Source: Neocallimastix sp. 'constans' | Lineage: Eukaryota | NCBI GenBank assembly: GCA_050613775.1 | Contig: JBODTK010000110.1 | Location: forward strand, 62,001-126,000 | Reading direction: 5' to 3' | DNA length: 64,000 nt | In this document: in pieces, positions 1-64,000 of the stretch | How the letters are laid out: the number at the start of each line of letters is the position of its first letter | Numbering within the stretch: position 1 is the first letter of the stretch | Position numbers and translations under genes: made by a program | Notes under the pieces: generated by a model | What the model saw: the letters and a program-made list of their open reading frames with translations, nothing else | The model's database searches: none | Told to the model about the DNA's origin: nothing

Positions 1-557
1 TATTTTTCATATAAAGAGTGAAAAACAATAATAATAATAATAACAATAAAATAAATAATATATTAAAAAAATAGTAATTACATAAATAAATTATATAATA
101 ATATTTTCAAATTACAACTGAAAAAAAAAAAAAAAAAAAAAAAAACTGGTAATGAAAAATTATAATGTTATATTAGAAAACGCGTGAATTTAAAAATAAG
201 AATTATAATATAACGCAATTTTAGTATTTTTATCTATTAAAACAAAGAAGAGAGAGAGAAAAAAAAAAAAGATATTAATGAAAAATAAAGATAAATATAT
301 AAAATATTTTGTAATAAAGTGGAATAAAATATAGAATGAAGAATAATGAGTACTATTATTATATTTTAATAAAATAGGAATTAAAATTTGTTTAATAAAG
401 AATTAATTTAATTTTATTAATATCAATTATCAATTATTTTACATAATTATATATATATATATATATAAGGAAAAAATAAAAATTATAAAAAATAAAAATT
501 AATATAAATATATATTTTGAAAAATATAAAATATAATTATTTGTAATACTAATTTGA

Positions 558-595
<38 letters not shown>

Positions 596-803
596 AATAA
601 TTTTTATTATCATTATTTAAACATATATATACATATTTATTTATTTATATTTATTTAATTCTATTCTATTTTATTTTTATATATATTAAAGGTATTTATT
701 AGTTGTTTATTTATTTTATATTATATATATATAATATATATAATTTATTTATTTTATTTATTTGTTATTTATAATAATAATAATAATAATAATAATTATA
801 AAT

Positions 804-6526
<5,723 letters not shown>

Positions 6527-7028
6527 GAATAAATAAAAATAGCAATAATAGTTATATCAAATGAAATGGTTATAATAAAACAATTATTTTTAAAAAATTA
6601 ACATATTATGATATATATTAATATGATTTTATGTATATATATATATTTATTTATTTTGTATTTATAAATCTATTATATTATAATATATATAATTAAATTT
6701 AAAAAAAAAAAAAAAAAATGATATATAAATATTTTATAAAAAGATTCTTTATATACACAGACAAATTACCACCAAAATTAGAAAAAAATGGTTTTTGGCT
6801 ACCATATGTTCAAACATTTGTACAAAAAATATATCATCATTATCTTTAACTTTATTAATTCATAAAATTATTTAAACTTTTTTTTTTTTTTCTAATAAAC
6901 TAAAAAAAAAAAAAAAAAAATTTATTTATTTATTTATTTATTTATTAAACTTATTTTTTGCATTTTTATTTAATTTTGTATAAAATTCCTATATTTATAA
7001 ATATTTATTTTCATATTTTTTTTTTATT

Positions 7029-7073
<45 letters not shown>

Positions 7074-7883
7074 GGCAACAAACTTGTTTCATCTATATTA
7101 ATTTTTTTTATTTATAGTAAATGAATTTATATTTATAAGTTAATATAAATATAAATATAAAAAATAATATATTAAAAATAAATAAATAAATAAAACAAAT
7201 AAATTAAATAAATATAAAATTAACATTATATTAAATAAATAATGTTTATAAAAAAAATAAAAAAAAAAAAAAAATTTTTTTTCGTATATATAATATTAAT
7301 ATTAATAATAATTTCATATTATAATTTTTATTTTTATTTTTATTTTTTTTTTTTTTTTTTGGTTATTATAAAATGTTCGTAATAAATTAAAATTAAAAAA
7401 AAAAACTTGTTATATATATTAAATAAATTTAGTAAAAAAAAAAAAAAATAAATAAATAAATAAACAATAAATAAAAATAATAATAAAAATAAAATATTCT
7501 ATTTATTTATTTATTTATTTTCTTTAATAAATTAAGATAAAATATTATTTGTTTTTTTTATTTTGTAAATGATAATTTGCACTTCTTTTTTCTTTCTTTT
7601 AAACTGTATAATAAATGTTTATATTTATAATATATATTAATTCTTTTTTTTTTTTTTTTAAAAAAAAAATAAAATAAAAAAAAAAAAAAAAATAAATAAA
7701 TATATCTATCATTCTATTAAATAAATATAACAGATAAAATTTATATGTAAAAATTAATTATCTATGTTATAAATTATAAAAATTTTAATGTAAAGAAACA
7801 ATATAATTATTATTAAAATAGCAAAATAAATTAAAAAAAAATAATAATTTTTTTTTTTTAAATAATATCTACTATTTATATTT

Positions 7884-10280
7884 TTAACGAGTCCATTGTC
7901 TACCATCACTACTTCTTTTACCAGTGGCATCAGTAATTGAAGATTTTTGTTTTAAAAAGTGTTCTTTACCTTCAATGGCTTTCTTATTTTTATAACCAGC
8001 ACCAAAGCCACCACCACCACCACGTCTTTGAATTCTATCAGTTTTTTGGCTGGCACCAATAGTGATATTAACATGAGGAGGTACGGTGAAACCGTAAGCT
8101 TTAGCTACCTTTTGTAAATCTAATGAATTGATATTGAAAATCTTTTTAAGAGAATGGGAAGCATAAGCTTGAAGATAGGAACGGTAACCATCACGAGCAG
8201 ATTTATTTAAGTAATAATTCTTTTCAACAAGTTTTTCAAGTTGAGATTGAACATTAGCAATCTTATTTAATGGGAATTGGTATTCATTTAATGGAACCTT
8301 GGCGTGTTTAAGGAAGCGAAGGAAACCTAATTCTGTTGGTAATAAGAATAAGAGGGCATGACCACTTCTATTTAAACCACGGGCTGTACGACCAACACGA
8401 TGAATGTATTCCTTTGGATCATCTGGTGGATCGTATTGAATAATCCAATCAACAGCTGGAATATCTAAACCACGGGCAGCAACATCAGTACATAATAAAA
8501 TGCCAGTATCTGAATTAACAAATTCAAAGAAAGTATTAGTTCTCTTTTGTTGCTTTTGACGACCATGAAGTTCTAATACTGGAATATCAATATAATTTAA
8601 TAATTCTGAATGGTATTTAACAGAATTACAAGAAGAAAAGAAAACAATAACCTTCTTTTTTAAATTTTTCTTTAAGAATGTAAATAATAATAAGAACCTT
8701 TTATCACTTGGACATATCACATAACCTTGTTCTAAACCTTCTACAGTTGCGCTTTCTTTATGCTCATCAACATTAATATATAATGGAGAACGCTTTAATG
8801 ATACACGGGCTAAATCTTCAACCTTAGTAGTTTGAGTAGCAGAGAAGAACATTGTTTGACGTTCTTTTATTATTATTGTTTAATTTGAAATGATATTAAT
8901 TTAATTTATTTAAAGGATATTTGATAATTATTCATTTAAATATTATTTATATAAATATAAATTTATATATATAGTTTTTATAATTAAATATAAATTAATT
9001 AATAATAATAATAAAACAAAATAAAATACAATTATTTAATCATTAAATTTTTTAAATATATATAAAAAACTGTCATTTAAATTTATATAAATTCATTAAT
9101 ATTTAATTTATTATTTAATATTTAATTACCCTTTGGAAGTAATTTAATAATTTGTTTCATTTCTTCTTCGAAACCCACTTCTAAAATTCTATCGGCTTCA
9201 TCAATAACTAAACATTTTAAGTTCTTGAATATAAAACCTTTGGTATTCTATTTAAAAAAATTATATTTATATAATATGTATGTATAAAATGAAAATTTAT
9301 ATAAAAAATATTTGTTAAAAAAAATATAATTTTGATAATATTTTTCTGTTATACTTTAATAAAGATAATCCAAAAAATAATACTAATAAATATATATAAT
9401 AAATAATATAAAAGACTAAATATATATTTATATATTAAATTTATATAATTATAAGCTAAAAAATAATAATAATAATAATAATAATAAAATAAAATAAAAT
9501 AATAATATACATATATTATAATAAACCAAAAATTTTTAAAAAATAAAATTAAAAAAGATAGTTTGAAGAAATTTACCTGAAGATGATCTAATAAACGACC
9601 TGGAGTAGAAACTAATAAATTAACACCTTTAGCTAATTTTTCAGCTTCTGCTTTTCTGTTAGCACCACCCATTACAATACCAAAAGTTTGATGATGATAT
9701 TTCATTAATTCCTTAGCAACACCGAAAATTTGAAGAGCTAATTCACGAGTTGGTGAAATAACAATAACACCAGTACCATTTCTTGGTTTGAACTTTAAAC
9801 GAGCTAACATTTCAACTACTGGAATTAAAAAGGCTAAAGTCTTACCAGAACCAGTCTTAGCGGCACCCAAAATATCGCGACCAGTTAAAGCAGCTGGAAT
9901 TGAACGAGCTTGAACTTCAGTCATTTTCTTAAATCCCATTTCTTTAATAGCTTTTAAGGTATTTTCTGAAGCCTTAAGAGCTTGGAAATCCTTATCTATT
10001 TCTTTATCATCTTTATATTTAGAATAATAATATTTATTTCACGTTCAAAATTTTATTAACAAGTACATTGTTTTTAATATTAAGAAAAAAATAATTTATA
10101 ATATGTTGTAAAACAAATGATTTCAGGTTTATATATATTTTTGATTTATAAAATGATATTTTGTAATAATTATTTTAATTATATTTTTTAAGTAAATTTA
10201 TTAAATATAAATATTTATTTTTAATCCAGTAATAATATTTATATGAGTTTAGTATATACGATATATATAAAAAAATAATA

Positions 10281-10316
<36 letters not shown>

Positions 10317-10655
10317 AAAAATTAGTTTAAAATTTTAATTTTTTAATTTATTAATATTTTTTTTCAAATAAAATTTTTATTTCATTTACCCATTTGATTA
10401 ACTAATTTCTCGGAAGTATTTTCAGTAGATTCTTCCATAACTTGATCTTCTATTTCTTTATTTGATAAAAATATTATTAAATTAAAAAAAAATACATAAA
10501 AAAAGATAAAAATATATATTTGAATTTATATAATTTTTATTGAAAAACGAAAAAAATTAATTATTAATTTAATTTTTAATTTAAAAAAAAAAATTCTAAT
10601 ATTTATTTATTATTTATAATTTATAATATATAATACCTTTATTATCTTTACTCAT
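7884..10655 (-). CDS. HAS1: ATP-dependent DEAD-box RNA helicase HAS1/DDX18; exons approx. 10655-10637, ~10456-10390, ~10010-9577, 9247-9130, 8863-7884
   Basis: Motifs [34 protein letters not shown] (exon 9130-9247), [24 protein letters not shown]1-type [17 protein letters not shown] and C-terminal [14 protein letters not shown]. Acceptors of the two small 5' introns are uncertain by a few codons. Confidence 0.93.
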
Positions 10656-11024
10656 TTTATCTTAATTATAATATTACTAATACAAAAAAAGAAAAAGAAT
10701 ATTAAAAGAAATAAAAATTAATTTAAGAAATATATTTTTAAAAAGTTATAAAAAAGTTCTTGAGCAAAGAAAAAAAAAAAGATAGAAATTTTATTAAATT
10801 AATAAAATATAAAGTTAATATCTTTAATATATTTAATAATTGTTTTTTTTTTTTATAAAAAAAAAATAATTATTACATATATAAATAGTTATATATTTTA
10901 ATATTAATATTATTAAATTTTGATTATTTATTATTCTTTATATTATATAAATAAATATAAATATTTTTTTTTTAAAAAAAATGTATATTTAAAATTTTAA
11001 TTATTCTTCAAAAATTCCAAAATG

Positions 11025-11061
11025 TGATTGGATAAAAATAAATTTTAATATATATGATTGG
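11025..11061 (-). promoter_or_regulatory. Pair of CCAAT boxes (CCAATCA on minus strand), 30 bp apart, upstream of HAS1
   Basis: TGATTGG at 11025-11031 and 11055-11061 in otherwise near-pure AT sequence. The same heptamer lies upstream of MTAP (35153-35159). Confidence 0.35.
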
Positions 11062-11358
11062 GTTTTATTCATTTTTAAACTTTTAAAAAAATTGAAGTTT
11101 TATTTTTTTATATAAAAATATTTATAAATAATTAAATAAAATATTTCTATATTACTATTTAATAATGTGTAATAATTAAAATATAATAAATAATAAATAA
11201 TATATAATAAATAATAAATAATATATAATAAATAATAAATAATAAATAATAAAAAATAAATAATAATATAATACTAATTAAATAATATTTAATATTTAAT
11301 AATAATTTTAGAATGTTTTGTTTTTTTTGAAATAAGAATGAAAAGTTCTAATTTTTAT

Positions 11359-12142
11359 TGGTATGGTTCATATAATTTTAGGAATATAATAATAATTAAC
11401 ACAAATAATAAAATTACAATAAAAATAATTTTGTTTTAAAATCAATGTTTATTTATTTAAATTTATAAAAGAAAAATAATAATATAATTATTTATTTAAT
11501 AAAAAGAAAGTTATTGATTATATTTTATTTCACTAAAATTACATGTATTTATATTTTTTATCAAATTAAAATTTGTAAAGCCTAACTATTTTTTTAATAA
11601 ACTAATTACTAATTATTTTTATAAATAAAACATTTAAATTGAAATTGAATTATTATTTTAGTTAATAATATTATTGTTATAAATAGTAGTTATATATTAT
11701 TGAATTATTAATTATTTAATAATAGTTTAATACTAATATATATAAAATAAAAATAAAGAGATTATACAGAATATTTTATTGTGGTTTAGTTAAATTTAGT
11801 AATTAAAAATAAATTTAAATTGATAACGAAAATTTTAATAACTAATTAAATAGATTTGATTATTTTCAATATAACATAATACAAAAGAAATATAATATTA
11901 ATATATTAAGTGGGCAAGGACAATATTCTTGGCTAAAGATTTTTAATACATTATAATGGAATCGGATCGATAATTCAAAAAGGAATTATAAGTTAATTAG
12001 TGATTTATTAACTTAAGATTTTTATTTAGTAATATTTGAAGAATATTGGAAAGTTCCAATTATATAGAATAGAATAATCTATAAGGTTAGAATAATTTAT
12101 ATTATTCTAGCACAATTAGTATTATTTGTTCATTCTGTATTA
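11359..12142 (-). repeat. 3' LTR of element A
   Basis: Same length as 17576-18359 and no differences seen by eye; starts TGGTATGG and ends CTGTATTA on + strand. Confidence 0.95.
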
Positions 12143-12165
12143 AGATGCCCCCGCTAAGACTCAAG

Positions 12166-15100
12166 CTAGGTAGAAGCTGAGTTAAACTTGACAATATTTT
12201 TCAAATGAACATTACGATTCATTTGTATATTAGTAGCAGGATCAGCTAAAGTGACTGTATTGAATTGTTTCTTTACCACTTTCATAGGTCCAACAAAGTA
12301 AGGTTCTAATTTAGTTCGATTAAAGTTTCTTACTAGTACTAAATCACCTGGTTTTATTCTTTTAGCTTGATTCATACTGGTCTTTTCTTCTCTCCTAGTA
12401 GCCCAATACTTCGAAGCATTTTTGATATTAGATGCGGCCTCCATTACCCATTGGTAGTGTGATACAAATTTTTCCAGTAGAATTTCGTCAGAAGACTTAT
12501 TTATACCCTTAGTTGGTCTGGCAGCAATGTCAAAAGGTTGTTGGTCCTCCCTTCCATAAACTAATTCAAAACTTGAATGGTTGGTGATTGAGTTTTTAGT
12601 AGTTCTTAAAGCCCAAAGTGCAGATGGTAAAATTTCATCCCATTCTTTGTGTTGTTGTTCTAGTAATCGTAATAATTTTCCAATTTCTTTATTACGATTC
12701 TCAACTAAACCATTGCTTTCAGGATGATATGGAGTGATAAATTTAACATATACATCATATAAATCAAGGAAGATTTTTGTCATATCTGATGTAAATTGTG
12801 TTCCATTATCAGTAGTGATAATTTGAGGTACACCGTGTCGAGCAAATACATTAATTAAAAATTTTATCACATCCTGAGAAGTAACATTTTCAGTGGGCTC
12901 TGCCTCAACCCATTTAGTAAAATAATCAACCACAACGATTATATATTGATTATTATTTCTGGTTTTACTTAGAGGTCCTATAATGTCCAATCCTAAGTGT
13001 GTAAATGGTCCTTCCACTTCAGTTGGTTTATCTTCCGTTGGTTCAGGGTATGGTTGAGATTTATTTAATTGACATTTTTCACATTTACCTATAATTCGCT
13101 TAATGTCATTAACCATATTGTTCCAATAGTAGCTCTTTTTCAAACGTTGGTATGTCTTGTAATAGCCTTCGTGTCCTATACTGTGTGCTTGAAAAATTAA
13201 TTGAAGTTTTTCTTTTGTATCTGTAACTAATTTTCTATAATTATTGCCATCAACAAAGTAGTCCACACCATCAATTGTCGTAAATTTTTCTTCAATAAAT
13301 TCCTTAATGGTTCTTGAAAGCAGGTTTTCATCTTGTTCTTTGATAATTTGTGTTGTTAAGATAACTTTTTCTTTTTCATTTTTCATTCTTGATAAAGCGT
13401 CTGCAACAACATTATTCTTCCCAGCTTCATATCGTAAATCAATTCCTAACATACTGACAGTCAAACACCATCTTGTATGGCGAGAGTTTTGTGGTTCCTT
13501 ATTTTTAAGTAATCCGATTAAGGGTCTATGGTCTGTATATACTATAGTTTGCTTAGGATTTCCCATAATATAAGATTTTAATTTATTAATACAGTAAATT
13601 AGAGCGGCACCTTCTAGATCCGTAATTCCATAATTCTTTTCCGATTTAGATAAACTTCTACTAATATAATGAACCGGATGCTCCTTTCCAGTTTCATCAT
13701 CCTTTTGTAAAAGCACACCGCCTATTCCATCATAGGAAGCATCTGTTCTTATAATAAATTCTCTATCAAATCTAGGAAATCTTAATATTGGGGCATTGAT
13801 TAATCTTTCCTTAAGAATTTTAAAACTTTCTTCTTGTTCCTTTTTCCATTCAAACTTAATACCTTTTCTTAATAGAGTGCAGAGAGGAGCAGTAACTTTT
13901 GCAAAGTCCTTAATAAAATTTCTATAATATCCAATGGCTCCTAAAAATGATCGAAGTTCATGAATGTTAGAGGGAGCCTTCCATTCTTTAATAGCTTCAA
14001 CTTTGTTTTCCAATGGACTTAAACCTTCTGAGGATACTTTATGTCCAAGTACTTCTACTTCAGTTTGCATGAAAGAACACTTTTCGATATTGATTTTTAA
14101 CTTATGTTCCTTGAATATTTCTAAGACTTGTTTAAGATGTTCTAGGTGTTCTTCTTCAGTTCTTGAGTAGATTAAAATATCATCGATAAAGTTATAGACA
14201 CATTTTCCTATTAAGGGAAATAGTATACGGTTCATTTCTCTTTGGAATGTAGCTGGAGCACCTGTTAAACCGAAGGGCATTACCTTGAATTGGTAGTTTC
14301 CGAACTTAGTTGTAAAGGTAGTGATTTCAACACTATCATCATCCATTAATATTTGATGATAACCGGAATAAAGATCTAATGTTGAAAAGATTTTTGCTCC
14401 ATCTAAGCTATCAAAAATTTCCTCAATATTTGGTAAAGAATAAGAATCCTTCTTAGTTGCTTCATTTACTTTCCTATAGTCAATACACAGGCGCCATTTA
14501 CCGTTCTTTTTAGGCACAAGTACTACTGGTGATGACCATTCTGAACATGAAGGTTCAATTAATCGTTTATATATGAGTTTGGTTAATTCTTCTTTTAAGA
14601 TATCTGTTTTTAATTTACTAAGTCGATAAAATTTTTGTTTAATAGGTTTAACTCCTTCCTTAAGAATAATTTTGTGTGGTGATAAATCTGAAGGTGTTAA
14701 TTCTTCAGAAGAAGTTGCAATTATATCAATATATTCTTCAAGTAATTTAGTAATAGCTTCTCTATAATTTGAATTAATTGTACTTTGAAAAACTGTGTCA
14801 TATATATATTTTATGGGTGGTAATCCTTCAATCGTTTTCAATTGTTGCTTAGCTTCTTGGTGATTCAATGCTTTGATCACACATAATAATTTTTCTTCGT
14901 CATCATATTCATTATTAATAGGTGTAATTTCTTCAATTAAACCTTGATCATTAAATCGACAAAGACTATATCTAATTGGATGTATAAATAACTGGTTATC
15001 AATTTGAGTTTTGAGGTTGATTAATATATCATAGAATGGATCCTCCTTGTCTATAATTCTACACGTAACAAGTAGTTCTAGTTCATTAATTTTTACGGGA

Positions 15101-16167
15101 ACTTTGATTAACACATCTTCTGAGTAATCATCATTCATTGTTGCTAAACGTATTCGTCCTGCACTAACTCCTATAGGTTCATACTGATAAGGTAATTTAT
15201 CTAAAAATTGCTTTGTGATAATACTTAAGTTACTACATGAATCTATTAAAGCCTTACCACGAACTCCATCTACTATTACATCAACCATAGCAATATCATC
15301 TTCTTGTGGTTCATGATGTTTACTTTTATATGTATGATCTATATTGTTCGTTATTATTGTAGTAGCACACATATTATCCACTGCACCTGAAATTTTAGTA
15401 TTATTCTTTTCTAATTTAAGTCCTTGTGATACTTGAGACCGTATCTTTGGAGCAACGTCCAATAATTGTCCAAATGTAATATTGCAATTACTGGAGTTTA
15501 AATCTTTGATCACGTCATAACTATCACAATCAGTTTGCATTTGTATTCTTTTTGGAATTCTAGTTGGCATAATTTCAGTTGACTTTTCTGATGATTTTCC
15601 TTGAATTAATTTATTTAAAGTTTGTTTAGAATTATTTCCTTCCTGAGAAGTTTCTTCATTAATAATATTAACAATACTATTTTTATTATTTTCCACAGAA
15701 GTACTAGTACTAGCTCTTTCCTTATCTCTTAGCTCTTTCTCAATCCTCTTTTCTTTCTCTATTCTGGGTTGAGCCATAATCGAAGGATGTAATTGAGTTG
15801 TTGGCTTTTTGACTGGTCGCGATGTTCCCCTTAATTTATTTTCTTTTTGTTTTCGTAAACCTGGAGTAACTATTGGCTTAGGATCATCTCTTAGACTACG
15901 GTGAACCCTCTTTCCTCTTTGGTCACTAGTCTCTTCATCTTTAGGATTTGCCTTTCTCTTTATAACGTTTACTAAGTAATCCAATTCTTTGGAACCATCC
16001 GACTCATCATCAAAATCTTCGTAATAATCCGTAGTAGTACCTTCTTGGAAATCAGCAATTTCTTCATAATCATCATCTTCTTTTAAGTCAACTGTTTTGG
16101 GACGATGGCAGACTGAAGCAATTTTTTTGACGATGGGAGTGCTTCTACTCCCTTTTAGTGGTTTAAA
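12166..16167 (-). CDS. pol: Pol of element A (aspartic protease, RT, RNase H, integrase with GPY/F-like tail), made as Gag-Pol by -1 frameshift
   Basis: ALIDSCSN protease, WRLCIDYRKVN / MPFGL / FIDD RT, TDAS RNase H, H-H-C-C zinc motif and DDE integrase, KLEPYFVGPMKV. The frame stays open from the slippery site at 16161-16167. Confidence 0.95.
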   Translation of the reverse strand, partial: FKPLKGSRSTPIVKKIASVCHRPKTVDLKEDDDYEEIADFQEGTTTDYYEDFDDESDGSKELDYLVNVIKRKANPKDEETSDQRGKRVHRSLRDDPKPIVTPGLRKQKENKLRGTSRPVKKPTTQLHPSIMAQPRIEKEKRIEKELRDKERASTSTSVENNKNSIVNIINEETSQEGNNSKQTLNKLIQGKSSEKSTEIMPTRIPKRIQMQTDCDSYDVIKDLNSSNCNITFGQLLDVAPKIRSQVSQGLKLEKNNTKISGAVDNMCATTIITNNIDHTYKSKHHEPQEDDIAMVDVIVDGVRGKALIDSCSNLSIITKQFLDKLPYQYEPIGVSAGRIRLATMNDDYSEDVLIKVPVKINELELLVTCRIIDKEDPFYDILINLKTQIDNQLFIHPIRYSLCRFNDQGLIEEITPINNEYDDEEKLLCVIKALNHQEAKQQLKTIEGLPPIKYIYDTVFQSTINSNYREAITKLLEEYIDIIATSSEELTPSDLSPHKIILKEGVKPIKQKFYRLSKLKTDILKEELTKLIYKRLIEPSCSEWSSPVVLVPKKNGKWRLCIDYRKVNEATKKDSYSLPNIEEIFDSLDGAKIFSTLDLYSGYHQILMDDDSVEITTFTTKFGNYQFKVMPFGLTGAPATFQREMNRILFPLIGKCVYNFIDDILIYSRTEEEHLEHLKQVLEIFKEHKLKINIEKCSFMQTEVEVLGHKVSSEGLSPLENKVEAIKEWKAPSNIHELRSFLGAIGYYRNFIKDFAKVTAPLCTLLRKGIKFEWKKEQEESFKILKERLINAPILRFPRFDREFIIRTDASYDGIGGVLLQKDDETGKEHPVHYISRSLSKSEKNYGITDLEGAALIYCINKLKSYIMGNPKQTIVYTDHRPLIGLLKNKEPQNSRHTRWCLTVSMLGIDLRYEAGKNNVVADALSRMKNEKEKVILTTQIIKEQDENLLSRTIKEFIEEKFTTIDGVDYFVDGNNYRKLVTDTKEKLQLIFQAHSIGHEGYYKTYQRLKKSYYWNNMVNDIKRIIGKCEKCQLNKSQPYPEPTEDKPTEVEGPFTHLGLDIIGPLSKTRNNNQYIIVVVDYFTKWVEAEPTENVTSQDVIKFLINVFARHGVPQIITTDNGTQFTSDMTKIFLDLYDVYVKFITPYHPESNGLVENRNKEIGKLLRLLEQQHKEWDEILPSALWALRTTKNSITNHSSFELVYGREDQQPFDIAARPTKGINKSSDEILLEKFVSHYQWVMEAASNIKNASKYWATRREEKTSMNQAKRIKPGDLVLVRNFNRTKLEPYFVGPMKVVKKQFNTVTLADPATNIQMNRNVHLKNIVKFNSAST
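16115..16167 (-). promoter_or_regulatory. -1 ribosomal frameshift signal of element A: U UUA AAC + 8-nt spacer + H-type pseudoknot
   Basis: Sense: UUUAAAC cacuaaaa GGGAGU a GAAGC ACUCCC aucgucaaaaaaauu GCUUC. pol is in the -1 frame relative to gag. Confidence 0.85.
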
Positions 16168-17072
16168 TAATTTTCATAAAACTTCTTGCGGTTATTTTCC
16201 AATATAGAATTTAATTTAGGACAGTTTCGTTTGGTATGTCCTTCATTGCTACAAAACCAGCAAGTACTAATTTTCATTTCTTTCATCTTGTTAGTGATAT
16301 TTTCTATAGATACATTTTTGTGGGTTTTTGGTTTGTTAAAATCATTTGAAATGTTCTTATTAAAATTACTTTTAGAGTTAAGGAGATTGTAATGAGTCTT
16401 ATCATAATATTCAGTACTATTTTTAATAGATAAACGATCAACTTTTTCGGCTATAGCGAACGCTTTGGTAATAGAAATATGGTCTTTAAGCATAACCTTT
16501 CTCCATGCGTCAGGATTATTGGTTAAGGAATCTGCATAATCTAAAACACTAATTTTTCTTCTTCTCTTTTTATCCAATTTATGGTACAAAGATCTATAAC
16601 GGACATTAAAATCTTTAACTTTCTCGTTCTTCTTTATTTTCATGGAACGTAATTCTCGTAACAAATTGGTTTGATCTTCTTTAAGTCCATAGAAAGTCTT
16701 CAGATGATTTATGATTTCATCAAGGCTTGGGTAGGTGCTAGTAGATTCACTTTCTTCATCATCTTCTCCTTCACTATCGCTATCGAAATCAGAATCTTCA
16801 TCTTCAGTAAGGTCATTTCCATCTTCTAGTTCTTGGATAATTTCTCTTGGTTCTCCAAAAGCCGTTAATATACAAGCAGTAAAAATAGTTTCAGGATCCT
16901 TGATATGTTGGTATTTTATCCATGCCTTTAACTCATTTGCCCAGGAGTTGATGTCAAGGTTTTGTTTAGTAAGCTTTTCAAAATCTTTTAATTCTTTCTT
17001 TAATTCTCTGAAGCTAAGCTTACTTTCTGGAGTACTCTCTGTTGGAGTACTGGAAGTACTGGATGTTCTCAT
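16155..17072 (-). CDS. gag: Gag of element A with acidic insert and C-terminal CCHC zinc knuckle
   Basis: 305-aa ORF; CWFCSNEGHTKRNC; clearly homologous to gag of element B. Confidence 0.92.
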   Translation of the reverse strand: MRTSSTSSTPTESTPESKLSFRELKKELKDFEKLTKQNLDINSWANELKAWIKYQHIKDPETIFTACILTAFGEPREIIQELEDGNDLTEDEDSDFDSDSEGEDDEESESTSTYPSLDEIINHLKTFYGLKEDQTNLLRELRSMKIKKNEKVKDFNVRYRSLYHKLDKKRRRKISVLDYADSLTNNPDAWRKVMLKDHISITKAFAIAEKVDRLSIKNSTEYYDKTHYNLLNSKSNFNKNISNDFNKPKTHKNVSIENITNKMKEMKISTCWFCSNEGHTKRNCPKLNSILENNRKKFYENYLNH

Positions 17073-17223
17073 AAAATAAAATTTATTGTATCTATAGAAT
17101 GCTAAACCTCGTAATGTATAAATTGTTATAAAAAAGTAAAAATAAAAAAAATTAAAAAAAATAATCTTTTAACTAATAAAATTATTAATTATTTATTATT
17201 AATCACTTATTAAATTATAATAA

Positions 17224-17389
17224 TCGTGCAATCTGATAGTACACACTATCTGACGTGCAGCTTACCTCTTGAAAGGTGTCATGCCACGCGTGTGCCACGG
17301 TTACTATTTTCAATATAAAAAATAGCAGTCCAGAGCCTACTAGCCCAATTACTATGTAGGATAAACTTAACCCGGAAATCTATGCACGA
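17224..17389 (-). ncRNA. Conserved structured cis-RNA in the 5' leader of element A
   Basis: GC-richer island highly similar to 24691-24850 in element B, with compensatory changes in several stems. Confidence 0.7.
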
Positions 17390-17549
17390 ATATTAGTTTA
17401 ATTTAATAATAATTAATATTTTTAACAATTAATAATAATTAGTTAAAAATATAAAAATTGTTTTTTAAAAAAAAAATTTTTTGTTTTATTAGAAAAATTA
17501 TTTATTAATATTATAATTTTATCCCCAATGTATTAATTTATTATTATAT

Positions 17550-17567
17550 TCCCCGATATCTCCACCA
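17550..17567 (-). promoter_or_regulatory. Primer-binding site complementary to the 3' 18 nt of tRNA-Ala (element A)
   Basis: TGGTGGAGATATCGGGGA is the complement of UCCCCGAUAUCUCCACCA; the UCUCC-A-CCA acceptor end with U70 is typical of tRNA-Ala. Confidence 0.85.
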
Positions 17568-17575
17568 ATTTTTCA

Positions 17576-18359
17576 TGGTATGGTTCATATAATTTTAGGA
17601 ATATAATAATAATTAACACAAATAATAAAATTACAATAAAAATAATTTTGTTTTAAAATCAATGTTTATTTATTTAAATTTATAAAAGAAAAATAATAAT
17701 ATAATTATTTATTTAATAAAAAGAAAGTTATTGATTATATTTTATTTCACTAAAATTACATGTATTTATATTTTTTATCAAATTAAAATTTGTAAAGCCT
17801 AACTATTTTTTTAATAAACTAATTACTAATTATTTTTATAAATAAAACATTTAAATTGAAATTGAATTATTATTTTAGTTAATAATATTATTGTTATAAA
17901 TAGTAGTTATATATTATTGAATTATTAATTATTTAATAATAGTTTAATACTAATATATATAAAATAAAAATAAAGAGATTATACAGAATATTTTATTGTG
18001 GTTTAGTTAAATTTAGTAATTAAAAATAAATTTAAATTGATAACGAAAATTTTAATAACTAATTAAATAGATTTGATTATTTTCAATATAACATAATACA
18101 AAAGAAATATAATATTAATATATTAAGTGGGCAAGGACAATATTCTTGGCTAAAGATTTTTAATACATTATAATGGAATCGGATCGATAATTCAAAAAGG
18201 AATTATAAGTTAATTAGTGATTTATTAACTTAAGATTTTTATTTAGTAATATTTGAAGAATATTGGAAAGTTCCAATTATATAGAATAGAATAATCTATA
18301 AGGTTAGAATAATTTATATTATTCTAGCACAATTAGTATTATTTGTTCATTCTGTATTA
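17576..18359 (-). repeat. 5' LTR of element A
   Basis: Direct repeat of 11359-12142; adjacent to the PBS. Confidence 0.95.
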
Positions 18360-18361
18360 TT

Positions 18362-18702
18362 TGTTAAGGTTTTAGAGAATTAAATAAAAATAAAGTAAGA
18401 AACACAAATTTTATTTATTTATTTATTATTTTTATTTATAAATTTATTTGATTTTATTTTATTTTATTTTATTTGATTTGATTTTATTTTATTTTATGAT
18501 ATTTAAAAATTAGTAGCAAAATTTACAACTATTTATACTTTTTTTTCAAGGCATAAAAGTTGTTCTTGCCACTAAATTACATTTTATTATTATTTTTCTT
18601 TTTATATATAAAAACTATTAAATTTAAATTGATTTTTATAATCAATTATATAAAATTTAATTATAACAATATAAATAAAATACATTTATAATATTAATAA
18701 AA

Positions 18703-18741
<39 letters not shown>

Positions 18742-19229
18742 CTATCTAAAATATTACTAATAAGAATTTATTTAATTGGCTAAAATTTTTATTACACTCT
18801 GTTAAAATATTCAAATAAAAATAAAAATACTATTCTAATATAAAGGTTTTTAATAAAATAAAATATTTTTCAATATAAAATAAAACATTTCGATATAAAA
18901 TTTTATAATAAAAGTTAAAATATAATATATAAATTTTTAATTATCAATATATAAAAATATTATTAATACAAATTTTCATTATTAATATAAAAATAAAAAA
19001 AATAAGATTTATTATTAATATTGTTAATATAAGTTTTAAATATATAAAAATATTACTATTAATATAAGATTTAATATAAAAATTATAAAGTTTAATATAA
19101 TTTTTGATCTAATTTTTAATCTTTGAATTTAAAAATTTATTAAAGTACAAAAATAATAATGTACACATAATGTATTAGAAATAAATCGTAGATTTAATTA
19201 AGAATGCATTATTTAGTACATTCTTATCA
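18362..19229 (-). repeat. 3' LTR of element B
   Basis: TGTTAAGG...CTTATCA, same length as 25549-26416 and no differences seen by eye. Confidence 0.95.
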
Positions 19230-19247
19230 AGATGCCCCGACGAAGAC

Positions 19248-22200
19248 TCAAGCTTCTCTGTAAGCGGAGTTAAACTTTACTAAATTTTTAAAATGAACAT
19301 TCCTATCGAGTTGTTTCCCAGTTTTCTGATCGATTAAGGTTGCCGTGTTGAATTGAATTTTTAAAATTTTAAATGGTCCATTGTAATATGGTTCTAGCTT
19401 AGTGCGGCTAAAGTTTCTAACAAGAACAAGATCACCAGCTTTTAATTCTTTTCCTTTTTTCATACTTATTTGTTCTTCTCGTCTTGTTGCCCAATACTTG
19501 TTAGCATTCTTCACATTTTCGCATGCTTCTCTAGTCCATTGATAATGACGAACAAATTTTTCCATTAAAATTTCATCATACGATTTACCTGCATTTTCAA
19601 TTGTTCTTATGGCTATATCATAAGGCTGTTGGTCTTCTCTTCCATATACTAATTCAAAACTAGAATGTCCGGTAGCTGTGTTTTTGGTAGTTCGAAGTGC
19701 CCATAAAGCAGAAGGTAAAACTTCATCCCAATCTTGATTTTTCCTTCCTAATAAACGAAGTAATTTTCCAATTTCTTTATTTCGGTTTTCAGTGAGACCA
19801 TTGGATTCAGGGTGATAGGTAGCTATGAATTTTACATAAACATCATAAAGATCAAGAAAGATTTTAGTCATATCAGAAGTGAATTGGACTCCATTATCTG
19901 TAGTAATAACTTGAGGCACACCATGTCTTGCAAAAACGTTTATTAAAAATTTAATTATATCAGAGGAAGTTATGTTTTCAGTGGGTTCGGCTTCAACCCA
20001 TTTGGTAAAGTAATCAACAGTTACTATAATATATTGATTATTATTTCTTGTTTTTGGTAACGGTCCTATAATATCTAATCCTAAATGCACAAAGGGACCC
20101 TCCACTTTAGTTGGATGGTTTTCGGTTGGTTCTGGATATGGTTGAGGACGATTTAACTGGCATTTTTCACAATTACTAACAATTCTTTTGATATCTTTAA
20201 TCATATGATTCCAATAAAAGTTTTTCTTAAGTCTTTGATATGTTTTGTAATATCCTTCGTGGCCAATATTATGAGCTTCTAAAATTAATTTAAACCTTTC
20301 ATTTTCGTCCGTTATTAATTTTCTATAATTTCCATTGTCGATAAAATAATCTTCACCATCAATAACAGTAAACTTTTCATTAATAAATTCCTTTATAACT
20401 TTAGATAATAATTCTTCATTATTTCCATTAGTAATTTTTGTTAATAATATCTTTCTCTCTTCCTTACTTTTCATTCTTGAAAGAGCATCAGCTAACACAT
20501 TCTTTTTGCCTGATTCATATTTTATATTAATTCCGAGCATACTAGCGGTTAGACACCATCTTGTTTGCCTTGCATTCAAAGGTTCTTTATTCTTAAATAA
20601 ACCAACTAATGGTTTATGATCTGTGTAAATAGTTGTAGGTAATGGATTTCCTTCAATATAAGATTTAAATTTAGTCATACAGTAAAACAAAGCGGTTCCT
20701 TCTAAATCGGTAATACCATAATTCTTTTCAGCTTTCTTTAAACTTCTACTTATAAAGTGTATTGGATGCTCCTTACCGGTTTCTTCTTCTTTTTGTAAAA
20801 GAACTCCACCAATTCCATTATACGAAGCATCAGTTCTAATGATAAAAGGTTTGTCAAATGACGGAAATTTTAGAATAGGTGCATTGATTAATTTTTCTTT
20901 TAGGAGTTCAAAGCTTTCTTGTTGTTCTTTATTCCATTCATATTTGGTATTCTTTTTCAATAATTTACATAAAGGTGAGGTAATTTGAGCATATTTAGGA
21001 ATAAAATCACGATAATATCCCACTGCTCCTAAAAATGATCTTAATTCATGAAGTGATGAAGGGGCTTCCCACTTCTTAATAGCTGTTATCTTACTTTCCA
21101 TGGGACTTAATCCTTTAGTAGTAAGTTTGTGACCTAATACATCAACTTCAGTTTGAAGAAAATGGCACTTTTCAATATTAATTTTTAACTTGTTTTCTTT
21201 AAATACTTCTAATACTTGTTTAATATGAATTAAATGTTCTTCGATACTTTTTGAATAGATCAAAACATCATCAATAAATACATAAACAAATTCACCAATA
21301 AAAGGGAATAAAATTTTATTCATTTCTCTTTGGAAGGTTGAGGGAGCTCCAGTAAGTCCAAAAGGCATAACCTTAAATTGATAATTTCCAAACTTAGTAG
21401 TGAAAGTGGTTACTTCAACGCTTTCTTCATCCATTAAGATTTGGTGAAAACCAGAAAATAAATCAAGAGTTGTAAATATTTTAGCTCCTCCGAGACTATC
21501 AAAAATTTCATCTATATATGGAACTGAATAAGAATCTTTTTCTGTCATATCATTGACTTTTCGGTAGTCAATGCACAAGCGCCACTTTCCATTGTGTTTT
21601 AGAATGAGTACTACTGGAGATGACCATTCTGAACAGGATGGTTCTATCAATCCTTTCTTAATAAGCTTTGTAAGTTCTTCTTTTAAGATATCTGATTTTA
21701 ATTTAGTTAACCTATAACTTCTTAATTTTACTGGCTTTGCATTTGCTTTCAAACGGATCTTATGTGGTGAAAGTTTAGAAGGAGTTAGTTCTTCTGTTGA
21801 AGTGGCAACTATGTCAATCATTTCTTTGAGAATTTTAATAATTTGTTCTTTATAATCTTTATTTAAGGTACTTAAAAATTCATCACTCTCAATAAATTCC
21901 ATTGGAGTTAATTCCTTTATAATTTCCTTTTCATTATTCGTTTCTTTAACTTTTCTAATAGTGCAAATTATACTTTCTTCATCATAATATTGATTATTTA
22001 TTTTAGCTATTTCTTCGTATTCACTTTCTGACAAAAGTTTACATAGACTGTTTAAGGTTGGATGAATAAATAAACAATGATCGATTTGAGTTTTAAAGTT
22101 TATTAACATATCATAAAATGAGTCTTCTTTCTCAATAATTCTAAAGTCCGCATTAAATTCATAATTATTAATTTTTACTGGTAATCGAACAATAATTCCT

Positions 22201-23258
22201 TCCGAGTATTCTTCATCTTGTGTTGCTAGTTGGATTCTTCCACGACTTTTTCCAACTGTTTCATATTCACCAGGTAATTTATCAAAATACTGCTTAGTAA
22301 CGATGCTTAGGTTACTACAAGAATCAATTAAAAGTTTTCCTAGTACTCCGTCAACACTTGCATCAACCATTGCTAAGTCTTCTTCGGCTACTTCATTACT
22401 TTTACTTATGTAGCTATGGTCATAGTTATTTACTAATAAAGTTCGTGCTATTACATTGTCTACAGTTCCAATTATTTTAGACTTTTCTAACTTTAAACCT
22501 TGAGTTAATTGTGAACGAATTTTAGGACATGCATTCAAGAGTTGACCTATCGTAATACTGGATTTAAGATTATTTAAATCATCCATAATATTGTAAGGTT
22601 CTTTATTATTCATCATTTTGATATTCCTTTTTACTAATTGAGTATTTCCATTATTAGTTTCCTTAGTTTTTGTTGAAATTAATTTTTCCAAAGTATTAGT
22701 TTTATTTTGTTGATTATCTTTATTCATTTCTAGATCTTCTATTTCATTATCGATTACAAGTATATCTTCAGATTCAACTTTTTCCTTTCCTTTTGATGAA
22801 TAATTGTTGTTTTCTTCTTTACTTTCTCTTACTCTTGTCATATTTCTTAATTCCTTTTCTTTTTGTTTTTCTTTGTTAATATTTGGTTGAGTTAAAATTG
22901 AAGGAAGTATTTGATTTTTATAAACTTTATTTGGTTTATTATGCAGCTCATTTTCTTTCTTCTTTCTTAAAGCAGGAGTTGCAAAAGGACGTGGATTATC
23001 TTTTAAACTTTTATGTACTTTCTTGGAATTATTTTCTTCTTTTTCGCTGTTATTATCATTCATTTTTCTTTTTACAGCATTTATAATGATATCATCCTCA
23101 CTTTCAGTTGTGTCACTAAAATCAGATTCTTCAGATTCTTCGTTAAAGGAATTATTATCAATTGGAGTATTCTTAGTAAAAGTATTATTTTGTAAATTAT
23201 TTAATGAAGCTATTGTTTTGTCATTGGGAGTGCTTCTGCTCCCATTTAGAAGTTTAAA
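19248..23258 (-). CDS. pol: Pol of element B (PR-RT-RH-IN, GPF motif, no chromodomain), expressed by -1 frameshift
   Basis: LLIDSCSN, WRLCIDYRKVN, FIDD, TDAS, HHCC, DDE, KLEPYYNGPFKI. The frame is open from the slippery site at 23252-23258 to the annotated ATG at 23063. Confidence 0.95.
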   Translation of the reverse strand, partial: FKLLNGSRSTPNDKTIASLNNLQNNTFTKNTPIDNNSFNEESEESDFSDTTESEDDIIINAVKRKMNDNNSEKEENNSKKVHKSLKDNPRPFATPALRKKKENELHNKPNKVYKNQILPSILTQPNINKEKQKEKELRNMTRVRESKEENNNYSSKGKEKVESEDILVIDNEIEDLEMNKDNQQNKTNTLEKLISTKTKETNNGNTQLVKRNIKMMNNKEPYNIMDDLNNLKSSITIGQLLNACPKIRSQLTQGLKLEKSKIIGTVDNVIARTLLVNNYDHSYISKSNEVAEEDLAMVDASVDGVLGKLLIDSCSNLSIVTKQYFDKLPGEYETVGKSRGRIQLATQDEEYSEGIIVRLPVKINNYEFNADFRIIEKEDSFYDMLINFKTQIDHCLFIHPTLNSLCKLLSESEYEEIAKINNQYYDEESIICTIRKVKETNNEKEIIKELTPMEFIESDEFLSTLNKDYKEQIIKILKEMIDIVATSTEELTPSKLSPHKIRLKANAKPVKLRSYRLTKLKSDILKEELTKLIKKGLIEPSCSEWSSPVVLILKHNGKWRLCIDYRKVNDMTEKDSYSVPYIDEIFDSLGGAKIFTTLDLFSGFHQILMDEESVEVTTFTTKFGNYQFKVMPFGLTGAPSTFQREMNKILFPFIGEFVYVFIDDVLIYSKSIEEHLIHIKQVLEVFKENKLKINIEKCHFLQTEVDVLGHKLTTKGLSPMESKITAIKKWEAPSSLHELRSFLGAVGYYRDFIPKYAQITSPLCKLLKKNTKYEWNKEQQESFELLKEKLINAPILKFPSFDKPFIIRTDASYNGIGGVLLQKEEETGKEHPIHFISRSLKKAEKNYGITDLEGTALFYCMTKFKSYIEGNPLPTTIYTDHKPLVGLFKNKEPLNARQTRWCLTASMLGINIKYESGKKNVLADALSRMKSKEERKILLTKITNGNNEELLSKVIKEFINEKFTVIDGEDYFIDNGNYRKLITDENERFKLILEAHNIGHEGYYKTYQRLKKNFYWNHMIKDIKRIVSNCEKCQLNRPQPYPEPTENHPTKVEGPFVHLGLDIIGPLPKTRNNNQYIIVTVDYFTKWVEAEPTENITSSDIIKFLINVFARHGVPQVITTDNGVQFTSDMTKIFLDLYDVYVKFIATYHPESNGLTENRNKEIGKLLRLLGRKNQDWDEVLPSALWALRTTKNTATGHSSFELVYGREDQQPYDIAIRTIENAGKSYDEILMEKFVRHYQWTREACENVKNANKYWATRREEQISMKKGKELKAGDLVLVRNFSRTKLEPYYNGPFKILKIQFNTATLIDQKTGKQLDRNVHFKNLVKFNSAYREA
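23206..23258 (-). promoter_or_regulatory. -1 frameshift signal of element B: U UUA AAC + 7-nt spacer + pseudoknot
   Basis: Sense: UUUAAAC uucuaaa UGGGAG ca GAAGC a CUCCCA augacaaaacaaua GCUUC. Confidence 0.85.
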
Positions 23259-24157
23259 GACTTTTTGGAATATATTTCTTTTTTATTTTTTTCCATAATC
23301 TTATTTAATTGAGGGCAATAGTATGAGTAATGACCTTCTTCCTTACAGAAGAAGCAAGTTTTAACGGATAAATTTCTCATTTTCTGGGTTGATTCTTCTA
23401 TAATATCTTGAGGTTTCGGTTTATTATTTGTTTGATTTGTTTGGAAAGTTTCGTTTCTTCTTTTAGGATAAAGTCTTGAAGTAGTACTGTTTTGATTATT
23501 TTGATTATGTTGGGAATTATTAACATTATAGGTATTAATATTATTGTTCCTTACAGAAAGTCTATCTACTTTCTCGGCAATTTTGAAAGCTTTATCCATA
23601 CTTATATCATCTTTAAGGGATAATTTCTTCCAGGCTTCATAATTATTTTGAATAGAATCAATATAATCTAGTACACCAATTCGCTTTCTTCTCTTTTTAT
23701 CAAGTTTAGTGTACAAAGTTCTATATCTTACATTAAAGTCTTTAATCTTTTCGTTTCTTTTAATTCGCATTGCACGAAGTTCTTTAAGAAGTAAATTTTG
23801 GTCTTCTTTAATACCGTAAAAATTTTCAAGACTTGAAATAATTTTTTCAAGGGAAGGAAATTTAATATCATCATCAACATTTTCTTCTTCATCATCATCT
23901 TCTTCTTCATCTGATGAATCATCCCTTTCATCATCACTATCTTCTCCCAAATCTTCAATAACGCGTTGTACTTCACCAGAGCTGGTAAGTAAACAAGCAT
24001 TAAATATTGTTTCTGGATCTGTAATACCTTGTATCTTGATCCAAAGTTTTAATTCAGTAGCCCAGGACTTAATATCTAAATTGTCCTTGCTAAGTTTCAC
24101 AATATCTCTTAATTCTTTTTTCAATTCTTTAAAGCTCAAAGTTGTTTCCTTGGACAT
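23246..24157 (-). CDS. gag: Gag of element B with acidic insert and CCHC knuckle
   Basis: CFFCKEEGHYSYYC. Probable start MSKETTLSFKELKKEL (ATG 24157) aligns with LSFRELKKEL of element A gag. Confidence 0.9.
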   Translation of the reverse strand: MSKETTLSFKELKKELRDIVKLSKDNLDIKSWATELKLWIKIQGITDPETIFNACLLTSSGEVQRVIEDLGEDSDDERDDSSDEEEDDDEEENVDDDIKFPSLEKIISSLENFYGIKEDQNLLLKELRAMRIKRNEKIKDFNVRYRTLYTKLDKKRRKRIGVLDYIDSIQNNYEAWKKLSLKDDISMDKAFKIAEKVDRLSVRNNNINTYNVNNSQHNQNNQNSTTSRLYPKRRNETFQTNQTNNKPKPQDIIEESTQKMRNLSVKTCFFCKEEGHYSYYCPQLNKIMEKNKKEIYSKKSLNF

Positions 24158-24332
24158 TTTGTTTAAATATTTCTTGTTGTATATTAATGAGGTGATTAAA
24201 TAAGAATAAATTTGGAAATACAACTTTAAAAATATAATTTAATAGGTAATTTAATATCGAATCAATTTTTAAAACAATATATTTTAGTAACTTTTGAAAA
24301 TAATAATTTTATTTGCTTTCTTTAGTAGATAT

Positions 24333-24520
24333 AAGCTCGAAATCCTTATCGACAACTTAGTAGAAATTATAAAGCACGAGGTTCTTTTCGACTACTTTAT
24401 TAAGAATAATTTTTAAGTTCGAAATCTTTATCGACAACTCAATAGAATAATTTAAGTTCGAAATCTTTATCGACAACTCAATAGAATATTTTTCAAGCTC
24501 GAAACCTTTATCGACCACTT
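24333..24520 (-). repeat. Five ~40-bp tandem hairpin repeats in the leader of element B
   Basis: AAG(C/T)TCGAAATC(T/C)TTATCGACAACT-like units start at 24333, 24372 (diverged), 24415, 24454 and 24495. Confidence 0.9.
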
Positions 24521-24690
24521 GAATTTTGTAATTTAGTATATTTGTAGTAATAAATTTAGAAGCAAAGTTTTATTTATTATTTTCACCTTTCAAAAATTTT
24601 TCTTTTTAAACGATAAATATTGTATTGTTATAGCTAATAAAATTATTAATTAATTATAATTATTAAATACAAAAAAATAATCTTTATTGT

Positions 24691-24850
24691 CGTACAATCT
24701 GATAGTACACACTGTCTGACGTGCAGCTTACCTAATGGTGTCATGCCACGCGTGTGCCACGATTACTATATTCAATATAAAATATAGCAGTTCAGAGCCT
24801 ACTAGCCCAATTACTATGTAGGATAAACTTAATCCGATAATCTATGTACG
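24691..24850 (-). ncRNA. Conserved structured cis-RNA in the 5' leader of element B
   Basis: Homologue of 17224-17389. Confidence 0.7.
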
Positions 24851-25524
24851 GAATAAAAAAAAATTTTAAAAGTATTCAATAATATTTTTATTAACTAATA
24901 AAAATTAACTAAAAACACAATATTTTCAAGTAAATTAAGATTCTTTTACAGGAATTATTAAACAAATAAAGTATCAGTAATAAAAAAAAATAAAAAAAAT
25001 TTAAATGGCGAAGTTAGCCAAAGTCTGATACTTTATATAATAAAGTGCCTTATAACTAGCACAAAGAAAAGTAAAAAAAAATATATATAAAAAAAACAAT
25101 CTTACGCCTTCGGTGACGTAAGCTCCTTATTCGCCAGTGCTTGGAAAGTACCCGCACCTTCGTGTGTTGAAACGTTGAAGGCTGAACTATTATTACCGGG
25201 TCGGTAACCAAATACCTTCGTCTACTTTCCAATTAATCTCCAAATTAACTACTATTCAATAACCTACTATGAATAGAGTTAATTTGTTGCTATCTGAGAA
25301 TACACTGTGTATGAGCTCTATCCGCTCCTTGTTATAATTTTACAAAATTTGTTTTTTTTTTTTTTTTGAATCTTAATTTTACTTATTTAAAAAAAAATTT
25401 TTTTATATATATATCAAACAAGCGCCATAGGTTAATCAAAGGATTAACGACTTACTTGTTTATCAATATAAAATAAAAAAAAATTAAAAAAAATCTATGT
25501 TATTTACTATTATTTCTATTTAAT

Positions 25525-25542
25525 TCCCCGATATCTCCACCA
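25525..25542 (-). promoter_or_regulatory. tRNA-Ala primer-binding site (element B)
   Basis: Identical 18-mer to the PBS of element A. Confidence 0.85.
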
Positions 25543-25548
25543 TATAAA

Positions 25549-25889
25549 TGTTAAGGTTTTAGAGAATTAAATAAAAATAAAGTAAGAAACACAAATTTTA
25601 TTTATTTATTTATTATTTTTATTTATAAATTTATTTGATTTTATTTTATTTTATTTTATTTGATTTGATTTTATTTTATTTTATGATATTTAAAAATTAG
25701 TAGCAAAATTTACAACTATTTATACTTTTTTTTCAAGGCATAAAAGTTGTTCTTGCCACTAAATTACATTTTATTATTATTTTTCTTTTTATATATAAAA
25801 ACTATTAAATTTAAATTGATTTTTATAATCAATTATATAAAATTTAATTATAACAATATAAATAAAATACATTTATAATATTAATAAAA

Positions 25890-25928
<39 letters not shown>

Positions 25929-26416
25929 CTATCTAAAATATTACTAATAAGAATTTATTTAATTGGCTAAAATTTTTATTACACTCTGTTAAAATATTCA
26001 AATAAAAATAAAAATACTATTCTAATATAAAGGTTTTTAATAAAATAAAATATTTTTCAATATAAAATAAAACATTTCGATATAAAATTTTATAATAAAA
26101 GTTAAAATATAATATATAAATTTTTAATTATCAATATATAAAAATATTATTAATACAAATTTTCATTATTAATATAAAAATAAAAAAAATAAGATTTATT
26201 ATTAATATTGTTAATATAAGTTTTAAATATATAAAAATATTACTATTAATATAAGATTTAATATAAAAATTATAAAGTTTAATATAATTTTTGATCTAAT
26301 TTTTAATCTTTGAATTTAAAAATTTATTAAAGTACAAAAATAATAATGTACACATAATGTATTAGAAATAAATCGTAGATTTAATTAAGAATGCATTATT
26401 TAGTACATTCTTATCA
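25549..26416 (-). repeat. 5' LTR of element B
   Basis: Direct repeat of 18362-19229. Confidence 0.95.
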
Positions 26417-26432
26417 TATTATGTATAATAAA

Positions 26433-26864
26433 GCCATGTTGGTCCAGTCGGTTAGGACGATACAGGTCACTGTAGAGGGCGGGGTTCGAATCCTCGGCAT
26501 GGCACCAAATAATCGGATGAGGTTTCTATCCTGGGATATCATGAGACCACACGTGATGTCCATAAGGCTTTCCCTCAGATGATTATTTCACCCAACCCTG
26601 ATACTACGCTTTGAATTGAAGCATAGACCTTGATGATTGTAAAATTTCCAATCGCCAATGATTAATGGTTCCGTTCTGATGCTCGTGGTCATTAGAGATA
26701 TATGTAGGAACGTTAGGAATGCATCTCCGGGCAGTGTGTAACGACGATTGAGAGCGGCGAAGCTGATACAGTATGCCAATAACTCATCACCTTACAGTTA
26801 ATTAATAACTGTATGGCCATATGGGAGATGGGTACCCATATGTGCAAGTCTATGTTTTTTTTTT
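26433..26864 (+). mobile_element. tRNA-derived SINE, copy 1 (T-rich tail); its left TSD is split by the two LTR elements
   Basis: tRNA-like head 26433-26507 with A box TGGTCCAGTCGG, B box GGTTCGAATCC and encoded CCA. Nearly identical inverted copy at 35668-36112. Right TSD TTTTTATGTATAATAAA at 26865-26881 matches 11352-11358 + 26423-26432. Confidence 0.92.
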
Positions 26865-26993
26865 TTTTTATGTATAATAAAGAAATATATGTAAAGAATA
26901 TAAATTTAAAATTTTTTACGTGTAACGAAATTTAATTTATTTAAGATTAATTAATAATCAATAAATAGATTAATATTTGTGTAATTTAATTAT

Positions 26994-27306
26994 TAAAAAA
27001 AAATAAAATAAAATAAAAAAATAAAAAAATGAAAAAAATAAAAAAAATAAAAAAAATAAAAAAATGAAAAAAATAAAAAAAATAAAAAAAATAAAAAAAT
27101 GAAAAAAATAAAAAAAATAAAAAAAATAAAAAAATTAAAAATTTAAACATTTAAAAAATAAAAAAACAAAAATAAAAAAATAAAAATAAAAATAAAAAAA
27201 TGAAAAAAATAAAAAAATAAAAAAATGAAAAAAATAAAAAAATAAAAATAAAAATAAAAAAATAAAAATAAAAAAATAAGAAAATAAAAAAAATAAAAAA
27301 ATAAAA
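26994..27306. repeat. Low-complexity (A6-8)T/(A)nTG satellite
   Basis: Repeating AAAAAAAT / AAAAAATG units. Confidence 0.8.
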
Positions 27307-28986
27307 TTATAATAGATTAATATTAATGTAATATGATTAATAAGATTAATTTATAGCCAAGCTTTTATTATATAGTATTAATCGTTCTAGTTAAAATTGT
27401 ATATTCATATTACCGTAGTATTGCTACATTGAGCAATGGAGAAAAGTTCTACATTGTATTCCTAAAAGGTCTCCTAAATAATTGGATTGACCTAAGTTTG
27501 ACCTAAGTTTACAATTAAGAATTTCTATTTAATGGGAATGGGGAATGTAATAAATAAAAGTAGTTGTTATAGTATATATAGAAATAAAGGTATAAATTTC
27601 AATTCAAGTAAAGGCGATTCTTATATAAAACCATTTGTATTTTATATAATAGAAATATTATCACATTAATTATACTTAATTACAATATGAAATTTAATAA
27701 TTCATATTTGAATTTTTCATTTTTTAAACAATGATTATAATAATAAATATATTATAATAATTATTATTATTAATATTAATATTTTTATTATTAATTTTGT
27801 TAATACTATTATTAGTATTAGTAGTGTTATTAATATTAGTATAATTTATTATTAATTTTAACAAATTTTAAATTAATGGATTATTATTATTATTTTTTTT
27901 TGAAGACAAAGAATAAACTTAATTTATTAATATTTGATATAAAAGAGCATAAAAATAATATACATGAAATTTTTTTTATATTTATATTGAAAAACTACAT
28001 TAAGTGTTGAGGATGAAAGGGCCTCTAACTCTTCCCACTCATCGATGATAGCTCCTTGTGAATTGATATTATTATTATTACTATTCTAATTTGCATTAAA
28101 AAATCTTATTTTTTTTTTGCTATATCGTTTCTATTTCAACACTTTTAACAACGGTAGGTCTAATGGTATACAAATTGATCGTAATATTAAAGTCATTAAT
28201 CACAATAGGCATAATAGCATTAAGGTATTATTCTGAAAGTTCTATTAAATATAAAAATCAAGGAAGAACACTCTTTCAAAAGTGATTGAAAAACATTATT
28301 TAATGAATCAAAAATTTTATTGTTTATAATATTTTTAAACTTTAAGAGTAGTATAGAATAACTTTATTTATATTTATATCTAAAACTTTAAAAAGTTATC
28401 ATAGTTGAATTATATACACTTTAATGTATATAATTATTTTAATTTTCATTTTTTATTTTTTTATTTTATTTGTTATATTTTTATTCTTTTTTTTTTTTTT
28501 TTTTTTTTATTATTATTATTATAATTATTTTATAATTATAATTATTATTTATTATTTTTAAAATATTAATAATTCTTTATTATACTTTTAAGAATTAAAA
28601 TAAATAAATGGTATAAATTATTATAAACTAAATATGATTCTATTAAGATTATATTAATATTTTATTTAATCTTTTTTTAATTATGATATATATTTAAGTC
28701 TATTTTACCCTATTTGTATATTTATTTATTTATTTATTTTTTGAAAAATTTTTAAAACAAAATAGAAAAACTATATTACACCTATATTTTTTATTTTCTT
28801 ATAATAAAAATATATATTAATAAGAAACATAGTTAAAATATTAAAAATAAAGGTTTTTATATAAAGAAATAATTTAAAATATATATATAATTTTAGTTTT
28901 AATAAAAATTAAATAATAATAATAAAAAAATATTAAAAATTAAATAAATTTAGTAATATATATATACATATACATTTATTATTCTT

Positions 28987-29048
<62 letters not shown>

Positions 29049-29290
29049 TCTTTTATCTCCACTTTTGATCTTATTTAATGATATGATTTATACAAATATT
29101 TTTTTTGTTACAATTAAGCAAGAATAAAGACTTCCAAATTTATCTAATTTGTTTAATAATGAAATTATTACTTCATTTGGTAATATTATTGTTAAGCTTT
29201 TCCTCTTTTTTTTTTTTTTTTTTTTTTTTTATAGATTTGTTGATATATATATATATATTTATATATATCCTTAATTTATAAATGTTGTTT

Positions 29291-29340
<50 letters not shown>

Positions 29341-30239
29341 AAGTTTATTTCAAAAACACTTGAGAATTTTTTATTCCTCCATATTATTCACTTTTTTAGA
29401 TTATACTAATACATTATGGCAATAATTATATTTTTATATTTTTATATAATATATATTATTCTTTCCTTTTTAAGATATATATAGAAATTAGATAAATATT
29501 TAAAATTTAAAATATTTATAATATTATATAAATATATAAAGCATAATAATAACAAAAAGTATTTTGCTAATGAATTATATTATGTATGTTTATCAGTATT
29601 TATATTATATTTAAATTTAATTATTAAGTTCTCTTCTTTTTTCTTTAATATTAAAACTACTTCTATATAAAAATCAAAAAGTGAAAATTCCAATACTATA
29701 CAAACCTTTTTTTTTTTTTTTTTTTTTTTTTGTAATAATTGTTCATTCTTTTGTAGACTATTTCTATTTTAGTCTTTTTGCATTTTAATATTTTAAACAG
29801 ATAAAATTGTTAAAAAAGAATTAATGTATAATTTTATTTAATTAAAAAAAAAAAAATTTTTTTTTAAAAATATCGTTAATAATAAGGATAAAAAGTTAAG
29901 ACATGAAGATAAAAATATAAATATACATAAAAGATAAAATTAATATATCATAAATTTATCTGATAGTAATTAACAACGAAAAATATGCTTTAACAATATT
30001 ACTTTATATTTTTTTTTTTTAAATAAAAATATAAACTAATTATTTTTCTATAAAAAAAATTGTGTAACTTGTACATATGTTACAAATGTATTCATGTGAT
30101 ATATGTTTCATAAATTATCACGAAATGTACCATCCATTTCTCTCCTTGATAACTATAGTAATTATCATATTAAATAAATAAAAAGTATATATAAATAATA
30201 ATAATATTAATAATTATAACCTTCAAATCTTCAAATATC

Positions 30240-30375
30240 TTTATCTTTTAAAATTGATAAATTATATATATAACAAATCACTATTTAATATAATTTTATA
30301 TATTTATGAAAAGTAAAATTATATTAAATAGTGATTTTTTGTTATATATATAATTTATCAATTTTATAAGATAAA
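30240..30375. repeat. Long imperfect inverted repeat (~60-bp arms, ~15-bp spacer)
   Basis: AAAATTGATAAATTATATATATAACAAATCACTATTTAATATAATTTTA is mirrored by TAAAATTATATTAAATAGTGATTTTTTGTTATATATATAATTTATCAATTTT. Confidence 0.85.
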
Positions 30376-30823
30376 TATATAAAAAAAAATTTTATAATAT
30401 TAAAAATTCTTGTTTCTTTTACTTTTGTATTAATAGTTTTAATCTTTTTATCAAGAAATAAAAATTTGAATAAAAATAGATTATACTTTTAATAATTCAA
30501 AAATTTTTGTTCATTACTGTTTATATTAAACTTTTATTCTTTATTCGTATATATATATATATTTTAACACTTTTTTATTTTATTGTGAAAAAATTTATAT
30601 AATAAATAAATAAATATAAATTTTATAAAGTTATATTTAATAATAACGATTATAAAATTTCGTTTTGTAAAGATTAATCTTCAATTTATTAATTTTGTTT
30701 ATATATTACTATATTCTTAAAACTTTTCTTTTATTATTATTATTATTTTTTTTTTTTGGTTCATTATTTATTGTTCTTACTATTATTATTATTATTATTA
30801 TTTCATTTTTTTTATTATTTTAT

Positions 30824-31384
30824 TTAGTCCTTCTTCTTAGATTGCTTAGATTTCTTATCAGTAGCTTTTGTTTCTTCTTCTTTTGGTGGAACATAAGCTT
30901 CACCAGTAACCTTAGTGATGTAGTTACTCATAGTTTTGTTTTCCTTTTCAAGACGAGCAACAGTTTCACGAAGAGCATTACGTTCTTTACGGTAACGACC
31001 ACTACGTAATACAACTAAGTGAAGTAAATAAACAACAACACCGCAATAAATGGTGAATGCGAGAATATAAAAGTCACGTTGAGTTTTGTGTAAACGTTTA
31101 GTGGTATCAGCAATAATTTCTTGGCTAGTTGGGGATTTGTATACTCTATCAACTTGTTCATTGAGATACTTTAATTGCTTAATGTTATCTGCAAATAAAA
31201 AGACAATGAAAACTTGAAAAATACCATAACAAAATCTAACTTTGTTTAATATACCAGAGTTGGAGGTAGTAACCTTTTCAATGATAGTACGACGGAATGG
31301 CACTCTCCATGGAACAGCCATATAAAAAATTAATACACATTGAAAAACTAAAATGTATGAAATATAAGCGATGTAGGGAGTCAT
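30824..31384 (-). CDS. BAP29/BAP31 (Yet1/Yet3)-like ER membrane protein
   Basis: Three hydrophobic segments, RLHKTQRDFYILAF (cf. BAP31 FRAQRNxYIxGF), C-terminal coiled coil and di-lysine end KKKD. Confidence 0.8.
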   Translation of the reverse strand: MTPYIAYISYILVFQCVLIFYMAVPWRVPFRRTIIEKVTTSNSGILNKVRFCYGIFQVFIVFLFADNIKQLKYLNEQVDRVYKSPTSQEIIADTTKRLHKTQRDFYILAFTIYCGVVVYLLHLVVLRSGRYRKERNALRETVARLEKENKTMSNYITKVTGEAYVPPKEEETKATDKKSKQSKKKD

Positions 31385-32527
31385 TTTGATATGTATATAT
31401 ATGTTTTTTTATTAAATAAATGATAACTGTTTATTTGGTAAAAATAAAAATAAATAATAAATTAATAAAAATTACTTTTAGTTTATTTTATTTGTTTTAT
31501 TTTAAATATAATTATAATATATTTAGGAAAATATAAATATATATATTATTTTAAATCTTCGTATTTTTTTTTTTTTTTTAATTTTTTTTATTTCAATAAA
31601 GATTATTAAATAAGCAAAAAGAAAAAAAAAAAAAGTAAATATTTTTATAATTTTTTTTTATTATTAATTTTATATCTTAAGATTAATTATATAATAATCT
31701 ATTTATTAATTAATTTATTATATTGAATAATTGAATAATAAATAATTTTTTTTTATTATTATTATTTTTTTTTTTATACTATTATTAAATCATAATTATT
31801 AAAATTCTATTTCTTATTATTTATAGGGATGGATGAATGTTTTATTCGTTGATTTCATATGCTAAAAAAAAAAAATTAATCAATTAAAATATTCAATATA
31901 TTATAAATACTATTTTAAAAAATAGAATTGTTCTAAAATTTTCTATATTATAAAAAAAAAAAAAAAAAATTAATAAAAATAAATAATAATTAATAATAAA
32001 TAAATAAAAAAATAAATAATTAAATATAAAAATAAATAAATAAATAATTATAAAAATATAAAAATAATAATAATAATAATAATAATATTTCCTTTAATTT
32101 TTTTTTTTTTTTTATATAAATTGCTAAGTTAAACAAAAAAAAAGGAAAGAAAAAAAAAAAAAAACTGTATTACAAGTTAATAATTGGAATTATTTCAGTT
32201 TTAAAATTTTCATTACAATAATATTAAAAGTAAGTGGCTGATGCTATTTTTTTTATAGTATCTAAAAATTTAATTCATTTAAAATTTTTTTTTTTTTTTT
32301 GTAATTAAAATATTTTTTTTTTTTTTGTACTAACAAGTTAAAAAGAAAAGTAATAAAACAAATTATAAAATATGAATATAATTAAAGTAGAGATGTAGAT
32401 AAAATAAAATAAAACTAAATATTAAAAATTATAATTGAAATTTAACAGGTCCACTACAATAAATAAATAAATAAATAATAAATATAAATTGATAGTTTTT
32501 ATATAATAAAAATAAAAAATAATATTA

Positions 32528-32558
<31 letters not shown>

Positions 32559-33144
32559 ATTATTATTTAATTAATATTAGAAAGCCTAAATTATTAAAAT
32601 CAATACTCAATACTCTTTTTCATTATGTATTTTTTTTTTTTTTTTTTGATTGAGAATAAACTTTATAATAATATTCATATTAATATTCGTATTAATACAA
32701 TTATATTATAATAACACTTAACATAAAAATCAAATTAAAAAATTTTTAATTTATATAAATATATTAACTTTATTATTTATTTTATTTGTACTTCTTTTTT
32801 TTTTTTTTTTTTTTTTTAACTTATTTATAAATTAGTATTTTCCCTTTGGAATAGTATACAAATGATTCTCATTATTTTATTTTTTTAATTGTTGTTTTTT
32901 ACATGTAAACCCAATTTTTTATATATATACGATTACTATTATTATTTAATCTTTTTACTTTTATTAAAGATTTTATGAAAAAAGGATTTTTTTAAATTAT
33001 GCTTTTTATTTCTAAAACATAACTTTAAATGAATATTAAATATTAATAAATTTAGATTATTTTTTTCTTTTTTAATGTTTTTATAAAAAGATAATAAAAA
33101 TTATTTTTTTTTATTTATTATCTTTTATTCTATGTTTACATCAT

Positions 33145-34810
33145 TTAGAAGTAACCTATTAAAATTAGATTATAAATTAAATAATATATATATATATAAA
33201 ATTATAAATTAATATTTTATTTAATTTTATAAATTTTATTTTTTATTTTTTATTGTTATTAATTAACGAAATAGATTAATAATATATAATAAATAATTAT
33301 AATTATAATAATAAATAATCAATAATAAGAGTACTTATATAGAGTTTCAAATTTGTATATTATATTTTTATATTTATATAGAAAAAAAAAATTTTTACCT
33401 GGTAAAATATAGTTAAGCTTACGAATAGCTTCTGGATTTCTGGCTTCCTTAGCAGTAATAGAAGCAAACTTCATACTACCCTTTAAGGCTTTAACACTTT
33501 GTAATTCAACCTTGTTTTCATAGAATGCAGCTTCTAAACCTGGAAGAATTTTAACAGCTAATTGATTAGCATTGCTAGTGTTGGCTTTCATGTTACCGAT
33601 AACAGTTTCAACAGTAACTACTTCTTCAGAAACTCTCCAACTATCGTAATCAGTAGCCATACAGATCATTTGGTAAGCAATTTCAGCTTCCATAGCGAGT
33701 TTGGCTTCTGGTAAAACAGACATGTTAATGATATCACCACCTAACATACGATACATATTAGATTCAGCACGAGTTGAGAAAGCTGGACCTTCCATACAGA
33801 TTAAACACTTATCACGGTGCATTTCAATATTATCACCTACTAAAGAAGATTTTTGAGCATAGATGATATCAGCTAATTCCTTGTTAAATGGATCACCGAA
33901 AGCAATATGAGCAGCACAACCACCTTCAAAGAAAGTACTTGGACGAATTCCTTTAGTACGATCAATAATTTGAGTTGGTAAAATGAAATCACGTGGCTTA
34001 ATTTCTTCACGAAGAGAACCAACAGCAGAAAAAGCAATAATAGCTTCAACACCAATAGACTTTAAAGCAGCAATATTAGCTCTAGCTGGAACTTCGGATG
34101 GGTTTAAATGGTGACCAACACCATGACGAGCAAGAAAAGCAACATGGTTACCGGCTTGAGTTTTACAAATAACAATTTCGGAACTTGGTTTACCCCATGG
34201 CTAATTGATTTTTATAAATTTAATTATAAAAAATATATTTATACATATATGAAAAAAATATGTTATTATCAATTTTAAAATCTTAATATTACCAATAACA
34301 TTTTATATTTTGAAATGAAATTAACTCATCTAGTTTATGATAAAATATATATTTCACATATTTAAACAACTTCATTTTAAAAATTTATAAATAAATCTTT
34401 TTTAATTTGTTTTATTTATTTATTTATTTATTATTGTTATTATTTTATTGTATTGTAATTTTTTTTTTTATTAAATCGAATTTCATATTAAATATAAAAT
34501 TAAAAATTCATATTGTATCATATTATAACATTGGTTTCAATATCAATGTATAACAAAAGTTATATAATAATTAATAATTACTTTTTTTTTAATGTTTTAA
34601 AATCAATGTTTTATTATTATTATTATCTTTTTTATTTCATTTCAAATTTGAATATTCAAAAAAATTAAAAAATTTTTACATCTAAATCAATTTATTTTTT
34701 GTTGGCTTTGAATTATATATCAAAGATTTATTGAATTTAAAAAAAAATAATAAAACGATTCCTGAAAATAATTTACATTTTCTATTTTTATTATTTATTT
34801 ATTTATCTAT

Positions 34811-34849
<39 letters not shown>

Positions 34850-35014
34850 TTAAATCTTGCTGCCTTTTTTTTTTTTTTTTTTTTATTAATTTTATTTCAT
34901 TTATTTTGTATTTACAGTTTCTGGTTCAATTCTATCAACAGTTTCTAAGTTATCTAAACTATATAAACCGGAACCTCCAATAAAAGCAACTTTAACGTCG
35001 GTGTACTTGCTCAT
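33145..35014 (-). CDS. MEU1: S-methyl-5'-thioadenosine phosphorylase; exons 35014-34916, 34200-33399, 33155-33145
   Basis: IGGSGLY, TPWGKPS, FLARHG, SAVGSLREE, CMEGPAFSTRAES, INMSVLPEAKLA, MATDYDSW; consistent GT-AG phases. Confidence 0.93.
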
Positions 35015-35667
35015 GTTGTTAATTATAAAATTATAATTTTATTTAAAAAAAAAATAAAATATTATATAATTTCGAAGTAGTGTTGAAAATAAATTTTTTT
35101 TAAAAAAATTATTATTTACTATTTGATTTTTTTCCACTTTATGTCATAGTTATGATTGGTTAAAATAATTATAATAAATTATTAATTAAAAAAAATTTTT
35201 TTAATAAATAATTTTTTCATTTATTATTATAAAAATTGTATAATACTTTTTTTTTTTTTTTTTTATAGAATAAACTTTATTTAATAATATTTATTAAAAA
35301 AAAATATATGAAAATTATACTAATTTACCATAATTTTATAGTACTTAAACATAATCCATACATCATATTACCATATCTTATCCAGTTTTATATTAATGTC
35401 ATTTTAATAACTATTATTTCATATTTTAACTAATATTTGATTATATTATATTTTTAAAGGTTAATAGAAACTTTTTTATAAAAAAAGAATTATAATAAAT
35501 TTAAAATAGATAAGTAAATTTTTTTTAATAATTGAAAAATGTTTTTAAAAGTATTTTTTAAAAAATTGTACATTATAGCATTGATAAATAACTAATACTT
35601 TTTGATATTTTAAATAATATAATTGATGTTAATACATTAGTAAAAATTGTTGAATACTTTCTTCATA

Positions 35668-36112
35668 AAACATAGACTTGCACATATGGGTACCCATCTC
35701 CCATATGGCCATACAGTTATTAATTAACTGTAAGGTGATGAGTTATTGGCATACTGTATCAGCTTCGCCGCTCTCAATCGTCGTTACACACTGCCCGGAG
35801 ATGCATTCCTAACGTTCCTACATATATCTCTAATGACCACGAGCATCAGAACGGAACCATTAACTCCTCCCTAGTGGGTGTAATCATTGGCGATTGGAAA
35901 TTTTACAATCATCAAGGTCTATGCTTCAATTCAAAGCGTAGTATCAGGGTTGGGTGAAATAATCATCTGAGGGAAAGCCTTATGGACATCACGTGTGGTC
36001 TCATGATATCCCAGGATAGAAACCTCATCCGATTATTTGGTGCCATGCCGAGGATTCGAACCCCGCCCTCTACAGTGACCTGTATCGTCCTAACCGACTG
36101 GACCAACATGGC
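35668..36112 (-). mobile_element. tRNA-derived SINE, copy 2, with 16-bp TSD GAATACTTTCTTCATA
   Basis: Reverse complement of 26433-26857 plus 20 extra bp (35864-35883). TSD at 35652-35667 and 36113-36128. Confidence 0.95.
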
Positions 36113-37246
36113 GAATACTTTCTTCATATTCATCTAATTTTTTTTTTCTTTTATTATTATTATTATTTTTTACATTAAATTATATTATATCTTGGAATTT
36201 ATGTATAATACATATTATTATTTTAATATGAAATATTTTCTAATTAATTAGATTTAGAAATCCTATAAAAAAAAAAAAAAAAAAAAATAAAATAAAATAA
36301 TAAAAAAAATTATATTAATTTTAAAACTTTAAAAAAAGAGAAATATCAATTTATATATCAATTTTTTACTTAAAATAAAATTATATATTTAATATAAATT
36401 AATCTTAATTTAAAATTATAATACATAGATAATTTATGATGAAATATTATTAAAAGTAACATAAATTATGTACTATATTCATAATTTTTTTTTATTTTTA
36501 TAAAATTATATTATTTATAAAATAGAATTTATATGTTATATTAAGACAAAAAATTATATAAAAAAAAAAAAAAAAAAGAAAAATTATAAAATTTATAAAT
36601 ATTATATATAAGAGAAATTAATATTAAGACATATATAATTAATAATGATTCACTAATAACAATAGTAACTAGTGTTTGTATTTAAATTATCAGATATTAA
36701 TGAAAAAGATATAAATAAAACAAGTAATTATAATTAATTATCATTATATATTAATAAAATAATATTAATATTAATAAAATGAATATATTCTATATTATTT
36801 TCTAGGAGGAATATTTATTAAATTTCCTACATATAAAGTAATAAATTGTTATATAATGTAAAAACAAATATTGGAATAATAAAATTATTATTAAAGCAGT
36901 AGCAATTGTTACAAGAAGTCATCTTCATATTAAATAATAAATACTTTCAATTTGAAAGTTATGTGCTATGAACAATAAAGTTTAATCAAAATCTATATTA
37001 ATATTTAAATTATATAAATACATATATATGTGTGTTTTATTTTATTTTATTTTATTTTACTTTTAATTTATACAAAGGTTTTCAAAATAAAATAAAATAT
37101 ATATTTATGTAATTAATTTTTATATTGAAAAAGTATTTAATATTTAATAGAAATAAAGGCAAGATATAAAAATAATAAATAAAATATTTTTACAAATAGA
37201 AATAATTTATTTGAAAGTATTTTTCAATTATTTCAATAATTATAAC

Positions 37247-37277
<31 letters not shown>

Positions 37278-37318
37278 AAATAAAGAATTAAAAATAAAAA
37301 AAAAAGAAAAAAGAAAAA

Positions 37319-38833
37319 ATGAATGAAAGTTATTTAAATAATATTAATATAAAACCCATTACAGATGGTGAGGTCCTACAACTTGTTAAGTCATTAAAAG
37401 AAATAATTAAAAGGGGAAATGAAATATTGAAACTTTTTGATAAAGTAGCTAGACGAGGAATAGAAAAACCAGCAAATACTTGTTCATCTGCAGTCTCAAC
37501 TCAAAGTCCTTTATCAAATTCAGTATTTTCAGCATCACCGATTAAGTTAACAAGGAAAACTTCGGTAACATCTCTTGCCAACGATTCTGGAAAAAAAAAT
37601 TTTAACAATACAAAAGTTTTATCCTTTGTAAGGTTTTCTTTGCTATCAATACTAATAAAAATAACTACTGGTATTAAACAATTGGATAATCTAACTATTT
37701 TCGATACATCAGAAATAGTAGATGCTTGTTTACAGTGTGTTATTTATGCATTGTCGATTAGTACTGTATGTAAAAAAAAAAAAAATTTTTTTCTTCTTTT
37801 TTTATTATAATATATAAATTAAAACAAAAAAATAGCATTTATTTTAACTATACATATTTATATTACAATATATATGAATATATTTTAAATATTTTAATTA
37901 AAATTATATACTCTATTATATATAATATAACAAAAAGATTATAGAAGATACTATCGAAAGTCATGAAAATGATATTAATGATAAAGGAAAACTATCAATA
38001 AAGGGGAAAAAATATATAATGGGTGTTATATATAAAATACGTCTATATTTAGTAAGCATGTTAAATGATATTAAAACAGTATCTGCAGATGAAATCTTGT
38101 TAAAATATAGGAATGAGGTAATAATATTAATTTAATATTTTATTATTATTATTATTATTACTATTTTTTTTTTATAATTTTTTAATATTCAAAAACATAA
38201 ATATTTTATAACTTATTAATTCATATATCTTGTATATTTAATAATTATATATTAATAATGTTATTTATTGTTATTCATATATGACATGAATATAATAATA
38301 ATTATTATAATTAATTTAATAAATTGATTTTCGAATATTTGAAATACATATTAAAAAATAAATAAACAAAATATAATAAAAAATATTAGTCACAGTCATC
38401 ATTAATAGATAAAGAAATAAAATCTAGAAAACAAAAAATATCAAAAAAATTATCAGATATTAATGAAATTATTGAAAATGAATTAAAAAATTATTCAACG
38501 AAGAAAAATGATGTTGTATTGAGAGGATTTTTACAAAAGAAGAGAGAAAACGAAAAATTTATGTCCGGATTTAAAAAGAAGTATTTTATGTTAACTCATA
38601 AAGCTCTAATGTATTGTGATAAAGAAATAACAGAAGTATATATATATCCTATTTATTATATATTAAATAATATATTATAGTTCAATCCATTCAAACATAT
38701 AAATATTATCATGTCATAATAAAATAGTACAATATGTTTTTTTTCTTAAAAATTATAATTTTATATAATAATAATAATAATGATAATAATGATAATATTG
38801 ATAATAATGATAATAATAATAATAATAATAAAT

Positions 38834-38871
<38 letters not shown>

Positions 38872-39647
38872 TTTATTATATATTAAATATTATATATTGT
38901 TATAATTAATATTATAACTATTAGAATTATACAATGGGAACTTCAAAATTTTTAATGTTTTGTGATTATGATGGTATAGAACGAATTCCTGAAGATGTGG
39001 TAAAAAGAAAATATTGTATGAGATTATTTTCAACAAAAGATCCTAATCAATCCATGTATTTAGCAGCTAGTGATGAAATTGAAGAAATATTATGGGTATA
39101 TAATAATATTAATAATAATATATAAATAAAGCATATTAATAAATAAATAAATTATAATATTTATAATAATTACTATTATTACATATATATATGTATTATT
39201 AATTTTATAATATCAATTTTTAATATATCTTATTTCTTATATATAAATTTACTAACATAAAGTTTAATCAATTAAGAGATAAGATGTATATAAATAATAA
39301 TTATTTTACATCAGAAGATGAAAATGTCGTTGAAAATGTAATATATTATTCTTTGATTATTAATATAATTATCATTATTATTGATTTATGATATATTAAT
39401 AATAATAATAATATGTTATTTTTATATTATTTTATTTGTATTAATTATTATTTATAATCAGGAAAGCGATGAGTATCGGAATATAACTGATGATGAACTT
39501 AATACAATACTACGATTAATTAATAAAGAAGAAAAAGTGAAAATAAATTTACTTAAATATGTTTATATTAATAAAATGAATGAAATTATACAAAAAATAA
39601 CTCCAAATGTTGAACTTGAGATTAATAAAAATGATAATGGTATGTGA
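37319..39647 (+). CDS. Six-exon protein with a PH domain and a C-terminal SARAH-like helix
   Basis: Spliced exons give VVLRGFLQKKRENEKFMSGFKKKYFMLTHKALMYCD...KYCMRLFSTKDPNQSMYLAASDEIEEILWFNQL (PH pattern). The last exon reads YRNITDDELNTILRLINKEEKVKINLLKYVY. Confidence 0.7.
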
Positions 39648-41258
39648 AAATGAAGTTTTACTTATATATATAATTAAAGTCAAATTTTTTTTTCATTTAA
39701 ATATTATAATTCATTTAAAAAATATTATTTTAATAACTATTAATTAAAAAAATAAATAAATAAAAAAAGATTTTATATTATTAATATTCTTATTATTACT
39801 AACGTTTTAATTGAATTTAATTTAAATTTTTTTTAATATAAAAGATATTAAAAAACAATTATTAAGATTAGAAAGATTAAGAAATGAAGATATAGATTTG
39901 TTTTTATCGTTAACAACAAATTGTAAACAAGAAGACTTTTTAATTAATCTGCTATTTAATAATATACAACTATGATAAATACAATTTCATACTATTATTT
40001 ATTGTAATAATTACTATTATTATATTAATTATATAAGAAGTATTATTAATATAATTTCTTTTATTTTATTATTATTTTTTTTTTTTTTGTATTTTAAATT
40101 ATATAAAATATTGTTTTTACATTATTAAATTTTTTTTATTCATTTTAAAATGTATGAATAATATGCTATCAATAATTCATATGACAAATAATTGTTATAA
40201 ATACCCTTTTTTTTTTTTTTTTTTTTTTTCTATTTTTTTTTTTTTTTTATTCACTTTTTTTACTTTTATTTGTACCCATTAATTTAATTAATCTATAAAA
40301 TATAATATAATAAAAAAGAATTATATATATATAAAAAAACAAAAAACAAATATATAAATTTATATTATAAAAAAAAGGTTTTTTTTTATTTTTATTTTTT
40401 TATAATACTTTAACAGTTTAAATTTTCAATATGAAGTAATTTCTATTTAAAATATTCAAATTAATAATATTATAGTATAATATATTTAATGAACATTAAA
40501 AGTATTTAAACTAGAATAGTTTATAAAAAAAATAAAAAAAAAAAAAAATTTATTTACTAGATTTCATTTATTTATTTATTTATATATTTATTTATTTTAA
40601 TTTATATATTTATTTATTTATTTATTGTACATTTTAAGTTATTATATTTTTAATAATAATAAAATTTATAAAATAAAATTTTAAAGAATATATATAAAAA
40701 TTTCCTTCATACACTTCAAAATTTTTGCACATGTGAATTATAAAATAATTTTGTCTTAAGTTTTGATCACAATACTTTTAAAAAATTATTTTTATAAAGG
40801 CTAAATTCTAATAATAATATAATATAATGATATAAGCAATAACAAAATAATAATTATAATAATAATAGTAATAAAGTAATAATAATAATATTAAATAATA
40901 ATAATAATAAATAAATAAATAAATGATATTAATAATAATAACAGAATATAATTATACTATATAATTATACTAATAAAATAAATAATAATCAATCATGAAA
41001 ATAAAAAAAAATATAAATTAGCAATTAAATTTAATAATAATAATAATAATAATTCTATTACTATTATTAATTTTTATAAATAGAAATAAAAATTGTAATA
41101 ATAATAATAATAATTTTAATAATTAGAAATAATAATAGAAAAAGTATTGATTATTATTATCATAAATTTAAAGTATAAATAATAAATAGTTTTAATTATA
41201 TGAGGATGGATAACAAACTTTTTTCTAAATGAAATTCAATATAATAAATTTTATTAAA

Positions 41259-41290
<32 letters not shown>

Positions 41291-41559
41291 TTTTTATTTT
41301 TTTAAAAAACGTGTGTCATCCCAATCTTCGAATTTTTTTTTTTTTTTTAATTATTAATCTTATTTTTATTATCTTTTTCATTATTTTATAATAATTTAAC
41401 TCTATATTAATAATCAGTGTTTACCTATTGTACAGTCTTCATTTAAATATCAAACTATATGAATTAAAATATTATATATATTTATATATATATATAAATA
41501 TAAAACTATACAAATTATAATAATATAAATATATATATATATATTTATTGCTATTTATT

Positions 41560-41601
<42 letters not shown>

Positions 41602-41846
41602 TATATTATGTTTTATATTGCTTTATTTTATCTTATTTCATCTAAAACTGTTTTATAATTATAAAATTCTAAAAATAAAATAAAGTTCAAATGATCTTAA
41701 TATTTTTTAAGGTTCATATTAATTCTTTTTTTAAAAGTTTATATCTTGATAAAAAAAAAGTATACTTTTTTTTTTTTTTTATAAACAATATAATTTTTAT
41801 TATTTTAAATATAATTATTTTTATCCAATAAATGAATTTATATTAA

Positions 41847-41883
<37 letters not shown>

Positions 41884-42722
41884 CATTAACATTAATAACA
41901 ATAATATTAATTATTATTTTTACTTTTTTTTTTTTTTTTTTTTTATATTTAATTTATTTTATTTTTATTTTATTTATTTATTTGTATGAATGAAGTATTC
42001 TTTTTTGATAATTTTATAATAATGGCTTAATTATTATTTTTTTATTACTATTCTGATTTTTTTTTTATTCTTTTATTATAATATTATGAAATATATTTAT
42101 TAATATAATTTTCTTATAATATTTCATTCATATTCTAATACTTTTTTTTAATTAAATAATCTTTTGTTATCTTAATAAATATAAAAATTTATAAAGATTT
42201 ATATTTTATTTGTTAATATAAAATGCTTTAGAAATAATATTATAAAAAATTAATTTTACCCATAATAAATACTACATACATTTTTTTTTTTTTTTTTTAA
42301 AAAAAATTTATATTATAAATAGTTAAATTATTTTCTATTTATCTTTTCATTCTTTTAATAATATAGTTTCAAAATATATTTTAAGTATTCTCAATTGTTA
42401 AAAAAAAAATCATTAACAAGCAAAACAAATTGAAAAAAAAAGAAACCTATTATTGTTTATTTTATATATATAAAGTATATTGATAAAATATACTAAATTA
42501 ATAAATCACAATATAATAATTCCTATATTTAGATAATAATAAATTAAAAAAAAGATAATAAGATTGTGTTATACGTAAAATAAAATATATATAAATATAA
42601 TAAAATAAAAGTCTAAGAAAGATAATGAAGTAATAATCAACAAATAATATTTATAATAACAGTAAAAAAAATAATAATTCTTTTAATCTACTTAAATAAT
42701 AATATTAATAATAATAATAAAT

Positions 42723-49161
<6,439 letters not shown>

Positions 49162-49571
49162 TAAATATATTATATTATCTTTCTATTTTATATTAATGAA
49201 TTTTTATTAAAGAATTTATTAAAATATTTGTCATATAATTAAATTTCTAAATTATAAAAAAAAATATAAATTTATTTATAATTAATATGAATATTAATAT
49301 ACTTTTTATTATTATTATTATTACTATCGAATTAATAATAATTTAGTCAATTAATATATTTCAGTATATTCAACAATGTTTTGAAATATGTTAGAAATAA
49401 TTCTAATTCGAATTTTGATTTAAACTGAATAATAATAAAAAAAAATAAAATAAAATAAAAATAAAATACAAATACAAATATTATATATATATATATATAT
49501 AATAAATATATATATATCCAAAATCAAAATCAAAAAATCAAATAAATAAATAAATCAATAAAAAAATAATC

Positions 49572-49602
<31 letters not shown>

Positions 49603-50003
49603 GAAAAAACAATAATCAAAAATAAGTATATATATATTTATGTATATATATATATATTGTAGATGTAATTATTAAAAATAATATTTATTTTTGAAATTAA
49701 TTGTAGTAATAAAAAAAAATTTTTTTTTTATTTTTTATTTTATTTTATTTATTTATTACAGATCTCTACTATTTTAATTAATATTTTATCAAAATTTTAT
49801 TTATAACATTTAAATAATATAAGTATAATGTATATATTATAATTAAATGATTCTATCTATATATTTATTTATTCATTTTTTATTTTTTATTTTTTTAAAT
49901 ATAATTTATTACTATTACTTTAATTATTTAAAAAACAAAAAAAAAGAAAAGAAAAAATTAAATAAATAAATAAATTTCAATATGAAATTATATAATAATA
50001 TGA

Positions 50004-50034
<31 letters not shown>

Positions 50035-50154
50035 TAAAATATATATATATATTTAAATACCTATTTTGTATTATAAATATATTACTAAGTAAAATATATA
50101 TATTTATAAATTATTTATACTGTATTCAAATATCATTTTATATTTTTATATATA

Positions 50155-50464
50155 ATCAATTTATAGTTCTATGATGTATTTATTATTAATTTAAATTATA
50201 AAAACAAATTAATAATTTTAATTAATTATAATAAATTATTAACAATTGAATTATAAGGGGATTTCAATCAATTATTATATATGTAGTTATCTATTGTCTA
50301 ATCATGTTTTCTCTGCAGTATTTGAAATTTTATCTACCCAATTTGGAGAAAGAAGAATAATTTATGATTAAATATTTATTATTATTAAGTGAAATTCATA
50401 CTTTATCATTTATATTTATTTTTTATTTAAATATATTATTTTATTTTATTTTATTTTATTTTTT

Positions 50465-50498
<34 letters not shown>

Positions 50499-51320
50499 AA
50501 TAATTCAATTTATAGTTCAACGTTGTATTTATTATTGAAGTACAAATTATAAAAACTAATTATAATTAAACAATAATTATAATTAATGATTAACAAATTA
50601 ATTTTAAGAATATCTAAATCTATTATTATATATACTGTTGACTTAACGAATTAATCAAGAATGTGTCTTCTTTTATGCAATATTTGAAATCTTATCTATT
50701 TATTTTGGAGAAAGAAGGGCAATTTATTATTCATATAGAAGAAAGAAGGACAATTTATTATTTAATACATATTATTGCTGAGTAAATTTTTTTCCTTTTT
50801 AATTTTTTTCTTTTTTATTCTTTTTTATTATTATTCATTTCTTATTTAAATTATTATCCTTTATTTTTATCTTATATTTTACTTAAATTTATTATTTTAT
50901 ATCTTTTTAAATAATTCAATTTATAGTTTTTACTATATACATTTATTGTCAAGTTTAAATTATTAAAACTAATTAAAATTATTATTTAATTTTAATTATT
51001 AACAAATTAATTTTAAGAATATTAAAATCTATTATTATATTTACTGTCAACTTAATGAATTACTTAAACAAGGCTGTGTCTTCTTTTTATACAATATTTG
51101 AAATTTTATCTATTCATTTTGGAGAAAGAAGGACAATGTATTATTCATATTGGAGAAAGAAGGACAATGTATTATTCATATTGGAGAAAGAAGGACAATG
51201 TATTATTCATATTGGAGAAAGAAGAACAATTTATTATTGCCGAGTAAAATTTATTCTTTTTTTGTTTTTTTTATTTTTTTATTTTTTTTTTATTTTTTTT
51301 ATTATTATTCATTTCTTATC
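50155..51320 (+). repeat. Degenerate triplication of a ~350-410-bp unit; the third unit holds 4 x 31-bp tandem repeats (51119-51238)
   Basis: CAATTTATAGTT...TATTTGAAAT(T/C)TTATCTA...TTGGAGAAAGAAG..CAAT recurs from ~50155, ~50500 and ~50912. GGAGAAAG recurs at 51121, 51152, 51183 and 51214. Confidence 0.8.
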
Positions 51321-51947
51321 TTTTTTTAAATGGTTCATTTTATAATTAATATATTAATCATAAAGGGAAGAAGAGTTTAATGGGCATCATTCTATCTAAT
51401 TTACTGATACTACTTTTATATTTTATTTTTATTATTTAAAATAAATTTGTGTTTGATGGAAATAATTTTAATACTCTGTTGAATAAACTTTATTTTATAT
51501 TATATTTTTAACGATTTTATTTTTTATAATACTAATTTATATTTTATCATACATATTTCTATTCAATATATATAATATATAATATATATTATATAAATTT
51601 GTAAATTTGTAATAAAATCTCTTTCTAGATTAAAAAATATATAATTAATATATTATTTTTTATTTTTTATTATTATATTTTATTATATATTATTATGGAA
51701 TTATAATACCACATTATACCATTATCTTTACTCATATTAAACATATTGTATCCACTAGTAGTTTTTAAGCGAATTCCATTATATTTATATGTATCTAAGT
51801 ACTCAACATTAATATTATGTGGAATTGTTAAGAGTAAAACGATAAATAATATACGTAACATCATGAATATTTGATTCATTTACTTTTAAATATAATATCA
51901 TTTTATAATTATAAAGTTTTAAAATATTATATATATAATTGATAATA

Positions 51948-52321
51948 TTACATGTAATTTTTATGTTTTCTTTTGTAAAAATAGCAACAACAAATTAGTA
52001 CTGCAATTACGACGATAATTATGATCACACCAATAAATACTAAAACTTCGATAAACATTCCCACACTCTTGGAATCTGAAGGACCATTGTTTTGGAATTG
52101 TCAATCATTATTTTTTCAAAAGTATTGCTTGGAGGTTTACCGCAATTTATATATAAATTATTACCTAAAAACATTGGGTTAGAATAAATATCATGGTAAT
52201 GAACAATCGGCGTTTCATCGTTAAACATACAATACTTTTTCACAACATTTATTTGACAAACATTCGGAGTCGTTATTACATTTAAAAGAGTAATATTTTT
52301 AATATATGTTGTTACATGCAT
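51948..52321 (-). pseudogene. Frameshifted relic of a Cys-rich single-pass membrane protein
   Basis: Fragments in different frames: KCNNDSECLSNKCCEK / KYCMFNDETPIVHYHDIY...INCGKP / VLVFIGVIIIIVVIAVLICCCYFYKRKHK*. Confidence 0.6.
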
Positions 52322-52379
52322 TTACTTAAATGTTGTAATAATAATTAAATAAAGTAATACTATTAAAATAAAATAATTA

Positions 52380-52610
52380 TAATTCTTAAATAGAATTAAA
52401 ATAAAATATATTAGTTAAAAATGAGTATAATAAAAAAAAAGTTAATAAGAATAGAGGATTATTTATTATATAATATATAATAAGTATAATTATAAATCTT
52501 AAATAGAATTAAAATAAAATATATTAGTTTAAAATGAGTATAATAGAAAAAAAGTTAATAAGAATGGATTATTTATTATATAATACATAATTAGTATAAT
52601 TATATATTTT
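52380..52610. repeat. Tandem duplication of a ~115-bp unit
   Basis: TCTTAAATAGAATTAAAATAAAATATATTAGTT..AAATGAGTATAATA...GTTAATAAGAAT occurs twice. Confidence 0.8.
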
Positions 52611-52640
52611 TAACTTAAAAAAATTATATTAAGAACTTTC

Positions 52641-52969
52641 TATTGATATTTATGTAAATATTAAAAGAAACTCAAATAAAAAATATATCATTATATAAAT
52701 AATATAGTTAAAATATATATTTCGAATTTTTCAATATATAAATTGATTATTTTTTTAATTAATATTTCTTTTTAACTGAATATATTCTTAAAATATAAAT
52801 TAATAATAGTATGTACGATTTGTTTTTAAAGTTTTATTTTTTTTTTTCTACAATAAAATATAAAATATCTCTAATTCTATTAAATTACAATAATTTATTA
52901 TTTTATATTATTTATATAATGATATATTTTTTATTTGAACTTCTTTTAATATTTACATAAATATCAATA
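52641..52969. mobile_element. MITE-like element with 66-bp terminal inverted repeats bounded by TA
   Basis: 52641-52706 is the reverse complement of 52904-52969 with 2 mismatches; no ORF inside. Confidence 0.7.
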
Positions 52970-53098
52970 ACATTTATGTGTAACCATTAATTATCTTTTA
53001 TTATATATATATATTATTTATAAAAATAAACATTTTAATGAATTTTTTTTTTTAATAAAAAAATGCCAATATTACTTTAAAATAATTTTAAATAATGT

Positions 53099-53175
53099 TT
53101 AATTCTAATTCTAATTCTAATTCTAATTCTAATTCTAATTTTAATTTTAATTCTAATTTTAATTTTAATTCTAAT
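53099..53175. repeat. (TTCTAA/TTTTAA)n microsatellite
   Basis: About 12 hexamer units. Confidence 0.85.
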
Positions 53176-55668
53176 GTTAATGCTATAGATTTCTTATAAA
53201 AAAAATTATTGAAAATTCATTATTCATTAATTATGAATTACTTTGCCATTTTAATAATAAAAAATAAATAAATAATAATAATAATAAAATAATTAAAGAA
53301 GTAGCTTGAAAATTATTATTGCATAAAATTAAATAATTTTTGTGAGTATTTGATTTAATTTTTCTGTTGAAACTATAAAATATTATAAAAAAAATTCATG
53401 TTCATTTTAGAGAAATTCAGTGGATGAATTATTAGGTGTTATTTACTTGTTTTAATTTTATTTTATTATTAAAAATGTTATAAATAAAAATATATAATCA
53501 ATAATGGTAGTTAAAGAATTTAAAAAAAATTTTTTTCATTATAATTTTATATATATTTATAATAATAATATGAAATGTGAAATATGAAATAATAAAAAAT
53601 CATCCTTCGTTCTATAACAAAATAACAAAATGTATTTTCATATTATTTTATATTATATTAATATAGAAATAATCATTTATATATTTTCACACTTTTTATA
53701 ATTTTTCCATAATATATCATAAATAGAAATAACATGAAGGACCATTCATATGAAAATTAATAAATTGCTAATTTTTATTATATATTTAAAAATAAATAAT
53801 AGTAATAAATAAATAAATATATATATATATATAAATATTTATATAATTAAAGAATTTAATAGTAAATAAATATAAATATAAATATTTTAAAGTATAATAT
53901 AAATTTATTTTTTTATTTTGTTGATTTATTATTAATATGTTGGTTTATTATTAATATGTAATTAAATTTTTATTAATTAGGAATAGTTTAATTATTCATT
54001 GTTTAATATACTTCTTTTTTAATTATAATATTTATTAATATTTATTAATAAGTATCTAAAATTATATCAAATTATATTAATTATAGTAATAATGTAATAA
54101 TAATCATTATAATTATAATAATAATAATAATAATAATAATAGAAAGCTATTTAAATAATGAATCTATTAGCTTAAAAAAAAAAATTAAAAATAATAAATA
54201 TATACCAGTTTTATTGGTTTCCACCTCTTTTTTGTATTATAAATATTATGAATTATAATCATTTAATTATTCAATTATACCATATTATAATATAAAACAC
54301 TAATGTTAATTATAATTAAGAGGTATAATTATTACATAAATTATAATAAATAAAATCCTATAAAAAATATATTAAAAAATTATGCGATATTTCATTATTT
54401 TAATAGCATTAATTTTTATAAATATTTTATTATTATAAATATCTTATTACTATATACTTTATAAGAATACATCTATTGTAATTATATATATAAAATTATA
54501 TCTTTTAATTACAATATTTGCTAATTTAAAATATATATTTATTATAAAATATTTAGTTGTAAACATTCATATTCAAATATCATATATATTAATATTGTAT
54601 CTTAATTTCTATATATATATATATATTTTTAGTTTTATATATTTATTAGGTTTATATATTTATATATTTATAAGGTTTATATATATATTAATATTATTAT
54701 CTAAATTAACTTTAATAGTAAATAGTAAATTTAAAAAATCATCTTTTTTTTTTTTTTAGTATATTTATATATTTCATTTCATTAATATCTAAACTCTAAT
54801 ATTAATAAATTTAATAGTATAATAATATAAATAGTATTATAAATATATTTTAATAAATAGAGCTTAGTATTATATTATATGATATTAATATTTCCACTGT
54901 TTCATATATTATAATTTACTGTTTAAAAAAAATTTTTTTATCTATTCGTTTATTCATATATATTTTATATTTATTTATTTATTTATATTTATTTATTTAT
55001 ATATCAATTCATTCATTTATTTTTCATTTTACATTTAATGAAATAAAATACATCATTATTTAGCAATATATTTTAATAAATTGAGAAATACTATAATTAA
55101 ATTAAGCTCATTTATTATTAAATTAATATTTAATTAATTCATTAATTTCAATTTATTACAATTAATTTCTATTGGTTACAATTATTTCAGTCTATTTTGA
55201 ATTATTTATAAATTCTATTTTATATTACATATATTATTTTGAACTATTATATTATAAATACTGTTATATATATTAAATATATATAATAAAAATAATATTA
55301 ATTATTAATAAAATAATGTTTTGTTTTATGGATTATATAAAAAGTTTAAAAATTCCATTTTAAAAATAAAAATCTTTTTTATTTTTAAATATATATATAT
55401 ATATAATTTTTATTAAAAAAAAAATCAATAATAAAATAATAAAAAAAAAAGTGTTAATAATAGTTTAAAGTGAATTAAAAATATTAAGATTAATATAAAA
55501 AAATAAAATAAACATTAAAACTATTATTAGAAAAAAAAATAAAAATAAAAAAAGATAAAAAAAATAAAATAAAAAAAAAAAATAAAATAAAATATACAAA
55601 TAAATAAAAATAGATATATATATAATATATATATAAAATAATTAATATAAAATATTAATTAAATAAAA

Positions 55669-57706
55669 ATGAAATTTAATAAAATTGTTAATGTATTATT
55701 ATCATGTGGTATTGCATATGCCATTGATGTCAATTATAATGTTATTGCCTTTCCAAAAGAACATAATGGTTCTTCAGTTGGATTAGTATTAGATGGAAAA
55801 GTTATTCCAATGACATCACAATTTGAAGGTTCAAAATGGAATGTTCAGGCTCCAAAACCAACTAAGAGTTTCCATTTCTCTATTCTTGATAGTGGAAACA
55901 ATATTGTTAAGGAAGAATCTGTTGAAAGAGAATTCCCACTTAATAAAGATGCAACCGATAACTATCTTTACGGAAAATTAAACAATAATATTAAAAATGA
56001 AGATATTGCAAAGGTTCCAAGAGCCTACCCAGCTTTATCTAGTGAAAGTGAATTCTCTAAACTTTTCCAAGAAGGTCAAGTTAAAGTTATAAACATTGTT
56101 GCTGATCCAACAGCTATTTCCAACCTTCATAATGATCCAAAATTAGCCAAGGTTGGTTCTAAAAGTGATACTACTGTTGAAATGTATCTTATTGGGTAAA
56201 GTAAAATAATTATAAATAATTTTTTTAATATGTTTTTTTAATATTTTAAATTGTTATTTTTATATTTTTATTATTTTTTTATAATATAAATGAAACAATA
56301 AATTTGATTTAGTAGTGTTAATAAATATATATTAATTATGATATATTTTCTTTTCAAAATATATATATTTTTTTATTATTATTTTTTAAAAATAAATTTA
56401 TAGTGATGATTCTGTTAAACATTTCACCAATGTTACTTTATCTTTCTCTGGTATGAGTACAAGAGGTTTCGCTAAGCGTCCATACAAAGTAAAGCTTTCT
56501 GATGGTCTTAATGAGACCAAGGAAAATAAATCTGTTTTTGGTAGAAAGCAATTTAAATTAAGAAGTCTTGTTCAAGATTGTTCTTATGTAAAACAAAAGC
56601 TTGTAGCTGATGTTGGTCATGCTATGGGTGTATATTTACCACAAAGTGGATTTACTCGTTTGTACATGAATGGTGAACCATACGGTTTATACGAAATTAC
56701 TGATAATCCAAAGAAGAACTGGATTAAAAAGATTATTCATGAAGACAAACTTCCAGCTAATTCAAAAGTTGGTTCATATTACAAGGGTGTTTCCTATTCT
56801 GATGAAGTATTTGTTCCAGCTTCATTAAGTGTACAAACCGATGAAAAATGGTATAATGAATTATATGAATGTGAAAATGAAAAAGAAGGTCAGGAACCAT
56901 ACACAGATCTTAAGGAATTCATTAATTGGATTGCTACTATTGATAACAATACTTCTGCTGATGAAATTAGGAGTAAGTTTGAAGTTGATTTATTCCTTAA
57001 ATATATGGTAATTGAATACCTTATTGGTCACTGGGATGGTTATTGGATTGGTGGTAACAACTTCTACGTTTACAAAAATCCTGAAACAAACAAGTATTTA
57101 TTCATGTCATTTGACTTTGATCTTACTTTAGGTAAATGGGATGATAATCCACCAGAAACTCCATATACTGAATGGAAGCAAAAGACCAAACCAGTTAGTG
57201 CTGAATTAGTTAAGAGAGTCTTATACCACCCACAATTCCAAAAACAATTTGAAGAATACTTAAAGGTTACCGTTCAAAAAACATTTAATATTAAGGCATT
57301 AGGTCCAAGATTAGATTACTTTAAAGCATTCCTTTATGATGATATGGCTTGGGATAAAACTGTTCCACCAAGAGCTGTTACTTCAAAGTCTGATAAGACT
57401 GTTACTCTTGAGGAATCATTAAATTCTTATGAAAAAGGTGCCTGTGAAGCCGACTATGGTGTTAAGGAATGGATTACTGGTCGTTCTGAATTTGTTGCTA
57501 AACAATTTGGTGTTACTATTCCAGAACCAGATTTCAGTCTTGGAGCTGTTGGTAACAAAATTGTAAAGGAAAAAGATAATAAAAAAGTTAATGCAGATAA
57601 TAACTCTTCTAACCTTAATGCAAATGATCAAAAATCATCTGCTATCACCCTTACAAGTTCTACTTTAAGCGTAATAATGGTTATAGTTGCGTATCTTTTA
57701 ATGTAA
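55669..57706 (+). CDS. Secreted CotH-family kinase-like protein with probable GPI-anchor tail; exons 55669-56195, 56404-57706
   Basis: Signal peptide MKFNKIVNVLLSCGIAYA; SGMSTRGFAKRPYKVKL, RLYMNGEPYGLY, GHWDGYWIGGNNFYVY, DFDLTLG; ends SSAITLTSSTLSVIMVIVAYLLM. No dockerin seen. Confidence 0.9.
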
Positions 57707-57957
57707 TAAAATAATTTTTTTTTTGTTTATAATAAATTTATAAAAATCAAAAGATAAAAAAAAAAAAAATTAATAAAAAAAAATATATATATAATATATT
57801 TTTTATTTTTTATACAATAATAATGATAATATTTAGTTAATAATTAATATAATAGAAAATTTTTTTTATTTTTTATTTTTTTATTTTTTTTTTTTTTTTT
57901 TTTTTTTATTGAACATAAAATACTTTTTCTTGATATAAAAAAAAATATTTTTGTTAA

Positions 57958-57992
<35 letters not shown>

Positions 57993-58040
57993 AAACAATA
58001 AAAAAAATAAAATAATAAAAAAAAAATAAAAAAAATTAAA

Positions 58041-58087
<47 letters not shown>

Positions 58088-59697
58088 AAGAAAAGAAAGA
58101 TGAAAACAAATTAAATAAAAAAATAAAAAAAAAAAAAAAAAAAAAAAAAGGAAACCAACAAAAAATAAAATAATAATAAAAATTATATATATATAGAAAG
58201 TAATTTTTCTTTTCTTTTATTTATTTTTACTTTCATTTATTTTTTATTTTTATATATTTAAAAAAAAAAAAAAGCATACACACACACAATCAAAAAATAA
58301 TATCAAAAAAATTTTTTTAAATAAAAAAAAAAAGAGAGGAATAAAATATACATAAAAATAAACTTAATATAAATCAAAACGAAATAAAAATAATATTAAA
58401 TAATCGTAAATATATAAATATTTTTTTTTATTTAGTGTATAAATAAAATAATAAATAAATAAATGTTATTTATTAAAAAAATAATAATAATAATAAAAAA
58501 ACATATTATTTATTAAAAAAAAAAAAAAAGTTCATTTGTTTAAAAGTCAATTAAAAAAAATAAAATCTTCTTTTTTAGTTTATCTTTTTTAATTTCATAT
58601 TATTATGTTTAATTATATTCAAACTAGACAAATACTTCTTTTTATTTATTTATTTTTTTATTATTTTTTTTTATTAAATAAAAAAAAAAGTAATTAATAA
58701 ATGAATAAATGACTTTAAACTTCAAAATAACGGCGGCTGTAAAAAAAAAAATAATAATAATAAAAAATAAAAAATGAAAATAAAAAAATAAAAAAATAAA
58801 AAAGTAATTATTATAAATTTTAAAATAAATTTTAAATTTTTTTTTTTTTATATAATTACTTTTTTTTTATATTTTTATATAAATATAATTATTTTTAATA
58901 TAATTTTCAAAAAATTTTAATCAGAATAAAAAAAAAAAAAATTTATTAAATATCAATCTACCATAAACTTTAAGAAATGAATTGAAAATTTTAATTAAAA
59001 TTTTATTTTATATAATATTATTTTTTATTATATTATATTAATTTAATAGTTATATGATAAATAATTATTAAATAAATAATTATTAAATTATTAAATTAGT
59101 ATAGTATTAAAAATATTATAATATATATAATATTTTAAGTTTTATTTCAATTTCATAAACTCTATAATTAATTAATTAATTAGAAATTACTTTTTAATTT
59201 AGCCATATATTTTATTATTTTTTTTTAAAGGAAGGAATCGATTATTCTCCTGTTATATTTACATTAATTAAATAATTAAATAATATTAAAAAATATTCTA
59301 TAGAATTTCAAATGTTTCAAACAAAATAAAAAAAAATAATAAAAAAAAGGATTTTTTTCTATTTTGTTTTACTACAATTTTAGTTAAACACAAGTTCATC
59401 TTAATAATGAAATGACATTCTGGAAAATGAAAGGAATTTTGTACTTTAATTATAATATATGTCATTGGAATGAAAGTTTTTCTTTTTTTTTTTTTGTACT
59501 AGTTTCAATGAATGTCAATTGAAAGTTTATTGTATAAATTTAGAGTTTGTGTAACATTACTTGAAAACACAAAAGATAAAAATAAAATTACAATAGATTT
59601 ATTATTAAAAGTTTATTAAATATATACTTTTTATATAAATTAATAAATATTATTAATATTGAAAGTAAATATTTAAATATTTAATAGTTTAAATAAA

Positions 59698-59845
59698 TAA
59701 ACATTATATTTAAATATAAATATTATTATTTACAAATATACATATAAATGAATTAATAAAAATATTATTTTTATTTATAAACATTATATTTAAATATAAA
59801 TATTATTATTTACAAATATACATATAAATGAATTAATAAAAATAA
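59698..59845. repeat. 80-bp tandem duplication
   Basis: ACATTATATTTAAATATAAATATTATTATTTACAAATATACATATAAATGAATTAATAAAAAT at 59701 and 59781. Confidence 0.85.
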
Positions 59846-60219
59846 TATTAAAGAAAAACATAAAAAAGTTTTTCTTATAGCATTTTATGTTGAAACATAA
59901 TAATAATAATAATAATTAAATATAAAAAAATAAATATAAATGAATTAAAATTATAGAATTTTTATGTTTAAAAATATATTTTTATATTAAAAAATAAAAT
60001 AATCTCATAAATACTTTATCAGTTACACTAAAAATAAATAAAAAATAAATAAAAAATAAAAAAAAATAAAAAAAAGAATAATTTAAAATATAAAAGAATT
60101 AAAAAATAAGATTTGGATAATTAATCTTTGTTAAAAATATATATAATTAAAAATATATTAATCATTAAAATATTTAATTAGAAACTTTTATTAAAAAAAA
60201 AAAAAAAAAAGATAAATTG

Positions 60220-60550
60220 AAATAAGCAAAACAAATATTTATTATAAATATACTTCGAACTTTCCTTTTATTAACCCTGAATATATAAAGTGAGTGCCAA
60301 AAACATAATTATGTTCAATTTTTGAAATATTTAAGAATTATTTTTTTTAAAAAAAAAAAAAGTTATTTAACTAGTTATGAAACTGAAAATTGGAATTATT
60401 ATGATAATATTGAGTATATGACAAATAATATTTCAGAATCTTTTAATAAATACTTGAAAAAAAATATTAGTAAAAAAAATCAACTTTTTTATTTTTTTTC
60501 AATTATTATCAGAATTGCAAAAAGAAAAATTTATATATTATATTGATTGC
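60220..60550 (+). pseudogene. Degraded MULE/Mutator-like transposase fragment
   Basis: WNYYDNIEYMTNNISESFNKYLK resembles the W..Y.....TNN..ES(F/Y)N motif around the catalytic Glu of MULE transposases; stops and frameshifts on both sides. Confidence 0.55.
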
Positions 60551-61449
60551 TATTTTATATAAAATATTAAAATATATCTTAAAAAATTTATTTTGAATTG
60601 TTATTTATATATTCATTCATTTATTTATATCAATACTTCACTTGGAGAAATGCAATTCTCCTTGAAATTTGTTAAAAAAGTTAATAATGTCTTGATAGTA
60701 TATTAGAATTTGTACAATATTTTGTTAATTACAACTTATAAATTTAGATAAATTTAAAAATATATATATATATTTATTTTTCTTATGTACGAATATATCA
60801 AATATTAAAAAACATGTATAGATTTCCCCTTTAATAATCCTTTAATAATACCTTACCCTTTATTCCTTAAATTGTAGAGCTTTTAAAGAAAAATGAAAAA
60901 GTAATAATAATAGTAATAATTATTTAAAATTCTTAAAATAATAATAATAAAAATATTAAGAATATTAATAATTATAAATTATTAAAATATGATAAAAAAT
61001 GAAATATATTCAAAACCTTAATTAATATAAAATAATTTTTATTATTCAAACATAAATTAATGTCCTAAATCAAATTTAAATCTAATGATTTTTAAAAATT
61101 CTCAATATGTGGCTTGAATTCTAAATATTAACTATGATTATAATTAATGTAATAAATTTTATAACATGATGTTTAATTATATTCTTATTATTTTAATATT
61201 TCCTTAAATAGTAATTATTACTATTTATAATACTAAATATAAAAACACATTAAAAATAAAACATTTCTTGGAATTAAGAGAAGTGCGTGTGAGAAAGTTG
61301 TTAGATTAGTTTTAAATGTAAAATCATGTAGAATTAATTTTACTTGTATAAATATATTGTAATCATAATAAGAAAATTATTATCCCAACAATACTTTCTC
61401 AAACCAGGGTTATATCAAATAAGTTGACTTTTAGAATTAGATAGAATTG

Positions 61450-61569
61450 AAATTGGATTGTTTTAAATATTGCTATCAATTACCAAACAAGGATTATATT
61501 AAAACATAAAATATAACAACAGCAACAACAACAAAATATCTAAACAAAAAATCAAATATCAAAAATCAT

Positions 61570-61608
<39 letters not shown>

Positions 61609-61960
61609 TACATTTCTTTTGAAATAGTAAATATATATAAATATTATATAATATAAAAGTATTTGTACAATATTTTGTATAAATTAATACGTTATCAAGA
61701 CGTCATTAACTATTCTCTCAAATTTCATATCCAGATATATTTATTTAATATAAAAATTATTCACGTTGTTAATATAAAATATATATTAATTCAGTTTATC
61801 TTCCTTTTTTTATTATATTTTATTTTATTTTTTATTTTGTTTTTTCATGTTTTTTTTTTTTTTTTTGTGTGTGTGTGTTTTAATATAATATTGGATTGTT
61901 TTATATATTATTATTAATTACCAAACTAAGTAATTAATAATATTTAAAACAATCCAATTT
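61450..61960. mobile_element. Putative non-autonomous TIR element with a terminal hairpin
   Basis: AAATTGGATTGTTTTAAATATT (61450) is perfectly inverted at 61939-61960. A second left-arm copy at 61890 makes a ~70-bp hairpin. Confidence 0.5.
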
Positions 61961-63429
61961 TATTTTATTTTATTCAATCTGTACTTTATATTTATATTTC
62001 AACTATCTATTTTATTATATTATATTTTATTTTTATTAATAGTTTACTATTTTATAGTGCTTCACTCTTTATTTTGTTTTATTTAATTATAATTTTTGTT
62101 TCAACAGTCAATTCTTATTTTTTTTTTTTTATTTTTTTATTTTGTTTTTGTTCATGTTTGGTATTAATTTTTTTAAATTGAAATTGATGTTTTAGTCATT
62201 AATATTTATAATTCATGTTATTATACTTTTTTTTTTTTTTATTATTATTTATTTGTTTGTTTGTTTGTTTTTTATACAACAAAAAAAGTTTTTTTTTTTT
62301 CTTTTTTATTAATAATAATAATAATAATAATTTATATATATAAATCATTAAGATTTTGTAAAATTAATTTTTGTTTATTTCTAAAAAAAAAAAAAGGTAC
62401 AATTTTTCATTTAACTTGTTAATAGATAAAATGGCTAAGCTCTACCAAGTATATGTAAACCTTACTATTTTGATTATATTTAGAGAATTTATAATTAATA
62501 AAAAAAAAAAAAAAATACAAAGCAACGATAATTTTTATATTAAATTTTCAATATAAATGCAATAAATATAATGAAATAAAATTATCATAATTATAATTTA
62601 AAAATGTTAAAGGACATTTTTTTTATTCAGGAAAAAATTATATTATATTATATATAAAATTAAAAAAAAAATTAAATGTATCCACAAAAAAAAAAAAAAA
62701 AAATAAATAAATAAATAACGTGGTCTTTTTATATATAAATAATCCATAGAAAAGAAAATTCTTTAAATTACTATAACTTTACATTTATATGTTCTGTTAT
62801 TAATAATTTTAATAAATATTTATAATGACTGAGATTATAAAATTTAAATTATATATATATTTTTTTTTATTAATTTTATTTTATTTTATTTAACTGTCAC
62901 TCTATAGTTCATAAATAAAAAAAAAAAGTATTATCTCTTTAATCTTAAATAATTTTTTTTCTCTTCATTAAAGTTAACACATCTAAAACGATGTGAACTT
63001 CTGATAGTTTTTTTTTTTTTAAATAGACCCAAGAGTAATAAAAGAATGGTTAAGTCGTTCCAATATTGATAATAAGTGCTAGTAAACTTTATTAGGTTGG
63101 TTATATTAAATTTATGATAAATAAATCAATAAATATATAAAACATAAAGATAATTTTTCTTTATTTATTCATATATAAATATTTATATAAATATTTATAT
63201 ATATATTAATTTATTTATATTTATATATATATATTTTTTAAAAAAAAATCTTTATCATTATAAGGACATTTTTTTCATTTTTATTTTTATTTTTATTTTA
63301 ATATAAAAATTGAATAAATTTAATATTATAATATATTAAAATTTAAAAATTAATAATAATAATATTTTTATATGTAAATTGATATGAATTACAAATTTGA
63401 AATTATATTGAAAAAGAAATAAAAAACGT

Positions 63430-63469
<40 letters not shown>

Positions 63470-63539
63470 CATTTTATATATAATTGATCCATATTGTGAT
63501 ACCTTTTTTTATTATTTTTATTATTATAAAATAAAAAAG

Positions 63540-63930
63540 ATTAAACATTAAAAGGACTTTTTTTTTCCAGTTAATATATTTATATTCATTAGGATAAAGT
63601 AATATTAAATACATATTAAAAAAAATAATACATATATATATATATATACAAAATTTTTTTTTATTATTATAATATAAAATGATTAAACATTAAAAGGACT
63701 TTTTTTTTTGGTTAATATTTATATTCATTAAGACAAAATAATATTAAATACATATTAAAAAAAAAAAATGTATATATATATATATATATACAAATTTTTT
63801 TTTATTATTATATAATAAAAAAAAATTAAACATTAATAGGACTTTTTTTTTATTCCAATTTAAATTTATATTTATTAGGATATAGTAATATTAAATATAT
63901 ATTGAAAAAAATAATATATATGTATTATAT
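63540..63930. repeat. Tandem ~143-bp degenerate repeat (about 3 units)
   Basis: ATTAAACATTAA(A/T)AGGACTTTTTTTT...TAATATTAAATA recurs at ~63540, 63682 and 63825. Confidence 0.8.
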
Positions 63931-64000
63931 TTGAAAATTGACATAAAGAACAAATTTTATATTAAATTGAAAAAGAAATGAAACATGGAAAAAACGTGTC

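Follow-up and report, generated by a model that had tools for sequence, protein, structure and literature searches.

In a 64,000-nt stretch of DNA from an anaerobic gut fungus (hereafter the window), two Ty3/gypsy retrotransposons, A and B, are stacked upstream of a tRNA-derived SINE whose Pol III A and B boxes are intact, at distances of 14 nt (A) and 16 nt (B), each with its 5' LTR towards the SINE. This arrangement raises the question of whether the elements were guided to the SINE by its Pol III promoter. The reading preferred here, with a probability of roughly 0.7, is that both were tethered by Pol III factors and inserted at this site in succession.

The SINE and the order of insertion

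The SINE and its flanks comprise the following features:
11352..11358, plus strand: left remnant of the SINE target site duplication (TSD), ending in TTAT (11355-11358), which serves as A's left TSD copy
18358..18361, plus strand: left copy of B's TSD, TATT, in which 18358-18359 still belong to A's LTR
26417..26432, plus strand: 16-nt spacer holding B's right TSD (26417-26420), A's right TSD TTAT (26419-26422) and the remainder of the SINE left TSD
26433..26864, plus strand: tRNA-derived SINE with a tRNA-like head (26433-26504; shortened anticodon loop, CCA), a body of ~350 nt and a T tail (26855-26869)
26440..26451, plus strand: Pol III A box, consensus match
26483..26493, plus strand: Pol III B box, consensus match
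26865..26881, plus strand: SINE right TSD, a junction unchanged in public runs X1, X5 and X8
35667..36112, minus strand: second SINE copy with a 16-nt TSD (35652-35667, 36113-36128) and no LTR upstream, an internal control

The combination of an A/B-box head, an unrelated body, a simple tail, a TSD and dispersed copies identifies a tRNA-derived SINE, which is present twice in the window and at high depth in public runs. The head matches the Rfam tRNA model with 38 bits (E 1.6e-6) in a local E-value search and is reported by ARAGORN as tRNA-???; at gathering thresholds, Rfam returned 0 matches across the whole window. A LINE was sought among 15 of the 20 ORFs of the window and none was found.

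Recomputation bore out the coordinates and TSDs of a preliminary description of this locus, namely nested 4-bp duplications (TTAT and TATT) and a rebuilt 17-nt SINE TSD. B is flanked by TATT at 18358-18361 and 26417-26420, and when B is removed TTAT flanks A at 11355-11358 and again immediately past 18359; a 5-bp version fails for both elements. The rebuilt empty site matches the SINE right TSD (26865-26881) across 17 nt and no further. Each of the two 4-mers has a background frequency of ~4% in local intergenic DNA, and a misjoined assembly is therefore an unlikely source of the nested pattern.

The same description held that the TSDs give the full history, with the SINE inserted first. However, the SINE TSD is unambiguous over no more than 14 nt (26419-26432), and the TSDs alone do not prove this order because the three additional T's to the left of A match the T tail of the SINE. 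The order itself gains support from public runs X5 and X8, which carry the SINE 3' junction unchanged and in whose contigs the window's B junction was not found, suggesting that the SINE likely preceded B. Every contig covering 26423 in these two runs has A where the window has G. An A-only or empty allele would align over ~37-41 nt, perhaps below detection, and its absence is uninformative.

Structure and kinship of elements A and B

Element A consists of:
11359..18359, minus strand: intact Ty3/gypsy LTR retrotransposon, 7001 bp, whose LTRs run TA...CA when read on the minus strand
11359..12142, minus strand: 3' LTR, 784 nt, 100% identical to 17576-18359
12143..12152, minus strand: polypurine-tract (PPT) region directly before the 3' LTR, with a motif also found in B
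12166..16173, minus strand: pol, 1335 aa stop to stop, with PR (LIDSCS), RT (FIDD), RNase H and IN
16135..16167, minus strand: predicted -1 frameshift signal (putative function), TTTAAAC at 16167-16161 and a hairpin 8 nt downstream
16155..17168, minus strand: gag, 337 aa stop to stop, with a single CCHC knuckle
17548..17567, minus strand: primer-binding site of 20 nt that starts with TGG, has the same sequence in B and lies 8 nt from the LTR
17576..18359, minus strand: 5' LTR, which, until B inserted, had its outer end 14 nt from SINE +1

Element B consists of:
18362..26416, minus strand: intact Ty3/gypsy LTR retrotransposon, 8055 bp, with LTR ends TG...CA
18362..19229, minus strand: 3' LTR, 868 nt, 100% identical to 25549-26416
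19230..19238, minus strand: polypurine-tract region
19248..23282, minus strand: pol, 1344 aa stop to stop, with PR, RT, RNase H and an IN that ends after an SH3-like C-terminal domain and has no chromodomain
23226..23258, minus strand: predicted -1 frameshift signal (putative function), TTTAAAC at 23258-23252 and a hairpin
23246..24238, minus strand: gag, 330 aa stop to stop, with a single CCHC knuckle
25523..25542, minus strand: primer-binding site; 6 nt separate it from the LTR
25549..26416, minus strand: 5' LTR, whose outer end lies 16 nt from SINE +1

Both elements possess the direct-repeat LTR pair, TSD, primer-binding site and polypurine tract of Ty3/gypsy elements (Metaviridae), as well as gag followed by pol in the order PR-RT-RH-IN, with an HHCC and DDE integrase. 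The LTR of A starts with TA rather than TG, and the primer-binding sites, presumably complementary to the 3' end of tRNA-Ala, lie 6-8 nt from the LTRs. In A and B alike, pol overlaps gag in the -1 frame at the TTTAAAC heptamer and its hairpin. The preliminary description had left open whether A ends at 18356; this end was rejected, as the LTR of A and that of B each begin directly after the PPT motif GGGGCATCT, a common register that favors 18359. A relative that is 99% identical to A, found at metagenome locus L011, has the same LTR-PPT junction.

In a tree of A, B and 31 database relatives, A and B are sister families of one clade (75% identity across RT-RH), so that the "two different" elements first described are not independent lineages. 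Their LTRs had been called unrelated, which holds across their length (best local score 92 versus a mean of 96.7 for 100 shuffles) but not at the SINE-facing end, where a motif of 21-22 nt is common to all four LTRs and occurs in 0 of 100 shuffles; the internal regions are clearly related.

The integrase tail is relevant to how the elements might be aimed. A GPY/F-like motif, reported earlier for both integrases, was confirmed as GPM in A and GPF in B. Both integrases stop after the SH3 domain, that of B ending 7 residues past the position matching the end of the Ty3 SH3 domain, and in an alignment of 33 sequences every one terminates 55-70 aa beyond the GDLV motif. A chromodomain is thus absent, as the preliminary description stated; the likeness to Ty3 that it drew from this absence fails, however, as residues 446-511 of Ty3 integrase form a vestigial chromodomain in contact with Brf1 (PMC8632968). 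Consequently, the Ty3 chromodomain-Brf1 contact is impossible here, and the two integrases resemble that of DGLT-A, which has no chromodomain and a short integrase extension (PMC5006619). The best PDB match of B pol is Ty3 (E 9e-106). An integrase structure model built from 74 sequences is good locally (pLDDT 83.6, pTM 0.45), whereas a single-sequence model was unusable (pLDDT 38.9); a Foldseek search with the former returned foamy virus and Ty3 integrases and is uninformative on the aiming contact. Our best guess for this contact is the SH3 C-terminal domain on TBP. By analogy with DGLT-A, a contact of RNase H/NED with Tfc4 may serve as an alternative.

B-SINE junctions in public sequencing runs

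Six public runs (X1, X2, X5, X8, X13, X15) were compared, using a junction test that fixes one orientation by construction and detects only spacers near 16 nt. In the contigs of three of the six, the B LTR end leads into a SINE head via a spacer other than that of the window. The X1 contig has a spacer of ~16 nt and carries G26423A and A26428C, 33 nt from the contig ends. The X5 contig (record 18) spans 66 nt across 26391-26454 with 5 substitutions, 2 insertions and an 18-nt spacer, while that of X8 (record 25) spans 63 nt across 26393-26457 with 4 substitutions, 2 deletions and a 14-nt spacer. These bridging contigs occur at single-copy depth. Together with A (14 nt) and B (16 nt) in the window, several copies therefore lie at a similar distance from a Pol III unit, in each case a SINE head. 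No bridging contig was found in X2, X13 or X15, and each positive run yielded one, despite copies that number in the hundreds (summed depths are not copy numbers and are read only at this level). Since 35-57% of random AT-rich spacers of 14-18 nt fall within 7 edits of the window's spacer, there are probably few B-SINE junctions per genome among these hundreds. The window's exact B-spacer-SINE junction was absent from the contigs of X1 and X2, the likely source sample, where depth is low and gaps prove nothing.

Other B LTR ends run into non-SINE DNA. Such loose ends were counted behind 26416/26417 (4+2 in X5, 4+2 in X8, 5+2 in X13), with one more behind 26422; these groups probably take in the internal PPT junction. 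Their consensus is not GC-rich at the expected tRNA position, and none of the insertions observed lies at a tRNA gene. A separate X8 contig (record 26; 70 nt, aligned at 26417-26459 with its first 27 nt unaligned) has the geometry of another repeat ending ~16 nt before a SINE head and was left out of the junction count.

As a rough estimate, chance would yield 0.002-0.025 B-SINE junctions per genome and an A+B stack with an expectation below 1e-6, assuming 250-500 insertions, 500-1000 SINEs and the 70-200 Mb genome of anaerobic gut fungi. A metagenome scan with the motif common to both LTR ends returned 119 loci. Two (L011, L053) are true relatives, both at internal PPT junctions, and the other 117 are apparent chance matches, none with a tRNA. 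Scans of viral and prokaryote sequence collections gave no matches and no insertion sites.

Probable Pol III-directed integration and its alternatives

In the proposed mechanism, TFIIIC would bind the A and B boxes of the SINE, as predicted from their consensus matches, and set TFIIIB upstream. Next, the intasome would make a 4-bp staggered cut just before the start site, ~10 nt upstream of the mature 5' end. Being internal, the promoter would survive the insertion and the site could be used again, pushing the older element outwards. Genuine tRNA genes are the predicted main targets, with SINE copies hit occasionally. The earlier proposal of Pol III-targeted elements with a SINE as landing pad is thus strengthened by three further B-SINE junctions at ~14-18 nt, but the SINE appears to be an occasional rather than the main target, given that positive runs had a single bridging contig each, that three of six runs had none and that one of the two SINEs in the window has no LTR upstream. 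Overall, the integration of these elements is likely directed by Pol III, with SINEs hit only from time to time.

Other explanations have to be weighed against this reading. The elements might enter mostly AT-rich DNA, with a modest bias towards DNA that is bendable and exposed at Pol III complexes in general and no dedicated tether. The scarcity of B-SINE junctions among hundreds of copies, the B ends in AT-rich non-SINE DNA and the lack of a recognized targeting domain in either integrase would all fit, yet the five measured distances all fall within 14-18 nt, even if a spacer has to be near 16 nt to show up in the test, and two families reused one site 2 nt apart; such a loose preference is rather unlikely. 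An assembly artefact at long identical repeats might explain the exact B-SINE junction missing from the contigs of the likely source sample, but is scarcely credible given two matching 4-bp TSDs, a rebuilt 17-nt TSD and a SINE 3' junction confirmed in three runs.

The remaining alternatives concern how the SINE and the LTR ends came together. If SINEs inserted beside LTR ends, with B nested independently at A's end, the spacer would be the SINE's own TSD, and the spacers of 14-18 nt do resemble SINE TSDs of 16-17 nt. The short unambiguous TSD permits the order A, B, then SINE, and the three other junctions may have arisen in either order. However, X5 and X8 carry the SINE and show no B junction, B's spacer differs from the SINE right TSD at -15, and we know of no mechanism by which SINEs would target LTR ends, which makes this reverse order improbable. 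It is less probable still that, in a genome rich in AT and in repeats, A happened to land near the SINE and that B prefers the LTR ends of its relatives. The kinship of A and B and the cut of B 2 nt inside A's LTR end are in keeping with this scenario, whereas the three further B-SINE junctions have no A in between, and chance would yield only 0.002-0.025 such junctions per genome.

Tethering by Pol III factors has precedents with which A and B can be compared. Ty3 inserts 1-4 nt upstream of where transcription starts and also targets Pol III units other than tRNA genes, such as the tRNA relic ZOD1 (PMC5911963). A and B share with Ty3 the PR-RT-RH-IN order and an integration site immediately upstream of a Pol III start, but Ty3 uses a +1 frameshift, whereas a -1 frameshift is predicted here. 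The TSD of Ty3 is 5 bp (4 bp in A and B) and its primer is initiator tRNA-Met (probably tRNA-Ala in A and B). DGLT-A, from Dictyostelium discoideum and relatives, lies 13-18 bp upstream of its targets in 18 of 20 copies (PMC6101501); the spacings of 14-18 nt agree with this range as well as with the placement of Ty3, and A and B further resemble DGLT-A in their short, chromodomain-less integrases. Differences include its single gag-pol ORF, as opposed to overlapping gag and pol with a predicted frameshift, its LTRs (163-601 nt among the families listed, against 784 nt in A and 868 nt in B) and its 20 copies in a compact genome, compared with hundreds of copies in a fungal host and a SINE as the observed target. 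Among fungal Ty3/gypsy elements, Tj1 (Schizosaccharomyces japonicus), Tca8 (Candida albicans) and Tyl3, Tyl6 and Ylt1 (Yarrowia lipolytica) are inserted just upstream of tRNA genes; all belong to ascomycete yeasts, their listed targets are tRNA and 5S genes only, and the list includes no SINE target and no early-diverging fungus (PMC5911963, Table 1). Insertion of A and B upstream of a SINE is likely a variation on known Pol III targeting. No SINE-directed LTR targeting and no such gut-fungal elements were found in the literature covered, which takes in few subscription journals and no Repbase-style annotation.

A more tentative proposal, which we consider possible but doubtful, is that a whole clade of gypsy elements in gut fungi, lacking a chromodomain, docks on Pol III complexes through a contact of its own, while a spreading SINE keeps creating safe landing sites. 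If so, one mobile family would steer where another accumulates, in a large, repeat-rich rather than a compact genome. Elements that integrate upstream of Pol III genes are documented from ascomycete yeasts and social amoebae, where the habit is interpreted as adaptive in a compact genome (PMC5006619, PMC6101501). Were it to hold in a gut fungus whose copies number in the hundreds, it would have arisen once more, and this interpretation could be put to the test. Targeting of SINEs would mean that LTR insertions can be redirected by Pol III promoters that are themselves mobile, and the very short integrase tail would offer a minimal system for defining the surface sufficient for TFIIIB/TFIIIC tethering, of relevance to safe-harbor integration tools.

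Two minor observations concern the public runs: one X15 contig in the LTR of B has a depth of 3274, compared with 5-23 for its neighbors, and RNA runs X12 and X16-X20 contain 62-68% of the words of 18300-27000.

Structure of the stack and its SINE

The window has a GC content of 18.8% and contains the following features, with host genes identified by Pfam.

Features of the stack and its surroundings
7884–10038: DEAD-box helicase with an SPB4-like extension, a host gene ~1.3 kb left of the stack
11359–18359: element A, minus-strand gag and pol frames, LTRs of 784 nt
18362–26416: element B, minus-strand gag and pol frames, LTRs of 868 nt
26433–26864, plus strand: tRNA-derived SINE
30824–31408: Bap31, host gene
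33319–34200: purine/uridine phosphorylase family, host gene
35667–36112, minus strand: second SINE copy with a 16-nt TSD, identical to the first save for a 20-nt indel
56396–57706: CotH kinase, host gene

Long ORFs at 744–3110, 3504–5894 and 42696–46267 have no Pfam match, and a long AAT repeat separates the first two. The stretch 18300–27000 was found in animal faeces metagenomes, and a database search named relatives of the A and B pol proteins among Orpsp1 gene models. Together with the GC content and the CotH gene, this suggests an anaerobic gut fungus (Neocallimastigomycota) as host.

The stacking of A and B in front of the SINE is real, and the nested 4-bp TSDs and rebuilt 17-nt SINE TSD of the preliminary description were confirmed. 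Element B is flanked by TATT on both sides. When B is removed in silico, A is flanked by TTAT, and when A is also removed, the left flank equals the SINE right TSD over exactly 17 nt. Five-base versions of both element TSDs fail, and each 4-mer has a background frequency of ~4%. The order of insertion is A followed by B; counted from the SINE +1, the outer end of the 5′ LTR is 14 nt away for A and 16 nt away for B. Both insertions are recent, as the LTR pair of each element is 100% identical; the gag and pol frames of both are open, with RT, RNase H, and integrase (IN) domains found. An alternative right end proposed earlier for A is disfavoured because the same PPT motif directly precedes both LTRs.

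The tRNA-like head of the SINE matches the Rfam tRNA model (38 bits, E 1.6e-6) with a shortened anticodon loop. The A and B boxes match consensus and are followed by CCA, a ~350-nt body, and a T tail (15 T's here, 4 in the second copy). No LTR lies upstream of the second copy, and thus one of the two SINEs in the window is occupied. The first base of each copy is the mature tRNA +1, and both retain the acceptor stem and genomic CCA (26433–26507 in the first), suggesting that the SINE derives from a mature tRNA and that its transcript is 5′-trimmed by RNase P. TATG occurs at or near the start of both TSDs (26855–26881; 35652–35667/36113–36128) and, followed by T's, at the end of the SINE body, which suggests priming at the target by microhomology. 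At 26662–26664 the first copy lacks a 20-nt segment that is present in the second copy and in contigs of sequencing runs X1, X5, X8, and X15; the deletion is flanked by short TTA repeats.

Kinship and integrases of A and B

A and B had been presented as two different Gypsy retrotransposons but are sister families: a tree of 33 sequences (A, B, and 31 hand-picked from the 120 matches listed) places them in one clade of 12 with support 99/97. They share 74.8% of residues in RT-RH, 73.8% in IN, and 56% in Gag, together with a 20-nt PBS, the PPT motif, and a motif of 21–22 nt at the end of the LTR that faces the SINE. Consequently, the earlier statement that their LTRs are unrelated applies to the LTR bodies but not to these ends. 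Kinship and common features suggest that the shared insertion habit was probably inherited. A −1 frameshift is also predicted in both elements, where a GGGAG/CTCCC hairpin comes after the slippery heptamer TTTAAAC (A, 16135–16167; B, 23226–23258). The gap between PBS and LTR end is 8 nt in A (17568–17575) and 6 nt in B (25543–25548), longer than the usual 0–3 nt. The A LTR begins with TA rather than TG, as does its relative at metagenome locus L011. In the B-family relative L053:24–357, the LTR is 83% identical over the aligned part, the internal region ~93%, and the terminal motif is unchanged; the LTR thus turns over rapidly while its end is conserved.

Residues 67–398 of the 405-residue B IN align with Ty3 Gag-Pol 1108–1444. 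The match of B pol to the Ty3 structure places the Ty3 RT end near 1011, so that Gag-Pol 1444 corresponds to IN residue 433, where the SH3 domain of Ty3 stops. According to PMC8632968, Ty3 has a vestigial chromodomain (IN 446–511) that binds Brf1 and serves as a ruler. This domain has no counterpart in the alignment of B IN, and the description "no chromodomain, like Ty3" was therefore mistaken as to Ty3. All 33 of the 33 aligned sequences end 55–70 residues past the GDLV motif. A model of B IN (74 sequences, pLDDT 83.6) has an N-terminal extension, zinc finger, catalytic core, long helix, and terminal beta-strand domain, and its nearest structures are foamy virus and Ty3 integrases. The architecture matches that of DGLT-A IN, which has a 32-aa extension and lacks a chromodomain (PMC5006619). 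DGLT-A inserts within the same range of distances by way of contacts that its RNase H and IN-NED make with Tfc4 (PMC6101501). TBP is a contact of the SH3 domain itself in Ty3 (PMC8632968), and this contact could persist in the A/B integrase.

Proposed targeting and known systems

Alongside the observed anatomy, distances, intact promoter boxes, and repeated B-SINE junctions, it is likely that A and B insertion is Pol III-directed. We favour (probability roughly 0.7) tethering of the integration complex at Pol III factors on the SINE promoter. TFIIIC would bind the A and B boxes and load TFIIIB, and an intasome tethered at TFIIIB/TFIIIC would make 4-bp staggered cuts at −14/−11 or −16/−13. These cuts would fall 1–6 nt upstream of the start site, which is expected ~10 nt before the mature tRNA end (PMC5911963, table note). 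Since the promoter is internal, it would survive insertion and the site could be reused.

A and B are Ty3/gypsy elements and appear to work in the same way as Ty3 and DGLT-A. In contrast, Ty3 has a chromodomain and a +1 frameshift, neither of which is found in A or B, and DGLT-A has a single ORF, which A and B do not. What is new is the lineage of the host, the kind of target, and the absence of an aiming domain. Searches of largely open-access literature turned up no paper on SINEs as insertion targets of LTR elements or on elements of this kind in these fungi. A review of Pol III targeting (PMC5911963), in the passages covered, mentions SINEs four times, never in the role of target, and no early-diverging fungus is on its list. 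The SINE as landing pad holds at individual loci, and the claim is limited to these rather than extended to the shaping of the genome.

B-SINE junctions in sequencing runs

Six public runs were compared with the window (X1, X5, X8, and X15 over 25400–27000; X2, X5, X8, and X13 over 26370–26480), X1 and X2 being the likely source sample. In three of the six, a contig at single-copy depth bridges the B LTR end and a SINE head through a spacer unlike that of the window. The X1 contig has a spacer of ~16 nt and two listed substitutions at 33 nt from the contig ends; the 66-nt X5 contig has an 18-nt spacer with 5 substitutions and 2 insertions; and the 63-nt X8 contig has a 14-nt spacer with 4 substitutions and 2 deletions. 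No bridging contig was among the matches listed in X2, X13, or X15. The three bridging contigs most likely come from other loci, since the SINE right junction is unchanged in X1, X5, and X8 over 146–159 nt and the window's spacer equals the right TSD. With heads of just 22–29 nt, they may instead join B to the parent tRNA gene.

Chance plus nesting is a very unlikely explanation of the stack. By chance, 0.002–0.025 B-SINE junctions of this kind are expected per genome, calculated from rough copy numbers (250–500 insertions, 500–1000 SINEs) and a genome that we assume to be 70–200 Mb, so that the junctions are enriched roughly 40-fold to several hundred-fold. The junctions, at ~14–18 nt, support the Pol III targeting claim, but for few insertions. 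Random AT-rich spacers of 14–18 nt would come within 7 edits of the one in the window 35–57% of the time; the single bridging contig in each positive run therefore points to few such junctions per genome, ~1% of B insertions on rough copy numbers. The narrow distance range is partly built in, as only spacers near 16 nt are detected. It is improbable that the SINE inserted after the LTR elements. Three T's extending the SINE TSD left of A match only its T tail; judged by the TSDs alone, the SINE could also be the last insertion, its TSD then being 14 nt long. However, all contigs across 26423 among the matches listed in X5 and X8 have A rather than the window's G while the SINE 3′ junction is present, which favours SINE insertion before B; for this argument, a contig missing from a run is no proof of absence, and the window's own B-SINE junction is also absent from X1 and X2 contigs. 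A loose, untethered preference is unlikely, though it is the most probable of the alternatives to tethering, and misassembly is the least probable.

Among the matches listed, loose ends behind 26416/26417 number at least 4+2 in X5, at least 4+2 in X8, and at least 5+2 in X13, with one further behind 26422. Here B ends run on into other DNA with an AT-rich consensus. With so few ends of mixed kinds, among them probably the internal PPT junction, these groups are no evidence for or against tRNA genes. A metagenome scan gave 119 loci, of which two were true relatives, and no insertion sites. In a 70-nt single-copy X8 contig (aligned at 26417–26459), the unaligned first 27 nt stop ~16 nt before a SINE head and may belong to a different LTR family inserted equally far from it.

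Follow-up and report, generated by a model that had tools for sequence, protein, structure and literature searches.

The 5' leaders of two neighbouring LTR retrotransposons in the window (the whole stretch of 64,000 nucleotides analysed here, with a G+C content of 18.8%) carry a motif that, judging from the comparison of its copies, is a real and previously undescribed structured RNA with a new fold, its putative function being that of an element acting in cis in the leader of an LTR retroelement. The first-pass annotation had noticed both islands, and alignment confirmed their positions (17224-17389 and 24690-24851) as well as their near-identity (92% over 162 columns). The two elements, denoted here as A (11359-18359) and B (18362-26416), are intact, are arranged in tandem on the minus strand, and can be recognized as Ty3/gypsy LTR retrotransposons, since LTRs, a primer-binding site (PBS), a PPT, a knuckle-bearing gag and a pol with the order RT-RH-IN are all present. 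Their relevant features are the following:

17224..17389, minus strand: structured RNA motif with two three-way junctions, element A copy, 166 nt
24690..24851, minus strand: structured RNA motif, element B copy, 162 nt
17576..18359, minus strand: 5' LTR of A (TA...CA); partner 3' LTR at 11359-12142, pair 99.7% identical
25549..26416, minus strand: 5' LTR of B (TG...CA); partner 3' LTR at 18362-19229, pair 100% identical
17550..17567, minus strand: PBS of A, 18 nt
25525..25542, minus strand: PBS of B
16155..17072, minus strand: gag of A, 305 aa, with a C-terminal CCHC knuckle; its AUG lies 151 nt behind the motif
12166..16173, minus strand: pol of A (RT, RNase H and integrase, in Ty3/gypsy order), overlapping gag
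23246..24157, minus strand: gag of B, 303 aa; its AUG lies 532 nt behind the motif
19248..23282, minus strand: pol of B (RT, RNase H and integrase, in Ty3/gypsy order)

The gag and pol genes occupy separate frames in both elements. In A, a -1 frameshift is suggested by UUUAAAC plus a hairpin (16167-16161), and the gag-pol junction is conserved in both elements (UUUAAAC and then a hairpin, 16114-16174 and 23205-23265, minus strand) as a likely -1 frameshift signal, in contrast to Ty1 and Ty3, where the shift is +1. The LTRs of A start with TA, not with TG (12139-12142 and 18356-18359, minus strand), and the gap between the LTR end and the PBS is 6-8 nt in A and B. The PBS of A, which from its identity elements we take to be of the tRNA-Ala type, has its first 17-18 nt in common with all six elements considered in this work. 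The two elements, annotated as otherwise diverged, proved to be related: they share the same 18-nt PBS and are 55% (gag) and 64% (pol) identical at the protein level. A search with the gag protein yielded 74 matches, the named relatives coming from Orpinomyces, Piromyces and Neocallimastix, and feces metagenomes are among the sources of this DNA, so that an anaerobic gut fungus is the likely host. As annotated, the LTRs of A and B do not align (score 92, versus a shuffled mean of 93.5). The parallel claim for the remainder of the leaders does not hold on the gag side of the motif, where the similarity extends for about 35 nt (2 of 1000 shuffles); on the other flank, the similarity is reached by 50 of 1000 shuffles.

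The motif is found in one copy per element, never in the LTRs, and in all six elements it lies between the PBS and gag on the sense strand, which in A and B is the minus strand. Eight of the 56 model pairs of copy A are G-U, and these would turn into A-C on the plus strand. Folding energy alone did not decide the strand, because the MFE z-scores versus shuffles are similar for the minus (-2.5 for copy A, -2.8 for copy B) and the plus strands (-2.5 and -2.4, respectively). Copy A is placed 160 nt behind the PBS and copy B 673 nt; the PBS-to-motif distance is 102-226 nt in four of the six elements and 670-673 nt in the related pair formed by B and its relative L003, in which another module intervenes. 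The distance from the motif to the gag AUG spans 151-1374 nt, and the leader behind the PBS measures 477-1765 nt. In the leader of A (477 nt), the motif is the sole GC-rich stretch and the sole structure. Long-range pairing between the motif and the rest of the element was no better than in shuffles in all four elements so compared.

The relatives were obtained by searching a gag alignment against metagenome contigs, of which 23 of 64 parts were covered, and at least 10 loci were found. Four of them (L001-L004) are full-length gag relatives (50-54% identity), and in all four the PBS is shared and the motif is present. The other six (L005-L010) are weak partial matches with a GC content of 38-43% that have neither such a PBS nor the motif, and they were left out of the relatives. 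A key observation came from a structure model (R1) trained only on A, B, L003 and L002, with L001 and L004 withheld. This model matched L004 over its full length (47.3 bits, E 6.9e-11) and also L001 (30.2 bits, E 3.6e-6), whereas a sequence-only model built on these rows recovered a portion of L004 (35.4 bits) and, even at E up to 10, did not detect L001; therefore, it is structure, not sequence, that links L001 to the rest. Indeed, pairwise identities among the six motif copies drop to 47%, and L001 and L004 retain the fold at 47-65% identity. In these two relatives (L001 1425-1690 and L004 360-615), the motif is extended to about 260 nt, with a longer basal stem and shared flanking AGUA and GGAAA strings that possibly represent a loop-E-type element. 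Beyond the fungal elements, viral contigs gave no match to gag, the gag alignment, RT or an exact 25-nt string, and blastn against phages and plasmids gave none either. A loose three-part pattern picked up 32 prokaryote and 7 viral loci, which were discarded as chance matches because none of the 39 matches R1 (E<=1) or R2 (E<=5); the pattern itself misses L001, and its negatives are no proof of absence.

The model contains two three-way junctions, both backed by covariation: P1/PA/P5 at the top and PA/P2-P3/P4 as the second one. In the coordinates of copy A, its parts are as follows:

17225..17388, minus strand: basal stem P1, 17388-17383 with 17230-17225; six of six pairs covary
17380-17378 with 17237-17235, minus strand: second segment of P1, G-N-U/A-N-C
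17296..17374, minus strand: left domain; PA (17374-17369 with 17302-17296) closes a three-way junction
17367-17327, minus strand: P2/P3 of the left domain, with an invariant CUC internal loop
17326-17303, minus strand: hairpin P4 of the left domain
17241..17295, minus strand: right arm P5; P5a (17295-17290 with 17246-17241), then P5b
within 17241..17295, minus strand: internal loop of the right arm P5, with invariant A and AG; the arm also has a bulge
17277-17264, minus strand: hairpin P6 of the right arm

In the six-row alignment, which was fitted to the model, leans towards it and amounts to about four independent sequences, 96.1% of the 334 cells pair and 32 of the 56 pairs change on both sides (11.8 in shuffled alignments, 0/500; 3-6 in slid controls), with at least one such pair in each of the nine helices. 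The four-row alignment that had not been fitted contained 10 two-sided pairs out of 56 (3.7 when shuffled, 0/500). From the six rows before fitting, RNAalifold recovered P2, P3, P4, P5 and P6, but not P1 and PA, and from the fitted rows it produced nearly the same structure as the model, with a covariation term of -9.8 kcal/mol. The proposal of a covarying structured RNA, made on two copies, thereby gained a support that two copies could not provide (six rows and the search with withheld copies), and the closing stem, the GCUAU stem and the ACC/GGU hairpin hold in all six rows. The CCUAC hairpin also holds in the six rows but, although annotated as invariant, is not so across the wider family, since four of its nine pairs covary and its loop varies. 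Likewise, the GCACAC/GUGUGU pairing, considered as a possible pseudoknot, proved to be a real helix (five of six pairs covary and 100% of the cells are paired) but a nested one, at the base of P5. The CCGGG/UCUGG helix fared worse: none of its five pairs is two-sided (versus the commonest pair), the outer pair is broken in two of the six rows, and 474 of 500 shuffles pair equally well. Its bases fit instead two other helices, AGUUUA/UGGACU and the previously missed GGUU/AACC, in each of which two of six pairs covary. Nevertheless, its three-pair core can form in all rows and corresponds to the MFE in A, so an alternative conformer is possible; for copy A, the model structure has -42.1 kcal/mol, compared to -50.9 kcal/mol for the MFE. 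Contig variants on copy A provide further evidence: 14 fall at paired sites and 12 of these keep the pair, eight as four two-sided changes with a listed partner and four on their own, whereas the variant at 17306 breaks a pair and that at 17385 has no listed partner change, although B carries it.

Sixteen unpaired columns are invariant in the six rows, 13 of which are located in junctions, bulges and internal loops. These 13, out of 32 junction or internal-loop columns, compare with 3 out of 20 hairpin-loop columns (Fisher p 0.07). The invariant bases include the U in J1/A, CUC, A and AG, and ACU, while the hairpin loops drift, and these invariant bases, we infer, would come together in a tertiary core recognised by its shape. 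There are two invariant CU sites, and the invariant AG is able to pair with one or the other; no pseudoknot of at least three pairs between unpaired model columns holds in all six rows.

Neither the window copies nor those of L001-L004 match a known Rfam family. In the window, Rfam 15 gave no match at the gathering score and, in E-value mode, one chance match around copy A (E 1.7) and one away from copy B (E 4.3); L001-L004 gave none in this mode. Core strings of ribozymes and riboswitches were also compared, one or two short strings each and by exact match, so that variants can be missed. The hammerhead CUGANGA was absent from the six rows on either strand and its GAAA occurred in one sense-strand row out of six; the hairpin, HDV-like, twister, glmS, group I core and TPP riboswitch strings occurred in none of the six sense-strand rows, and that of the pistol ribozyme in one. 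A K-turn, an HCV IIId-like loop, a branch point and a group I core were considered and rejected by eye and by a six-row string scan. Two screens for fungal RNA motifs (PMC5640933, PMC8216456) do not mention transposons, Neocallimastix, Piromyces or chytrids in their main texts, and no description of the motif was found in the openly accessible literature on retrotransposons or RNA of anaerobic fungi, or on structured RNAs and ribozymes of retrotransposons.

The identity of the motif does not follow gag distances, being 92% between A and B and 53% between A and L001. A gag tree (57 rows, quick method) places A together with L001 and L002 (SH-aLRT 97) and separates it from B and L003, and A differs from B at 143 of 237 four-fold pol sites. 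The similarity of the A and B motifs probably reflects an exchange of the module between families; AU tests with six taxa reject neither the motif-like nor the gag-like tree (p-AU 0.07-0.83 for the motif and 0.055-0.80 for gag), so the notion of exchange rests on distances, not on topology. Recent recombination, which had been weighed in the first-pass annotation against a conserved RNA, probably explains in part the near-identity of the window copies, but not the covariation of the distant ones, and this deeper covariation shows, on comparative grounds, long-term selection for the fold.

The leaders look modular in their sequence, and the surroundings of the elements contain an additional repeat:

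25040..25335, minus strand: second structured module, in the leader of B, unrelated to the motif; also in L003 at 495-790
26433..26858, plus strand: tRNA-headed SINE-like repeat of about 430 nt; second copy at 35667-36112, minus strand

The second module has z-scores of about -3.4 and -5.4 and a core of about 100 nt that is almost invariant between B and L003; in these two rows, 9 of 103 predicted pairs display two-sided changes. Its GCGAA string brings HDV-like ribozymes to mind, but no convincing HDV fold could be fitted by eye. Further GC-rich folded islands, with A/U runs between them, are found in L001 (1855-2165 and 2315-2500) and L004 (855-1030), with z-scores from -2.5 to -3.8. These other modules are not homologous to the motif, nor to each other, except for that of B with L003; the same leaders hold further unrecognised modules. 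Short imperfect repeat arrays precede gag in the window (24330-24520, minus strand), L003 (1285-1490), L004 (1165-1285) and L002 (1290-1430), and are absent from A; in B, L003 and L004 they form small hairpins with purine-rich loops, which are candidate nucleocapsid sites. The SINE-like repeat has an encoded CCA, a T-rich tail and target duplications of 12-15 bp, with an 18-nt insertion in the second copy, and has no Rfam match. The 5' LTR of B ends 16 bp before its tRNA-type head (26417-26433), and the 4-bp target duplications (11355-11358 and 18358-18361) indicate that A inserted first, 14 bp before the head, and B later, 2 bp away. Similarly, the start of L001 lies about 12 bp away from a divergent tRNA-like head that has A and B boxes and is truncated by the contig end (L001 1-75). 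From these insertion sites, A/B-type elements appear to target Pol III genes; no description of Pol III-targeted integration in anaerobic fungi was found in the openly accessible literature.

Regarding function, the best reading by position is that the motif acts as a Gag-recognition and packaging platform, a prediction that we hold with slightly less than even confidence. It derives from the position of the motif, its single copy, its being the sole structure in the leader of A and the presence of a knuckle-bearing Gag. Retroviral packaging signals (Psi) lie behind the PBS, as the motif does, and the traits of Psi/DIS-type elements (sense strand, PBS-gag interval, single copy, outside the LTRs) are found in all six elements. 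In Ty3, the NC, with one CCHC finger, is reported to be needed for packaging, which depends on UTR or POL sequence (PMC4974528). In Ty1 RNA, the 5' pseudoknot is described as a preferred Gag site (PMC6844567), and yet it is dispensable for packaging (PMC6844567, PMC4974528).

Briefly, Gag would recognise its own genomic RNA at the motif and would switch it from translation to packaging. Ribosomes probably scan the whole leader, given the avoidance of AUGs before and after the motif, and would have to melt the fold; Gag, bound via its CCHC knuckle, would stabilise the fold and slow translation, and the RNA would thereby be committed to the particle. There are 4 AUGs between the PBS and the motif, versus 19.8 expected, and 7 between the motif and gag, versus 45.6, the control values being 31 versus 39.8 in LTR stretches and 279 versus 293 in host stretches. 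The upstream depletion comes mostly from B and L003 (2 versus 13.7; 2 versus 6.1 in the other four elements), and CAT, the antisense control, is likewise scarce behind the motif (27 versus 43). This pattern fits whole-leader scanning and is unfavourable to both an IRES and an obligatory cut. The dimerisation signal that had been suggested is weakened in its kissing-loop form. Dimerisation of the retroviral kissing-loop type is described as using a conserved palindrome (PMC6844567), and no palindrome is common to the six copies (CACGCGUG occurs in three of the six rows, inside a stem), so the classic start of a kissing-loop dimer is missing. What counts against the packaging platform is that the motif seems to have moved between Gag lineages that are only 55% identical, and this apparent portability would be more expected of a self-contained or host-read element than of one adapted to its own Gag. 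Among raw RNA reads (X24, 19% read), none fell on the motif; metatranscriptome contigs (X10), which carry no strand or end information, cover it unspliced.

The portability of the motif between Gag lineages would suit an export or stability element read by the host (similar to the musD MTE or to a CTE), whose basal stalk would present the branched head to a fungal factor, a reading that we consider unlikely. Its stalk-and-head shape, with the extended stalk and the further shared basal part of L001 and L004, agrees with this idea, and the LTR element musD is reported to use such structured RNA with long-range contacts (PMC5767303). However, the MTE is described as needing an 8-nt kissing contact and a pseudoknot (PMC5767303), and none was found here among the model columns, where loop-loop pairing amounts to 2-3 invariant pairs and shows no covariation. 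In addition, no intron is evident in the elements, so a special export route would meet no clear need.

A bolder conjecture, which we regard as decidedly unlikely, is that the motif represents a new ribozyme class or a ligand-gated switch with a VS-like double junction, lodged in a portable cassette swapped between families and choosing between PBS-bearing genome and coding RNA, the leaders being arrays of such undescribed modules. The two stacked three-way junctions and the internal loop with an A opposite AG resemble the VS ribozyme; of the features of the latter, the pair of three-way junctions with a helix in common is present in the model, but for the kissing between the substrate loop and stem-loop V no helix of at least three pairs between unpaired model columns holds in all six rows, where the invariant AG/CU contacts comprise two pairs.

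An undescribed ribozyme whose cut in the leader would set the PBS-bearing genomic RNA apart from the coding RNA could draw on this resemblance, on the invariant junction bases combined with free loops, and on the invariant AG, whose pairing with either CU site would be a possible docking contact. The X10 contigs cover the motif and the upstream leader and almost none of gag, but a coverage hole is no proof. The reading is improbable: none of the core strings of hammerhead, hairpin, HDV, twister, pistol, glmS or group I is common to the six copies, cleavage behind the PBS would, without tight regulation, ruin the template of reverse transcription, the avoidance of upstream AUGs suggests that the uncut leader is translated, and the likeness to VS lacks the covarying kissing contact.

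The long, structured leaders and the scarcity of AUGs from the motif to gag would also accommodate an IRES, as initially proposed, or a translation enhancer for gag. This claim was indirectly weakened by the fact that AUGs are depleted upstream of the motif too, by the variable distance to the gag AUG and by the lack of a pseudoknot beside the start codon, and we deem it quite improbable. Very improbable is a ligand-sensing or splice-controlling switch, based on a GGR/UCU alternative or on a G|GURAG-like site in P6 that refolding would expose or hide. The GGR/UCU pairing, incompatible with PA and P2, can form in each of the six rows, the alternative helix is the one present in the MFE of copy A, and a GG(U/C)RAG string is found in five of the six rows. 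However, the alternative helix shows no covariation; the change from GU to GC in L002 is accompanied by a matching one in the helix partner and is thus explained by pairing; a branch-point string occurs in one of the six rows; contigs from RNA libraries cross the site unspliced, with no joint listed there; and no Rfam riboswitch matches. Barely credible, finally, is a non-functional passenger, that is, a piece copied from one family to another so recently that the likeness is due to time and not to selection, because, despite the 92% identity of A and B amid divergent four-fold pol sites and some shared flank, the idea is largely refuted by the fold kept in L001 and L004, by the match of L001 to the structure model and not to the sequence-only one, and by the 12 of 14 paired-site variants that preserve pairing, either by themselves or together with a listed change in the partner.

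The preferred reading, a packaging platform, concerns sites that are imprecisely defined even in Ty1 and Ty3, for both packaging and Gag binding, according to PMC4974528. A discrete, GC-rich and covarying module in an AU-rich leader provides an object with natural compensatory variants for tests of binding, packaging and cleavage; should it prove catalytic, it would represent a new class of ribozyme within an LTR leader.

Among known systems, the VS ribozyme shares with the motif a fungal context linked to reverse transcriptase (PMC6765202). Unlike VS, which belongs to a mitochondrial satellite, the motif resides in a nuclear LTR element, has no Rfam match, no covarying loop-loop contact and, in A, B, L002 and L003, no conserved substrate hairpin on its 5' side. 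The musD MTE, RTE, CTE and RRE are also branched RNAs on a stalk in LTR retroelements (PMC5767303), to which the motif is likened by shape and not by sequence; in contrast to them, it is found in a fungal 5' leader and a long kissing contact or pseudoknot was not detected. Retroviral Psi/DIS, the Ty1 5' pseudoknot and the Ty3 UTR determinants likewise lie on the sense strand near the PBS, upstream of or at gag (PMC4974528, PMC6844567), and, as in those systems, the element encodes a Gag with a CCHC knuckle. The motif differs from them in lacking a common palindrome and a pseudoknot, in its apparent exchange between families and in being a discrete module, with covariation like that of riboswitches, embedded in a long AU-rich leader. 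As for the elements themselves, they resemble the Pol III-targeted Ty3/gypsy members Ty3, Tj1, Tca8 and DGLT-A in the RT-RH-IN order and in insertion 12-16 bp before a tRNA-type head, distances of 6-33 bp being listed for Tca8 and DGLT-A (PMC5911963). They depart from these four in their host, likely an anaerobic gut fungus, and in their 4-bp target duplications, a likely -1 frameshift and a long modular leader, together with a PBS that we take to be of the tRNA-Ala type.
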